Below, one piece after another: positions 1-64,000 of a DNA stretch of 64,000 bases. A program made the position numbers and the translations under genes. The notes below the pieces were generated by a model, which was given only the letters and a program-made list of their open reading frames with translations, ran no database searches and had not been told where the DNA came from. This DNA comes from Paramoeba atlantica. Its lineage: Eukaryota; Protista; Discosea. The stretch lies in the NCBI GenBank assembly GCA_977017575.1, contig CDRNVI010000058.1, forward strand, positions 135,003-199,002, given 5' to 3'. Each line of letters starts with the position of its first letter. Within the stretch, counting starts at the first letter, position 1.

Positions 1-1197
1 GCTGATCGTCGTGGCATCGTGATGCGAGGGGAGGGTGAGGGAATCCGAAATCGGACCCTCGGAGGCCGCGTAGCCCGGAAACCGAACCCGTAAAAACTGA
101 GCCGCAAACAACCGCACGTAGGTTTGGTTATAAAAATGCGTATTCCGCAGCGCCTGCAGCGCATCCACCAGTATCCGCGGGGAGGTATCCGCGAGTTGTG
201 CCCCCAGCGCACGGCAACAGGCGTTGTACATCCCTTTATGGTCAATCTTATAATACGCCCCCGCGCGCAGCACATACAACACCTCCAACTGGGAATACCC
301 CTCCCCTCTCCTCATCACGTCCTCCAGCAACCTCTGCACCTCCCCCGCCATCCCATGCAGCACCTCCCCCGCCTTCCCATACTGCACCGCCTCCACACTG
401 TGCCACAGCCGGGCGTAGTCCGTAAACGTGGCCATCCCGCGGGTCGCGGCAAACCCCCCCAGCAGCGCGGCCCACATCCCGGGGTGCGCCACCCGGACCC
501 GGGCGAACGCCAGCCCCACCGTCGCCACCTCCCCCGGGGCCATCTCCCCCGCGAGCTGCGCGACCCGCGGGGCCAACCGCTGCATGGTGTCCGTGAAGTT
601 CCCCGGGAGCAGCGCGGCCAGGGCGGCCACCACCGGGAGCACCCCCTCCACGGGGAGCTCATACCCGCGGTCCGCCAGCAGCGTGAACAGCGACTCCACG
701 AGCTGGGGGACGGCCTCCCCGAGGTGGAAGTAGCTGATGCAGGAGGCGAGTCGCGCGGCCTGGGCCACCGAGAGGGCCCGGGACCGGGCGTGCGACGGGA
801 GGTTCTTGAGGAGACGGTCCAGCGCGAGACGGGCTTGGCTGAGGAGAGTGGGGTCGTGGGGGGGAGGAGTCGTAGTCGTAGTGGTAGTCGTAGGAGTAGG
901 AGTCGTAGAGTTGTGGTGATGGGGAAGCGTAGTAGGTGTCGTAGTAGGTGTCGTAGTAGGATTTGTAGAGTTGTGGTGATGGGGCGTCGTACGAAGGCTA
1001 CGCTCGTGTTGCTGTTTCAGTAGGGTGAGTCGAGTTACGGTGGTGGCTGCGATGGTTTCGTAAAAGGATTGGGTCTCGGCGAGGGGGGAGGGGGAGGGGG
1101 GGGTGTCGTCGAGGGTGGGGGGAGGGGGGGGAGGGGAGCGTCGGGAGGGGGAGGAGGAGGGGAGGGTGGAGGGGTTGGCGTGGATTTTGGCACGCAT
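1..1197 (-). CDS. Helical-repeat (FASTK/RAP/OPR-like) putative mitochondrial RNA-binding protein, 3'-partial (runs off window edge)
   Basis: Not in the ORF track. Manual translation from ATG at 1197 (MRAKIHANPS...) is stop-free to base 1. It has a Thr/Pro-rich linker then amphipathic repeats (LSVAQAARLASCISYFHL, MAPGEVATVGLAFARVRVAHPGMWAAL). The plus-strand ORF 124..1023 is its antisense shadow. Confidence 0.7.
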   Translation of the reverse strand, partial: MRAKIHANPSTLPSSSPSRRSPPPPPPTLDDTPPSPSPLAETQSFYETIAATTVTRLTLLKQQHERSLRTTPHHHNSTNPTTTPTTTPTTLPHHHNSTTPTPTTTTTTTTPPPHDPTLLSQARLALDRLLKNLPSHARSRALSVAQAARLASCISYFHLGEAVPQLVESLFTLLADRGYELPVEGVLPVVAALAALLPGNFTDTMQRLAPRVAQLAGEMAPGEVATVGLAFARVRVAHPGMWAALLGGFAATRGMATFTDYARLWHSVEAVQYGKAGEVLHGMAGEVQRLLEDVMRRGEGYSQLEVLYVLRAGAYYKIDHKGMYNACCRALGAQLADTSPRILVDALQALRNTHFYNQTYVRLFAAQFLRVRFPGYAASEGPISDSLTLPSHHDATTIS

Positions 1198-1448
1198 GCG
1201 AATCCATTGCTGCCATTGTTGTTTGATGGGGTTCATGGGAGGGGGTGGGGGTGGGGTGGGAGGTAAAGGGGTGAGGTGGGGAAGAGGGTAGAACTAGAGA
1301 AGGGAAAAGGTGGGTGGGAGAGGGTGTTGTGGTGGTTCAGGAGATAAAGTTTAGGGTAGGAAAGGAGATGGAAATACATTTAAAAAAATAAGGTTATGGC
1401 CTTGATCCATCAGATCAGATCAGATCAATATACCTGCATGAGTTGGAA

Positions 1449-4400
1449 TCACCCCGTAGCCGGGGACTCGGCGTGTGCCCCTATCCGCTCTTGTTGCTCC
1501 TTTTTAAGTTGCTCCAGTTCCTCTTCCGCGGTTTGCATTTGGGAAAAGAGCTTCTGTTTGAGCTCTGGAAAGCTCTTCAGCTGGTCCGCACTTAGACTTG
1601 CGTTTCCCTCCTTCTCCAAGTGCAGCATCAAGAACTTAATCGTTGCTGGGCGCTGGTAGGGTGGAAAATTCGCATAAGCCTGTAACAACCGGAACATGTT
1701 CGCTGGTGTCGACGAGCGTGCGGACTTATAGGCTCGAGAAAAAAGCGGGGCGAGCAGCCGAGAAGTGCCTAGTCGCATGACCGCAAAACATTCCAGAATG
1801 TCTAAACTGAGACTCGAAGTTAGTGAGGTCTCCAAGTAGGCCAGCCGCGTATTCACCGCAGAGATGAGCTTATGGTTAAAGACGCGTGAAATCGTAAACG
1901 CTTGCAGGATGACCACCGTCTCCTTGAGCGAGGCCCCACCGAGGTGTTCCTGTATGGTGGGCAACACCTCGTGACACAGCGCACTGCAGGGCTCTTGCAG
2001 CGTCGCAAAACCATGCAGCAGTAGATGTACCTCCGCCGTGGAGAGATGCTCTTTAAGCTCCAACACACGATGGGTAACAACCGCAAAGAGCTCTGCGTTT
2101 TTCACCGAGACGGTTGCGAATCCTTTCATTACGCTGCAGCAGGTGCGAAGGGAGAGGCTGGGGCCAAAGGCAATCGCCCGCAGCGCTAACTCGTCGAAAA
2201 TATCTTTTGATGTCTTTAAGTTTACCGTAGAACATGTGTAGATCAGTTCCCCCACGTCGGCTTCTTTTAACTCTTGACGTTTGGCAAGCGCCAGGGTGAT
2301 TATCGAGCTGTAGGCCTCAGTGTCGCGAAAGCCCAGCTTGGAGAGACAAGTAAGGATGAGGACGAGATCTCTCCCACCAAAATGAGGGGCTAATTCAATA
2401 ATTCTTTTGGAATAGGAGTGCACCAGACGTTTGCTTCGCAGCGGCCGCAGTGCGGCTGCCGCGAGAAGGCGTAGTGTGTCCTTCGGGGAGCACTCCGAGG
2501 CAATGTTCAAACACCGATCAATGAGATTGGAAAGCGCGATGGTATTATCCGCATAAAGAGGCACTCGCATGTAGATTAGAAAAAGATTGACAAGCACGGT
2601 GGGGTGAGTATTTCGGCGGGTGGCAGAGGTCTCGATCTCGGATCGCATCGTCGTAAACACGGCATGACCGGCCATATCCATCGTCGCAAGACAGCGCAGT
2701 GCCTTGCATAGATCCGCACTGTTCATCTCTTTTCCATGCGTTGCTACATAGTCTGCCAGTGTCGATATGAAAGACTTTTCGAGATAAGTGGATTCCCCTG
2801 CTTCGATAGCTTGGAGGAAAACAAGAAAATGGCTAGGTTTGAGAGTGTGCAAATGCTTCGTGACAAACTTGGAAAGTGTTTGAGCAGAACTTGCCTTGTT
2901 TTCCCCTTCCGCGCAAAAACATGCGTTTATGGCAATAAACACCACCTCATCGGAGCTTTCGAGTTGCTCTGAATGTTCAATTAGGTGCTGCAGATAATGT
3001 CGCATAGGAGTGGTGGGAAGTAGTCCTAAGTCAAGGCAGTTCCGCAACAAATTCAGTTTAGCTGCACGTGAAAGGTATTTGTCGTCGGTTTCAAATAACG
3101 GGGATATTTTATCCACAAAGGCTGTAAAGACATTACCTTGTCGAAGAGGACTTTCTTTCAATTCATCCGCGACAGAACGGAGGAGATGAAGCAGAAGTTC
3201 AAGAACGCACATGTTAACTCCGGAAATGAAACGTACTTCTTTCTTCAGAGGTGCACGATGAGAACACATTTTTTGTATGTCTTCGAATCGTTCATTTTCC
3301 GAATTTGCATCGAGCACGTTGAGCTGCAATGCTCGTTTGGTCAACCGGAAAGCAGTCTTTAGATTTATAGTAATCTCGGACAGCGTCTCATGCATCCAGC
3401 AGACCAACTCAAACCAGTCCGCAGCACTCTGTACGCGAGAGCTGCGTTGCTCGTAATTCTTCAATAGCCTTTCGTTCGGAAGACCAATCTTCTTATCAAT
3501 GCAGACGCGCAGAAAGGTTTGAATTTGTGGCCACGTCATGAGATCTGTGTTTAAATGTTCCAAAAATCGATGAACCACATCACGTTTGAATGGTGGGTAC
3601 GAAAAAATATGCAAAAGTAACGGCAAAGGAAGCGTAAATTTTAGCCCGAGAACTCTAGTCTCCAAATGTGCGTTAATTCGAACATGCTCTGTGTGTCCGC
3701 TGACATTCAGGCATTCGATGATACGAGCCACGTCCATCGGATCCACGACTTGCCTCCAGTGAATGCAAAGTTTCTCGCAAAGTAGTTGAACTGTTTGCCT
3801 GTCACCTATGTGATTCTGATGCAAAACGGTTAAAACGGGAAAGCCTTTGCAGAGTACCGAAATGCGCATCATTTTAAGATATCCGACGGCAAATTTCATA
3901 ATGTCGGACAGCATCTCGACGACTGCCCTTCTTGTCTCACCGGAAATGCTGAGCGTGTCAGCGGCTTGTAAAAGTACTTTGGCGAGTGAGCCTGCGGATT
4001 CCAAGGCGTGCGAAGTTGATTCTGGTCCTGGAGTCTTGTGCCACCAGAGAAAAGTGGTCCGAAAATACGGGACCAGACCATCTAACTCATCGGCTCCATA
4101 AATTTCACATAAAAGATTCAGATAAGATGCAAGTAAATGATGAGATAGGCCTTGGAGGTCTTCTACGTGACTTGGCCAATGTGAAAGCGGTTTCAACTTT
4201 GGTGTCTCCTCGGTTTCGGATGTAGTCGCTGGACTACCGGTTTTTGGGCTCTCTAAATCTTTTTTAGCAAGGTTTTCTAACTCAGCAACGAGTTGTGGAA
4301 GGTTATTTAGTTTTTTGCTTTGCACTTCCGGTGTAGAACTCGAGTAAAAACGCAATCCAATTCCTTGAAAATTATGTTTCGAAGACTTCAAACGCATCTT

Positions 4401-4673
4401 GTTTGATTGGAAAGAAAATGGAAAGGCATTTAAAGAAGAGAAGACATTCTTCGAATATAAATTTAGAAAGTGAAGAAAAGTTTCCTTATGAGGACGCGAG
4501 CCGACGGCACAACTGTGCACAAACGTGGTGTTCGGGATACACGAAATATTAGGAGTTCGGATTCGTATTTGTCGTTCTAGGTGCTCACAAGAGGGTGAAC
4601 AAGTGCATAGAGACATAACGTTAATCGATTTCGTTTTCCACGATAAAGGCATCGTAGGGACAGAACACGGCAT
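1449..4673 (-). CDS. Large helical-repeat (FASTK/OPR/HPR-like) protein, probably mitochondrial; likely start at 4397 (MRLKSSKHNFQGIGLRFYSS)
   Basis: 1074-aa ORF. The C-terminal third has ~37-aa repeats such as LSLRTCCSVMKGFATVSVKNAELF, LSTAEVHLLLHGFATLQEPCSAL and ASLKETVVILQAFTISRVFNHKL. The N-terminus resembles a transit peptide. Confidence 0.7.
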   Translation of the reverse strand: MPCSVPTMPLSWKTKSINVMSLCTCSPSCEHLERQIRIRTPNISCIPNTTFVHSCAVGSRPHKETFLHFLNLYSKNVFSSLNAFPFSFQSNKMRLKSSKHNFQGIGLRFYSSSTPEVQSKKLNNLPQLVAELENLAKKDLESPKTGSPATTSETEETPKLKPLSHWPSHVEDLQGLSHHLLASYLNLLCEIYGADELDGLVPYFRTTFLWWHKTPGPESTSHALESAGSLAKVLLQAADTLSISGETRRAVVEMLSDIMKFAVGYLKMMRISVLCKGFPVLTVLHQNHIGDRQTVQLLCEKLCIHWRQVVDPMDVARIIECLNVSGHTEHVRINAHLETRVLGLKFTLPLPLLLHIFSYPPFKRDVVHRFLEHLNTDLMTWPQIQTFLRVCIDKKIGLPNERLLKNYEQRSSRVQSAADWFELVCWMHETLSEITINLKTAFRLTKRALQLNVLDANSENERFEDIQKMCSHRAPLKKEVRFISGVNMCVLELLLHLLRSVADELKESPLRQGNVFTAFVDKISPLFETDDKYLSRAAKLNLLRNCLDLGLLPTTPMRHYLQHLIEHSEQLESSDEVVFIAINACFCAEGENKASSAQTLSKFVTKHLHTLKPSHFLVFLQAIEAGESTYLEKSFISTLADYVATHGKEMNSADLCKALRCLATMDMAGHAVFTTMRSEIETSATRRNTHPTVLVNLFLIYMRVPLYADNTIALSNLIDRCLNIASECSPKDTLRLLAAAALRPLRSKRLVHSYSKRIIELAPHFGGRDLVLILTCLSKLGFRDTEAYSSIITLALAKRQELKEADVGELIYTCSTVNLKTSKDIFDELALRAIAFGPSLSLRTCCSVMKGFATVSVKNAELFAVVTHRVLELKEHLSTAEVHLLLHGFATLQEPCSALCHEVLPTIQEHLGGASLKETVVILQAFTISRVFNHKLISAVNTRLAYLETSLTSSLSLDILECFAVMRLGTSRLLAPLFSRAYKSARSSTPANMFRLLQAYANFPPYQRPATIKFLMLHLEKEGNASLSADQLKSFPELKQKLFSQMQTAEEELEQLKKEQQERIGAHAESPATG

Positions 4674-5533
4674 GCGGGTACTGATGCAAAGAAATGTTTG
4701 CGGTCAAGCCTGGTAGATTTCGTTGTTATGCAATCAGAAGTCACTAAATCATGATTTCATAGTAAGTGAGATCGTGAAACAGTTGTAAAGCATTTCTTGA
4801 TACTATGCGGGCCGTATTCTAGTGAAAAACCAAAAGAATAGTACAAAATATTAATCAGTCAAAAAGAGGACAGATAGAAGTTTTTATATCAATATCACTT
4901 TAGTAATCTTTACATAAGAGGCCTATGCTATGGTTGACCCGAGAATAATTTCTTCAACTTGCAAACTGTGTGCACTTTACTGCAATCCTCTTAGCGCTTA
5001 GAATCTTTTTACCTTCCGAAAAATGAAAACGAACGGTGCGTGCATGCCGATTATGAGTATTTTGTCCATCCAAGACTAGTGGCGTGTTGTCGAAAACATT
5101 TCCGGCAGCAATACAAACCATATTTGCGAATGAGACCTTTCTCAACACTGCACATGCGACACTGGCGACTACCTTTGCCTACGTGTAGAGCCTGACGAGT
5201 TTTCCAAATATCGGCGTGAACCATTTTCCGTAAAATTACGTGCTATCAAAAAATCAATATAAAGAAAAAAAAATGTGTTGAATCTTTTGAATATTTTTCT
5301 GATTACCTTACAATAGCAGCACTTGGTTCTTGAATTACATGAATGAGCTACATGAATGAGTTACATGGAAGGGACACCTGCGAAAAACTACAATTTTCAA
5401 AACTATCTCTCCAATATGATGCAACTCCTTACAGATTTGTCTTGAGTCGACATTTCCGCAAAAAGCAAAAGCTTCTCGAGATAGATAAAGAAAAGGAAAA
5501 AAAGAACAATACAGCTTTACCTATTGGAACGCC

Positions 5534-5857
5534 TTAACTGACATTTACTAGAGAGGACTCACTCGTTTCTCGTAAATCACTGTCCTCCATACGTACCATG
5601 GCGGTGCTTGGAATCATACACATGGACAAAAAGCGTTCTCGAATAAACATACTATTATTTTGTGTCATTTCCGCATTTTCGTTGGAGTTTCCTACATCGT
5701 CCTCTGCTGGGATCGGCGGAAGAGACTCCCACGCCTCACTTAGAATCACGTGACCATCACAGTCATAACTCGCAATGACGCCTCGAAAGACCCTACCGTC
5801 CGTAATGGTTATGTGCACTCGGCGTCCTAGAAAAGTCTTTGACATTCTTGTGCGCAA
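5534..5857 (-). CDS. Sm/LSm-fold protein (NAA38/Mak31-like or SmB-like)
   Basis: Sm1 motif RVHITITDGRVFRGVIASYDCDGHVILSEAWE and Sm2-like RFLSMCMIP. Confidence 0.75.
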   Translation of the reverse strand: MRTRMSKTFLGRRVHITITDGRVFRGVIASYDCDGHVILSEAWESLPPIPAEDDVGNSNENAEMTQNNSMFIRERFLSMCMIPSTAMVRMEDSDLRETSESSLVNVS

Positions 5858-6053
5858 GTTAGGAGGTAAACCTCATGATAATATGTATAAAATTCTGGAA
5901 AAAGCAAATCGTATATTTTCTACAAATTAATTTTACAAACAAAAGAGATAAATATACAAGTAAATTGGTTTGAACCGTAGTATCCTGAATTTGACAAAGA
6001 AATACCAAACAATACTTCGAAAAAACATCGAACAATTCTTTTTCAAATTCACC

Positions 6054-8141
6054 TCATCTTGCCGTTTCCTCCTGAACTGGTTTGTCCTGAACAAAACCGG
6101 TCATTTCCACGGGCGCGTACTTACCACCACTGTGTTTCAAATCGTAGTAGTAACACACATAAATGGTATCAATACACACGGCATAGACCTGGAAAAACAC
6201 ACAGGACATAAAATAACACACAACGGCAATAAACACAAGAGGGAGTACCGTACTTTGCTCGCTTACAAACGATTCCTCACAGAATATTCCCCGCTGCAGG
6301 AGCAAATGGCTGCACAGGACACAGGAAAAAACAACCAGCATTTTGCCTAACCCAATCACGACCCCTTCCACGGCACTGAGCACCACAGCAGTCGCAATAT
6401 TATCCAAAATAATATGAAAAGCCTCTCGGGCAGCGGAACAGAAACACTGGGAGGTAATACACATCACAATGTAACCGTTACGTGAGATCACTTTGAGAAA
6501 CTTTTCAAAACAAGCGAGTAAGCATTCCGCGATGCAGGAGAAAAACCGGTTCACGTTGGGCCGGCCCGCGACCTTCTCGGCTTGTGTGGCAATCAGTCGC
6601 ATCGCAATGCGTAGCATTTGAACCAAAGCAATGAGTAACGTCCCAAGCGCGAGCGTCCCGGCATGATACCCGAGTGTCCAGCACGTTGCTCGGGCAATGG
6701 ATCCATAGGGGAGATATTTATGCGTCGACGCCTGGGCTTCTCTTTTCTCTGGAGATGAAGCCATCACCGAGGGACAGCTAAAATACCAAAATACGGTACA
6801 AAAGGCCAGAATGGTAAACCCCACAGCCGTGACAAACCCCAGTGACCACAAAGCCCCGAAAAGCGTGTAGACATACAAATAGGGTCGGTAGAGGTCGTCA
6901 CAGACAAATCCCCCAATGTTATAGCTCTCCTCCATAGTTTGATTGCCCCACGAGAAGGTTGAATTTCGTATGGAAAACGGAATTTGCACCGTATGGGAAC
7001 AATCCGAGGTGTAGAGAAACAACCCGACGCCTGCGGACCACACCACAATGAGCAACTGGACCGCGGAGGTCACCAGCGACACCCCCACCATCGAGGGGGC
7101 CGCGGAGAGCACGCGCCCGCCCATACGAATCATATCACACGCGGTGTCCACATGTCGCGCAAACCAAAACATGAGCAGAACGTAAACCAACGTGGTGGCC
7201 GCGAGACCATACGAACTGAGGCGCCAGAATTGAGCCGACTGCGTGGAGAAAAGCGAAATCGAGGCCTGCGGGGTGCGCGCTGGATTCGCCATGGCCTCTG
7301 CCTGGGTGTGGAGGTACCACGTGAGCAGGAGAAACAGCAGCAGCACGAGCACGATACTCAGCCACACGAGGGGCTTCACCGCGAGACGCATCAGTTGGAT
7401 GTAGAGCACACTGAGGAGCACACAGAGCGCCGCGGAGAGGAGCAGAACTCTCCAGCAGTCACAGAGCTCGGAGAGGCCTTGGGTTAAGACTCCGGAGATT
7501 TGCATCGCGTAGGGAATTTGGGAGAGATAGGGGGAGAGGGTATCGGTGGGGAGCCTTTGGGGCACACAGCGATGGGCAAAGGTTTGGGTGTCGTAGGTGA
7601 TGGGGTAATACGCAGGAATGTACCACGGAAGAGCGGAATGGTTGGAGTGGGGGTCGCGCGAGTGACGGGGGACATCTCCGTAGGTGTAGACTTTTTGAGA
7701 TTCCGGTAAAAAGAGGGCTGAAAATGGGCTTTGAGCGTTGTGAAAAGGCTCAGGGCATTGACGCACACACAGCGCACGCTGTACCCCTTGGTAGGCCATG
7801 GCCAGCACGGTGTTTGTGTCGTTGGAGGAGGCCAACGCCTTTTCCGGGGCAAGCGGTACCCATAAATGCGTATTCTCCTCCCATCGTTGACTTTGGTACA
7901 CACTTTGGTCCGGGATGTGGTTGGAAAACTCCGGGGGTCCGGTTCCCTTGCCACAGACATAGCCGAGGTAGTCCGTGCCATAGAGTAGACGGTTGGGATC
8001 CCCGGATTTAAGGCTCAGTCCTCCGAGTACAAGGAAACCGACCCAAAACACAACGAACAGGACAAGAAAGAAAACATCCGTACAGCTTCGATGGGTGACG
8101 TAGGTGGAGGGGAGTTTGTTGTCACCCCCGCAGCAGAGCAT
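6054..8141 (-). CDS. Choline transporter-like protein (SLC44/CTL family)
   Basis: Motifs RSCTDVFFLVLF, RLLYGTDYLGYVC, YHAGTLALGTLLIA, CFEKFLKVISRNGYIVM, VYAVCIDTIYVCY; about 10 TM segments. Confidence 0.93.
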   Translation of the reverse strand: MLCCGGDNKLPSTYVTHRSCTDVFFLVLFVVFWVGFLVLGGLSLKSGDPNRLLYGTDYLGYVCGKGTGPPEFSNHIPDQSVYQSQRWEENTHLWVPLAPEKALASSNDTNTVLAMAYQGVQRALCVRQCPEPFHNAQSPFSALFLPESQKVYTYGDVPRHSRDPHSNHSALPWYIPAYYPITYDTQTFAHRCVPQRLPTDTLSPYLSQIPYAMQISGVLTQGLSELCDCWRVLLLSAALCVLLSVLYIQLMRLAVKPLVWLSIVLVLLLFLLLTWYLHTQAEAMANPARTPQASISLFSTQSAQFWRLSSYGLAATTLVYVLLMFWFARHVDTACDMIRMGGRVLSAAPSMVGVSLVTSAVQLLIVVWSAGVGLFLYTSDCSHTVQIPFSIRNSTFSWGNQTMEESYNIGGFVCDDLYRPYLYVYTLFGALWSLGFVTAVGFTILAFCTVFWYFSCPSVMASSPEKREAQASTHKYLPYGSIARATCWTLGYHAGTLALGTLLIALVQMLRIAMRLIATQAEKVAGRPNVNRFFSCIAECLLACFEKFLKVISRNGYIVMCITSQCFCSAAREAFHIILDNIATAVVLSAVEGVVIGLGKMLVVFSCVLCSHLLLQRGIFCEESFVSEQSTVLPLVFIAVVCYFMSCVFFQVYAVCIDTIYVCYYYDLKHSGGKYAPVEMTGFVQDKPVQEETAR

Positions 8142-8419
8142 GGCGTCCGGAGCACGTGTGGGGGATTCTTCTTATGCAGGAAGAAGATTTACAGCGTTTG
8201 GTTTATAAAGGCGATATGGTTTTGCCAGGCCCGTGCTTCATGGTTGGTTTTGCATGGGGAGGAATAGAGAATAGTTCTAGACTCGATAAGATAGAGAAAA
8301 AACGATGAATCACAAAATGGACGGTTTTTAACGAAACATAACTCAAAGACTTATGATTTTAACACAACCTGATGTACAAAAACCTATCAAGCACTAAAGT
8401 AGATGGAGTCTACTTTTCT

Positions 8420-9241
8420 CTAAATTTCAACTGTGGCAGCGACAACAAAATTGCTCCAGTCCGCGTCTTGAAACGCAGCCTTGTCTTCCTCCGCCTGCTG
8501 TGTTTCCTGGTTTTCCTTTACCCTGGTTTTCTCCCTCTGCCACAGCGCACTGTCCCAGCAACGCGCCAGCAGCTCATCGGGGCGGCATGTGCTCTGCGTC
8601 TCCAACGCTTCCACGAGACCACCGGAGGGTCGCAAAATACGCTGGTAGGATTCAAACAAATGCCGAAAGAGATGAAACCTTGGGTGTCCATCTTTTAGAA
8701 AATCAAAATAGGGGTTTCGCTTTTCATGCGTCATCAGGGCGTGCATGAACTCCTCTCCGTAGATGACCAGATACTGGGCGGTGTGTTTCATCAGCTCCAA
8801 TGTAGTAAGGCAGATTTCATTCCCTGTGGGACTGAAATCCGCATCTAGACTGTGGATAAGGGGGAGGGGGTCGGTAGCAGGAACAGGCCGCTCCTCGTTT
8901 AGCATCGCGCAGAGAAGAGAATGGGTTTGTGTTTCGGGTGATACGAAAGATGAAATTGTGGTCGTCCCCGATGGCTGAGTAGCTTGAGGTGTCGTATCCA
9001 CAACGGGGGTTTGGTCCCGTAACTCTTGTTTGTATTCCTCCACTTTTTGACGGTAGTACGCGTGGTAGGGGTTTTCGGGCTTCAAAAAGCTAAACGTTAC
9101 GTTGGTCATGATGGTTCGATTCGCAAGAAGCCCGTACTCGAATTTTTCACCTTTCTCAGCAACCCTCTTGGCTGTTTTATCGACCGTCTCCCGAGTGCTC
9201 GGAGGGGGAAGAATCACGCGGGAGGAAGGGGCAGCGCTCAT
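8420..9241 (-). CDS. SF3A1: Splicing factor 3A subunit 1 / Prp21-like (two SURP/SWAP domains), short form
   Basis: VILPPPSTRETVDKTAKRVA...FSFLKPENPYHAYYRQKV; second SURP LELMKHTAQY...YFDFLKDGHPRFHLF; C-terminal DWSNFVVAATVE. Confidence 0.88.
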   Translation of the reverse strand: MSAAPSSRVILPPPSTRETVDKTAKRVAEKGEKFEYGLLANRTIMTNVTFSFLKPENPYHAYYRQKVEEYKQELRDQTPVVDTTPQATQPSGTTTISSFVSPETQTHSLLCAMLNEERPVPATDPLPLIHSLDADFSPTGNEICLTTLELMKHTAQYLVIYGEEFMHALMTHEKRNPYFDFLKDGHPRFHLFRHLFESYQRILRPSGGLVEALETQSTCRPDELLARCWDSALWQREKTRVKENQETQQAEEDKAAFQDADWSNFVVAATVEI

Positions 9242-9488
9242 TGTTTAAAAAAAGTAGACTGGGTTAAAAAAATCTACCAAATGATGTTTGAGTTTTGTGG
9301 GGCATTGAATGTGTCTATCAAATCTGAATATTTCAAAGGTACTGACCCATCCTTTAATTACATTTAAATTGGTATGCAAGCCCATAAAAACAAACATTTG
9401 TGAACCATAAAGCACAAACCTACATGAAGAACACAGCAATTTACTGCATTACGTCTGTTTTGCCCCTTTTCACACCCCCTTATTGCCC

Positions 9489-10007
9489 CTATTTCGCCCG
9501 ACAAACCTCCGGGATCGTAAACTTCCCGGCCTGGTTATTCATCAGCAGCGCAATAATCAGCCCATACAACCCCAAAGCCTCTCCAAAAATCAACATTAAA
9601 ATCATAGCCACAAAAATCCGGTCCTGCCGCGCGTACGCCCGCACCGAGGTATCCCCAACTATCCCAATCGCAAACCCCGCGGCCAGGGAGGACAACCCGG
9701 CCGCGAGTCCGGCCCCAAAATGCATATACCCCGCAAAGGCGGAGTAGGTCCCGTCGACGCGAATACTGCTGTTGATAATCACCGCAACAATGAGCCCATA
9801 AATCCCTAGAATCCCTGCCATCACGACGGGGACGATCCCACGCATAATACGCTCGTGGTGGAGCACCCCGAGGTGGGCGACCCCGACCCCGGACTTGGCA
9901 GTGCCGTAGGCGGAGCCGAGATTGGCAAAGACAAGCGCAGCGGTCGCCCCCATGGCCCCGAAGAAGGCCGCAGAGGGGGGGAAGAGTTTGTCACAGATCT
10001 CAGACAT
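9489..10007 (-). CDS. VMA3: V-type H+-ATPase 16-kDa proteolipid subunit c
   Basis: [69 protein letters not shown]. The GVAHLG...ERIMRG wording resembles trypanosomatid orthologues. Confidence 0.97.
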
Positions 10008-10978
10008 GGAGGAGAAGGAGGGAGGAGATAAAGAAAGAATTCTAAAGGAATATCAAGAGGGTGAGTTACAAGGTGTGTTTTGCAATACATACCGTGTTGG
10101 ACAAACACGTCTTGTTTTACGTCCTACTTACGTGTGGACAAGAGTTTTTGGACAAGAGTTTAAAAAAAATATCATTCAGGATTGCTCTTCCCCTCCTTAC
10201 GCAGGCTGCATCTTGCACCTTTTGTTAGTAAGAGCACAACTTTCCTGACGTACAGACTAACTCATAGCCCTAGCTACTAGTTTTACAGCACTAAGGGAGC
10301 AGGGGAACCCAAGTTTGACCATTATAGAATGTACCCAAGAGAAAGATGGACACCCGCCCGGTTTCTCATTTTCATCATCGAATAGCTTTTTCGTCGCTCT
10401 GCGAAATCTTTCTGTCCCTATTTTGCAATGCACAAGGTGCAAATGCTACCTACACTGAGCCGTCAACTGGTCTCCGCGAACTGCCCTCTGCCCAGGACAC
10501 GCAAATTGATTACTCAAATTGGCGCACGAGACTTGTTCGTCCTCTGTGTACTGGCTGTCCCGCTTTTAATTGTGTATCTTGCTGGCGCAGTGTAAGGTCG
10601 CGATGCTGAAGAGTGGATGCGGAGTCACGATACGTTCAGTCCGACGAACTGTCACTTGCACGGTATTGGTTTCATGTCGGACGTTGTCTGGCGATCCTCA
10701 TCTTACCATTTGTACTAATCGAGAGCCCGGAAAGGTAAATCATTGCCGAATAAAGAAATGCAAGTGGGCACCTTATTAACACCCCGTCACGATAAGTGAC
10801 CATAGGCTAATTTTTGGTATATGAGGCCGTTTTATCTAATTTTTGTAGCATTTTGCAGATCTCATTGCCCAATTTCTTGGAGACACACACTTGGTGCAAA
10901 TGCTGAACAATTGCATCTGGTGGGTGTTACTTACCATTTTTTTTTTCACCTTTTTACCACTTTGCTTGATTTGTTATA

Positions 10979-12382
10979 GTGTGTAAACACAGTTCGTGTG
11001 GACAATATGGCCTATTAGGCGAACATCTCAGCGTCAACGTCATAGAAATCGGATTCAGAAAACTCAACGAGCGGAAACCAAAGCACCCTAGCGGCGACGG
11101 GAGCGGAAAAAGCGGCCATCCGGAATCAGTAAACTCCGATACTCACGCAAACTCGCCGTCGACAAAAGGGAATCATGGCTGTGGAACCGAGACATTTCCG
11201 GATCCAAAGGATCTACGATTGAAGGGATACAAATGGGTTGAAAATGGGTATGTTCGTGACCCCTACGCTTTCGATGTTTTTTCGGACGAACCAATCTTCC
11301 TGACGGCTGAGCAAGTCTACTTTTTCGAGTGTGATAGTCCAGAAATTCACATCAAAGAGTTGGAGACGGAGTTATCTCCGAATCCCCGACGCGTAGAATT
11401 CTCGACTCCATTCGACGAAAGTCGGAACGCGACCGAAGTGACTGGAAACGCAAGTAACAGACTCTCGATGTCAAACGGAAATTCACAAGTCCTCTCCCAT
11501 TCCCCTTCGAACCACCCGCAGAACTCTTATTGGATAAGGTGTCGGAAGTTAAATTCCATGGATCAACGCAGTTGAAGACGGAGGTTTTAGAACAAGAAAT
11601 CTGATACGTGAGTTGCGGGATGCACCAGAATTTGGCTTACGCCCCAATTTGTATTTTTCGGATCGATCATTTGTCAAACAGAAAGAGCGTTTTTTGATAC
11701 ACTTTTCTGCAAGTGGATTTTATTTGCACCTGTGACGCAAGGATGGGACCAAGAAGTGTACCTTGAAATGGGAGCTTGCAGCACTCCGCAAAGATCAAGT
11801 TGCTAAATGCGAGTTTGGACGGATTCAGGTGGACGAGACGTTTATCGGAAAGCGGAAATACAACCGGGGACGACCTCAGCGTAAACGAGGGTGGTGGTTT
11901 GCGACAGTGACGGAGTCCAGAGGGACAGGTAAGACTGGGCGGACGCACTGGAAATTAGTGAAGCGCCGTGACAAACCCACGCTACACGGCTTCATTATAC
12001 CCCACTTGGCAAGTGCGCGTTCTGTCCTGGTCAGCGATTGTTAGGGAGCCTACAATGGCCTCGACCAAGTGTGCCCACATTACTCCGTCACAGTAAGGAA
12101 TTTGTGAATGAAAGAGGGTACCATACGAATGGTGCCGAGAGCGTACACAATACAATCAAGTATTGGGCGCGCTTGCAACACTACAACTTCGGGGCGACTA
12201 GTTTGGAGTTGCGCTGCAACGTTGCATGCGTCATGTATGGCGACACGCATGATGGTCGGGAAGTCTCACGGCAGAATCGCTTTGCCAATCTCTTGGAATG
12301 TATTCGTGAGCACTTTACATTCCCTCCCGAAGAGTCTGATGAAGTCAGCTGCGACAGTTGCGCGTCTGAGTATGATGAGTAA
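10979..12382 (+). mobile_element. Merlin (IS1595/ISXO2-like) DNA transposon, degenerate
   Basis: IQVDETFIGKRKYNRGR, HWKLVKRRDKPTL, LVSDC*GAY (TAG at conserved Trp), HTNGAESVHNTIK; split over frames; ends not resolved. Confidence 0.88.
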
Positions 12383-12477
12383 TACGTAAAATTCGGAACG
12401 TCTGTACATATTTCTTTTTTTCTCCAATACTCTGTACGTATGCGTTTATGCTTAGTTTACAAAAAAAAAAAAAGACC

Positions 12478-13130
12478 TACGTGGCTTCAGTTTCCTTTGC
12501 CGCGCCTAAAGACGGTTGGAACCCGATGGAAGCACCAGGCTTTAAGGCTGCAGTGCGAGACGTTAACAGGAAAGCAGGGGCCGGCTTATCAACACGGAGA
12601 CAGGAAAATTCATCAGCCCACCCCCTGCCCCGAGAGGACGTCCTTCCAACCCGTCTTTCCCTCCAAAGCTCAACTCTTCCGCTCACGCCACTTCCGACAC
12701 CTTCGGACAGCCTGCTCACCCCGACCTGGAAATTGACCTAGACGTCGACCCACGGGACTGGGATGAACGCTCGATTCCGCATCAGGAAACCATCGTACAC
12801 ACAATTGCCGAACATAAATTCCGTCTTGCCTACAATGCTGCGGATACGAGAACGCGCACTCGATGGACGTCACAATCCGGGAAAGGGGCGAGTAGTTGAG
12901 CATTCGTAACGCCACCCCAAGACATTTCCCCTTCACTCCTTCAGAATTCCTGAAGCTGCCACCATCTCTGGTGCGATGGTGGCTCGGGGAGAATATTTAC
13001 GTCGAAACACCCCCTTGCCCTGCCCTGGAGGTGCTCCCTTCCGTTGAGCCTTAACGGCGATCACGCCCTAATGTGTAATCACGGCCAGACAACGCTACCA
13101 CAGCCAGACACAACGCCCTCGTTGAAAAAC
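12478..13130 (+). mobile_element. CRE-clade non-LTR retrotransposon fragment (post-RT linker and zinc knuckle)
   Basis: Translates as homologue of 53670-54360 (YVASVSFAA, RTRTRWTSQSGKGA, RWWLG, DHALMCNHG, RHNAL). Confidence 0.8.
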
Positions 13131-13437
13131 AGCTCGCACCATCTTTTATTTTAAGACCATCTTCTATATTTTAAGACTATCTTTTATTTTAATTTGTTTT
13201 AAAATATTATGGCGGATGCTTCCGGAACGTGTAAGGGGACAGGCTTTTGAAACCCTTACACGGACCAAGCGTGGTCGGGGGGTCATCTTTCGCTCACCCG
13301 AGCGGGAGGGGTCTGCTAAACTCCGGCAGAGGGCGGTGCGGGCGCTCTGTAAGATAGTCCGCGTTGGGGCTCATCTTCGCGTCGCGTGGAGACACGACAA
13401 CTGTTGCGAGACTTTGTAGGTTTGGGAGGGCGAAGTC

Positions 13438-14370
13438 GTGTGTGAGGGGCCGGCTTATCTCAAAAGCGTAGGCGGGCATACTCAGGGGGGATCCTCGGTA
13501 ACTCGAGGTGAACCTTTGGCCGGTGCATTTCGTGTTCGGTACGTGGCGAGGCCGCACACGACTCTCCCCTTTCCCCCCTTACCGAATACAGGTGTCGTGC
13601 TCTGCGCGGTGCAGGTGAGCAACCCGGCAAAGGCAAAACGAAGGAGCTCCCGTCACCGCCCTCGGTCACACTGGGCGTCGCGTGGCACACACGCCCAACG
13701 AGATTCGGAGAACCTCAAAGGTTCCGCTGCGAAGGAGGACACAACCGTTGCAACACTTAACGTTACGACGTTAAAACTCGAGGGGGAAGATGAACTCTCT
13801 CTTCGAAGATGCAGCCGTTTGAACCAGGTGCTTGCTTTCATGCACGTAAAGGGGGTTGGCATCATGTGCCTTCAGGAGACCAAATACAATTTCTCGAACG
13901 AAGGCCATGAGGATGGAATCCTCTATAGGCAGGTTGAAAACCTAGGGGAGCGTTTTCATTTGTATTTGCTGTCGGTCGCCGCACGCGATTCATATAATGG
14001 CATGGCCATTGTTAGCCGACATGCGTTTCGGAAGGTTTGGATGGTGAGCAATAGGGTGATGGGAGCTGAGTGTCCCCTGGAGGAGGGGACCGGCACTTTG
14101 TTTAATGTCTACATTGATGTATGCCCCTATACGGGACTCCTCAGAAGCCGTTCATGCGGCATTTCTGGGTGACTTGGACAAGGCGTGTCGTGAGGTCAAG
14201 GCAGAACGGAAACGCAGACCTTTATTGGTCATGGGGGACTTCAATGTACCGATAACGCTCGTGACAAATCCGAGCATGGATCCCCAAGCGGTCTCTCAGC
14301 TGAAAGGCCTCTTATGCTCCATCGGCTGCAAGTCAGCACACACCCTCTGCCCGAGCAGGAGAAAATGGAC
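13438..14370 (+). mobile_element. AP-endonuclease (EEP) domain fragment of a LINE
   Basis: VATLNVTTL, IMCLQETK, YNGMAIVSR, YAP, LLVMGDFN motifs; frameshifted; no RT follows. Confidence 0.8.
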
Positions 14371-14544
14371 ATGTGAGTTGCCGGGCAGGAGGGCGGAGAC
14401 AAAGGACCGTCGCAACGTGGGAACAGAGAGGGTAAGGCAGGAGGGGGAAGAAGGAAAGGTGGAACTGGGAAGGAAGGGTTCAGAGCCAGAGGGGACGGAT
14501 AACAGTGGTATGGTGAAGAGGGGCAGAGAAGGAGGAGAGGAAAA

Positions 14545-14935
14545 TGGGGACAAGGTACTTGATTTCGAGGTCACCCACGCCCAGCAATCCAAATACTCGG
14601 ACAAAGTCCGTAACGCTAGCTCGGTGGCCGCGGGGTCATTTGCCGAGCACTACGCCACGGAGCACAAGGAGCGACAACGAAGAGTCTGTAGGCACTGTCC
14701 CGAACTTCGCTGCCATGGCTGTTGAGAGCAACGGTTCGTGGAGCGTTAGCGTGGCAGCTAACGTGGAATGCTTCGATGGGTTGGCAAAAGGAGGGCCCAA
14801 GCCTCCCAAGATACCCTGACCGAGGAAGCGGCAACGAATAAACTCTATCTAGAGCTGAACGTGACCCTTGTGCGAGCCCAAGCTCGGATGATGGTCACCC
14901 GTATGTCTGTTTCCGACCCATGCGCCCCAATCACT
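14545..14935 (+). mobile_element. CRE-clade retrotransposon 3' fragment (restriction-like endonuclease end)
   Basis: VLDFEVTHAQQSKYSDKVRNASSVAAGSFAEHY is nearly identical to 54500-54600. Confidence 0.82.
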
Positions 14936-15466
14936 GATGATTAGGGCTCCGGACGATCTAGAGTGTTGATCGGGCGGGCAGCCCCTATTCTCACGCCTCA
15001 CCTTCGCAGGTGAGGCGCAGGTTGCTGATGTGAATCCTATCTTGGAACGCTCCTACGCCTGCGCAGGAAACGGAAGCTCTTCGCGCGGCGCTCAACATAT
15101 TCGCCGCAACTGAAGAGAAGAGTTCGCCGCACTTGCAGCGGAGTGATTTTAGTAGCCCAGAAGCATCACGTTGAGCATCTTGCAGCGCATCATAGCATGT
15201 TCTGGGAAGGCATAATGTGGTTAGCGGAGCTCTTCTACTCAAGCTAGCAGGCTTCACCCGTCTGCGAAAGGCTTCGATCGTCGCTCTTCTCAAAGCAAAC
15301 CAGATCTCACATTTGAAAAGAAAAGCGACTAAACAAAGAAGTGTATTTGCCAAGACAGGCTGGCTTTTCAGAAGAGGTGTAGAATGCTTTTTTTCTAAGC
15401 AGTTGCGCAATTACATTCGAAAGTAGTAGATATGTCATTCCTCCAATCAAAGCGATTTATTGAATT

Positions 15467-16189
15467 TCAATAGATTTGATTGACCACATCATCAAAATTT
15501 ATTGAGCTTACTATAAATTTATCAAGATTGCCTGCAAAGTGTTCTGTACTACGCAGACCAGGAAGAAACCTTTCAGAGCTTAAAGTAGATCTGTGCCTTC
15601 GTAAGGTAAGTGCTTCGAAATTTTCTTTTCGAATACCAGGATAGAGATACATTGCTTGTAAGGCTGGAGAGCGAGACACGGGTGAAGGATGGCTTGTTTG
15701 GTCTGTACTAATTTGAAGATCTTTAGATTTCGTGTCCGTATCAATCACACTTGACGTGGTACTAGACGTGGTACGAGAAGCGGGAATAATAGTGTCTATT
15801 GCGTTGAGTTCAGATCTATCGTCGTCTTCAATTTGAGCCTCTGATAACAGTGGCAACTGCGCTTCAGATCGTTGAAGATATTTTTTATTTAACTCAGAGA
15901 AAAGTTGGCAGCGAAATTCCTTCATCCGCTGATCTATAGCTTTTAACAAACAGGAGTGATCAATTTCTGTTTCACAACTCTTAGCTTGCGAGGAAGAGCC
16001 AGAGTTCAAGCCAGAATATTCTCTATTCTCATAAGAGTTCTCACAAGAATTTTCCGAACGTACAAGTCCATTCGAATCGTTCGACCACGTGTTTTCAGTA
16101 GAGAGCTTATCTTGTAGCTCAAATTTTTGCTTGTCAATGCCTTGCTCCATAATCATGCATGCAATAATGATAGCTTCAAAAAAAATCAA
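15467..16189 (-). CDS. Hypothetical protein (Ser-rich), possibly host gene or TE cargo
   Basis: 240-aa ORF on the strand of the gene cluster; no recognised motif. Confidence 0.35.
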   Translation of the reverse strand: MIFFEAIIIACMIMEQGIDKQKFELQDKLSTENTWSNDSNGLVRSENSCENSYENREYSGLNSGSSSQAKSCETEIDHSCLLKAIDQRMKEFRCQLFSELNKKYLQRSEAQLPLLSEAQIEDDDRSELNAIDTIIPASRTTSSTTSSVIDTDTKSKDLQISTDQTSHPSPVSRSPALQAMYLYPGIRKENFEALTLRRHRSTLSSERFLPGLRSTEHFAGNLDKFIVSSINFDDVVNQIY

Positions 16190-16454
16190 AGTTCAAGAGG
16201 CTTTCAAATTAAGAAAAATATTTACAGATCACAATCTACAAGGATTATAAATTTAGAAAAAAACGACAATTGCACTTCTATTCATTTTCCAGTTTGTCAA
16301 GTCGAGCAAAAAGATTGTCTTCTTAGATGTAGATATGGTCAGGACAGATAAAAGCTGCATACTGGTGCGCTTAAATAAAAAAATCGGGTACGTCTCTACT
16401 TCGTTGAATATTCAACGAAGTGCCGGCGCTTCGTTGAACCATTCATTTCTCCCC

Positions 16455-16790
16455 CATTTTACGCCCCAAAAGCGAGTTTGCTCAAGGAATTCTCATGGTG
16501 TTCTTCTCAACGCCTGTTCTTATGCCTTGCCAGGGAAGATTAAAGAACACCAAAGGATACTTCTTGTGGCCGACTTCGAGAAAACACAGTCTTATTCCCG
16601 GACTTACCAAAGTGTTTGGGTCCACTAGGGAACTGTGAAACTCTGGGTGGAACGATTCATGTTTTTACGATAAACTTCAGACAAAAAACAAAGATAAATT
16701 TGATAATAAGTTAAAGAACTTCAGAAAACGTTGTAGAATCATCGTAGAAAAGAAGGGTGTATATTGGACCCCATGCATACCGCCACAGCA
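16455..16790 (+). mobile_element. Internally deleted relative of the Tc1-like element at 45890-47461
   Basis: 16455-16650 resembles 46085-46290 (ccccatttta..gcc.caaaagcgagtt); 16720-16765 resembles 47155-47205 (ttcagaaa.cgttgtagaatcat.gtagaaaagaa). Confidence 0.7.
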
Positions 16791-17046
16791 AGCCAGTGTC
16801 AACTTGTGCCAGCCAGTGCAAGCCACAACGGCCCTTTTTCTAGGGGACCGGAAATGGTTGACTGGCGGAACGTGTGTTTTTTGTGGCCTGCGACTGAACA
16901 CGGGGTGATAAAATTAAAAATTCTGTGCCAGCCAGTGCCAGCCACACTTGCATGGGCTCCCACTTGCATTGTGGATCCTACACGGGTTTTAAAATAATGT
17001 TTCCTAAAAATATCTGAGATTTTTTATTATTTCTTTAAGTGGCAAT

Positions 17047-17581
17047 TTGCTTTGTTGGCCTTTTTTCCGGAACACGGAAGGGACGGTGAAATATGGGGGC
17101 GGGAGTTTGATGGTATGGGCGTGCATTGCGCACGCAGGGGTGGGCAAGATACGTCTGATTGAGGGCAATTTGAACGCCCATCAGTACGTTGAAATTCTGG
17201 ATCAGAATCTTGCCCCCTCCATTGAGCAAGTGGGCCTAGACCCCGACGAGGTCTTGTTTCAACAAGACAATGACCCGAAACACACGAGCAAGCTTGCCAA
17301 AGAGTGGTTGGCGAGCCACAGCTATGTGGTTTAGAAGTGGCCCCCGCAATCCCCAGATCTCAATCCTATTGAGAACATGTGGGGCCACTTAAAACGGCGT
17401 CTCTCTGCCTATAAGAAGGACCCAAAGGGAATGATCGAGCTTTGGGACCGGGCCAAAGTTGTGTGGGACGCACTTCCCAGTGCCCTATGCGCGTCTACTG
17501 TGAGCATGCTGCTCACACTGTGAGCATGCCTCGCCATATGAGAGCGGTGATTGCTGCGAAAGGGGGGCATACAAAGTATTA
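17047..17581 (+). mobile_element. Tc1 (DD34E) transposase C-terminal fragment, pseudogene
   Basis: TVKYGGGSLMVWAC, FQQDNDPKH, *KWPPQSPDLNPIENMW, VIAAKGGHTKY; D-E spacing of 34 counted. Confidence 0.92.
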
Positions 17582-17862
17582 GTTTTACCTTGTTTTTACC
17601 GTTTATTAATCAAGAAATAATCCATCTTTTTATCAAAAAATCTTCACTTGAAAAAAGTGTAAAAAATGTCTCAATAATATTTTTCACTCAAAGGTGTTAC
17701 GGGTCCTCGTGGAAGCTGCTGCATAGGTAACGGCCCTCATAGTCAGTGTGCTGGTACATACCCCTACATAACCCCCATATACTATGATAACTATTCGTCT
17801 TTCATTTCAAAGATAATCACTCAACAAAATATTTTTTCATAACATTGAGACATTTTTTAACG

Positions 17863-19067
17863 TCACTGTACCTTTGAGTCATCACTGTTTTCAGAAAAGC
17901 TACAAAAACTATCACTGACGTCATTCATGCGATCATCCATGTCTTCACATACATAAAAATTGCGAATACACTCCAGAATGTTGAAGCGGATTTGCCAGGA
18001 TTCTTTCCGCTCAGTTTTTCCGAATCCGAATTTCACGCACTGCAATGCCGCATTACGGCGCAAATCCATGGATGATATTCCGTGATTATATAATGCTGCT
18101 GCTTGATCCAGTGTTTGATCGTCCGATGAGCGGCTTCCGCGTGATTGGTGTGATGGCCCTTCAAAGTCACGAATTCCTTACTTTGATTTACAGTAAAATG
18201 TCTGCAGTATTCCCCCAAGTTTATGTAGCCACGCCACTCATCGGTTACCACCACAGATCACGCGCTCGTTAAATGTGGGGTAATGAAGTTCAGAAGCGTA
18301 TGCTGGTCCCTTCGTTTGACGAGTTTCCAATGGGTTCTCCCCATTTTACGTTCATCTATCTCTGTGACGGTGACGAACCACCATCCGACTTTTCTCACCC
18401 GCTTTCCGCGATGGTACTTTCTCTTCCCTATAAAGGTTTCATCGACTTGGAGATTTGAAAAATCGAAGTTTGCATTTTCTTGGCGAAAATATGCAGCACT
18501 GGATACCATGTGTAACAGCTTCGTAATAGTTCTCTGACGCACCCCGCGGTTACGGCTTATATTCCCGGTCGTCAAATTGTTTGCAATATCAGCCCATATG
18601 AGGAGCAGAGTAGTGAGAGTTACGCGTGTGCGGCTACTTAAATAAGGTTCGTACATGAAGGCTCTAGCTCTACAGGCATTCGCAGCCCCCTCCTCCCGAT
18701 GAGTACACTCGAAGAACCGCCAGGTATCCTTCATCTCCACCATAAACTCTCCCCCGTGGCGTTTGCACTCTGGTGCTGTCAAAAGGCCGTGATTTTTCAT
18801 CCACACCTCCGCCGCTTCCGCCTGGGGAATGTACCTCATATTACGCCACAAGCGAATGCACGCGAAACCTTCACATCCCCGACAAACTCGATGTGCTTCA
18901 TGCGGCGGAATATGGCCTTCCGTCCATGTCGCGTGTTCGACAGCATTGTTGTTGTTGTTACGTTATTTGTATGCTTGCGTCTCGAGGTAAGCCTTAAAAC
19001 GTCTCAAAAAGGCATCCGACGTATTCCCAGTACCGTGGTCGTTGCTCATTGGAAAAAGAAACGGTAA
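17863..19067 (-). mobile_element. Merlin (ISXO2-like) DNA transposon, frameshifted
   Basis: LQVDETFIGKRKYHRGKR, HWKLVKRRDQHTL, VTDEWRGY, HTNHAEAAHRTIK. Confidence 0.9.
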
Positions 19068-19129
19068 AAGAAGAGATCAGAGATTATGACCAAACGATCA
19101 GTCAAGGAATTCACCTCGCAGAGGTGGGC

Positions 19130-19530
19130 ATCAAATACACAATCCTGCGGAAGTGGCAGACCTAGGTTCTCAGTGCGCGACCCGCGCGCTCCAGCGCGCG
19201 GGTCCCCAAAAAATATAATTATGTCCCAGGGCTACGCTCACAGTTGGGCCTTGCTCGCAAACGGGGGCTTTTGCCTCCAGAAGAGGGCTTCGCTCACAGT
19301 TGGGCTTTGCTCGCAAACGGGGGACTTTGCCTCCAGAAGTGGGCTTCGCTCACAATAGGGCGTTGCTCGAAGGCTGGGGGCTTTTGCCTCCAGAAGTGGG
19401 CTACGCGCACAGTTAGGCCTTGCCTCCAGACACGTAAACTAGGTGTCGCAGTTTAGGAAAATAAATGCATAATCCTGCGGAAGTGGATGACACAGGTTAT
19501 CAGTGTTCGCAGTTGGGCCTTGCTCGCAAA
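19130..19530 (+). repeat. GC hairpin plus ~56-bp tandem repeat module (also at 49474-49685 inverted and 56395-56640)
   Basis: gacccgcgcgctccagcgcgcgggtc hairpin followed by about 4 copies of gctcacagttgggccttgctcgcaaacgggggcttttgcctccagaagtgggc. Confidence 0.85.
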
Positions 19531-20072
19531 AAAACATGAGTACCGTTAGATCTCTACACCAAAAGTCTATTTTTGGATGCCGCTTGTGAAAACTAAAAGT
19601 GAAGACAAAGAATGAGAGAAGAAAAACAGAATTTTTATAAGCAATATCATGGCGTATTGATGCACTTCTTGAATCGAAAGGATATCGCGATCAAAAAGCC
19701 TAAATGTACGCCTTGCAAAAAAAGGAAAGGAAAAGATGTGTAGCAAATGACTTTTGTTAAAACTTTCAGTGAACATTATGAACGATTTGCATGTAAATCT
19801 CAAATTCTTGTTTTCACAAACCGTTTTTTTTAGAGTTTTAAAACAGGCTAAAACCCTAGGAACGAATAGATTTCAAAATGAGCGAAAGAGTGGTGCTGCA
19901 ACCCCCATGGATTCGCGCGGGGGAAAACAAAGGGGGTGCCTTATTCTTATCGAGGGGTTTTATACGAGAACATTTTTGCCATTATTTATGATACACTTAT
20001 AGAGCAGAGATTGTTTTCATCTTGGTGGAGGAAAAGAAACTCGCGCGCAGAACGCGCGGTACCGTTTAAATA

Positions 20073-20811
20073 CAGGGTTGTAAATTTGGATGTGGGGGGG
20101 TCTAAAATTTGTAAAACTTGGCCAATTTTGAAAAATAATAGCGCATTCGAGAGCTCTCGAACAGGGCTCATGAACGTAACAAGGCCGAACTAGGCACAAG
20201 GGGGCATTGCCCCCTAGACAAAGAGCCCCGAAACGCTATTTGTAACTTTCTAAAATAATGCTAAATGTAAAAAATATATATTAATAATTGCTATTATCGT
20301 CGATTAATCTCAATCACAATACAGCATCGCCTTCGAAAGCTCTTCACGGCATTTTCAGGGGCCTTGAAACGCTGCTTCGATCGCAATGATCAAATCTGCA
20401 CAATTCCGAGGGGCTCAACCATTTTTGGAGTCGCCCACTATGGAACATGAATTTTTAGCGCGAAAAAGATTGTGTTGTTTCGTAATCGGCAACAAGAACC
20501 ATGCACCAGCTTGCTTTTACGTGCTCAGGCGAAGAATAAACACTTTCGTAGTTTTTGTGTTCGGGTGATCGCCCGCAACCCCGTCTTTGTAGCATGAATC
20601 AGGGGAGAAATCAGAAAAACTGTGAAAAATGCAAGAATTTGCCTCCCAAAAAACTAAGTTTTTTTACGTGCACTCGAAAATCTAATTAACGCAGATGCCG
20701 TGCGTGCACGTTCATGAGCCCTGTTCGAGAGCTCTCGAATGCGCTATTATTTTCCAAAATTGGCCAAGTTTTACGAATTTTAGACCCCCCACATCCAAAT
20801 TTACACCCCTG
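20073..20811. mobile_element. Non-autonomous Tc1-type element (MITE) with ~105-bp TIRs and TA TSD
   Basis: TA|cagggttgtaaatttggatgtggggggg...ccccccacatccaaatttacacccctg|TA; TIRs related to element 45890-47461. Confidence 0.9.
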
Positions 20812-21186
20812 TATGTGGCACGCGATTTTGAAGCCGCGAGTAAAAATGGATAAAAAAAATGTAATTTCCTTCGGCCGCGTACCATAAAGTGTAAGTTCGA
20901 GATTTTAGACCTCAGGTGAGCTCAGGGAGGGGAGTCTGTCGTGATGCGCTTAAACGAAGGAAGGATGACAATTCACCTGCAGACGTATTTAGTTACGGAT
21001 AATTTATCTGAAGCCAAATCTGAATTCAACAAATCGTTGTATGTTATCCGCGAATAAATAACATTGTATAAATAAATCGGCCGCTGTAACCTTTTTTGAC
21101 AAGAGTTCTCGATACTTTCAGAATAGAAGAATATAATGCCTAAAATGATTGCATGGACACGGCCATAAGCCTACTTCGTAGAAGTT

Positions 21187-23124
21187 TTATCGAGAAAGAA
21201 AGAGAACTTGCTCCACGTGAGGCGTATGGGGAAAAAGATCCACTGCCAAGGAGAGCTGAGGCGTAAAAGGGGTATTGGGATACTTCTTTGTGGGTCGTTT
21301 CATCAGATCCGTCGCATCCCGAATAAGGGCATTTTGGTTGCATGAGACGTACACAATTTGCGTAATTGATCTCATTGAACGTAACCATCGCACCATATTC
21401 CCATGTAGTCCTTCTCGAGGCGGATCGACGAGCGCTACCACAGAGGCAGAGTTCATCGAGCGCTCGCTTGACTCTGCGGAATCTTTTGACGTAGTTATGT
21501 TTTCGCCCGACTCTATCTTTGGTAAAACTCGTGCTCTCTTCTCTTGCACAGACGATAGCGTCTTCGTGATTTCCGTTAACAAATTCTCTACTTTACCCTC
21601 TAAATAGGATACATTTTGGGCATTCTGGGCCTGTGTATTTCGCTTTGCATCTTGGACCGCATCATGCACCGCTTCCACGCCTATTACCCAATGCACTTGG
21701 GAGCGCAGAAACAAACCCAAGAGTCCAGTGCCACAGCACAGATCTAACAGTATGGTGTCGCTTGAGAGCTTTGCGTGTTGTTTAATTTGTCGTAACAACG
21801 CTTCGGAGGCTTTCGTGTTGACTTGGAAAAAAGACCCAGGGCTGATTAAAAACGGGATGCCGTCCATTCGCTCTTCCAAATGCGAAGGACCGAAGAGTAA
21901 TTTGAAAGGCAAATCCCAAGGGGCGGCGTTGCTGACCCCATCGTGTTCCTGCCAAAAAATACATCGAACGCCGGAGGAGAATTCGTCGAGCAGACTTTGG
22001 TACAGTTTTTCTCGAGTGTGTGTGTAAGATAACTCTGTGCTATGGTTTGCATCATCCGAATTGTTTGAGTCCTTTTCTTTTTCATTTGAATCCGGAAACC
22101 GTGTTGTCTGTACAATCATCATCGTTTCCCCTTTTTGGTTCATCCGCACGCTGAGTCTTCTCCAGAATCCACAATGAAGACTCTTGTCATAACTCCTAAA
22201 AAGAGAAGCACAGCGATTGTACCAAAGTTGAACCCACTTCTCAAATCGTTGAGCGATTAAGATCGCGATTTGAGGCGTACAAGGACAGTACTCGGGTGAG
22301 GATACAGCAAAGTGCCCATCTTTAACAGCTCCGAGATTAAACCCGACTCGAGGGAGAGAGGACATGTGATCTCCTTCCTCTTTTTCACACCCCAGGCCAA
22401 TAGTAAAATCGACGCGGTTCCGATACCCGTAGAGCTCAGGAGAGGGGGAGAGACCTGCAAAAGGAATTGCTGGAGGCAATTCGATAGATGAAGAGAAATT
22501 GGAAAATCCAGAAAGTGCTCTGCGATCAGCTTGATAGACCTCGTGACGTATTTTTTCAAGAACCTCCGAGCAGTGTTTGGTCTTCTTTTCAAGCTGAGAT
22601 TCGTAGGAGAGGGCTGTCCAGGGAGCAGTGCTGGAGGATGGGTTCGTTTTACGATTAACGTCGCCTTTAGAGCATGAATTCTCCATTTCAGATAAAGCTA
22701 ATTCCGTTTTTGGACGAGATTCTTTGTCTCTTTTTCGTTTTAGATTTCTGTCTATTGGATCTTCCATATCACCAACAAACACAGGAGTTTCTTTCCATGA
22801 GGTGCCTTTGTGCTTTATTGCACATAAAATTTGACTGGCTGTATTTTTTGCAAGTTCCGAATCGAAAGAAAGAAATAAGTAGCTACTGTTGGGACTCTTT
22901 CCAACACGAGTGCAGCCAGTGAAATAAGACTTTAAGGGGAAATTGCTCTTTTCTTGTTCTTGTTGATCCATCCTAGGTACCTTTTTTTCGAGAATACGTT
23001 TGATATCGCTTTGCGTAAATCGGTGGGACCCAACGAAGATTTTCAATAAATAATCATTTGTGCGTCGGTGAATCAGTGACTCGTTCGGAGTGTTGTGTGA
23101 ATTCGGACTTGTTTCACTCTCCAT
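21187..23124 (-). CDS. TRM2: tRNA (uracil-5)-methyltransferase, TrmA/TRM2 family
   Basis: YGYRNRVDF, ISPGSFFQVNT, LLDLCCGTGLLG, VIGVE, LVDPPREG, YVSCN, VDLFPHTPHVE. Confidence 0.93.
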   Translation of the reverse strand: MESETSPNSHNTPNESLIHRRTNDYLLKIFVGSHRFTQSDIKRILEKKVPRMDQQEQEKSNFPLKSYFTGCTRVGKSPNSSYLFLSFDSELAKNTASQILCAIKHKGTSWKETPVFVGDMEDPIDRNLKRKRDKESRPKTELALSEMENSCSKGDVNRKTNPSSSTAPWTALSYESQLEKKTKHCSEVLEKIRHEVYQADRRALSGFSNFSSSIELPPAIPFAGLSPSPELYGYRNRVDFTIGLGCEKEEGDHMSSLPRVGFNLGAVKDGHFAVSSPEYCPCTPQIAILIAQRFEKWVQLWYNRCASLFRSYDKSLHCGFWRRLSVRMNQKGETMMIVQTTRFPDSNEKEKDSNNSDDANHSTELSYTHTREKLYQSLLDEFSSGVRCIFWQEHDGVSNAAPWDLPFKLLFGPSHLEERMDGIPFLISPGSFFQVNTKASEALLRQIKQHAKLSSDTILLDLCCGTGLLGLFLRSQVHWVIGVEAVHDAVQDAKRNTQAQNAQNVSYLEGKVENLLTEITKTLSSVQEKRARVLPKIESGENITTSKDSAESSERSMNSASVVALVDPPREGLHGNMVRWLRSMRSITQIVYVSCNQNALIRDATDLMKRPTKKYPNTPFTPQLSLAVDLFPHTPHVEQVLFLSR

Positions 23125-23463
23125 TAAGAAAATGTTGGATTTGATGTCCTAAATAACTGATAATGTTGATATGTGCAATGAATGGCTAGTAAATTCAGCG
23201 TCACATGAAAAACGTTTTAAATTCAACATAAAGATTATGCCTGACGACTCTGCAGTACGTTATGTCGCATAATAACGTATAATGATATACACAACGACAG
23301 AACCAGAGACAACGGCAAGTAGGAGCTGTAGTGAGAACTACAGACTCTGCGCTCTGCAAAAACCCAACCTTACATCGGAAACAGGATTTTCCTGTTGATA
23401 CTTCTGCCACCCGTTTTTATTTAAAAAGGAAAGTAACGAAAAGTCTTGTGAGTAGCTTGTAAG

Positions 23464-24966
23464 TCATACCGAATCATGCATGGTAGAAGAGGAGTCGTCC
23501 CACAGCAAACAGCGTAACAAGGGGGAAGCTAACTCCTTGTACTCCTCTCCAATGACTCGCACAATTCCAATCTTAACGGATTTAGGTGACAACGGATGAG
23601 AATCCCTTACCGAGTTCTGTAAAAATATTCGAGCACGATGTACGCAATCATTCCCTAAAGTGTCTAATAAATGTCTTTTGGAATACTCTTCAGCTTCACA
23701 AGGAACTGCAACGACTGTGTTTTCAAGGGGTTCCATTTCATGTGGCAAACTAATCGAGCTCTCGTTTCGTTCAAGAATAGCTTCAATCTCATCTACGATA
23801 TATTGTTTATCTTGAAAATCATCCTCAAACTCTAATGTAGCCATTCTTTCCTGTTCATTCGAATCTGTCAGTGTTGTGTAAATATTTTCTTTTGTTGAGT
23901 CAAATGTCTCCGTTGAGAGCTCTACGCTCTGTACCGCTTCCCTGAGATTTCGCACATTTCGTAAATCACTAAGTCGATATTCCTCCTCGTTTGGAGGCGT
24001 TGGATAATCGACCGGAAGCGGGGCCGCTGTGTTCGATAACACAGAAGGAAAAGCCTTTCGCTCGTTTCTATTTGGGCTTATAAAGTTTTTCAGTCCTGCG
24101 CCCCACTCCCGTAGCTCTCTCCTTAAATACGATGTTTGTAATAAGGAGGAAACCTTGGGCCGGTGTCCTGGATGTAAGGTCAGACATTTATGGATCAGGG
24201 ATACCAAATTCGGGTTCGCCCCGGGGTGCACAGCGTCGTATTCCCCTGTGACAATTTTTTTCATCAACTCTTTCAGTCCTTTAGCTTGAAAAGGACGACG
24301 TAGTGTCAGGAGTTCATACAAAAGAACCCCAAGGGACCAGATATCACTTTTTTGATTGTATGGACAGTGATTGCACACTTCCGGAGAGAAGTAGTACGGG
24401 GTACCACAAACGGTATGTGCGAACCCTAACGTATTCTGCAGCGTTGTGGAAATCCCGAAATCTCCAAGTTTCACGAGTCCCCCGGTAGTAAGGAAAATAT
24501 TGGCCGCTTTTAAATCTCTATGGAGAATATTGCGCTCATGCAGGTGTTGCAACCCGAGACAAATTTGAAGAAACCAGTGCAGGATTTGTGCATCTGAAAA
24601 ATAGACCACTTGCCCGGGAACCTGAAACCTCTTTCGTTGTTTTTTAATCCGAGAGGCTAAATCTCCCTCATCGGCGTATTCCATAATAATATAAATCGTG
24701 GTGTCCTCCTCGATGTGCTCCTCGTAATGAACAATATTGGGGTGCTGGATGCGGGAGAGAATATCAATTTCGCGTTTCACATCGTTAAACTCCTTAGGGG
24801 TCATGGTGGCGGTGTCGATGACTTTGCAAATGTACCGTTTGCGGTTTAAAAGGGATTGGACTAGAATCGCATCCCCAAACGAGCCTTTGCCAATCTCTCG
24901 TAGAATGCGATAACGGCTGCAGAACGAGGCGGAGTGATCCGGGCGAGAGGGCGTGTTAAACTGCAT
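23464..24966 (-). CDS. NIMA-related (NEK) Ser/Thr protein kinase
   Basis: IGKGSFG, HRDLKAANIFL, KLGDFGIS, GTPYYFSPE, YNQKSDIWSLG. Confidence 0.95.
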   Translation of the reverse strand: MQFNTPSRPDHSASFCSRYRILREIGKGSFGDAILVQSLLNRKRYICKVIDTATMTPKEFNDVKREIDILSRIQHPNIVHYEEHIEEDTTIYIIMEYADEGDLASRIKKQRKRFQVPGQVVYFSDAQILHWFLQICLGLQHLHERNILHRDLKAANIFLTTGGLVKLGDFGISTTLQNTLGFAHTVCGTPYYFSPEVCNHCPYNQKSDIWSLGVLLYELLTLRRPFQAKGLKELMKKIVTGEYDAVHPGANPNLVSLIHKCLTLHPGHRPKVSSLLQTSYLRRELREWGAGLKNFISPNRNERKAFPSVLSNTAAPLPVDYPTPPNEEEYRLSDLRNVRNLREAVQSVELSTETFDSTKENIYTTLTDSNEQERMATLEFEDDFQDKQYIVDEIEAILERNESSISLPHEMEPLENTVVAVPCEAEEYSKRHLLDTLGNDCVHRARIFLQNSVRDSHPLSPKSVKIGIVRVIGEEYKELASPLLRCLLWDDSSSTMHDSV

Positions 24967-25181
24967 GGTTTAACTCTAGAGACGTTGGAGCATGACGTGA
25001 TTCATGAGAAAGAGGAGGAAGGAAAAAAGTAGGACGTCTAAAAGAGATTTAAGAAGTTTAAACAAAGATTTATAAGTGTAGCTACTCGAAATCTAATTTT
25101 TCATTTTCTCTTCGGTTTAACAAAGTTCATGGAAGTCTTAAATTTGAACTTGAAAATTCTTACATGATATCGGGGATACAT

Positions 25182-25823
25182 TTAAGACTCATCGAGCAAC
25201 AAGTGTTGAAATAATTCTCGCACATTGACAAACTCTCCTGTGGTGTGCGTATGCGGGAGAGAGAGAGAAGTTGTGTCTTCAGGAGAACGTGCCTCATCTG
25301 GCAATTCCATCGTATTCTCATTTTCTTGTACGGATAGAGCCACACAACTGAGTAGCTTTTCATAACTTTGATGACGACGACCTCCAGCCACATTACTGTG
25401 TGGTCTTCTTATGGGCACAGCACGACTGCCGTGTGTGGAGTGGAGTGTTTGTATTTCTTCCAACTGTTTTGTTTTTAATGTCTCTATCGCGGCTTGGATT
25501 TGTTTTTGTACCTCCTTAGCTTCCGAGTGACTGTTACGATCCCCTCGTTTGAGTCGTCGGATCAGTTCTCGGTGTTTTACAAAACCCGTGTTGAGTTCTC
25601 GTAATTCTAGTCGATGTCTTCGTTGCATTCGTCCGAGAGATTCCTTTGGTTTCTCTACAATCACATTCCTTCGTTTTGTGTTTCGACGTGAGGCGACGAT
25701 TGTACGAATAGGTTTGCCTCTAGGGATGTGATGGGGTAGGGAGTGGCCTACGGGCTTTTTGGATCCTCGAGAGAACGTTCGCTGTTCTTTTTTCTTTGTT
25801 TGCTGACGAGTCTTGGTCTTCAT
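25182..25823 (-). CDS. Hypothetical basic coiled-coil protein (weak resemblance to OTUD6B N-terminus, no OTU domain)
   Basis: 213-aa ORF; RHRLELREL...KRGDRNSHSEAKEVQKQIQAAIETLKTKQLEEI. Confidence 0.55.
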   Translation of the reverse strand: MKTKTRQQTKKKEQRTFSRGSKKPVGHSLPHHIPRGKPIRTIVASRRNTKRRNVIVEKPKESLGRMQRRHRLELRELNTGFVKHRELIRRLKRGDRNSHSEAKEVQKQIQAAIETLKTKQLEEIQTLHSTHGSRAVPIRRPHSNVAGGRRHQSYEKLLSCVALSVQENENTMELPDEARSPEDTTSLSLPHTHTTGEFVNVRELFQHLLLDES

Positions 25824-26191
25824 TTGTTATGTCATGAAATGTTTAACAAAAGGTTCTAATGTTTCGAACAGGTGAAATCGACATTTTGAATTTGTGGTGC
25901 ATTAAATTGTGAAACTTGATCTCAACGTATTAACGCATTGTTGTATTACTCTACTAGTAATTCGTTCTTCTCAAAGGTAGATTGTCATACTCTATATTTT
26001 TTTGATTGCTAATTTCACTTTCATAGCGAAATTTAGAAAGCGTGATGCATACCGATTTTATAGCCCATTTGATTCGCAATGTGCTTTCACCATGAGACTT
26101 CATAACGTACTGACAATACGCAAAGCCACATATTCGGCAACGAGAACATTGAAGTAATGAAATTCGTCATGCAGTCCTAAACCAAATTTCG

Positions 26192-27301
26192 CTAAAACCG
26201 ATAGTTTTCCTCCGTTTCTTGTGCCCACTGATATTTTCCTACCAGCGATTTTGTAAAGGCTCGCTGAGGGGGAACGTTGAGTCGTCGACACCATGAAAAT
26301 ATAATCCGAGGATCAATATAATTAGCTTTTGAGGTCGTCGTCGAGATACTCTTGCCATCCTCCTTTATCTTTATATTCGCCTTTGCGGTCGCAAGCTGGT
26401 TGCTTACGGTCTGAATTTTATTATCAATATCACTGGGAAAAGCAATACGGGGGGGTCGTTTCGGAGGAATGGATTTCACTACCGCATTCAGGTCCTCCGC
26501 TGATGCTGCAATTTCTGTGTTAATCATACTTTTCCTTTTCGCAATTTTAAAAAGACTCCAACAGTCTTCATCCTCATCACTGCTGGCTACATTTGTTGTG
26601 ATTACCGAAGTCGTTGGTTTCTGAATCTCCCATGAATCTCGGCGTCCCGTTTTTCGAGGCAATTTTTTAGTTATGATGGGGTGAGAGACTTGTTTTTGTT
26701 GTCTAATCTTTGGTCGTGCTCTCTGTAGTTTTTTAGATTTTTCAGATTCGGATACCGAAGATTCTTCGGTTGAGTCTTCCGAACTGCTCACAGAAGAAGA
26801 AGAGGCACTTCCTTCGCTGGTGGTTTCACTATTCGATGTGCTTTCATAGGATGATGAAGAAGTCTCGTCCTCTGTAGATGAGCTCTCGACATCGTTTCTG
26901 CCTTTCGATGCAAGGTTTTTAGAAGAGTTTACCGGAGAAGAGATTTGTTTTAGTTTCAGCGTTTTCTCACCCTTCAAATCGGGTTGAATGTTTTCTTCTT
27001 TTTTACAGGAAGCTGCTTTTGGGGTTCGTTCTGGAGTCGCACGCTCTACGCGTGAGCTTTCACTCTTTTCTTGATGGTTTGACTCAATTTTCGAATTGAT
27101 TTCTGGGATATTGCAGGGAGGATTGGGTATTGGCACCTTAATTGGTATTTTTATGGGCATTTTGATTGGCATTTTGATTGGCATCTTGATTGGTATTTTG
27201 ATCGGCACCTTAGCTGGGGGCCTGGGAGGTTGTGGCACTGCGGTCTCCGTTGGAGACGGTGAGGATGGGCTCGGCAACGATGAAGTGTTCTCGGCCGACA
27301 T
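26192..27301 (-). CDS. TOP1S: DNA topoisomerase IB small subunit (kinetoplastid bi-subunit type)
   Basis: C-terminal catalytic motif TSKANYIDPRIIFSWC...WA...F without the core domain in the same ORF; long Ser-rich N-terminus. Confidence 0.9.
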   Translation of the reverse strand: MSAENTSSLPSPSSPSPTETAVPQPPRPPAKVPIKIPIKMPIKMPIKMPIKIPIKVPIPNPPCNIPEINSKIESNHQEKSESSRVERATPERTPKAASCKKEENIQPDLKGEKTLKLKQISSPVNSSKNLASKGRNDVESSSTEDETSSSSYESTSNSETTSEGSASSSSVSSSEDSTEESSVSESEKSKKLQRARPKIRQQKQVSHPIITKKLPRKTGRRDSWEIQKPTTSVITTNVASSDEDEDCWSLFKIAKRKSMINTEIAASAEDLNAVVKSIPPKRPPRIAFPSDIDNKIQTVSNQLATAKANIKIKEDGKSISTTTSKANYIDPRIIFSWCRRLNVPPQRAFTKSLVGKYQWAQETEENYRF

Positions 27302-27543
27302 TCTAATTTAAGGGAGAATGAAAGAAGAATGTCAGCGTGTTACTATCTTAGAGGAAACAAAGATAGTAAAATGCATATCGTAAAGCAATCAAAAAAGACA
27401 AAATTGCCATTTAAAAACAAGATTAATGACATGCATTCGGACTGAACCTTTCGGATAACCCATGAGGAACGCCACGACCTATTTTCTTGTTTTCCTGTGT
27501 TTTTGGCTCTATCGGTCCATATCCCTTCCATACGCTGCACCCT

Positions 27544-30522
27544 CTATTCACCCCTCTCCGATACGTTTGGCACCCTTGGGAGTGTCCTCTTCCCAAGCAA
27601 TTGGTAGTACTCATCCAAGTACGGCTTGTTGCGTGGATCGCGAATGTTAATTTTAGAACCCGGAAGTTTCCAGAACGGGTAGTTGGTGTAAATCCTTCGT
27701 CTCGCTCGCATACGAAGCGTTCGGCTTTTTGCTTCCTCAATGATTTTTCCATGGTTGCGCAGATCACGACGAATACGCTCATCGACAGGCTTGCGTACCT
27801 TTTGTTTTTCTGAACTCGAAGTATCACTAGAGGGCTGAGCTTTGACGCGTTCTTTTCCTCGTTGGTTTAATTTTCCTCTTCGCGGAACATGAGCAGGAAT
27901 ATCAGTGGGAGAAGAAAAATTCGAAATGGAAACAGATCCTTCTTCTCCATCTGTGGTTGTTCTATTCACTTGTTGAGGAAGAAGAGATTGTAGTCTTGAA
28001 TTAATATCCCTGGCAGAAGACCCCGCATTCAAAATTTCAAGGTCTATCCCATTTTCGGCATTTGTTGCCTCTCCTCTATTTGAGCCCTCCTCTGTAGTGT
28101 ACTCCGTGTCTGGCTGTAAAAGGAATACACGCAAATTTGACTGTGTCGCTTTGTCGGCTAATTTGTCATCTAGGGTCAAAAGACTTGGGGAATCCATTTT
28201 GTGCTTTTCCTCCGTGTGTGAAAATAACTGAAGATGACATAACGTACACACCTGAGCGATCAACATGACTCTGTCATCATCATCCGAAAGCGAACGGTTG
28301 GGAAGAAGAAGGGAAAATAAGTTCTCTTTTTTCTCAAGATGATTTTCATCGGTTTGTGTTCTTGTTGTTCCGTAGGAACGAAAAAGTAACTCCTCCGTGG
28401 GATGCAGCAAACGAACAACTCTATTGTTTGCAACACAGCTTTTTGAGGTTTGAACTTCGATTTTAAAATCATGCTGAATACAACGAAGTAACAACGTAAT
28501 CGAATCTCGGATGTGGACCGCATCACTCGATTGTACAGTTTGTTGCAACGTAAGGCAAGCCTCCCGAAGAGCCACAAAAGGAATATATAACAAACAAGAT
28601 TTATTAGTTTCCTCTGTTTTGTTTGCTAAGTTATTTAGCCACTGATCGACCCGTGTAAAATGCTCAACGGCAGAGGCGTCTAAAATGTAAATACGGCTAG
28701 AGAAGTCCTGCAAAATGCGCTTCACGTCGGTAAATTGGCTAAGTAGAAGATATGAGGGATTAAGTGCGTAACAACAACTTGCCGGGTCTCGGGGAGACAC
28801 ATTGGAGCATACCGTGTTGACAATAATCTCATCGAATTCAGGAAAGGTTTGGGTAAGGTAAAGAAATAACGATTGCGCAACTTCAGGGTTGGTTTCGCGA
28901 TCAATTGTTTCGTACACCGTATCGGCGAAAGCAAGATCCACAGCGATGAGAGGGTCTGTGGAAGTTGTATTGGATATCCCTAGCCTATCGGGCGTACTCC
29001 CTACTCTTTTTTCGTCCTTTTCATCAAAAGACTGCATCCGATTCCTTTCCATCGCATCTGTTGCTTCCAAATTTTCATTATCCGCGTTGATCGGCTGTTC
29101 CGCTTTACGCTCTTGATGTAACCGTTCAATCTCCTTTTGCTGATATTGCAGCGCATTCACAGCGTTTTCTGTCGGATTACGCTGCAAATAGCGTTTCACC
29201 ATACGAGAGTAACACGCATGGAGGTTGGCCCACTCCTTCTTTTCCCAATATTTAACGTACAACATTTTCCATGCCACACGACCGAGAGTACTTTCTCCGG
29301 AAACGCAACCCAATATCTCACCCAATGTTGTGGGATAGATTTCTATCTCGAGCGCCTGGGCCTTTTGTAAAAGTTTCCACGCGGTTTCTATTTTATCCCC
29401 ATCACAAAGAATTTTAACGTACGCATCATAGTGATCCGCGCCAAACGCATTTCCTCTATTGTTCCCCCTTTCCTTAGTGTGTCGGAGCCAATCACTCAGC
29501 AAATGCGTAGCCTCCTTCACCAAAGGCTTTTCCGGGGTTGAGAGATACGCCAGACGACCCAGCGCACGTAAATATACCCCATAGGGGTCTTTTCCCCCTT
29601 GATCTGGACCACATAACACTTGGACGATCTCCCCCACCTCCGAGGCCGTTTCCGCCCACCCCAGGGCCGCAAACGCGTGTTTTGGGAGTATTCGCCTCCA
29701 GTTCTTCTCCGGGAATAACTCACACACCACAGGGTCGCTGATATCGCCCCCTAGAACCTCCAAATGCCAATCCAACCACTCCAGAGCTTTGCCTCTCTCA
29801 TGGACCGCACAGAGTAATCGGATATACGCCGCAACCACCAGCGAGTTATGCAAAATTTCGTTCCGATGCTGAAAAACCGAAAACGAGTCCTCCAGAAAAG
29901 TACCCGAAAGCGGGGAACACGAAACGGTACGCTCGAGCGCGAGAAACAGCGTGCGGTAAAACACCGGATCCTCCAGCAGCGCGGCACTCACCGCCACAAC
30001 ACTCGGGCTATGCTGTCCTTGCGGGGCAGCTGTTTTCGTAAACACCAACTCCAGCCCTGCCGTGTCCCCGACGCTTTTTAACACTTTCAAATAGGTTAAC
30101 ACGACCCCGCGTGAAAAAGTGTGTCGGTGGAGCAAATTCCGATAAAGCGCATGAATTTTCGGGATCATTTTATCCATTCTTTCGGTTTCATTTCCCTCTA
30201 CGGTTTGCTGCACCCACTGTTTGGTCCATTTCAGCAGCTCCACCGCTCGACACGGGGGGAGACGGAAATGGGACTGCGTGAGTAGCTCGAGCAGTATCCA
30301 GGGCGGGGTGTTCCAGCACTCACAGGCGGGAATCAGCGCAGCGCGCAGCGGGGCATCGAGAGCGTATTGCTTTAACGCTTTCGGAACCGTTGGGGTCGCA
30401 AAGGAGGCGTTTGCGGGGGTGAGCGCGCGAATCGCGGGAGCGTTTTTTACGGGACAAAGAGGAGATGACGGGGAGGAGACACCGGGGAGACAACGTAGAA
30501 AGGGTGTACGGAAACGCGACAC
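27544..30522 (-). CDS. PPR-like repeat protein with C-terminal PIN-fold nuclease domain, probably mitochondrial
   Basis: PPR-like HYDAYVKILCDGDKIETAWKLLQKAQALEIEIYPTTLGEIL; PIN-like YILDASAV...YIPFVALRE...SDDDDRVMLIA...LLTLDDKLADKA. Confidence 0.65.
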   Translation of the reverse strand: MSRFRTPFLRCLPGVSSPSSPLCPVKNAPAIRALTPANASFATPTVPKALKQYALDAPLRAALIPACECWNTPPWILLELLTQSHFRLPPCRAVELLKWTKQWVQQTVEGNETERMDKMIPKIHALYRNLLHRHTFSRGVVLTYLKVLKSVGDTAGLELVFTKTAAPQGQHSPSVVAVSAALLEDPVFYRTLFLALERTVSCSPLSGTFLEDSFSVFQHRNEILHNSLVVAAYIRLLCAVHERGKALEWLDWHLEVLGGDISDPVVCELFPEKNWRRILPKHAFAALGWAETASEVGEIVQVLCGPDQGGKDPYGVYLRALGRLAYLSTPEKPLVKEATHLLSDWLRHTKERGNNRGNAFGADHYDAYVKILCDGDKIETAWKLLQKAQALEIEIYPTTLGEILGCVSGESTLGRVAWKMLYVKYWEKKEWANLHACYSRMVKRYLQRNPTENAVNALQYQQKEIERLHQERKAEQPINADNENLEATDAMERNRMQSFDEKDEKRVGSTPDRLGISNTTSTDPLIAVDLAFADTVYETIDRETNPEVAQSLFLYLTQTFPEFDEIIVNTVCSNVSPRDPASCCYALNPSYLLLSQFTDVKRILQDFSSRIYILDASAVEHFTRVDQWLNNLANKTEETNKSCLLYIPFVALREACLTLQQTVQSSDAVHIRDSITLLLRCIQHDFKIEVQTSKSCVANNRVVRLLHPTEELLFRSYGTTRTQTDENHLEKKENLFSLLLPNRSLSDDDDRVMLIAQVCTLCHLQLFSHTEEKHKMDSPSLLTLDDKLADKATQSNLRVFLLQPDTEYTTEEGSNRGEATNAENGIDLEILNAGSSARDINSRLQSLLPQQVNRTTTDGEEGSVSISNFSSPTDIPAHVPRRGKLNQRGKERVKAQPSSDTSSSEKQKVRKPVDERIRRDLRNHGKIIEEAKSRTLRMRARRRIYTNYPFWKLPGSKINIRDPRNKPYLDEYYQLLGKRTLPRVPNVSERGE

Positions 30523-30864
30523 GGTGGGGGAAGGGAAGGGAGGGGGTTTAAGGTTGTGGAGTACAGATTTGTGTGATAAAAGTGAGCCGGTTCAGCGTCA
30601 TGTTGAAGAGGGGAGCAAGTAAACGTTTTTTCTACAAGAATTTTTGATGTAAAATAGTGTTTTTGCGATCAAAGGATCATTTCTATACTTTTGAAATTTA
30701 TGCCACATATCTTTCTTAGACGATTTAATCCACCGAAATAAACGGTTTCAGCTCTACTCAATTTTAAGGACTTCATCGTCTCCTTTACCACTCACCTCCA
30801 CTTTTTACTTTTACGCAACACCTCTTTGCTTATCTTCCTGTCTCTTTCCCTCCATTACCTCTAC

Positions 30865-31329
30865 CTACTTCCGACGTGCCAGCACACCCTGGACCCTACC
30901 ATGGCGTCCGGAGGTCTTCGTGTGCTGCCCCCGCACCCTGTGGCCATAGTAATGCCGAATCCCACGATGCGCGCGGATCTTCTTCAGACGCTCCAAATCC
31001 TCTCGGATTTTGTTATCCCAGCTCACCGAGGTGCAGTGCTCGGAGTTCCCCGTGGTACGGTCCTTCTTACGGTTCAGCATCCATTCCGGGATGTTAAACT
31101 TTTGAGGGGACGCGATCACCTCCGCGATACGCTCCAGCTCTACCGGGGTGAGAGTCCCGGCCCGACGGTTAGGGTCAATTCCAGCCTTTTTGGTCACCAC
31201 CAGAGCCATGCGAACCCCAATGCCTTTGACCATACGAAGCGCGTAGGGAATTTTACGTTTCCCGTCCAAATTGGTGTTGGACATTCGGATAATGTGCGTG
31301 AATTCGGGAGGGGCGACAGAGAGGGACAT
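30865..31329 (-). CDS. RPS18: 40S ribosomal protein S18 (uS13)
   Basis: From ATG 31329: MSLSVAPPEFTHIIRMSNTNLDG...DLERLKKIRAHRGIRHYYGHRVRGQHTKTSGR. Confidence 0.96.
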   Translation of the reverse strand: MSLSVAPPEFTHIIRMSNTNLDGKRKIPYALRMVKGIGVRMALVVTKKAGIDPNRRAGTLTPVELERIAEVIASPQKFNIPEWMLNRKKDRTTGNSEHCTSVSWDNKIREDLERLKKIRAHRGIRHYYGHRVRGQHTKTSGRHGRVQGVLARRK

Positions 31330-31621
31330 TGGGGGAGGGAATAAAACGGGTTGAAAAGGATAAAAAAGGGTTTGGAAAATAGAGAAAGATGTGAGGAAGG
31401 CTCGAAAATGTAATGGAAATACCCAAAACAGATCCTTTTTTGAACCAAACTTTGAAATCAAAAGCCATTCATTCAAGTCTTTCATCCGAACTGAACTTCG
31501 ATACCTTCTATTCCCACCTTCTTTTCTTCCTTAAAACCTTCTTCTCACCAAAAAAAACACTTTCACACTTTCTCCTCACCCCAAAAGAACCCCCCTTTCC
31601 CCTCTTTCCCTCCCCTCTCCC

Positions 31622-32107
31622 CTACAAACACCGCGCGCGGACAAAATTATACGGCACCGGGGCCACCCTCACCGCCTTTCTTTTACTCTTCACCACCCCC
31701 GCCACCACCCCCCCTCCCGGCTGCCGTTTCATCCCCCCCCTCCCCTTCCCCCCCTCCTTTCTCAGCTTCGCCAGCTCCCCCATCCGTGCCGCGTGGGCCT
31801 CAGCGCAGCGCGAGAGCCGCACGTGCTCGACGCGGACGCAGATGCGTTTCCGCAGCACGCGGCTGCCGACGCGCTTGTTCACCACGACCCCAAACCCCCG
31901 GGGGGTGACGTTCCACACGACCCCGGTCTTCCCGTGGTAGAACTTGTGCGGCATCCCCTCCCGGATGGAGGGGTCCGCGACGACATCGACGTAGTCCCCG
32001 ATTTTAATCGGGGTGAGAGAGGGGCGGGTGCCGGGCACCCCGTGCCGGCGAAACTTTTTCGCAAACAGGGTGCGGGTGCCGTGGCGCAGTCCCCAGGAGT
32101 GTACCAT
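31622..32107 (-). CDS. RPL21: 60S ribosomal protein L21 (eL21)
   Basis: MVHSWGLRHGTR..F, GDYVD, GMPHKFYHGKTG.VWNVTPRG, KRICVRVEHVRLSRC. Confidence 0.97.
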   Translation of the reverse strand: MVHSWGLRHGTRTLFAKKFRRHGVPGTRPSLTPIKIGDYVDVVADPSIREGMPHKFYHGKTGVVWNVTPRGFGVVVNKRVGSRVLRKRICVRVEHVRLSRCAEAHAARMGELAKLRKEGGKGRGGMKRQPGGGVVAGVVKSKRKAVRVAPVPYNFVRARCL

Positions 32108-33683
32108 GGTGGGGGGTGGGTGGGGAGGAAAAGGTTGAGGAGAAACAAAAAGAAGACTTTGGAAGGAATAAAAAAGTGGTGGGGGGGGGAGAAAGGGAAA
32201 AGCGTACTTGGGAATACACAGAGGAAAAAAGAGTAAAGAGGTAAAAAAATAGCAGAAAAGTAGTGGTCAAATTTTTAATTTTGTGAAAACAAATCCCGAA
32301 AAAAAAGTAGTTTGTAAAAAGCTTCCCCCTGGCCCAGTTAGCGCACGCCCCTACGGTACCCGTTTAGCACCGCGGCGTGCGCTAAAAACTTCTTGGTCAT
32401 CGTAGATACGTTGTAAGGGTCTCCCACAATGTCTCCCTCTTCACACACTCTTATAAAGTGTTGTTGTTACTCCAGGGGCGACCCGGGATAGGACCTATCT
32501 GGTATCGGAGGAAGATTCTCGTCCCCACCGAGAATAGGAGCAGGTGGGTTTCCCTCATGGTGCCCTCGTCGGGGTTCCCACACGGCCCACACGTAAACCT
32601 GTACGGACGCGCCGGATAAGCTCTCTCTCTGGCCGCCTCCCGACGGGCCGGGAACCAAAATCCTCTTTTTTTGAGGAGGGGGGGCACTCAGCTCACCAGC
32701 GGGACGATCCTGGAAGACAAGAGCGCTCTTCAGTGTCCCGCACGTACATTGTACGTGGCCAGCGTCTGTGAATCCTTCCTCGACAAATCAGTAGAGGGAA
32801 AAGTAGCGCCAGCGTGGAACCCCCCCTCCTTCTCCTCCTCCTCCTCCTCCTCCTCGCAGTCAATCGTTTCCTCTTGTTCCCCGAGGATAGACTGTCTCAA
32901 CGACAGTTGGCTCGCGAATGGCGTATGCGAGCACATCTAGAGGGGTTGGAAACCTCGGAACGGACTCCCAGCCCAGCTAACGGTTCCCCCATGTCGGCAC
33001 TCAAGCGCGCGGAGGAGTTGGCAAGCCTTGAGGCTCCGCTCGACCCCCCTCTGTGAATGAAACCTTTTACGTATGGCCTCGTAAGGCATATAAACAAGCT
33101 CGTATTATTGGATACTAAACGGAGTTTTCCATAAACATCTCAATCACTTTACAAAGGGTTATCTGCGCAACTCGATCCCCAGGAAATTTTTCCCATCATG
33201 CCGTATGAACTAATTGGCTGCCCCTTCTGGTGTGTTCCCTTAGACTATGTTTTCTAATCTTCTTGATCCTGACTCATCGTCACCACCTACCATCAAATCT
33301 TCAGCATTGCTAATGTCACCTAAATTAGGTGACCTAATAGCTGTCTTGGCCCTTTACATCTCTTGCAAGACCCAAAGTTCATTAAAGCTGATGACACAAT
33401 TAATTTAATGGACAAGTTTGATACTCGCACAACGTATTTCATCAAGGAGCGAGAGAAAGGACGTGCACGTTGCCCTGTTATGACCACCCCGGGTTCCCGT
33501 GCTGCATATATGACTTGTGAACGATTCTTTTGTGCTGCAACTAACCACACTGCATATTCCTACTACATTGGGCGAAGTGACCCACCTTATTTAGGGGCAT
33601 TATTGACGAAACGACTTCACCCGACGGGGACGCCCTACAAAACAGGCAAATATCTGTACGAGTAAGGACCACCCCTTACCTCC

Positions 33684-34060
33684 TTGCCTCCCTCAATGAG
33701 GGAGCTACTTTCTAAGCCCGGAGCCCCGGCAGGGCGCCACCCATCTTATCGCCCCATCGCGATGTGGGAGTGTTTCCTCAAGGTGGCAGGACGACTTGCC
33801 CTGGAGAAACTGAGAGAATACGCCTGCCTCCTTTTCTCCAACGGCTGCAACTCGGAACTCAATACACCCAAGGGTGTGAACACACCATCTGTAGTGTCCG
33901 ACATCACTTTAGGGTCAAGCCGGATGAAGTCATAGTGGCAGCTGATTTCGAGAATGCCTTCAACAGCATCTCGAGGTCAGCCATATTCAGGGCCCTAAAG
34001 GGAGACCCGAAGCTACTTTCCCTCGAGAGTATTACTTTCTTCCTCTCATGGAGTTCTACA
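33684..34060 (+). mobile_element. Reverse transcriptase fragment (CRE/R2-like, second lineage)
   Basis: YRPIAMWECFLKVA and ADFENAFNSISRSAI motifs; frameshifted. Confidence 0.72.
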
Positions 34061-34157
34061 AATATATTTTATAGCAAAGATGTAAATTTATATTTTGTCC
34101 CCCCCTAGTCCTTTGTCACTACTTCTTTTCGTACGGTGTAATACACTGTATGCGCTA

Positions 34158-34243
34158 AATTTCAGAGTGGAAGATTCACGTTTTTCATCATACTGCTATA
34201 CCTTGGTACAGAAACACGGACCAATGATGTTCTTCATCAGGTA
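34158..34243 (-). ncRNA. Box C/D snoRNA, U18/SNORD18-like, copy 1
   Basis: Minus strand C box TGATGA, guide ttggtccgtgttt, D'-like ctgt, C' TGATGA, D CTGA. The guide is antisense to the conserved LSU rRNA sequence GAAACACGGACCAA. Confidence 0.75.
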
Positions 34244-34403
34244 GAGCAAGAATTATTGTCCAGGTGGAAGCTACTAGAATAATGTTAGTCCTGGGGACAT
34301 TTTCGTTTCCTACGCGTTTTAAAGGAAATGATAAGATGATACTTGCAAACTATCTATTTCGCGCTAGGTATGTATGTCTATATATCTACGCGCTAGGTGT
34401 GTA

Positions 34404-34490
34404 AATTTCAGAAAAGTGAAAGTTTCACGCTTTTCATCATACTGCTATTTTAATGCAGAAACACGGACCAATGACGTTCTTCATCAGGTA
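34404..34490 (-). ncRNA. Box C/D snoRNA, U18/SNORD18-like, copy 2
   Basis: ctaccTGATGAagaacgtcattggtccgtgtttctgc...agtATGATGAaaagcgtgaaactttcactttCTGA-type layout; plus strand shows gaaacacggaccaa at ~34458. Confidence 0.8.
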
Positions 34491-34673
34491 GAATAAGAAT
34501 TATTGTCCAGGTGGAGACTACGAGAATAATGTTAGTCCTGAGAAAATTTCGTTCCACAAAAGCCTAAGCACTCTAAAGGAAAAGATAAGATAATACTTTC
34601 GTTTCCTACGCGCTCTAAAGGAAATGATAAGATGATACTTGCAACTATCTACTTCATATGCGCTAGGTGTGTA

Positions 34674-34760
34674 AATTTCAGAAAAGTGAAAGTTTCACGC
34701 TTTTCATCATACTGCTCTTTTAATGCAGAAACACGGACCAATGACGTTCTTCATCAGGTA
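34674..34760 (-). ncRNA. Box C/D snoRNA, U18/SNORD18-like, copy 3
   Basis: Near-identical to copy 2; part of a ~245-270-bp tandem repeat. Confidence 0.8.
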
Positions 34761-34806
34761 GAATACTGTGAGGAGTAAAAGATCTATAGTGCAGTGAAAC
34801 ACTGTA

Positions 34807-36118
34807 CTCCCCCTCTCATTAATTTTTAATAATATAAATTATAACAAAAATGAAAATTTATACTATCCCCCCCTATTTAATAGGGCTACGTGTCACCCCC
34901 CCCTATAATAGGGCCATTTTTGTCTGGAAGGCCAAAAAAGATTGGTAATAATAATAAATGCCGGTAAGGTGGAATCTCCCAGTTTTGTTCGGATTTCTGT
35001 TAATACCCCCTTGAAACCCTGAGTCCATTTTTTAGAAGACTCTGCATCTTGAAAATACGACGCTGCACGATGATCTTGTATGATGCGCTTGTTATGTTCT
35101 TTGTGAGGAACTTTGGCATGCACACCATCCGTCACCCCCCTCCACAAGAAATGCGCGCGGTGAAGTACACCATCAGCAGATACAAGTATTGTTGATGTAA
35201 ATCCGAGACGCGTCCCTGCAAGCTGTATTGGCTTTCCCTTTGATGCACGTACCCATGTCCATTCGCGGTTTGTTTCATCCAGCTTACAGAAAAATTCATC
35301 CATGTTAAATACGAGTTCTGGGAGAATGTGGGAATTTTATCTCATCATAAAAGGACAAACCAGCCTTCTTCACTGCAGGAGGGGAAACCCATGTCTCTGC
35401 CGACGCGGCGAGCGTGATTATGGCCCGGAGCGTTATCCATGATCACTGTTGCCGCTGGTTTACGCTTTAACCAGTTGTAGAAACCATTTCGTTTTGTCAT
35501 GGCAGAGAGAAACGTTTCATTAGTGACCGTCTCATTCTCCGCAAACTCATGAAAACAGTGAACCTTGGGAACCCCCCATTTTCTTCATCTACAATAGATT
35601 CTAACATTATTCGAAACTCTTCATTATCAATCGCATTCTTACGTATGTATTTTATACGTTCTAACCCTCCTGTCTCCCGGTGGCGTTTAACCCATCGAGA
35701 GACAGTTGCTTCACTGCATTTCATAAGAGCAGCAGTGTCTGTAATCGAACGTCCCTGGTTTTGTACCTCATGGACGCAAATTACACGTGTTTCATGAGTG
35801 ATTTGTTGCGTCGAGAGGGTGCGCCTCTGGCGGCGAAGTGTTTTCGGCATAAAAGATGTGTTAGAAAGAGTTAAGTGGTATTTTATTCATAGATTAATGC
35901 GCTAAAATGATAAAAAATGATAAAAATCCGATTTTTTGCAGAATTTTCGGGTAAAAAATTCAGTAAAATTTTATCATGACGTCATATCAGCTTCAGGAGC
36001 GGCAACAATGGTGCCAGTAGTCTTAAAATTTCGAGATCTGTTGAATGCCGAAGGAATTAGGTCAAAAGCTCGCGCGGTACAAATTTTAGACCCCCCACCT
36101 TTTTCGTGACCCCCCCTG
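34807..36118 (-). mobile_element. Nested degenerate Tc1-like and pogo-like transposase fragments
   Basis: HTH (ALMKCSEATVSRWVKRHRETG), VIMDNAPGH, then pogo-like ELVFNMDEF...FTSTILVSADG. Ends are a TIR like the 45890 family at ~36075-36118 and ta|ctccccctctcattaat at 34807. Confidence 0.7.
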
Positions 36119-36592
36119 TAAAGAAGTACTGCTCTATTTGCGACAGAGAGACGTTGTTCAGCGTTCGCTCCAATTCTTCCTGTCTGGATTGCTCTTCACG
36201 AGGTGATAGTATAACATTATTTTTAGAAGCCTGCCAACATTGTGCTGAAAATTGTGTCCCTGTTGGGAAGAATCTACAATGTATGCTCACAGTGCCATGG
36301 CGCGCAAAGTCCGGAGACATTTGCACCACCATTAGTGGCCAAACTAAGTGAACGTGGGCTTGACATTGATAGAGTCAAGCGCGTTTGTTGTTCTTATGTC
36401 GGGTGGAACATTTGTGGCTGCACCATGTCGTTCTCCCAGGTGGCGCATATAAATTTATTAAATTAAATTTATTATGCATCATAAAAAATTCTGCTAAGGC
36501 TGGGCCCCGCAAGACGTATCTTCGATCAGCCGAGGCAGTTGCTTTTTGGTTGGGACACGCTCTTCAAGGAAACAGTGCGCGAGATGGCGGAT

Positions 36593-37977
36593 TGTCAACA
36601 CCAACGCACCACTTTTTTTCCCAAAAAATAATTTTCTTGTCATTTCCAGTGCACCACTTTTTCTTAAAAACTGTATTCTCATTTCCAATGCACCATCAAT
36701 TATTTAAAGAAGAATTATTTTATAATATCCTTCGGATCTACACTACAAATGCGCCGTTATTCAAGACTCAGTCATTACGATCGTAATCGTATTCAATCAC
36801 TCTTTACATCTGGCGAGAGTCGGCGAAGCATAGCTCGCATAATTGGCAAAAGTCACAGCACTGTTTGTCGCGAGTTGGCGCGTAATGCAAGAAGGGGTCA
36901 GCGCTATGAGGGGACGAGGGCACAGCGCATTTCGAAAAGACGCCTCTCGTGTAAAAAGGTCAAGCCTCACAAGATACAAGGCCTTTTGGAAGAGGAAGTC
37001 AGCTCTCGACTTCAAAAGAAGCACAGCCCGGAACAGATTGCAAATACGATCCGTAGCTGTCGTACCGCCTCGACTTCTACCATATATCGCCATATTCGTC
37101 GCAACGCGTCCTTAGGCGGCAAGTTGTACACCCATTTGCGGATCCGGCGAAAGAGGCCATACCGTCGTCGCACCAGACCTGATCGCAGCGCGATTCCCAA
37201 CCGAACGCCACTTGAAAATCGACCAGAAATTGTTAATAAGCGTCGGCGCTACGGCGATTGGGAAGCAGACTTGGTCGAGGGTCGAGGACATACCGGATAT
37301 ATTCTTACCCTGTGCGAGCGTAAGAGTCGCTTCCTTGTTCTTCGCAAGTTGGAATCTAAGCACGCGAAGGGGGTAAGCAAACAAATTGTAGACGGGTTAA
37401 AGAATTACAAGGTTCAAACAATCACATACGACAACGGAACAGAATTCTGGCACCATGAAGAAGTAAACAAAAAATTAAAATGCAAGTCTTTCTTTTGCGC
37501 TCCATATCATTCGTGGGAGAAAGGGTCTGTGGAACATGCAAACGGTTTGATCCGACAATTCCATCAGAAAACCGAATCTTTTGAGAATTTGAACCAAAGT
37601 GAATTAAACAAAACAGCATTGGAATTGAACACTCGTCCTCGGAAATTATTAAATTATCGTTCTCCAATGGATTTTGTGAATGAACTGCGTAAGTAAAAGA
37701 AGCTAAGTAAGCAAAGGTACGTGAGAAAGCTTGTAAAGTTAGTCTGTTAGTGTTGGAAATTTAATGACATTAAATTTAAGCATTTTGTAAAGGTGAAGAA
37801 ATTCTTGTCTAATAAAGTTTCTTACTCAGATCTTACACTTGTATTACACTTTCTTTAAATACTCTGGATAAGTTTTTATGTTGAAAGGAAAAAGGAACGA
37901 TGTTCAACTATGGTGAGGCGCAGAAAAAAGGAATGACGGTCGACTATGGTGAAAAAAGTGGTGCGCTGGAGTTGACA
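36593..37977 (+). mobile_element. IS30-family insertion sequence, apparently intact
   Basis: Imperfect ~26-bp TIRs tgtcaacaccaacgcaccacttttt / aaaaagtggtgcgctggagttgaca, flanked by AT on both sides (2-bp TSD). Confidence 0.9.
36749..37696 (+). CDS. IS30-family transposase (DD33E)
   Basis: STVCRELARN, HSPEQIA, STIYRHI, RRYGDWEADLVEG, LCERKSRF, TITYDNGTEF, CAPYHSWEKGSVEHANGLIR, LNTRPRKLLNYRSP. Confidence 0.96.
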   Translation: MRRYSRLSHYDRNRIQSLFTSGESRRSIARIIGKSHSTVCRELARNARRGQRYEGTRAQRISKRRLSCKKVKPHKIQGLLEEEVSSRLQKKHSPEQIANTIRSCRTASTSTIYRHIRRNASLGGKLYTHLRIRRKRPYRRRTRPDRSAIPNRTPLENRPEIVNKRRRYGDWEADLVEGRGHTGYILTLCERKSRFLVLRKLESKHAKGVSKQIVDGLKNYKVQTITYDNGTEFWHHEEVNKKLKCKSFFCAPYHSWEKGSVEHANGLIRQFHQKTESFENLNQSELNKTALELNTRPRKLLNYRSPMDFVNELRK

Positions 37978-38488
37978 ATGGGGTGGTGCACTGGAGTTGA
38001 ACATCCGGGGATCTTTCAAAAACATTGCGTCGAATTTGGGAGTCCTATCGAGGACGTGAATCTGAGCTTCGAAAGGAGCAGCGCGATGCCCTTGTAAAGA
38101 AAGTTGAAGAACGCTTGGTTGATAAAATTGATGATTTTAAGATTGTTCGAGAAAAAGTTCACCGCGCTCAATCTTTGATCGAAGATTCTTCACTATCTGT
38201 CGAAGAACTTTTTCAACATCTTAAAGATAAGAAAGTTTTGCGAGAAGAAAAAGAGGTTCTTCTGCGGCACGTTAAGCGTCCCCAACCCCAACCACTTGCA
38301 GAAGGAAAGAAGGAAGAAAAGAAAGGTCGGACACGTATTATTAAGGGAGCACTAAGTCAGAATACATTGAAGTTCTCAGTTTCCTTGAATTAAGTGAAGT
38401 CTTTAAGGTGACGAAAGTTTTATGGAGTTGACCTTATACACGCATGTTCTGTGTTTGTAGCCTAAGTATGTAGATCTGGTAGGAAAGA

Positions 38489-38902
38489 ATGTTTTTTCGT
38501 CGAAACGGAAAATCATATTTCTTTCAATATTTTTTGAGAATGCCTTCTGAACTAATTGTGTGCGGTCTTACAGATGCCACTCTAACCTACCTTGAGCGCC
38601 TCGGGTTTGACAAAGAAGAAATTTTTGCGTCATTTCTTTTCTTGCGGACCGGCGGGAATTATGTAACTGTTTCCGATCATCTAACAGCAAAATTTAAGCG
38701 CGGGTGGAGCGAGAAGTCATGTGCAACCAAAATTCCGGAGTTTTTTCAATCGTTATATAAGGATCTACGTCAAAACTGGCTTGAACCGCGCAATGACATT
38801 CTCTTTGACAACTCTAATGGAACGGACGGTTTTTTAAGCGACGATGTACGTATGGTGGTTGACACAGTTCCACTTTATGTAGATGCTCTAGATGATTGCT
38901 AG
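38489..38902 (+). mobile_element. Harbinger/ISL2EU-like transposase fragment
   Basis: HTH_Tnp_4-like EEIFASFLFLRTGGNYVTVS followed by VRMVVDTVPLYV, resembling the first catalytic Asp strand. Confidence 0.45.
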
Positions 38903-39317
38903 AAAGAAGTTCAGACCGATCTCTACCCAATATCCCTCGAGCCATGCTTGCAACCAAGGATGCATCAACAGGTTTGTTTAACACATTGTACATCTTAATG
39001 CCATCTAAAACATCATTCTTTTCTGCATCCGTAAGCATATCTTTTCGGCCACGCTTGCCGGAAGGAGCATGGTCCTTCAAAGCATAGGCACTTCGTTCAG
39101 ACATTTTCTTACCGTGCGTTTGATTCCAAATCTGCATGCTAGTCAAAACGGAACAACTCTCACAAAGTGCTTGGAATTCACGTACTTCTTCATCACTCCA
39201 CGTATTTCTCTTTGCTTTGCGCGATGAGCGTTTAGCCTCAAGTTCCTCCACAAGATCTGCCACATGCCGTGATACGTAAAAATTGTTTGAGGCAAGCGTC
39301 GACTGCGACGGGGCCAT
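38814..39317 (-). mobile_element. pogo/CENP-B-like HTH fragment
   Basis: GKRGRKDMLTDAEKNDVL...NKPVDASLVASMARGIL. Confidence 0.45.
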
Positions 39318-39663
39318 AGCAGGAAAAAGGAATCAAAAATGAAGAGTTTCTCCACAAAAAATAAAAAAATTAATTATTGCACTAATTAAATGTGCAATGA
39401 TTTTTCACCGCAGTAATTATGGATCGGACGGTACCTGTATGCGCTTTGATTTCATTAGATATTTCTTCACTCTGCCATGGTAATGCATCTACAAAGGCCA
39501 AAATTTACCTGGAAGTGTGTGACACGCGAGGCCTTAGAGGAAGGTGGAGGCGCAAGGCAAAAAGGCAGAAGGCGTAGACTTCTGACTTTTTGCCGCGGCG
39601 ACGACGACTTCCTCGCGTGGGAAGCTGTAAGAGGTCCTATGGAGCATGTTTCGATGGCTATGT

Positions 39664-39855
39664 AACCCAGGCTAAAGTGGACGAGCGAGATACTAAAGGC
39701 ACATTTGGCAAACTACCACAAAACTGGATCAGTATCTCCCGCTAAATTCTTGGGTCACATCAGAATGCTTAACAAACCGGGGGATACCGTTCCAGTTTTG
39801 TGGTAGTTTGCCAAATGTGCCTTTACTATCTCCCTCGTCCACTTTAGCCTGGGTT
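39664..39855. mobile_element. MITE with ~63-bp TIRs
   Basis: aacccaggctaaagtggacgag...accacaaaactgga / tccagttttgtggt...ctcgtccactttagcctgggtt; TSD not clear. Confidence 0.82.
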
Positions 39856-40576
39856 TATTTATAAAAATTAATGAGAGAGGGTAGGTGGAAGGACGTGATA
39901 CAGCACTTTAGCTGATAGGATGAACCAATTTGTTTCGCTGTAAGGATAGATTGCGGGTAAACAAAGACGATAATTATGAGATGTTAACGATAAATATTTG
40001 CTTAAGCGCCCATAGAGTAATGAACGGAGGGCTAAGGTACAAAAGGCAGATCTTCACTTTCTGGAGAAAATTCTTCCTGTCCCTTCGTCTCCACAAACGT
40101 GATTATACGCCGATTTCTACGAATTTCTTCTTGATCAGCGATGCGCTGCGGGAAAAAATAAAAGCCAAGCCCCTTGTCCGAAGTGGAGTTCAAAAGTTTC
40201 GAGGACATAGAAATAATGTACTTCAGAAAAATTTGAAAGGGTATGACTCAGAACGAAATTATAAATTTTTGCAGAAATATAAATCTTTGCAAAAAAATAC
40301 CAAAGGTCATTTATTAAAATTAATGAGAGGGGGAATAGTTCAGTTTTTTTATCGTAAATTGCTATACAAGTAATATCTACTAATACTAAGTAATACAGTT
40401 TATCTTGGCGTATTGATGCACTTCTTAAATCGAAAGGATATCGCGATCAAAAAGCCTAAATGTACGCCTTGCAAAACATCAAGAGTAAAACATGCTCCTT
40501 TGAACCATTTATCTTTAAAAAAAATTACGAAATTTTCCTTTTGGGTCATTTTTTTTATCAGGGCCCACGGCTCATA

Positions 40577-40860
40577 GAAGAGGGAGCCGGGAACTGGCAC
40601 GCGGACTTCGAAATGATACGTACAGTGCCAGGCGCGCTGAACGAGCAGCGAAGAAGTCCATGCTGAAACGCCAGCCGCGCCCATGCATGATTAAAGGAGA
40701 GATTAAAGACAAAGTCGTGTCTCTCCTACGCAGGTGCTTTAGCCCCCAGCAAATTACAGTAGTTTTGCGCAAAGAAGATGGTATTAAAGTATCCCGAACG
40801 TCAATATACGGGTTTATTAAGCGGGATGATGGTCAACATGGGAACTTGGAGAGTTTGAAA
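40577..40860 (+). pseudogene. IS30-family transposase N-terminal fragment
   Basis: SRELARG..Y.ARRA, LLRRCFSPQQITVVLRKEDGIKVSRTSIYGFI aligns with the 48632 copy. Confidence 0.8.
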
Positions 40861-42373
40861 ACAATTTTCCTAGCTCATCTTTTCTCTCCCGGAAACGGGC
40901 GTATTTTTACTATGTTAATGCCCGTTTCCGGATGGCGCTAGGAGAGGAACTGTCCCTCTTGTCGCAAAGTAGGGGTGCGCCTCCCTTCCCTCATCTCCCA
41001 CCACCCCGCTCGGAACACGGTTCCGAGTCCCCATGCGCTGCAGGACCCTTCTACCATACCTTTTGTGGGTCCGTGGGTCCGGACCCACGACCAGGGTCCG
41101 GACCCACGTAACAGCCGTAATACACTCAATATTACACTTAATATTGTATACACTCAAATCTTAATGCCGGTTATTTATAAAACTTTATCAAAAACTTTTG
41201 GGATATATGCTAATTCGCCAGCGATGTTGGTTTTGGAATCATACATGTACCATATGTACTGTATTCTTTAATTCTTTTATTACTTGAAGCTTTGAAACCT
41301 ATTTCTTAGCCAAATCTTATTTGATGGAACATTCTTCGCTTCGTCCGACGAACATTGACTCAAGTCAAGACCTACCGCCGGATCCACGTCGGAGACGATT
41401 GTCCGGGCGAAAATTCATGACGGAAGATGCCTTCCCACAATACCTCTCTCTCGTGCGATGTGCATCAGATTGTATGTACTCTCACGAAGGCATACCGTTA
41501 AATACCAACGGCTTTGAGCAGCACTACGAGTGCAATCATTGCAAATGGTCCTCGCACGGCAAGTATAAAAATCATTGTCTGGAGCATCGTCGTGCTTGTC
41601 TGGATAAAATTTCTTCGGAGCGAACTTCGGATCTCTGCGACCATGTGTGGATTGTCATACTCAGAGGGTTGAAACCTTCCCAGGCGCTCCCAGTGAAAAC
41701 CTATGGAGTCTGCACTTGGAGATTTTGAAAGGGTGGGTGAGATTTCAGCTCAAGGTCGTAAATTTGGGAAAGTAGTAAATGAGGTCGTTGCTCCACTGGG
41801 CAGGATACATGTCCTGTAAGGTCAACGACCCATTATCTCGGCGCATGAAACGCTCCAATGCTTGCCCCTTTAGGCAAAATTTAGTATACCGTACCCACTT
41901 AGTATACCTACTAGGTATCCTGGAACATGGTATATTTTGCTTTTAAGTGACGAATGTAAGTTATAAGACGTGAGTAGGGAGAATAACATCTGCAAAAAGT
42001 ATATGCATTTTAGAGAAAAAAGTACGCTCCCAGGCGCTCCCATCCAGTTTTAACCCTCTCAGTGCAACAAAAACGAGAAAAATATGGGTGTGTTCCGGAT
42101 GTCAGGATTTTCGCATACTCAGTGCAACGCTGTTTTTTCGGTCGGACAGCACCACGAACGGACGCGGGATTGTATGAGACATGTTAAGAAAGAAACAATC
42201 GATTAAGATAAAAATGGATTAAGATAAAAAATTATATAAGGAGAAGAAAAAAGGAGTACCTGGATAATCGATATTGACGGAACAACATAACGCGTTTCTT
42301 TAGTAAAGAGATGAACTTTTCGCCTTTACTGCTTTACAACTTACGGCTATACAACTTACTGCTTTCATGTATA

Positions 42374-45318
42374 CCGTATACCCCCCCCCCCCGTAATAGA
42401 ATGGGTTTTGGGCCAAAATGGCCAAATCTCTGTTACTGGGGGGTGTATGCTTTTTTGGGGGAGTAACTTCAGGACACTGGTCCGGACATGGAATTTTGTC
42501 ACCATGGTACTCCCCCTCTCATTAATAATTATAATTATAATCTATAAACCTTTTTAGTTTATAATTATAATTATAGTTTATAATTATTAATGAGATTCGA
42601 TAAGTGATTTTTTCTTACTATGGACTTCAATTTCTTGATTTTCGAGACACTACGTTCAACTTGGAAGCAATTTTTAGTGCAAAGTATGTGGTACAGGTGT
42701 CTTTGTAGATAAAAAATGATGAATTTGAGGTTTATAATTATAAAAGTGAGACTCAGAATTATAATCTCATTAAATTTCTATAAACGATCCCTTTAATGAT
42801 TTTTGGAGGTTTATAATTATTAATGAGAGGGGGAGTACTATTTTTTCGAAGAAAAAAAAATTCTTTTTCACTCAGTTGTATTCCTTATTAATGATTTTCT
42901 ACTATCAATAGTAAAAAATTTTCTTGTCAAATTTTCCTGAGTTGCATGGTGCAAACTATTTGCTCCTGCTGGAAGGGTAGACCCCCAGCCCCTTCGCCTC
43001 TTCTCCATCCCGTCTACTTCTCTCCCTCCCCTTCTTTGCCTTCGCCTTCCGTCTCTTCTTCTCTATCTCCATCCTCTTGTCCCGTCTCCTCCTCTCTCTC
43101 CCCTTCTTCACCTTCGCCTTCCGTCTTTCCTCCTTTATGTTCTTTGCCTTCGCCTTCCGTCTCTCCCTCTCTTTCCCCCCTTGTCCCAGACTCCTCTTCT
43201 CTCTCCCCTTCTGCACCCCCTGTCCCAGACCCCTCTTCTCTCTCCCCTTCCTCTCCCCTCCCGTCTCACGCTCCACGCCATACGTTGGATGCGTACTGGG
43301 CTAAGAGATCACGGAGTATGGAGAGGGAGGTGATCCCAAGGGCTAGTGGGCCCGTAAGTAGTTCAGTATTGGGTTTTGGAGCGAAAGTATTGTGTGTTCA
43401 AGAGGGGATTGTTAGGAGAGGGGGGCATGTTGAAGAACATATAAAACGCAGGATGTATTTTCATACCAGTTTATCAGTCAAATATTCCTGGTTTTGATTT
43501 CCCTTGTTTATCTACCTCTGTAGAAGAGAAAATGAAAAAAAGACAGGAAGATGAAGAAAGCGTTATTGTGGACATAGAGGCAACAACACAAGTTGCTTCT
43601 TCTGAATCAATAATCGCGAGGAAACAATATACTTATAATGAAAAATTAGATAAAGTGAGACGATACATGGCAGCCCCCTGGGGGCAAAGAGATAAGCTTG
43701 TGAAGGCAAGTGGGGTAAAGTACGGAACAACGGCAAGTTGGATGGCAAATTATGAAGATATAAAGAAGGCTGTACAACGAGGATTTGGCACCCTTACAAA
43801 GTTAATGCCACTCGTAAAATACAAGGAGCTTTTTGAACAAGCCTACAAATACTATTGTACCGCACGTGAAATGTTTTCTGCAGTTCCTATGTATCACATA
43901 CGATTGTACTGCATGCAAAACAGCGAAGAATTTTCAAAATTAAAAGTAAAAGATCAGTATTTTAGGATCGGGGAATTTGAAATGCATTACGGGTTATCTG
44001 CTAGGCGTCGTACAGGCTTAACCCAACTTTTACCTTCTAATTTTCAAGAGAGACATGAGGCTCATTTTCGAGTTGTAGAAAATTCTTTAAAAGACGAGTG
44101 TTTCCCTGAATTTATTATTCTTTTGGATGAGACGGGTGTTTTATGGAACCCTGCTCCTACAACAACTTTAGCTCCAAAGGGTTCGAAATGTGTTCCTATT
44201 AGAATAAAATACGAGAAAAAACAGTCAACTTGTCTTTTGTGGGTTTCAGAATGTATTAAAAGAAATGAAAAAGGTTACGAAATATTCAATGCAAAATATG
44301 AGAATCCTTATATTATTTTTGAAGGAAAAAAGGAGTGCCAAAGATCTAATTCAGTGGAGAGTAAGGTAAGGAAGGCTGTTGAACAGAAGCCTACGTACGC
44401 AGAGGTTAATCAAACGGGGTTTAAAATTCGTTGAAAAAATTCCCAATTGTTATAACAAGAGGGCGTGGCTTATTATGGACAGATTTTCAGCCCACCGCAC
44501 AGAAACAGTTGAAAACGCAATAAGTAATAAGGGATATAAAATTTTTTATATTCCTCCTGGTTGTACTTCTATTCTGCAATTTCAGGATGTTTATGTGAAC
44601 AAACCATTCAAAGATCGTATTAGAAACTTTTACACCAAGCATTGTATTGAGAAAAATAATAATGTAACGAGAGAGCTTGTTGTTCAATGGGTAGTGGACG
44701 CCCAAGCATCATTAAAATTACAAATGATAGAAAGTGGAATAAAAAAGCTTGTATTAAGAAATTTTGTAGGAGTTGGAGAAGAAACAAATGTCAACCAAGG
44801 GACAGACGCGGATCTTCCGACGGAAGTGCAAGTGGCGCTTTTAGAAGATGAGCCGCAGGATCTGTCCTTGGTTGCCGTTGCAATATCTTTTGCCGAGGCA
44901 GTCCAGCCTGAAGAACATGGCTATGAAAATATAGAAAGTGATTAGCTTGCATAACATTATCGACTTCTATTTTAACTGTCATGACAGTTTTTTAGATGTC
45001 GTATCAACAAACTTCAAGTAACTTTAGTAACTTAGCTTTAGTCTCTCTTTCATCTTCTTTTAGTCTAAGATCTCTTCTAATCATGAGTAAATGCTTTCGT
45101 TTGAGCCACCACCACCCAACCCGTCCAGCGACCCATGACGCCCAGCCTCCCCTGTCACCCCCCCCCCCAACCCCTCACCAAACCACCCCCGACGCCAGCC
45201 TCCCCGGACCGCCCAACCTCTCACCCAGCCATCCCCGACGCCAACCCCCCCAGCCACCCAGCCTTCCGAGCCGAACCTCTGTTACTGGGGGGGGGGGTGT
45301 CTTACTGGGGGTATACGG
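42374..45318 (+). mobile_element. pogo-superfamily DNA transposon (DD35D) with TA TSD; transposase 43532-44945 frameshifted once
   Basis: TA|ccgtataccccc...gtaata / ttactgggggtatacgg|TA; LLDETG, LIMDRFSAH, IPPGCTSILQFQDVYVNKPFK. Confidence 0.88.
42510..42835. mobile_element. 326-bp MITE with TA TSD inserted in the pogo element
   Basis: TA|ctccccctctcattaataattata...tataattattaatgagagggggag|TA; same TIR at 34807 and ~40318-40335. Confidence 0.88.
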
Positions 45319-45364
45319 TAGTACCGTCTCTTCATAGTAAAATTTGGCCTTCCAAGCTCTTTGA

Positions 45365-45778
45365 GGAGACCCATTTCAAGCCTGCCCCGAACATAAGGCC
45401 GCCTTCCGCGGATCCGTAGGCACTTGTGAAACTTCCCCCCATTGTCTTTGTCTCGACAAACAAATCGATAGATTGTGGAAGTGGATGGTGAACCTTGTGA
45501 GCCAACAAGTGTATATCCTATTAGCAACCTGCTCCGGGCTGTGAAGCTTTCGGAGACAGGTCTTTACACTTTTTTCAAGACTGGCTCTAATTTGACGTGG
45601 TCTGGTCCCTTTATTGACCAGTCGTCTCTTGGCAACACGATGGGCACGGCTAGAACGGTATTGCCCACCTCTTTTCCTGTTGCGTGCCAGCTCACGACAT
45701 ACCGTACTTGGGGACTATTATGTAGAAATTAACCTTTTGTTGCGCTGAGTATGACAATTTGTTGCACTGACATTGACA
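45365..45778 (-). pseudogene. IS30-family element 5' fragment with tandem TIR-like ends
   Basis: Manual translation gives STVCRELARNRKRGGQY, LHSPEQVAN, TSTIYRF, LRIRGRRPY; upstream tgtcaatgtcagtgcaac and tgtcatactcagcgcaac. Confidence 0.82.
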
Positions 45779-45889
45779 ATCCACCATGCACCGTACATGG
45801 ATAAAGTTAAGCCTTTTAATACAAAGGTTTTACCATGCTTATACGCGATGACAAACCTCCTGGAAGTAGATACATATGGTTTTTAAATA

Positions 45890-47461
45890 CAGGGGTGAAA
45901 ACTTCCATCTGGGGGGGGGTCTAAAATTTGTAAAATTTGCTCAATTTTGTAAAATAATAGCGCATTGGAGAGCTCTCGCAGAGTTGTATGTCTTTGGCGT
46001 ATTCGGAACGCTCGACTTGAAAGATTTAATCTGATGACAAAAAAATAATTTTTTTTCTTGTGAAAATATGGCAATTTTTTGTTTTTCCCCATTTTATGCC
46101 TCAAAAGCGAGTTCGCTCAAGGACTTCCCGTGGTGTTTTGAGCGCACGCTCCTATGCCTCACCAGGGAAGATTAAGGAAAGTCACAGGATGCTTCTTGTG
46201 GCGGACTTTGAGAAAACAGAGTCTTATTCCCGGACTGCCCAAAATTTTGGTGTCCACGAGGGAACTGTGAAACTCTGGGTGGAAAGATTTAATTGCACTG
46301 GCGACGTGGCCAGTCCATCCCCTACGCGTCAACCTAGGGTCACCACCTCTGATCTTATGAAAGTATCTTTAAAGCTTATTGATGACGCTTATCGTGACCT
46401 TCCTTATGGTATCTCCACTTGGAGCGAGCTCTGGAGAGAGGTAAAGCGACGTGGCTTCACATGTTCAATAACATCCCTAAGGAACATGTTGAAAAACTCA
46501 AAAGAAAAAATTGTGCTCAGAACAGCTTTAAAGACCCTTTTCTTATCTAATAATCATAAGGAGCGCAGAGTGCAATTTGCCACTGAAGTGCTACAGTGGA
46601 GCGACGCTGCGCTGGAAAATATTATTTTCTGCGACGAAAAAAAATTTACGTGCAAAAGATCCACCCGACCCACGTACCTTTGCCGAAAATCTGACCCCCC
46701 CAAAGAACAAACAGGGGAATTAGAACCCTAGCATGGTGGAGAAGGTATTATGGTTTGGATGGGGGTGAGCTTAAAGCATGGGTTTCATTTACACGTATTT
46801 CCTACCCATGATTCTCAAGGAAACAAAGTAACTGTAAAGGGACAAAATTTTTATGAAGCCATGAAAAAAAAGGGGGGTCTGTTCCAATATTTAAGGAGAC
46901 ATCGGGCCACAATAGTGATGGACAATTGCCCGGCACATAATAAGGCTCGTGCCGCGGCCCAAGAAAAGGGTTATTCTTGGCTCCGATGGCCAGCACGATC
47001 CCCTGATCTAAACCCCATAGAAAATCTTTGGTCAATAATGGACGGGACAAAGGACCGAATTCAACCCAAAAATCAACAACAATTACTCTCCGCAATTCAT
47101 GATTCCTATGATAAACTTAAGACAGAACAAATATCCAAATTTGAGAATACGCTAAAAAGCTTCAGAAAGCGTTGTAGAATCATTGTAGAAAAGAACGGTG
47201 CACATTGCGGATACTAACAGGGGTTACTAACAATCTTTTTGGGGGGAAAAACGTTATTTTTTAACTTTTTTGTATCATTTTTCAAGTGACAATTCGAGTT
47301 TTTGACCTATTCGGCATTTGTAGTTCCACTTTGATATGTTAAAAGCTACCAGTACGAAGACATACAACTCTGCGAGAGCTCTCGAATGCGCTATTATTTT
47401 ACAAAATTGAAAAGTTTTTACAAATTTTAGACCCCCCCCCAGATGGAAGTTTTCACCCCTG
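45890..47461 (+). mobile_element. Tc1-like transposon (DD32E), ~110-bp TIRs, TA TSD; transposase 46060-47217 with one TAG
   Basis: TA|caggggtgaaaacttccatctgggggggg...ccagatggaagttttcacccctg|TA; IIFCDEK, VMDNCPAH, WPARSPDLNPIENLW. Confidence 0.92.
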
Positions 47462-47463
47462 TA

Positions 47464-47985
47464 TGTATGAAAGTCTGCGACTTCCCGTCTCATCAGAAAT
47501 GCTTTTGCAGGCACGTCCCAAAGTTCTCCACGAAATGCACGCACTTACCGCTAGACTGGCGGACGAATTATGGAAAATTTTGTGCTCCGACATTGACACG
47601 TATTCCTATGTTGGATTGGCCGTAGACACGGGTATTGACCGTGTAAAAGCTGAGCACATAATGATCGTAGTGCTTTACGTGGAACGTCACGAGTATATTC
47701 TCCCTCCTATCTATTCCACCAGACACAAGGCGTATGATGGCTATGCCATGGCCAAAGAGCTTATGGACTGTTTGTCAAGTAACTTGGGGGAAGAACGACT
47801 TCTCAAGCTCGAATTTTTAATGGTGGAAGGTTCTACGGTAAATCACGTTGCCCGTGTTCATTGTGAGGGATTCCTAAAGACAATCTACGATCGCATATCT
47901 CTTGTTGGTGACAATGATCTGGAAAACATAGAACTTGGTGTCAATCGGTTGTGTCGGGTCTCACTTTTGTCTTGCGTAGGTCATA
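47464..47985 (+). mobile_element. hAT-like transposase fragment (interrupted by the Tc1; 5' part at ~45790-45887)
   Basis: Removing the Tc1 restores DDKPPGSRYIWFLNMYESLRLP; then YVGLAVDTG, FLMVEGSTVN and CVGH (CxxH-like). Confidence 0.55.
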
Positions 47986-48150
47986 CAGTGGTTTCAGTTG
48001 ATCTTGCCCCCCCTCGGAATTTTGATTTTGATTTATCCGTTTTTGCTCATCTTTGCAGCATTGGAGAGATCTCGTTCCCCTAGCGAAGAGCTTTGCCGCC
48101 TTTTTTTCATAGAGACCCCCTGGTGCCCCCTGGGTGACCCGAAAGTTGAC
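47986..48150 (-). repeat. Solo TIR of the Tc1 element at 60795-62518
   Basis: ta|cagtggtttcagttgatcttgcccccc...gggtgacccgaaagttgaccaaaa matches the reverse complement of ~62355-62518. Confidence 0.88.
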
Positions 48151-48338
48151 CAAAATGAAACCCAGCCCAGCGACCCCCACCCGCTCAAACACCCCCTCCC
48201 CCCTTCACCCACCCTCCCGAACCAAATCTCTGTTACTGGGGGTCAGCCCAAAAATGGTCAAATCTCTGTTACTGGGGGGGGGTCTATTACTGGGGGGGTA
48301 TACGGTAGTACCGTCTCTTCATAGTAAAATTTACATAC

Positions 48339-48592
48339 CAAGCGGCACATTGACAATACATAAGGCACATTGATAATGCATAAGGTGTATTGATAATGCA
48401 TAAGGCACATTGATATTGCATAAGGCACATTGATATTGCAAGAAATTGGGCACTTTTGTATTGCATAGTAAGCGGCACATTGATAATGCATAAGGCATAT
48501 TGATAATGCATAAGGCATATTGATAATGCATAAGGCATATTGATAAGGCATAAGGCATATTGATATTGCATGAGGCACATTGATAATGCATA
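48339..48592 (+). repeat. 20-bp tandem array (gcacattgataatgcataag)n
   Basis: About 12 copies; same motif family at 55555-55645 (inverted), 56655-56695, 60100-60235, 60660-60780, 62965-63060. Confidence 0.9.
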
Positions 48593-48631
48593 ATCGATTT
48601 TTTTCTAATTTCCACTTTTTTTTGTCGGGCA

Positions 48632-49330
48632 ATGTCGAACTTCAATAAAGTGAAAACGCGTCTTGATTCGGATGATCGAGCGATGATAGAACTGTTGCAT
48701 AACCAACAAGAGTTTTCTCAAGAGGAGATAGCGGAGAAGGTAAAAGCCTCTCAATCTACAATCAGCCGGGAGTTTGCCCGGGGCACCTTCAAAGACGTTT
48801 ATCACGCGAAGCGCGCCCATCTTGCGTGCAGTAAAGCGATGTCAAAGCGCAAGGGAAAGGCTTACAAAATCGAAGGTGACGTGGAGGAAAAGGTGATCCG
48901 TCTATTGGAACGACGATTTAGCTCGCCGCAGATCAGCGTGGTCTTACGTAAAGAAGATGACGTTAAGGTGTCGCGTGTCGCAGTGTACGGTTTTATCAGG
49001 CGTGATGAATCCCTCGGGGGAACACTGTATAAGTGCCTGCGTCGAGGCGGTGGTCGAGGCCGTCGCCTGCGCGGCAAAAGCCGTTTTAAGATCCCGAATC
49101 GCACAGACATTAGCGAAAGGCCCAATGTTATCAACACGCGGGGAAGATTTGGTGACTGGGAGTGCGGCCTAATAGAGGGGTCAACGCACAGTGGGTTCTT
49201 CCTAAGTTTGCTGGAACGGAAAAGCAGGTTTGGTACACTAAAGCTACTGCGCACGAAGAAGAATGAGGTCGTTGCAGAGGCTATTGGTAGCGCCCTGGAA
49301 CACTATCTTGTTCATACGATTACGGGCTTG
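48632..49330 (+). pseudogene. IS30-family transposase, 3'-truncated after first catalytic region
   Basis: SQSTISREFARG, RGRFGDWECGLIEG, LLERKSRF, VHTIT then breaks into palindromic sequence. Confidence 0.9.
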
Positions 49331-49703
49331 AGGGCACGTTCGTTGAATCTTCAACGAACTGAGCGCCCGTTCGTTGAACATTCAACGAACGTGTCCCCTG
49401 GGGGTGCAATTTTGTTTTCCCACAAAAAAAATTTATTTCCCCAAAAAATATATTTCCCCTCCCACAGGAATGGCTGCGACACCTAGTTTAGGGGTCTAGA
49501 GGTCCAACTGTGAGGGAAGCCCACGTCTGCGAGCAAGGCCCAACTGTGAGCGAAGCCCACGTCTGCGAGCAAGGCCCAACTGTGAGCGTAGCCCTGGGAT
49601 ATAATTATTTTTTTCTGGGGACCCGCGCGCTGGAGCGCGCGGGTCGCGCACTGAGAACCTGTGTCTGCCACTTCCTCAGGATTGACCAGAGGCAATAATT
49701 ACT

Positions 49704-51050
49704 ATGAATGATCTTGCTTCCTTAAGGCATTTTTTTCTACGTTCGCCTTTTATGGATCCTGGGGACGAGGATTTGTTTTCTCAGGGTGCAGAAAGGTTGT
49801 TTGCGCGGTTTCTTGCGGCCTTCGAATACACTGCACAACGGCGGGATGATGATCGGCAGGGTGATAATCAACGTGATGGGACTCAGCCAGACCTCGTTGA
49901 AACTAATGGTACATCACGCCGTACGTGGCGAAATCTTGAGGTTCGGCCGGTTTGTAGGGGGTGTCCGGGATACGCCTGCGTGAGGCTATGGCGAAGCGTT
50001 GCCGCTATTCCTCAGGGGAATGATGCGGAGAAGTGGATGAAGTGCCATGGTCTGTTTGCCCTCCCCGAATGCCCCGATCATGGGAACCAGTTCATGGTTG
50101 ACATCCCGGGTAACGATCTGATGTGGCTTTGTGTGCACCGTGAACCTGGTGATCGGAATTCTTGCCGAGCGCACGTTATTTCTTCCATACGTATATTTCT
50201 TTCCATACGTATATTTCTACGCACACTTTGCTGACTCCGAGCATGCTTCTCTTGGTGTGGGCCGATATTGCTAACCATTTATGCACTGGACAGATTTGCG
50301 GGAACCGTGGTATCGGAAGAAAGGTTGTAGAGGACACCTTGCGTAACCTCGGGGAGGCTGCGCTTGGTCAAGAACGCAAATTTGGTCACTCTTTTTCGCG
50401 AATCCAAGTGGACGAGACGTTCATTGGTAAGCGGAAATAAACCGTAATTTATAACCGAGGTCGTCGACAACGTCAGCGGGGTTGGTGGTTCGCAACACTA
50501 ACTGAGCAGGAGGGTCGGAAAATGGGTCTTACCCATTGGAAGCTGGTAAAGCGTCGTGACCTGGAAACTCTGCATTCCTTCATTCTCCCGCATCTGGCCA
50601 GGGCGCGGACTGTTGTGGTCAGCGATTGTTGGAAAGGGTACGTCAACCTCGGTGAGTATTGCCGGCACTACGCGGTGAACCACAGTAAGGAGTTCGTGAC
50701 CTATCAAAGGTTTGTACCTATCAAGTAGTTCGTGACCTATCACACCAACCACGCGGAGGGCGTCCACGGTACCATAAAGGGTTGGGTTAAGCGTCAACAC
50801 TACAATTACGGGGCCACCCCTTTGCAACTCCAGCGGAATGTTGCGCTTCAGTGCGTGAAGCCTGGTGCTACTCACATGGGTAGAGAGCAAGCTTGGCAAT
50901 GTCGGATGCAGAATCTTTTGAACTGCTGCACTACGGGGCTGAAAATCCTGAATGGGAGGAAGTCAGCGAGAGTTCGTGTAGCGACAGCGACGTTAGTGGA
51001 GATTCTGACGACAGTTTATAATTCAATAAATTTTGTTTTTTTATACATAG
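49704..51050 (+). mobile_element. Merlin (ISXO2-like) DNA transposon, degenerate
   Basis: IQVDETFIGKRK, THWKLVKRRDLETL, VVSDCWKGY, HTNHAEGVHGTIK; short internal duplications break the frame. Confidence 0.9.
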
Positions 51051-51112
51051 TGCTTTACATATTTTGCTGGGACTCAGGGCTCAACCTGACTGGTTAAAAA
51101 AGCAACAAAAAA

Positions 51113-51144
51113 AACGATAAAGATACAGTTTCTGTACTTTGTTG
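51113..51144 (+). other. Spliced-leader (mini-exon) relic
   Basis: aacgataaagatacagtttctgtactttgttg resembles the conserved 3' part of euglenozoan SL exons (GATACAGTTTCTGTACT.TATTG); not followed by the GT of the SL intron. Confidence 0.8.
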
Positions 51145-51188
51145 ATTTCTTTTTTTAATCTAGTCTTCTCTTGGGGCTCAGTTCTCCT

Positions 51189-51917
51189 ATGACACAGGTG
51201 AAAAATCCTCAGACCCACGTAGGTACGAACGAAGACTCTCATTCATTCCATCAGAATATTGACGTCAGCGAAGGTACTCTCAGTGAAAGCGCTCTCATCG
51301 ACGAAGAGCGTTCCCACTGTCCCGGCAGTTGGGACCAATTCGATGGCAACAAGCACCTGATCTCCACTGCGAGCACTTACGACGAACAATTTTACACTAC
51401 CCCGATCCCGAAGAATATTCCCAAGGAATGGATGGAGCGCGTACGCCACATCACACAGGAGAGGGAAACTCCGGACACAGGACACGCAGAGGCCGAAGAT
51501 GAGGAAACACAACACTGTGCGGTGAGAAGGCAGAAAATAACGCAAGAAGACGCACTCGCACCCAAGGCCGCCGATAAAAGCTATACTCAAAGCCGCAGTG
51601 AAAGACGCTCTTTCCCGCCAACTGCAAAACACTTCACCATCGAAAGGGGTCACCAAAACGGACTCGCGTCCGTCAAGACGAACACCTTGGACATACCATT
51701 CTTCACCCCGGCACGCTGTAAACAAGACCACCTCCGCGGAAAAAACACAAAGTGGAGAAGAGTATCGGGAATGCCCAGCGGTGGGATGCTCTTGGCGAAG
51801 TCCGCCGCACGGAGGGTCGTGACAAGCATTCTACAATCACGTCGCATACGACACACCCGAGCGACGAAAGCCATCCCCCAGGGACCCAAACGCATCACTC
51901 CGAACTTCCCTCACTGA
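51189..51917 (+). pseudogene. ORF containing an ataxin-2/PBP1 LsmAD-like segment fused to retrotransposon sequence
   Basis: WDQFDGNKHLISTASTYDEQFYTT (~51330-51400) matches the WDQF..N..L...STYDE..YTT signature of LsmAD. Confidence 0.65.
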
Positions 51918-54890
51918 CCACGTGCAAGGACGTGCCCCCTCGCTGCCGCCAACTCTGGGGAGAAATCCTTACAAACGCAGCTAAAAACGCAGTCACCGAG
52001 AACTCTACAGCCGCATGGACCCTACTCGCTATGCTTCCGAAGTGCTTACTACCAGCCCCACACCGAGGAGGTCGCAAGAACCACACAACTTACTCATCAT
52101 ACGTCCAGAAGTGCATGAACCGATGGCTTGCACAAGACTAAATGTCTCCCTATGGAGACTTTATGTCTCCCTATGGAACGAAGCAGTAGACAACACACAG
52201 AAGAAACAATCCGCTGCTTCTACAGCCGTCCACGACGAGGAGGAAAAAGCCGCTATTCGAGCAGAGTTGCTAGTTCGACGAGGTGAGTACTCTAGGGGTA
52301 TGGCTGCACTTACCGCGGATTCTATGGCGCCCGACGACGAAGACACCTTCCGTAAGCTTCAAAGCAAACACCCTTGCCGTCATCCAGACAGTGACATCAT
52401 CGACTATGCGCCTCCGTCCACAGAGCCTTTAGTAGTGCAGGAACCCGCGGTAGAAAAAACGATCAAAAGCTTTCACAGGGGTTCCTCGGCAGGAACAATG
52501 GGTTTGCGACCCGAGCACTCACAAGCTGCACTTCTGGCGCGCGTAGACAACACGGTGAAACCTCTTAACGCGCTTACACATCTTGTGAACCACCTGTTAG
52601 CCGGGAAAGCACCCCTAGAGGTACAGCCATACTTCGTGGGAGCCAGACTTTGCGCCTTGGAAAAGGGTGAAAACGATGTCCGACCTATAGCAGCGGGAGA
52701 AACAATACGTCGATTGGTGAGCAAAGCGGCGTGCAATGCAGTGAAGAGCAAAGCTAGCGAAATATTCAAGGGGTTACAGTTCGGAGTTGCGACGCCGGCA
52801 GGAGCTGAACGAATAATTCACACTTGCCGGCATGCCATGGCAATCCACACAGACAACCCCGACCTGGTACTGTGCAAAGTCGACCTGAGCAACGCCTTCA
52901 ACAACGTAAGCAGATCAACTTTCTTGAAACTCGTAAGCGATCACTTCCCGGAATTGCTTCCATGGGCAATCTGGTGCTATACGACAACCAGTGTTTTGAC
53001 ACCCTATTCTCGGATGAAGGCGTTCAACAGGGAGACCCCCTAGGGCCGCTTTTCTTTTCACTGGTCTCTCTGGAGCTTGCGAACGAGATCTATCTCCAGA
53101 CCGACCTCCACTTGCAATTATGATACCTGGACGATGGAATTCTCATTGGCAGGGCTGAAGATGTCAGGAACTCGCTGGATACGATTGCGAGGGTGGGTCC
53201 GCGTTGGGGGCTTTATTTGAACGTGGCAAAGTGCGAAATTATCACCCCCCCCCCCCTGCTTCGGCTAACGTTGTGGCCATGTTCCCAGACATACCCGACT
53301 CCAAAATAAACGTCTGCAGCAATCTTAGCGTCCTAGGAAGCCCAATTGGGTCCCCTGAATACTGCGCTGAATACCTGATGACTCATGTTGTTGAGCCGGC
53401 GGAAATGGCACTGAAAACAATAACTACGATCAGGCACCCACAGGTAGCCATGGTGCTAATTCGACAGTGTGCGGGTTTCTGCAAAATGGTGTATGCGTTA
53501 CGAACCACGCCACCGCAATCACTTATGCACCTCTGCGAGCGTTTTGATGACTTCCTCATGCACACGGTCGAATCAATGTCCCTTACCTCCTCCCGCACGC
53601 TCCAAAATTCAACGCATGAAACGACATGGAGGTTTCGGGCTAAAATCGGCGACCCTACATGCATCCTCCGCTTACGTCTCTTCCGTAGCTTTCGCAGCGG
53701 CGACGGACTCTTGGGATCCTTCTGAAGTCGAGGGCTTCCTGCTCGCGATTGAAGACGTGAACTCCAAAGTGGGTGTTAACCTCCTCGACTCAACAGGGCA
53801 CGTACGTTCTATCCCGCGCCACAAGTGTGAAGAAGTCTCACCCCAGTCCCGTTCTTCCAAAAGGCCTCGTCAGCCTGACATCGATTATTCTTTCGAGTCT
53901 ACGATTCTCCCTTCCCTTCCACGCGAGCGCGCATTGACTTCTCCCGCAGACTTTCTTTCCACTTCAAACCCCCTACACGCAGCGGACTGCGTTGATGCGG
54001 AGCCGCCGGACTGGGAAAAGAAGAGCGTCCCCCGTCAAAAAGACATAAGTTACGCGATCTCCGCCGCGGAGTTTTCTTGTGCGTATGAAAACGCCGACGC
54101 GAGGACTCGTACACGCTGGACTTCCCAATGCGGTAAAGGTGCGAGAAGTTGAGCGTTCGTGACTCCGTCAAAAGACACTGGCCACGCTCTTAACCCAACA
54201 GAATTCCGCATCTTATCCCGCTGGTGGTTGGGTGTGTCGGTCTACGGGGAGGAAGGTACATGTCCCAAGGGGAACTGCACCCTCCCACTGGACAAGGATG
54301 GGGATCATGCCCTCACATGCAAGCACGGGGGCGGTATCCTAAGCCGACACAACTCTTTGGCGGACCAGTTCGCTGATACCTGCAGCAACGCATATTTAGC
54401 TCCCCAACGGGAAAAAAGCCTTAGGAATAGGGGCCCCGGTGGTGCCTTGACTAGACCTGGGGATGTCTTCCTGCCGAGCCTTTTCCTCGGAAAGCCCATG
54501 GTGCTTGACTTCGCGGTCACTCACGCCCAGCAACCTAAATACACGGACACAGTCCGAAATGCTAGCTGGGTGGCCGCGGGGTCCTTCGCCGAGCACTACT
54601 CCTCGGATCAGAAAGCCCGACCGCGCCGTGAAGCTGAAAACGCCGGAAGCGATTTCACAGCGATGGTTGTCGAGAGCTACGGCTCTTGGAGCACCAGCGC
54701 CTGAGCAGTACTCCGGAAAGTTGGCGAACGCAGAGCGAAAGCATCCAACGGCGTTCTGTCCGACGACGCGTCTACGCTCCGACTCATGACGGATATGAAC
54801 GTCACACTGATGCGTTCCCAAGCACGCATGATGATCACGCGTCTGCCGGTAGTGGATTCCCCAGCTCCGTTAATCGAACAATAGCTCGAT
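51750..54890 (+). mobile_element. Near-full-length CRE/SLACS-clade non-LTR retrotransposon (RT + zinc knuckle + REL endonuclease), degenerate
   Basis: AGTMGLRPEH, DVRPIAAGE, QFGVATPAG, DLSNAFN, GVQQGDPLGP, *YLDDG, CKHGGGILSRHN, RPGDV, LDFAVTH, VVESYGSW; several frameshifts; (TTA)-rich tract at ~55180-55245. Confidence 0.92.
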
Positions 54891-56929
54891 AAGGGACATG
54901 CGACGTGTGCCACAGAGCCGGCACTGGTGCTGGTTGAGTCGACAGAGTCTATTCTCACACCTAGCTCGCGAGGGCTAGGTACCCCAAGTGAGGTGGTACA
55001 CGGGTTGTGAATCTCCTCCCCGTCGACCAGCATCTTGTTTCGCGACCGTGTCGCTGTCGACACAGGCCCGCGCCTGCCCCCTCCCGTATAACAAGGGAAA
55101 GATTCACAAGTCAGGCCGCGGAGAGGTCGAAAGACCCGGTCCGGAACGCGCGGATGGATTGGGCGTGGATTGCTTCTTTATATTATTGTTGTTATTATTG
55201 TTATTATTAAATAACAATAATTAAATTGTTAAATTGTTATTATTAAATACTTCTGTGGAAAGAAAAAGAATTGCTAATTTGATTGCTCGTTTTCAATTCA
55301 TATACCACCGCTAAATCATTCAATTCGCGCGACCCCCGCTAAATAGGGGGGGAAGGTGGTAGTTGTGGGGTATGGAGGCCTCTCGCAACTCCGGGGCCTC
55401 ACCGGGAGCAAAGGTGAGATCCACTTGCCGCCCCGCCTAAATGCATTTTTCCTTTTTTTCTAAAAACTTTTTTGAAGGGCCTTTCTTCAAATTTTTTGAA
55501 GGGCTCATTTTTTTTTGAAGGGCTAACTTTTTTTTCGAAGGGCTTGCACAAAATATGCATTATCAGTGTGCGAGTTTTATGCATTATCAGTGTGCGAGTT
55601 TTATGCATTATCAGTGTGCGAGTTTTTATGCATTATCAGTGTGCTAATTGCGGTGGTTGTAAAACTACCGCTCTACCCTCGATTATTGAAAAAAAAGTGA
55701 ACAAAAACAGTGAAAATATAAAGAGGAACACAGTAATATAATAGAAGAAAAAAATATAAAAGAGGAACACAGTAATATAATAGAAGAAAAAAATATAAAA
55801 GGGGGCTCCGGTGGTCCAAAACTGAAAAAAAAAATTGAAAAAAATGGGGGGTCCAGGGGGGGTCATGGTCGAGCAATTTTTTTCGAAAAAATTAGTTTTC
55901 GAAAAAAAACCGCAGAAAGGGTAGCCGGGGTCTTGGCGCGCATTTTCCACCCCCCTACTCGGGGGTGACCCCCCCGCGTATCCGCAGGACGGGTCCGCGA
56001 AGTTCGGATTTTTTCGGAAAAAAAAATTTGAAAAAAGTTCAACTTGGCGAAAAAAATGGCAAAAAAAATATTTTTCCAAAATCGTTTCCCCTATTGTATT
56101 TTGATAGTTTGGGACCTACACTAGCTTTCTCCGCAGTTGTTTTCGCAAGGTATCCCTTTTTCGAGCCGTGGTGCGCCCCTCAAAATGACCCATTTTTGAT
56201 TAAAAAAGGTGAAAAAGTATTTTTGGGACCCCAAGGGGCCTTTTTATGTCGAAAGAATTGTGTGGTTGGAGGGGAAAGGTTACCATAAATCGTATAAGTA
56301 CCATAAATCGTAAGTTACCATAAATTGTATAAGTTACCATAAGTTGTATAAGTTACCACAAATTGTATAAGTTACCTAAAATTGCGTGGTCACATAGTAA
56401 AACAATACACAATCCTGCGAAAGGGGCAGACATAGGTTTTCAGTGGCGCCCCCGAGCGCTGGAGCGCGCGGGGTCGCTGAAAAATATAATTCTGTCCCAG
56501 GGCTACGCTCACAGTTGGGCCTTGCTCGCAAACCGGGGCTTTTGCTTCTAGAAGTGGGTTACGCTCACAGTTCGGCCTCGTTCGCAAACGGGGGCTTTTG
56601 CCTCCAGAAGTGAGCTACGCTCACAGTTGGGCCTTGACTCTAGATGGCGCCCGCACATTGATAATGCATATAGCACATTGATAATGCATACCACATTTGT
56701 AGCACAAAAACAAGGACTGGGTTTATTGGCCCGGCCGGCCCCTCCGTGCGTTCGGCCTCTCATATTCCCCAAAACAACTACCACCTTCCCCCCCATTTAT
56801 CAGGGGTCGCGCGCGCGACCCCCGCTAAATAGGGTGGAAGTCAACGAATATTACATAAGTAAAGGAATAATGCATAAGTAAAGGAATAATGCATAAGTAA
56901 AGGAATAATGCATAAGTAAAGGAATAACG

Positions 56930-57238
56930 CTCCGTCGTCTAGCAAGCAAGGTGGGATGTCTCTCTGCAAAGGCCAAAGCCCGCGTTCTGTTCAAAGAACA
57001 TCAATACGGAGTAGCTACGCCCGCAGGAGCAGAGCACGTCATCCACATTTGTCGGCGACTTGTAGCGAACCACGTTGAGGATGATGATTTCGTAATGTGC
57101 AAGGTAGACCTCCGAAACGCCTTCAATAACGTCTTTAGGGATAGTTTTATTGCCTTAACACGATATCATTTCCCAGAGTTGAGCCCATTCGTGGAATGGT
57201 GCTACTCTGCCCTCAGCAACCTGACCTTCGATGGAGAA
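56930..57238 (+). mobile_element. CRE-clade RT fragment
   Basis: HQYGVATPAGAEHVIH, CKVDLRNAFNNV, FVEWCYS. Confidence 0.85.
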
Positions 57239-57265
57239 TAAACTACCATTACAACGCGATTTATG

Positions 57266-59079
57266 GTAGTTTGGATGAGTACTTCCATGTTCGTCGGAGG
57301 GCGGTGATAGTAGTTTGGATGAGTACTCATCGAAACTACTACAACCCCCAAGGAGGTAATGGTAGTTTGGATGAGTACTCATCGGAACTACCGCAATGTA
57401 GTTGTAGTAGTTTGGATGAGTACTTATCGAAACGAAATTTTAGTTTTCTGGAAAAAAGTACTCATCGAAACGACCTCTGTACATGGTAGTTTGGATGAGT
57501 ACTCATTGAAACGACCTCTTCACATGGTAGTTTGGATGAGTACTCATTGAAACGACCTCTGCACATGGTACTTTGGATGAATACTTTCTTCCGTGGCGCA
57601 TCCGTAGTCAGCAATCACGTAAATTGTTGCCAGGTTCTGACACAAAATACGGTGAAACTGAACCAAATTCCGCACTTTTTGATTGTATTATTTATGAATT
57701 TACACATATTATTGTAATAGAGTATTATAAATAACGTCAGTTTTTTGGTTAAAGACTTCACAACTAGCTTCACAACTTCGAACTTAACATCATCTACGGA
57801 AATTAAACTAAATTAATACTTTCCACATGAACTTTCGCCTTTTTGTCCTCTTCCTTCCTCTTAGCCTTCGCACTATTCTCCACAGTGACGTGAAGAACCG
57901 GTGGGCCTCTCTTCCGTTTATCATGAAGAATGACGGCTCCGAGCTGAAGAAGCTTTGTCGCCGCAACTTCTGGAACATCTTCTTCCCAACAGCTTGATTC
58001 GACGTACTCCTTGGCCTTTTCCACATAGGTCAAGCGTACCCGGAACTTCTCTTCATGCACGGACAGCTTCTCGATGGTTCTAGACTTTAGATCGGACCGA
58101 ATCGTCACACGCCTTCGATTCAAATCTCCGACAAAGCTATTCCAAATGTTTTTTAATACTGTTGCCATGTCACGTTCGTCTTTAGAACTCACAGACAATC
58201 GGAACTTTTTGGCGTAGTTAATGCCTGCCCGCAAAAACTTAGTTCCGTCATCAGCCCAGTCAATGCTGGCTTTGCACGCAATCAGGACATACGCCACATG
58301 CGAAAAAGTAAATCGCAACCCCAAAACAGTCTTCCGAAAGAATTGGCTGGCTGTGCGCTTTACTGATTCAACGTCCAGATCGGATGACAATAATTCCTGA
58401 AGGAGGGGAGGAGAAAAAGATTCAACGACTTGTGATTGCCCACAAGTCGCGCAAACATCAGAACCGTTGAATACCCCATACTGCAAGCATTGCACACATA
58501 CATCTCTGTGCTGCTCGGAATCGACACACCATTTGCAATAAACACAAAAAGATGATCGACCTTCGGTGGGAAGAGTGAACGGTGTCATTTTCTGACATTT
58601 TCCTTCGCACATCGGGCGATAGATTGATGCCTGGAATGACACAAGTGATGTGGTGCAAAGAAAAAAAAACTTGAATACCGAACTCTTTAGATGAATTTTA
58701 ACGAATATACATTTGTAACTAAACTTTGCAGAACGCACCGAAAAAAGATTTAAATTGGCTGATAAAACAAAAATATGGCTACTCATGCCAACTCATGCCA
58801 ACCAAGACTTGCACAGTCTCCACTGTCCCAGGGCTACGTTCACATTTTAGCCTTACAGAGTCAGACGTTGGTAATACATACCAATATAGTGAAAAGTACT
58901 CATCCAAAGTACCATGTGCAGAGGTCGTTTCAATGAGTACTCATCCAAACTACCATGTGCAGAGGTCGTTTCGGTGAGCACTCATCCAAACTAACATGTG
59001 CAGAGGTCGTTTCGATGAGTACTTTTTTCCAGAAAACTAAAATTTCGTTTCGATGAGTACTCATCCAAACTACTGCAAC
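57266..59079. mobile_element. Foldback-like element with ~180-bp inverted repeats built from 27-bp palindromic repeats
   Basis: 57401-57587 is the reverse complement of 58892-59079; unit gtagtttggatgagtactcatcgaaac. Confidence 0.8.
57803..58786 (-). CDS. Orphan protein with Cys-rich N-terminal region and basic C-terminus
   Basis: 327-aa open frame inside the foldback: CEGKC, CVYC, CVQC, CATC; KRKRGPP and KAKRKEEDKK are NLS-like. Confidence 0.55.
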   Translation of the reverse strand: MSSHIFVLSANLNLFSVRSAKFSYKCIFVKIHLKSSVFKFFFLCTTSLVSFQASIYRPMCEGKCQKMTPFTLPTEGRSSFCVYCKWCVDSEQHRDVCVQCLQYGVFNGSDVCATCGQSQVVESFSPPLLQELLSSDLDVESVKRTASQFFRKTVLGLRFTFSHVAYVLIACKASIDWADDGTKFLRAGINYAKKFRLSVSSKDERDMATVLKNIWNSFVGDLNRRRVTIRSDLKSRTIEKLSVHEEKFRVRLTYVEKAKEYVESSCWEEDVPEVAATKLLQLGAVILHDKRKRGPPVLHVTVENSAKAKRKEEDKKAKVHVESINLV

Positions 59080-60794
59080 GCCGCCTCACTTTTACGAGTG
59101 AGGTTCCCAGTGCGAGGCAAGTGGGTTTCGAAGTTGTTTCCGGACCCGGTGATCTGCACCTTGCTTAGTGATCTTCTTGCGCGAATGATTTGGAGGTCGT
59201 GGGAAAGTGGAAAAGGAGACAGGGGGTAGGGGAAAAAGTTAAGCGGAAAACGGGTAAAGGTAAAGTGGGTAAAGGGAAAGTGGGTAAAGGGAATGTGAGT
59301 AAAGGGAAAGTGGGTAAAGGGAAAGGGGGAAAGGGAAAGTGAATAAGTGGAAAGTCGTTAACGGGAAAGCGGGTACGTGGAAACGCGTTAAGGGGAAAAA
59401 GTGGGTAAGATACGGGAATGTTAAGAAATGAAGTAGGAAAGTCGTTGTAGTATAAAAGAAAAGTTAGAATTCGTAAAAAAAATAATGCGACAAAAAAAAA
59501 TTTAGGCTCCAAAATATGATATTGCTAATTTGATTGCTTGTTTTAAAATCGTATACCCCCCCGATGGACCTACAGGGTTCAAGTATTGGGTAAAAATATA
59601 GAGGCAATGCCGCGTTTCATACTTCTCCCCCCTTATTCATTGCAAAAAAAAAACAAAAAAAAAGTCCCTCTGCAGTATTTCCCTCTCGCGTCCCCCACCC
59701 CCGTGCCAGCAGCCCAAAGTATTATATACTTGCTCACGGGGTGGGGGCAGAGATCCTGGCGGATGGGCTCGTGCGTCGCTTCCTCTTGCCCCCGCGTCAG
59801 TCGCCCCGTGTCTTTTCTCTCCGCGCTCTTCCCCATCGGTGCGACGGCGTCTTCGCGTCTCATCACCTCCAAGTCTCCCACCCACGTACAGCAATCTAAT
59901 GTATCTAATACTGCTAACGGGGTGGGAGCAGAGGTTCTGGATCATACAGGCCTGGGTGCGTGCGGATTTGGAAGTGGGGTAGGGAGTAAGAGAGGGGAAG
60001 CAGGAAAAGGGGTAGGAAGTAAGGGAGGGGAGTAAGTGGAAGCAAGGGAAAGTTGGAAGTGTGGATATTGTGGAAAAGTAGGACAAGTACATAAAAAGCA
60101 CATTGATAATGCATACTAAGCGGCACATTGATAATGCATATAGCACATTGATAATGCATATAGCACATTTATATTGCATATAGCACATTGATAATGCATA
60201 TAGCACATTTATATTGCATATAGCACACTGATAGCTCATACGTGTTTTTACTTGACCTTCAGAATTTTATTTGACCTTCAGAATGTCAGTTTCCCAACGT
60301 AAAACTAAACGCCTAAACACCAAGGCCCGGGAAACTATCGCAGTGCTCTATAATCAACAAGGCTTCTCAGGGGTCGCTCGCGCGACCGCCGCTAAATAGG
60401 GGGGGAAGGTGGTAGTTGTGGGGTATGGAGGCCTCTCGCAACTCCGGGGCCTCACCGGGAGGAAAGGTGAATTTATTTAATTCCATTTTTTGGCAATGTT
60501 AAGAACCTAAAATTTCTAGTCAACCTCAAATTTCGCGAACACCAACCAAAAATGATCATATTTTTTAAGGGATCAATTTTTTTTTAATGGGTCAAAACTT
60601 TTTTAAGGGCTCGAAAAATATTTAAGGGCTCGATTTTTTTTTCAAGTTTTATGCCAGATAAAGGTGCGGATTTTATGCAATATAAAGGTGCAGCTTAATA
60701 TGCCATATAAAGGTGCATTATGCAATATAAAGGTGAATTATGCAATATAAAAGTGAATTATGCAACATAAAGGTGCAGCTTAGTATGCAATATA

Positions 60795-62518
60795 CAGTGG
60801 TTTCAGTTGATCTTGCCCCCCCCTCGGAATTTTGATTTTTTTTATCCATTTTTGCTCATCTTTGCAGCATTGGACAGATCTCGTTCCCCTAGCGAAGAGC
60901 TTTGCCGCTTTTTTTTCATAGAGACCCTCTGGTGCCCCCTGGGTCCGAAAAACACTGTTTTTTTTGACGTTTTCTGTGTACACAACCATTTTTTGTCACA
61001 TTTTCCCGATTTTTTGTACATTTTGAACATGTAAGTACGAGTAATAGTGTTCTAAATTGATAATTTGAAAGCTCTATGTCTAGTACCATCCCTATCGCCT
61101 AATTTAATATAGTCAACAACTCTACATTATGCAGACCAGACCCTCTAACCCCAAACAGGGGGAGTACGTACAGGGATGGAATGACAAAAGAGAAGACAAT
61201 CCCCCAATATCCCACAAAGGAACCGTGGCATTACCTCTTTGCGAGAGAAAAGAAATAATAAAGCAACACAAAAAGGGATTAAGCATACATAAATTATCTA
61301 ATAATTTCGGACGTGACCGTCGCACCATAAGAAGAATTGTTAACCTGTGGAAGGAAGGAGAAGATCTTACACCCCAAAAATCCCCAGGAAAAAAATCATC
61401 AAGGCGGTTTAAGGACCTTGTAAAAAAAATTGTGGATGATGAAAACGAAACGTACGATGGTTGCTTAACTTATACTTGGATACACGAGCAAGTGCTGAAT
61501 ATGGGGTATAAATGTTCGTTAAACAAAATAAGAACTATTTTGAAAAATATTGATTACGGTAGATGGGATAAGTCGCCGAACTGTGACCTATCTGAGGAAC
61601 ACAAGTCGCAGCGTTTGAGATTAGCAAACGAATTGCTTACATGGCCTAAAGAAGATTTAAACAAAATCATTTGGACCGATGAAAAGTTGTTTACCTGTGC
61701 GGTTCATGGGTCTCAGTTTTTCATTGGACCTAAAGGGTGCCAAAGAAAACCTCGCTGCAGAAACCGTAGGTGGTATGGGGGGAAGGGGGTAATGGCTTGG
61801 ATGGGTATTAGTGTAGAACACGGATTTTTCTTGCACGTGTTTGAACCCATTTATGAAAACGCGCACAAGGTCACTGGGGGAGTGATCCTTGACTCCTTTC
61901 AGAAGCCTAATGGGTTTTTACATTATCTCAAAGACCACGTTGACAATGTGACTGTGCAAATGGATAATGCTACCACCCATAACTTGGCAAAAGGTGAATT
62001 GATTAATTATCGTATTAAACAATTGTCTTGGCCAGCGAATTCGCCTGATTTAAATCCAATATAAAATGTTTGGAAACAAATGAACGGTATCATAAAGAAA
62101 AAAATTAAGCCCCACAAACATGCTACCCTCGCCGATGCTATTAAAAAAGCTTTTCAGATTCTAAAACGTCCTCAAGAAAAACGTAAAGTGTGCAACACAA
62201 TTGATCCAGTCCCTAATAGACTTCAAAAAGTGTTGCAAAACAATGGAGGCCATTCCGGATACTAGTTCTTTTCCTTTAGAGTTAACTTTTGGACATAAAA
62301 TCCGTTTTTCGTTTCATTTTTGATATGGTAAAAAATATCATTTTTTATTATTTTGGTCAACTTTCGGGTCACCCAAGGGGCACCAGGGGGTCTCTATGAA
62401 AAAAAGGCGGCAAAGCTCTTCGCTAGGGGAACGAGATCTGTCCAATGCTGCAAAGATGAGCAAATGGATAAAAAAAATCAAAATTCCGAGGGGGGGGCAA
62501 GATCAACTGAAACCACTG
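60795..62518 (+). mobile_element. Tc1-like transposon (DD32E), ~155-bp TIRs, TA TSD; transposase 61129-62265 with TAA at the catalytic Glu
   Basis: TA|cagtggtttcagttgatc...gatcaactgaaaccactg|TA; IIWTDEK, QMDNATTH, WPANSPDLNPI*NVW. Confidence 0.93.
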
Positions 62519-63301
62519 TAAGTGGCCACTTTTTATGCCAGATAAAGGTGCGAGTGGGCTTCGCAAATTGCTTCCCACTAACGACACACATTTTTGTCTT
62601 GGAAACGGGTAAACAAGGTCTAGGCTTTGCTAGGGGTTGGATGTGGTGTCTGGGTTCATTCGCCCGGCCGGTCCCTCCGTGCGTTCGGCCTCGCATATTC
62701 CCCAAAACAACTCCCCCCATTTATCAGGGGTGGCTCGCGCGACCCCCGCTAAATAGGGGGGGAAGGTGGTAGTTGTGGGGTATGGAGGCCTCTCGCAACT
62801 CCGGGGCCTCACCGGGAACAGGAATGAAATACTAGCGCTCTTTAACTTGTTTCTCCCCTCCACTTTTTTTCTTTTTAACTTATTTCCCCCCCTCCACTTT
62901 TGTTTCATGGGGTCGATTTTTTTTTCGAGGGGGGGTCACTTTTTTTTTGAGGGGCTCACCAAAAATATGCATTATAAGGGTGCGAGATTTATGCATTATA
63001 AGGGTGCGAGATTTATGCGTTATAAGGGTGCGAGTTTTATGCGTTATAAAGGTGCAAGTGGCTAGGCACAAAAACTTAAACGTAGAAACAACAACCTAAC
63101 AAGGATATATAAGAAATAGTAAAATATCCATGTAATTATAGAACACAAATCATAATTTGAAGAAATTATGTGCCCCGAAGGGCCAGCAGGCAAATACATA
63201 ACAGCCCCCCGGCTAAATTTCAAAACGTGGACTATTATTATCAGTGTGCGAGCGACTATGCCTTGCCAGTGCGTGTACTGCTTTATCAGTGTGCCGCTTG
63301 A

Positions 63302-63484
63302 GAGGCATTTTGAATGCAGAGCTGATCATGTTTTCATCGCGCCTTCATTGGCTCCACCAGTAGATCATCCAGTTGTCCCTATGGCTTGAGCACAATTAAA
63401 TCAACAGGCGTTGCAAGCAGCTAGTTCGCACGAGACGAACCAGAATATGTACTCAAAAACTGATTCTGTGTAGAGTACGTTCTT
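63302..63484 (-). ncRNA. U3 snoRNA (5' domain recognised; 3' end uncertain)
   Basis: Minus strand begins aagaacgtactctacacagaatcagtttttgagtaca, resembling trypanosomatid U3 boxes A'/A; cagaatc is complementary to GATTCTG at the kinetoplastid 18S 5' end; divergent from tRNA genes. Confidence 0.62.
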
Positions 63485-63689
63485 AAAGATTCCTGCGTGG
63501 CTATCGAAACAAGAAGATAAAACAGATCGCCGAGCCGCTAAAAGTATTTGGTACGCTGATGAGCTCAAAAAGATTCGGAAGACTAGCGTAGTTGTGCTCT
63601 ACTCTTTTTCGTAACGAGCACGCCCGCGCTCTGTTGGTTTCGGAAGAAAAGGGGACTTCACGATAATGCACCGTGAGCCTCGTCCGCGT

Positions 63690-63762
63690 GCCTCGATAGC
63701 TCAGTTGGGAGAGCGTTAGACTGAAGATCTAAAGGTCCCTGGTTCGATCCCGGGTCGAGGCA
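63690..63762 (+). tRNA. tRNA-Phe (GAA)
   Basis: gcctcga/tcgaggc acceptor stem, ttaga-ctGAAga-tctaa anticodon arm, ggttcgatcc T arm, TTTT terminator. Confidence 0.97.
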
Positions 63763-63835
63763 TTTTCCGTTCCATGTCACTTTGGGGTGATCGAAAAAGT
63801 AAAGTGTAGAACTTCAATGACCAGTTGTTGTGTTG

Positions 63836-63919
63836 CCGACCGTAGCTCAATTGGTAGAGCATGTGACTGTAGAACGCGCAGATATCACAGGGTCGCTGGT
63901 TCGATTCCGGCCGGTCGGA
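63836..63919 (+). tRNA. tRNA-Tyr (GTA) with 11-nt intron (63873-63883)
   Basis: ccgaccg/cggtcgg acceptor, tgtga-ctGTAg[aacgcgcagat]a-tcaca, T arm, T-run terminator. Confidence 0.95.
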
Positions 63920-63974
63920 TTTTTACCAGTGTGATTTCGGCCGATGCACAAGGGGATTCTTTTAGGCGCACTGG

Positions 63975-64000
63975 GCGCCTGTAGTCTAGTTGGTTATGAC
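63975..64000 (+). tRNA. tRNA 5' half truncated by window edge (probably Val)
   Basis: gcgcctg-ta-gtctagttggttatgac D arm typical of tRNA-Val; anticodon outside window. Confidence 0.6.

Follow-up and report, generated by a model that had tools for sequence, protein, structure and literature searches.

Does an element of IS30, a family otherwise prokaryotic, that is found among eukaryotic genes belong to the genome in which it lies, and if so where did it come from and does it still move? We looked at one such locus in a window of 64,000 nucleotides, by which we mean the whole stretch of DNA analysed, corresponding to contig ctg3922l of assembly ENA ERZ24900291, where an intact insertion sequence acquired horizontally from bacteria and still mobile had been predicted. 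Our preferred reading, which we consider highly likely, is that the locus is an autonomous IS30-family DNA transposon resident in the nucleus of a kinetoplastid-type protist, following an old bacterial entry after which the lineage diversified and kept transposing. With moderate confidence we further suggest that it represents an undescribed eukaryotic IS30-derived group, for which we use the name IS30EU, present so far in one kinetoplastid-type lineage, comprising at least two deep clades and still mobile.

Host chromosome and transposase

Genes in the left half of the window have no introns and follow one another on the same strand; they encode a choline-transporter-like protein, a tRNA methyltransferase, a protein kinase, ribosomal S13 and a topoisomerase I C-terminal subunit. 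A topoisomerase IB encoded by two genes is a kinetoplastid trait. In the window the subunit stands alone as a 369-aa protein whose sole domain is the C-terminal one of topoisomerase I, and among solved structures this protein matches the small subunit of Leishmania topoisomerase I (2b9s_B) best. A spliced-leader-like 19-mer at 51126-51144 lies one mismatch from what we take to be the conserved end of the kinetoplastid spliced leader, against a chance expectation of 0.02, and within 51126-53043 it is placed directly upstream of ORFs with a weak LsmAD match and a reverse-transcriptase match, as in SL-targeted retroelements. No Rfam model matched an SL RNA in the window, Rfam giving two tRNAs only; two adjacent tRNA genes are found at 63690-63919 (+). 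The right half is rich in eukaryotic transposons, with Tc1/mariner-type ORFs, a reverse transcriptase and three IS30 remnants. The Tc1/mariner-type HTH and DDE_3 ORFs (61129-62064, 46060-46731 and 35497-35850) represent a second DNA-transposon class in a kinetoplastid-type genome.

Related elements elsewhere in the assembly are found in similar company. Some IS30 copies adjoin Piwi/PAZ, and on a 122-kb contig a 275-aa ORF (L085) is located between PIG-P and HSP90 within a plus-strand run of DEAH helicase, S17, kinesin and PIG-P followed by HSP90, which indicates that IS30 elements also land in polycistronic units. No clear terminal repeats were found around the L085 ORF. Whereas IS30 hosts are by definition of the family prokaryotic, the genes flanking the element are eukaryotic and kinetoplastid-type, and by gene content alone we identify the host as a kinetoplastid-type eukaryote; a protein search with the topoisomerase small subunit returned just 2 weak matches, and the Atlas no informative ones. 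The original prediction of an element residing among eukaryotic transposons in a kinetoplastid-like genome is in agreement with these data, given the Tc1/mariner-type HTH and DDE_3 and reverse transcriptase ORFs around it, the separate topoisomerase IB small subunit, the spliced-leader relic and the kinesin and HSP90 genes beside a related copy.

The 315-aa ORF of the element scored 245.3 bits against the IS30 transposase model NCBIfam NF033563 (cutoff 80), covering model positions 1-267 of 267, versus 58 bits against the IS481 model and 37 bits against the IS21 model. Pfam places HTH_38 at residues 3-46 and the rve integrase core at 167-255 and matched no Tc1 or Merlin domain in the protein; nor is the transposase closest to any of the superfamily models that have IS relatives (Tc1/mariner-IS630, Merlin-IS1595, IS481EU and IS3EU). 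The catalytic residues are D174, D228 and E262, with the 33 residues between D228 and E262 that constitute the IS30 spacing, DD(33)E, and in an alignment with 18 relatives the three columns are invariant or nearly so. All of the nearest Atlas clusters of the transposase are bacterial IS30. By sequence the assignment to IS30 is unambiguous, and the full-length 315-aa DD33E transposase that had been claimed is confirmed by the model score, the two domains and the catalytic triad. The transposase shares a conserved basic stretch (residues 131-146) with its bacterial homologues, and this is thus not a eukaryote-specific addition. GC and GC3 of the transposase (0.47 and 0.46) match those of host genes; as the bacterial relatives span a GC of 0.44-0.59, composition does not discriminate as to origin.

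Ends, copies and an empty site

Three near copies of the element are present on other contigs of the same assembly, and between the four contigs the flanks are unrelated, with similarity to the window beginning at 36586 and stopping at 38009. The sequence common to the four copies, together with the joint of an empty site, defines a mobile unit of 1424 bp on the plus strand in which the transposase ORF is preceded by a 163-bp leader and followed by a 313-bp trailer (Table 1).

Table 1 Features of the IS30-family element, its near copies and related IS30 sequences. Positions are those of the window unless another contig or copy is named
Feature	Position	Strand	Evidence or detail
Left target-site duplication GAT	36583..36585	.	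read directly; empty-site joint 36582->38010
Complete IS30-family element, 1424 bp	36586..38009	+	limits shared with L001, L003 and L089
Left terminal inverted repeat GGCGGATTGTCAAC...	36586..36612	+	inverted-repeat pairs I1 and I3
Two IRL-like direct repeats in leader	36637-36662, 36676-36701	+	direct-repeat family D1
Transposase ORF, 315 aa	36749..37696	+	HTH_38 N-terminus and DDE core
Two 31-nt direct repeats in trailer	37886-37916, 37922-37952	+	direct-repeat family D3, 84% identity
Inner right IR-like box	37953..37979	+	pairs I1 and I2; inside sequence common to all copies
True right terminal inverted repeat ...GTTGAACATCCGGG	37983..38009	+	pair I3; shared sequence stops at 38009 in four copies
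Right target-site duplication GAT	38010..38012	.	read directly; empty-site joint
Copy L001 (ctg3222l)	9838-11262 of L001		98.1% nt identity; ORF intact, 98% aa identity; duplication CCT
Copy L003 (ctg3503l)	4389-5811 of L003		97.4% nt identity; ORF broken by two 1-bp indels; duplication TTT
Copy L089 (ctg3938l)			~98% nt identity; 606-bp internal deletion corresponding to 37034-37639; duplication GTT
Doubled right box of diverged copy L086	8587-8609, 8615-8639 of L086
Short IS30 transposase remnant	40585-40848	+
IS30 transposase remnant, frameshifted	45318-45714	-	54-62% identical to clade A proteins
IS30-type ORF, 284 aa, clade B	48632-49483	+	40% aa identical to studied element
IS30-type ORF, 275 aa, clade B (L085)	8001-8828 of L085 (ctg3986l)

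The terminal arms (36588-36612 and 37983-38007) are 25 nt long and 80% complementary, within the ~20-30 bp inverted repeats of the IS30 family, and the target duplication is 3 bp in all four copies, within the family's range of 2-3 bp. The two ends are built differently, the right one from two tandem IR-like boxes and the left one from a single terminal box and two internal ones, the latter being 81% and 65% identical to the terminal box. The diverged clade-A copy L086, with a protein 55% identical, shares the start GGTGGATTGTCAA with the element and also has a doubled right box, so that the end architecture is conserved over this distance; the doubled right box and the internal boxes are probably functional. 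A 17-mer of the left terminus, allowing up to 3 mismatches, matched only the element itself, and there are thus no MITE-like relatives within the window.

These limits differ from those originally predicted. Inverted repeats had been claimed at both ends, and the computed inverted-repeat pairs are indeed present there. The proposed termini at 36593 and 37977 (TG...CA), however, reflect an inner pairing: TGTCAAC... at 36593 and ...GTTGACA at 37977 form a real pair (I1) but one internal to the mobile unit, as the three other copies share 36586-38009 and diverge directly outside it. The right terminus had been misplaced because the inner of the two tandem right boxes was taken as the end. Likewise the supposed 2-bp AT duplication is, from the comparison of copies and the empty site, a 3-bp duplication of GAT. 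All four duplications (GAT, CCT, TTT and GTT) have T as their last letter, which may reflect a target preference, four sites being too few to establish one.

Evidence for movement comes from the search for further copies and empty sites, which returned the three copies with unrelated flanks and, in run X1, a contig that joins 36582 to 38010. The 1427 letters that this contig skips equal the element and one GAT, 3 letters at the joint fit either side, and the empty site accordingly carries a single GAT. It is a single contig of depth 3 whose shorter side is just 30 letters, and could be paralogous rather than allelic. Both the filled and the empty site are present in run X1, and contigs of three separate runs extend into the element junctions. 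Past transposition in this genome is nearly certain. The runs also carry variant letters that match none of the four copies, from which it follows that additional copies exist. All copies derive from one assembly and one study, which limits their independence.

A number of other rearrangements were seen around the locus. A contig of run X2 skips 216 bp within 36614-36831, that is the leader and first codons, and represents another internally deleted copy in the genome. Another X2 contig joins 35389 to 38901, skipping 3511 bp including the IS30 element, either because a larger unit has itself inserted or because a repeat links both sides. Just upstream of the element, the ~130 bp at 35970-36103 have a word depth 10-15 times that of the surrounding sequence in each of the three DNA runs. 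L002 contains an 84% match to this stretch, which looks like a very high-copy short repeat.

Relatives, origin and alternative explanations

The closest protein outside ERZ24900291 among 5.8 billion protein clusters has 49% identity, and in an exhaustive HMMER search of 1.84 billion representatives the top full-length match outside the assembly stood at 43%. Across 185,579 bacterial and archaeal species genomes the best full-length match, from Verrucomicrobiales, reached 46%, with bacterial genome matches in general at 41-46% and mostly from aquatic Verrucomicrobiales and Akkermansiaceae MAGs. A near-identical copy in a bacterium, which would have spoken against nuclear residence, was not found in these searches, the best outside protein being at 49% and bacterial and archaeal genomes at or below 46%.

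Trees were built from 145 rows and then from a careful version of 59 rows. The proteins of this genome form two clades, A and B, each with 100/99 support and with members from ERZ24900291 only. Clade A holds the studied element and its near copy together with P0004 and P0194 (55-58% aa identity), and clade B holds the 284-aa ORF of the window with P0130, P0214 and P0273. Following this ORF there is a palindrome with 28-nt arms, 93% complementary, at 49332-49396. Clades A and B stand in a trichotomy with a mostly Verrucomicrobiota clade C (89/88). Forcing A and B into one clade lowers the log-likelihood by 1.55 units (AU p 0.41), so that a single origin is neither established nor rejected. Clade A is deeply divergent and contains no bacterial sequence, which agrees better with long residence and diversification in the host than with recent transfer.

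The ends are consistent with a bacterial origin. A Verrucomicrobiae relative present in three identical copies of 1214 bp (L018-L020) starts with GGTGGATTC and is flanked by the 3-bp duplications CTG, ATA and GTT, and the protist element has thus retained the end motif of its bacterial kin as well as the length of their duplications. The start GG(C/T)GGATT is common to the element, the bacterial relatives L018-L020 and L030 and the diverged copy L086. Of the horizontal acquisition originally proposed, the bacterial origin stands, with phylogeny placing the host-only clades A and B beside a mostly Verrucomicrobiota clade; the acquisition is not recent, given the 49% identity of the closest outside protein and the two deep host-only clades.

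Several other explanations need to be weighed against this reading. An artefact in which the assembler joined an IS30 element of a culture bacterium to eukaryotic DNA has in its favour that the assembly is filed among ENA metagenome-type assemblies, that protists of such kind are usually grown with bacteria and that IS30 is otherwise prokaryotic. We nevertheless reject it as having a negligible probability, since four copies on four contigs have non-bacterial DNA on both sides and perfect 3-bp duplications, contigs from three runs enter both junctions, run X1 contains an exact empty site, no bacterial protein is more than 49% identical and a related copy lies between kinesin and HSP90 genes. 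A recent single transfer from a bacterium, either prey or symbiont, followed by a short burst would be compatible with subfamily copies that are 97-98% alike, with two intact ORFs and with ends that still resemble those of bacterial relatives. Such a history appears very unlikely as neither the 5.8 billion protein clusters nor the 1.84 billion representatives contained anything closer than 49% aa identity, the element's own clade includes copies from this genome at just 55-58% identity, a second host-only clade exists and the leader is without a plus-strand promoter of sigma-70 type.

The diverged copies could instead stem from several independent transfers out of related unsampled bacteria and not from diversification in the host. 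The trees do not show clades A and B to be sisters, placing both in the trichotomy with bacterial clade C, and the clade-B copy of the window is, at 40% aa, as distant from the element as bacterial ones. As A and B hold only proteins of this assembly, their union is not rejected by the AU test and the members of clade A have the unusual doubled right-end box in common, we consider this unlikely. Somewhat unlikely, finally, is a fossil family that transposed formerly and is now dead, its open frame surviving only through the youth of the copies. The 2-3% divergence among copies, the frameshifts of L003, the internal deletion of L089 and the lack of any transcript in the RNA-labelled run X5, which contains none of the stretch, all point that way, and are countered by a pN/pS of 0.16 between the two intact copies, by the empty site held alongside the filled one in X1 and by an element to flank depth ratio that differs between runs (~2.3x in X1 versus ~4.2x in X2, a crude measure).

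Selection, expression and comparison with known systems

Two of the four copies retain the full ORF, and these differ at 9 synonymous and 5 non-synonymous codons. Under neutrality ~11 of the 14 changes would be expected to be non-synonymous (binomial p 0.0009), and variable sites make up ~3.3% of coding positions versus ~5.5% of the leader and trailer. The codon comparison indicates that the intact ORF is under purifying selection. With 2-3% divergence between copies, one of them frameshifted and one carrying the 606-bp deletion, the last jumps need not be recent. No contig joining back on itself, as expected for an IR-IR junction or circle, was present among the assembled contigs, which drop rare forms. 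We find the retained mobility of the element plausible and put the chances of present-day activity at roughly even.

Expression of the transposase can be considered in the light of host biology. Kinetoplastid genes need no promoter of their own, being transcribed by read-through with addition of a spliced leader at an AG behind a pyrimidine tract. No sigma-70-like promoter was found on the plus strand of the leader. The D1 repeats of the leader contain pyrimidine tracts followed by AG, and a candidate trans-splice signal, a pyrimidine run and then AG at 36647-36648, falls within these IR-like repeats. Transcripts of the gene would then arise by read-through polycistronic transcription, with the spliced leader presumably added at AGs behind the pyrimidine tracts of the leader.

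Under our preferred reading an IS30 lineage would be an old arrival from bacteria in the host line, where it diversified while continuing to transpose. IS30-family biochemistry proceeds through an IR-IR junction, either a circle or a dimer, as the transposition intermediate. By analogy with that biochemistry the transposase may bind the repeated boxes at both ends, the two ends would be joined into a reactive IR-IR junction or circle by the IS30-type route, and this form would insert with a 3-bp stagger. For IS30 of E. coli, transposition in zebrafish has been reported (Szabo et al. 2003, cited in PMC2831304), which implies that the enzyme needs no bacterial cofactor. Persistence of the protist lineage would agree with this experiment in suggesting that the chemistry of IS30 transposases can be maintained in chromatin when bacterial host factors are absent.

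Compared with bacterial IS30 from aquatic Verrucomicrobiota MAGs (L018-L020), the element has the same transposase family, domain order, DD(33)E triad and single ORF, the same 3-bp target duplication and the GG(C/T)GGATT terminal motif. It differs in its eukaryotic host and in an amino acid identity of just 41-46%, is longer (1424 vs 1214 bp), carries repeated IR-like boxes in its leader and trailer with a doubled right end, and its leader is free of a sigma-70-like promoter on the plus strand. The family is thus ordinary and the host unusual, with the lineage found so far only in this organism.

Eukaryotic DNA transposons akin to a single prokaryotic IS family are known. IS481EU/Banshee of parabasalids is the third such 'ISxEU' group after ISL2EU and IS3EU and more have been predicted, IS30 being unmentioned among the IS-to-eukaryote links of that paper (Kojima and Bao 2023, PMC10045372). 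Like the element described here, IS481EU is confined to one protist lineage, but it belongs to another family (our protein scores 58 bits on IS481 vs 245 on IS30) and its duplications measure ~4, 15 or 25 bp as opposed to a fixed 3 bp. When all major IS groups were searched for in 430 eukaryote genomes IS607 alone was found (Gilbert and Cordaux 2013, PMC3673617), so that IS30 would be a new case. IS607-like elements resemble it as prokaryotic insertion sequences that reached eukaryotes (protists and fungi) by horizontal transfer with some copies intact, and differ in using a serine recombinase. The literature we searched, which covers few subscription journals, holds no description of IS30 in any eukaryote, kinetoplastids and other protists included; the original statement that no recognised eukaryotic group derives from IS30 accords with this.

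If correct, IS30EU would be the first IS30-derived transposon group known in eukaryotes, and a resident, diversified and apparently mobile protist lineage of this kind would connect the mobile DNA of bacteria and eukaryotes in a new way. It would also be a natural example of a bacterial copy-out/paste-in transposase that has adapted to polycistronic transcription and trans-splicing, and thereby a system in which to ask how a gene of bacterial origin comes to be expressed in a genome without gene-specific promoters. A native kinetoplastid DNA transposon with defined ends is in addition a possible source of genetic tools.

Within kinetoplastids the closest precedent is Merlin, reported from Bodo saltans and Perkinsela as the first DNA transposon of the group (Lopes et al. 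2021, PMC8101967). Merlin is likewise an IS-type relative (IS1595/IS1016) of non-trypanosomatid kinetoplastids; its copies were described as without terminal repeats or duplications and judged inactive, whereas the IS30 copies have both and an empty site, and IS30EU, if real, would be the first kinetoplastid DNA transposon to show signs of having moved recently. The present assembly also contains a Merlin-type sequence, a 319-aa ORF with an IS1595 DDE domain at 2677-3636 of L086, ~4 kb from the IS30 copy.

Follow-up and report, generated by a model that had tools for sequence, protein, structure and literature searches.

IS30-derived transposons probably resident and diversified in a euglenozoan nuclear genome

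We found both intact and decayed IS30-type transposons within a window of 64,000 nucleotides of protist DNA (the whole stretch analysed) and interpret them as a resident IS30-derived transposon family in a euglenozoan nuclear genome, for which one ancient introduction is favoured and which stayed mobile and split; we hold this reading with a probability of roughly 0.8. The IS30 type is so far described only in bacteria, and no description of IS30 elements in eukaryotes was found in the literature searched. The observations comprise the anatomy of the elements, target duplications, a near-identical second copy of one element, an allele with its empty site, purifying selection and nesting with eukaryotic transposons. 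As the versions present are very different, and one is intact and apparently recently mobile, a long residence and diversification in a eukaryote is probable.

Results

IS30-type copies in the window

An earlier note on this DNA had claimed at least four mutually diverged IS30 copies. Using tblastn with two long ORFs against the window, we located IS30-type transposase stretches at exactly the four places noted: A at 36749-37693 (+; intact ORF of 315 aa), B at 48632-49324 (+; 39.6% identity to A over 225 aa, E 6e-36), C at 45714-45387 (−; 54% identity to A over aa 35-140 with one frameshift, E 2e-21) and D at 40585-40848 (+; 52% identity to B over 88 aa, E 2e-23). The piece at 45365-45778 (−), which the ORF track had missed, is real and is the refined fragment C of Table 1. 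A fifth, internally deleted relic (E) and four solo terminal arrays are also present in the window. The copies belong to two deep clades, clade I (A and C) and clade II (B, D and relic E), and the two subfamilies that had been suspected (A/C versus B/D) are separated in the tree with 100% support. The copies had been described as decayed. This does not hold for A, a complete element whose ORF is intact; B, C and D are cut fragments.

Table 1 Features located in the window
Feature	Position	Strand	Basis and remarks
Target duplication of A (GAT, 3 bp)	left 36583..36585, right 38010-38012	.	Flank comparison
Element A, complete clade I IS30-type	36586..38009	+	1424 bp; homology to copy L001 stops exactly at ends
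IS30-family transposase of A, intact, 315 aa	36749..37696	+	NF033563 245 bits, E 9e-73; Pfam HTH_38, rve
Right end of A, two tandem terminal-motif copies	37953..38009	−	Motif scans
Fragment D, internal piece of clade II element, aa ~28-117, cut both sides	40577..40855	+	Homology to L006 copy
Fragment C, clade I	45346..45785	−	tblastn, motif scans; codons 35-~145 at 45714-45387
Tc1-like element between C and B	45890..47461	+	111-nt inverted ends; TA 45888-89 and 47462-63
Fragment B, clade II	48333..49324	+	NF033563 123 bits, profile positions 1-194 of 267
Solo clade II right-end array, 4 units	55554..55651	−	Unit scans
Solo clade II left end, GGCGCCC terminus + 2 units	56646..56690	+	Unit scans
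Relic E, first part, internally deleted clade II	60098..60794	+	84% identical to L008 left end/ORF start; unit scans
Tc1-like element inside right array of relic E, inserted at TA	60795..62518	+	TA 60793-94 and 62519-20
Relic E, last part, outermost right-end unit	62521..62558	+	Split from remainder by Tc1-like insertion
Solo clade II right-end array, 4 units	62964..63062	−	Unit scans; one more unit 63277-63294

Family membership was assessed with the NCBIfam profile NF033563 (cutoff 80 bits). All full-length copies scored above the cutoff, at 163-253 bits (A 245, P0001 245, P0123 253, P0125 252, P0124 218, P0004 163), and truncated B also did so. Membership of IS481/IS481EU was rejected on profile NF033577 (only 27-63 bits versus a cutoff of 224) and that of IS3EU on profile scores. 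Membership of Tc1/mariner (IS630) was rejected on the 3-bp non-TA duplications and the rve-type core of the IS30 elements; the neighbouring Tc1-like elements do fit it.

In element A the ORF is preceded by a 163-nt leader and followed by a 3′ region of 313 nt. Elsewhere, at locus L001, lies a copy that is 98.1% identical across 1426 bp and is flanked on both sides by CCT. Element A and its flanks are present in three independent runs, and an empty-site allele, with 36582 joined to 38010 and 3 shared letters, was found in run X1 (one contig at depth 3, in one run). Element A has apparently been mobile recently. In the one RNA-labelled run no sequence aligned to 36000-41000, an outcome that speaks neither for nor against transcripts. 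Its transposase carries an N-terminal HTH_38 domain (aa 3-46, E 1e-13), a second HTH near aa 88-118 and a DDE core whose triad (D174, D228 and E262, with 33 residues separating the last two) is invariant or nearly so across a 49-sequence alignment. The protein is confidently predicted to fold as an integrase-like core, its AlphaFold model (pLDDT 90.8) matching retroviral integrase cores and IstA.

The remaining copies are truncated in different ways. Fragment D matches the L006 copy (P0123) at 93% of aa and 96.7% of nt positions, and beyond 40855 the contigs of runs X1 and X3 carry on in the IS30 reading frame. Fragment C has its left terminus at 45785 with two motif copies, an internal deletion that removed the first ~34 codons, one frameshift in the codons that follow and a 3′ side cut by a dispersed repeat (repeat X); within clade I it groups with the L002 copy (61% aa). 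At its left terminus fragment B has 12 array units of 20 nt each (48344-48593), the outermost being cut by repeat X, and its ORF, with Pfam domains HTH_38 and HTH_32, retains codons 1-231 (48632-49324), ending ahead of the second catalytic D. In relic E the left array comprises 7 units and is followed by a leader and 29 N-terminal codons (starting at 60283), and the right array (60648-60776) is inverted; excising 60795-62520 from the relic recreates the sequence of the L089 right end.

Ends and target duplications

Elements of clade I carry a single ORF and short inverted ends of the form GGYGGATT...GCACCA, and the end motif is present in additional copies. Their 3-bp target duplications read GAT in A, CCT in L001 and ATC in L002. 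The inverted ends of A are imperfect (27 nt, 20/27 positions matching) and, like those of L002, fit short terminal inverted repeats of 20-30 bp. In addition to the tandem motif copies at the right end, the left end of A has three, starting at 36595, 36640 and 36679. Bacterial relatives, whose duplications are also 3 bp, have ends homologous to those of A.

Clade II elements are 2.1-2.5 kb in length, with a conserved acidic C-terminal tail, and their ends depart from simple inverted repeats, being inverted arrays of 8-24 units of about 20 nt. These units are presumably multiple transposase-binding sites. Target duplications in this clade are tentative (GGT for L007 and GGG for L005), as they depend on a terminus 7 nt outside the first unit that was chosen after inspecting the ends, and one of the two sits in a G-run. 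Comparison of the flanks of L008 and of relic E gave no matching duplication, and in both cases the ends are probably not partners or are truncated. An inverted-repeat search around L004 and L006 found no ends; L004 has short 10-nt repeats upstream only, and L006 stops at the contig end. No end-to-end junction of IS30 elements was seen in the contig-level read data.

Phylogeny, selection and distribution

In trees built with bacterial IS30s, each clade received 100% support and the two were joined as one eukaryotic group at 72/82 in one tree and 87/91 in another. This joining, recovered in two careful trees and one quick tree, was present in 68% and 90% of bootstrap trees. The stems of both clades are long (about 0.5 changes per site), so that long-branch attraction is possible, and the trees favour a single origin of both clades with moderate support. 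A 94-row quick tree that included short fragments placed the two clades in an unresolved polytomy with bacterial groups.

Between subfamilies, pS was 0.78-0.95, which is saturated, versus a pN of 0.23-0.32; only pN and pS are given, because dS between subfamilies is not computable at pS > 0.75. From the saturated synonymous sites together with the low pN we infer that the lineages diverged as working transposases, in agreement with the long residence and diversification in a eukaryotic lineage that had been proposed. For A versus L001, dS was 0.044 and dN/dS 0.155. GC3 was 0.46-0.55 for all eukaryotic copies, 0.39-0.52 for host genes and 0.28-0.77 for bacterial relatives.

Every relative with more than 50% identity whose source was looked up came from assembly ERZ24900291. 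An exhaustive profile search of 1.84 billion protein representatives, in libraries which may under-represent eukaryotic contigs, returned 22483 matches to the IS30 profile and no member of clade I or II from elsewhere. JGI metagenomes also yielded no clade members, the best match to clade II there being only 46% identical. A giant-virus or phage vector was likewise rejected after a scan of viral contigs found no relative. The nearest bacterial IS30s, mostly from Verrucomicrobiota, have 42-49% identity.

Discussion

Origin of the family

Against the prokaryotic host expected of an IS30 element, the copies lie embedded among eukaryotic genes and transposons. The host genes in the window are choline-transporter-like, SURP/PRP21, protein kinase and topoisomerase IB small-subunit-like, and another IS30 copy sits between kinesin/PIG-P and HSP90. 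Contigs with close relatives also bear kinesin, HSP90, a SURP splicing factor and Tc1 elements, and dispersed repeats are common to several contigs. The assembly is registered at ENA as an analysis, and its contigs are named in metagenome style, as might be expected if the IS30 copies came from culture bacteria through contamination or chimeric assembly, and not from the protist. We rejected this explanation, to which we give almost no credence, on gene context and shared repeats: the copies are inside contigs of 15-206 kb beside kinesin, PIG-P, HSP90, the SURP factor, reverse transcriptases and Tc1, relic E has a Tc1 element inserted within it, and the three independent runs carry the element with its flanks. 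The possibility raised in the earlier note that copies might be present only on contaminant contigs is thereby contradicted.

That note had also allowed for copies that each group with different bacterial IS30 lineages, whereas the two clades were found only in this eukaryotic assembly. Repeated independent transfers, with each diverged copy derived from a different, unsampled bacterial lineage, would have ample material in the abundance of IS30 in bacteria (the profile matches above) and in the exposure of a bacterivorous protist to much bacterial DNA. They are nevertheless very improbable, given that at least eight subfamilies fall in just two fully supported clades, that no bacterial or metagenomic sequence lies inside either, that derived terminal arrays and a C-terminal tail, both absent from bacterial relatives, are common to the members of clade II, and that base composition is uniform and host-like. 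More weight, although still little enough to leave it unlikely, goes to two bacterial introductions, one per clade, each followed by diversification in the eukaryote. The polytomy in the 94-row tree and the strongly dissimilar end architectures of the clades are in its favour, as is the identity of A to some metagenomic IS30s (47-49%) versus only 39-44% to clade II; on the other side are the joining of the clades in the two careful trees and the quick tree, and the multiplied end motifs, which are common to both eukaryotic clades and absent from bacterial relatives, where each end has one motif. The radiation had been placed within this genome; diversification of working elements is upheld, but its place could be this genome or related eukaryotes. 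Transfer between eukaryotes is common for DNA transposons such as Tc1/mariner, and the family could have diversified in other eukaryotes or their viruses before several transfers into this one. We consider this improbable, as no clade member was found in other samples of the protein libraries, in JGI metagenomes or in viral contigs, and this genome holds several subfamilies with multiple decayed copies.

In the favoured history, IS30 would have passed once, long ago, from a bacterium to a eukaryote, the donor being akin to IS30s found today mainly in Verrucomicrobiota and the host a spliced-leader-bearing euglenozoan of kinetoplastid or diplonemid type. The element would then have remained mobile and divided into two clades comprising at least eight subfamilies, with clade I retaining the bacterial design and the ends of clade II being rebuilt as inverted arrays. 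The transposase would be expressed probably by read-through transcription and trans-splicing and would be imported into the nucleus, where its HTH domains may bind the end motifs and its DDE core (D174/D228/E262 in A) may cleave and join the ends. Transposition would pass through a circular joined-end intermediate, as known for bacterial IS30, and a 3-bp staggered cut at integration would give rise to the target duplication.

We lean slightly towards regarding these elements as an undescribed eukaryotic DNA-transposon superfamily, 'IS30EU', that arose from a single ancient euglenozoan transfer, is still transposing and has ends that evolved into arrays. By the standard argued for IS481EU, a superfamily would comprise several autonomous and non-autonomous families, with ends and duplications, in eukaryotic genomes and set apart as a clade from prokaryotic members. 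Here there are several subfamilies, a deletion derivative (E) and target duplications, separation from bacteria is supported at 72/82 to 87/91, and one assembly only is known to carry the elements.

Comparison with known systems

The bacterial IS30s compared were elements of 1092-1216 bp from Verrucomicrobiae, Desulfobulbus and Rhodoferax genomes. In these and in the present elements, a single ORF encodes a transposase that has two HTH domains in its N-terminal part and a DD(33)E core; the inverted ends start with GGYGGATT and finish GCACCA-like, and the target duplication is 3 bp. However, the present elements are in a eukaryotic nuclear genome, and no bacterial member is more than 49% identical to them; at 1424 bp element A is longer, with multiplied end motifs, and clade II differs further in its 2.1-2.5 kb length, 20-nt unit arrays at the ends and added acidic C-terminal tail.

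Only a few direct links join prokaryotic insertion sequences to eukaryotic transposons: IS630-Tc1/mariner, IS3-IS3EU, IS481-IS481EU and scattered IS607. IS481EU of parabasalids is a eukaryotic transposon group tied to one prokaryotic IS family, for which horizontal transfer has been proposed (Kojima & Bao 2023, PMC10045372). It resembles the present family in its integrase-like DDE class, its direct link to one IS family and its confinement to one protist lineage, and differs in the IS family concerned and in its duplications of about 4, 15 or 25 bp versus 3 bp here. IS607-like elements, some intact, are integrated in eukaryotic genomes (Gilbert & Cordaux 2013, PMC3673617), and IS607 was the only IS family found in a survey of 430 eukaryotic genomes (PMC3673617). 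These too are prokaryotic insertion sequences inside eukaryotic genomes, but they use a serine recombinase and have few recent copies, whereas IS30 here forms a deep multi-subfamily radiation. In the established pairs Tc1/mariner-IS630 and IS3EU/GingerRoot-IS3 (PMC13343696) the eukaryotic side is widespread and old, while the IS30 lineage is known from one assembly only.

If the favoured history is true, an IS30 lineage established in a eukaryote, where it remained mobile and radiated, would be a new link of this kind, and an example of a bacterial element adapting to a nucleus with polycistronic transcription. Clades I and II may form a natural series for change in transposon ends, from single repeats to putative binding-site arrays. 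The intact element A, with its possible empty-site allele, is a candidate insertional mutagenesis tool for euglenozoans.

Neighbouring sequences

TA-flanked Tc1/pogo insertions had been reported as interleaved with the IS30 copies. The TA flanks were confirmed for both Tc1-like elements (Table 1), and ORF 61129-62064 of the one in relic E matches DDE_3 and HTH_Tnp_Tc3_2; a repeat search around the pogo-like ORFs (43532-44945) gave no inverted ends. The window also contains a spliced-leader-like relic, whose core matches the kinetoplastid type in the literature.

IS30-like sequences in the window

Using two long ORFs as tblastn queries, we found four IS30-like stretches (A to D), with the rest of the window at noise level. 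A fifth piece, relic E, was absent from the earlier note, which had located the other pieces; all of those were found where it placed them by tblastn. The two subfamilies that it had proposed, A/C and B/D, were recovered in a 94-row tree as two clades with 100% support each: clade I (A, its second copy in locus L001, C and the copy in locus L002) and clade II (B, D/L006, the copies in loci L004, L005, L007 and L008, and three fragments). Against the NCBIfam IS30 family model NF033563 (cutoff 80 bits), A scored 245 bits over the full model length and B 123 bits over positions 1–194 of 267; the Pfam domains HTH_38 and rve were detected in A.

IS30 pieces, solo arrays and a topoisomerase ORF, with positions counted within the window
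Feature	Position	Strand	Description
A	36749-37693	+	Intact 315-aa ORF (tblastn)
B	48632-49324	+	39.6% identity to A, E 6e-36 (tblastn)
C	45714-45387	-	Residues 35-140, 54% identity to A, one frameshift (tblastn)
D	40585-40848	+	88 residues, 52% identity to B (tblastn)
Relic E	60098-60794		Left array, leader, 29 N-terminal codons (84% identity to L008), inverted right array
Solo arrays	55554-55651; 56646-56690; 62964-63062; 63277-63294
Topoisomerase ORF	26192-27301	-	369 aa, C-terminal topoisomerase I domain only (Topo_C_assoc, E 1e-22)

The pieces other than A are broken in different ways. In C, the left terminus (45785) survives and carries two motif copies, the leader and first ~34 codons are missing through an internal deletion, and the break at 45345/45346 is made by an unclassified dispersed repeat (repeat X), which ends there. 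B carries its left array immediately 5' of its ATG, as twelve units of 20 nt (48344–48593), the outermost of which is broken by another copy of repeat X ending at 48332, and its ORF is broken at 49324, ahead of the second catalytic aspartate. D is a 272-bp internal fragment (40577–40855) with 96.7% nucleotide and 93% amino-acid identity to the L006 copy; past 40855, contigs from two runs carry on in frame with IS30, which means that a more complete copy or allele exists. The right array of relic E is divided by a TA-flanked Tc1-like element (60795–62518), with its last unit at 62521–62558, and taking this element out regains the sequence as found in locus L089.

It should also be noted that the same end of repeat X, found at 45274–45345 and 48261–48332 (90% identity over 74 nt, terminating ...AGTAAAATTT), borders the truncated side of both C and B, and that further copies are present in L001 and L002; repeat X may target IS30 sequence, or its position may be due to chance. 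Just 5' of repeat X and fragment B is a solo left end (47984–48156) of the same Tc1-like family that divides relic E, with a TA flank at 47984–85. Relic E also shares a GC-rich 107-nt block (60365–60471) with the L007 element, in whose 3' region it occupies 7431–7537; as this block is 97% identical vs 75–84% for the IS30 sequence around it, it probably represents a small mobile repeat of recent origin.

Element A, a complete and probably recently mobile transposon

The catalytic triad of A is D174, D228 and E262, with 33 residues between D228 and E262, and these positions vary little or not at all across an alignment of 49 sequences. The AlphaFold model of A has a mean pLDDT of 90.8 and its core resembles retroviral integrase cores and IstA, the transposase of IS21. 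L001, which holds the second copy, is on another contig of this assembly. Over 1426 bp that copy has 98.1% identity to A, with homology ending abruptly on both sides. The element spans 36586–38009 (1424 bp) and has imperfect inverted ends of 27 nt, in which 20/27 positions match. A is flanked by GAT on both left and right and the L001 copy by CCT on both left and right, in each case a 3-bp target duplication.

In one public sequencing run (X1), a single contig links 36582 to 38010 with three letters in common, which is an exact empty site with a single GAT; its depth was 3 vs about 9–13 in the flanks. This one small contig fits an insertion polymorphism at A. Between A and L001, dS was 0.044 and dN/dS 0.155, vs 0.6 for dN/dS between the dead fragment D and L006. 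The most likely history is that the A subfamily, at least, was recently active. A contig from another run (X2, depth 49) links 36614 to 36831, giving an A-type variant without the leader and first ~27 codons, similar to the internal deletion of fragment C.

We compared A with bacterial elements, scanning prokaryotes at one genome per species. The best of the 80 loci returned had 42–47% identity to A, most of them belonging to Verrucomicrobiota. Element limits, set by comparing copies of multi-copy bacterial elements, gave lengths of 1092–1216 bp. Each end has a single inverted repeat, which begins with GGYGGATT or a similar sequence, and four copies in one genome had made 3-bp duplications (CTG, ATA, GTT and TCC). 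The ends of A (GGCGGATT...GCACCAC) are clearly homologous to those of its bacterial relatives. A differs in its length and in its multiplied end motif, with three copies at its left end and two at its right end vs one per end in bacteria.

Ends and tails of the two clades

Clade II elements have arrays of units at their ends. In L007, the left end has approximately ten units and the right end eight, which are inverted relative to each other; L006 has 24 units; and L005 has eight units of another sequence at its left end and two at its right end. GGCGCCC or a near variant lies just outside the first unit in several independent clade II left ends. With the terminus set at GGCGCCC, the flanks read GGT/GGT in L007 and GGG/GGG in L005, which suggests that clade II, too, makes 3-bp duplications; however, the terminus was picked after viewing the ends, and one case lies in a G-run. 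In clade I, the L002 copy (58% identity to A) has clear ends with ATC on both sides. Four clade II subfamilies have in common a C-terminal tail with the pattern L-V-D-S-S-Q-E, which is absent from clade I and bacteria.

The L002 element (11267–13468) also carries an inserted block with an oppositely oriented 733-aa ORF, and the block extends the element to about 4.6 kb between ends. The L007 element is placed within an inverted repeat (CCCCCCCGTTTAAGCGCAC ... GTGCGCTTAAACGAGGGGG; 5678–5714 and 7805–7823). Bacterial IS30 prefers palindromic targets, and the L007 insertion recalls this preference.

Origin and history of the eukaryotic copies

The window belongs to contig ctg3922l of the ENA assembly ERZ24900291. 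In a word-indexed search, A had two relatives from this assembly, at 98% and 58% identity, followed by metagenomic IS30s at ≤ 49%. B had seven relatives at 52–63%, all listed from ENA only, followed by sequences at ≤ 38%. An exhaustive search of 1.84 billion representative proteins with a clade II profile returned further clade II fragments, for which all looked-up sources were the same assembly; the next sequences beyond clade II were 41–48% identical. The best relative in a scan of JGI metagenomes was only 46% identical, and none was found in a scan of viral contigs. Our literature search found no paper with “IS30EU”, nor one with IS30 and Euglenozoa together. The genome paper of Diplonema papillatum names TATE, MULE and Helitron elements and not IS30; of all the IS groups, Gilbert and Cordaux reported IS607 alone from 430 eukaryotic genomes (PMC3673617); Kojima and Bao described IS481EU with IS30 unmentioned (PMC10045372); and a 2026 survey lists only the links IS630-Tc1, IS3-IS3EU and IS481-IS481EU.

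Repeated independent transfers would place copies with different bacterial IS30 lineages. Instead, the two fully supported clades were joined in both careful trees: all eukaryotic rows formed one clade in a tree of 64 rows without short fragments (72/82, 68% of bootstrap trees) and in a second with ten metagenomic rows added (87/91, 90% of bootstrap trees). This clade was nested among Verrucomicrobiota, Planctomycetota and aquatic metagenome sequences. The stems of clades I and II are each about 0.5 changes per site, and as stems of this length make long-branch attraction possible, a single origin of both clades is favoured only.

Between subfamilies, the proportion of synonymous differences was 0.78–0.95 (saturated) and that of nonsynonymous differences 0.23–0.32, indicating an old separation of subfamilies that all the while encoded a protein under constraint. 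Drifting pseudogenes would not give this pattern. Contamination is rejected on the basis of host genes, a spliced-leader-like relic, dispersed repeats common to the window and the contigs of relatives, and the presence of element A in three runs from different samples. Eukaryotic genes flank the copies: the first 30 kb of the window carries genes for a choline-transporter-like protein, a SURP/PRP21 splicing factor, a protein kinase and a topoisomerase IB small-subunit-like protein, and the IS30 copy in L007 is flanked by kinesin/PIG-P and HSP90 genes, on a single strand. The topoisomerase ORF looks like the separate small subunit of a two-subunit topoisomerase IB, as in kinetoplastids, and the spliced-leader-like relic (about 51110–51145) has a kinetoplastid-type core, CAGTTTCTGTACTTT. 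GC3 was 0.46–0.55 across all eukaryotic copies, 0.39–0.52 in host genes and 0.28–0.77 in bacterial relatives.

Most likely, there was one ancient introduction of bacterial IS30 into this euglenozoan lineage, or possibly two. After entry, the element would have diversified over a long period as a working transposon, and its ends would have been rebuilt in one clade. The trees, the saturation and constraint, and the host context support the long residence and diversification in a eukaryotic lineage that the earlier note had suggested.

Two tRNA genes (63690–63762 and 63836–63919; Rfam RF00005, 68.5 and 59.7 bits) adjoin the last solo IS30 arrays, and the spliced-leader-like relic lies immediately 5' of a reverse-transcriptase-bearing region.
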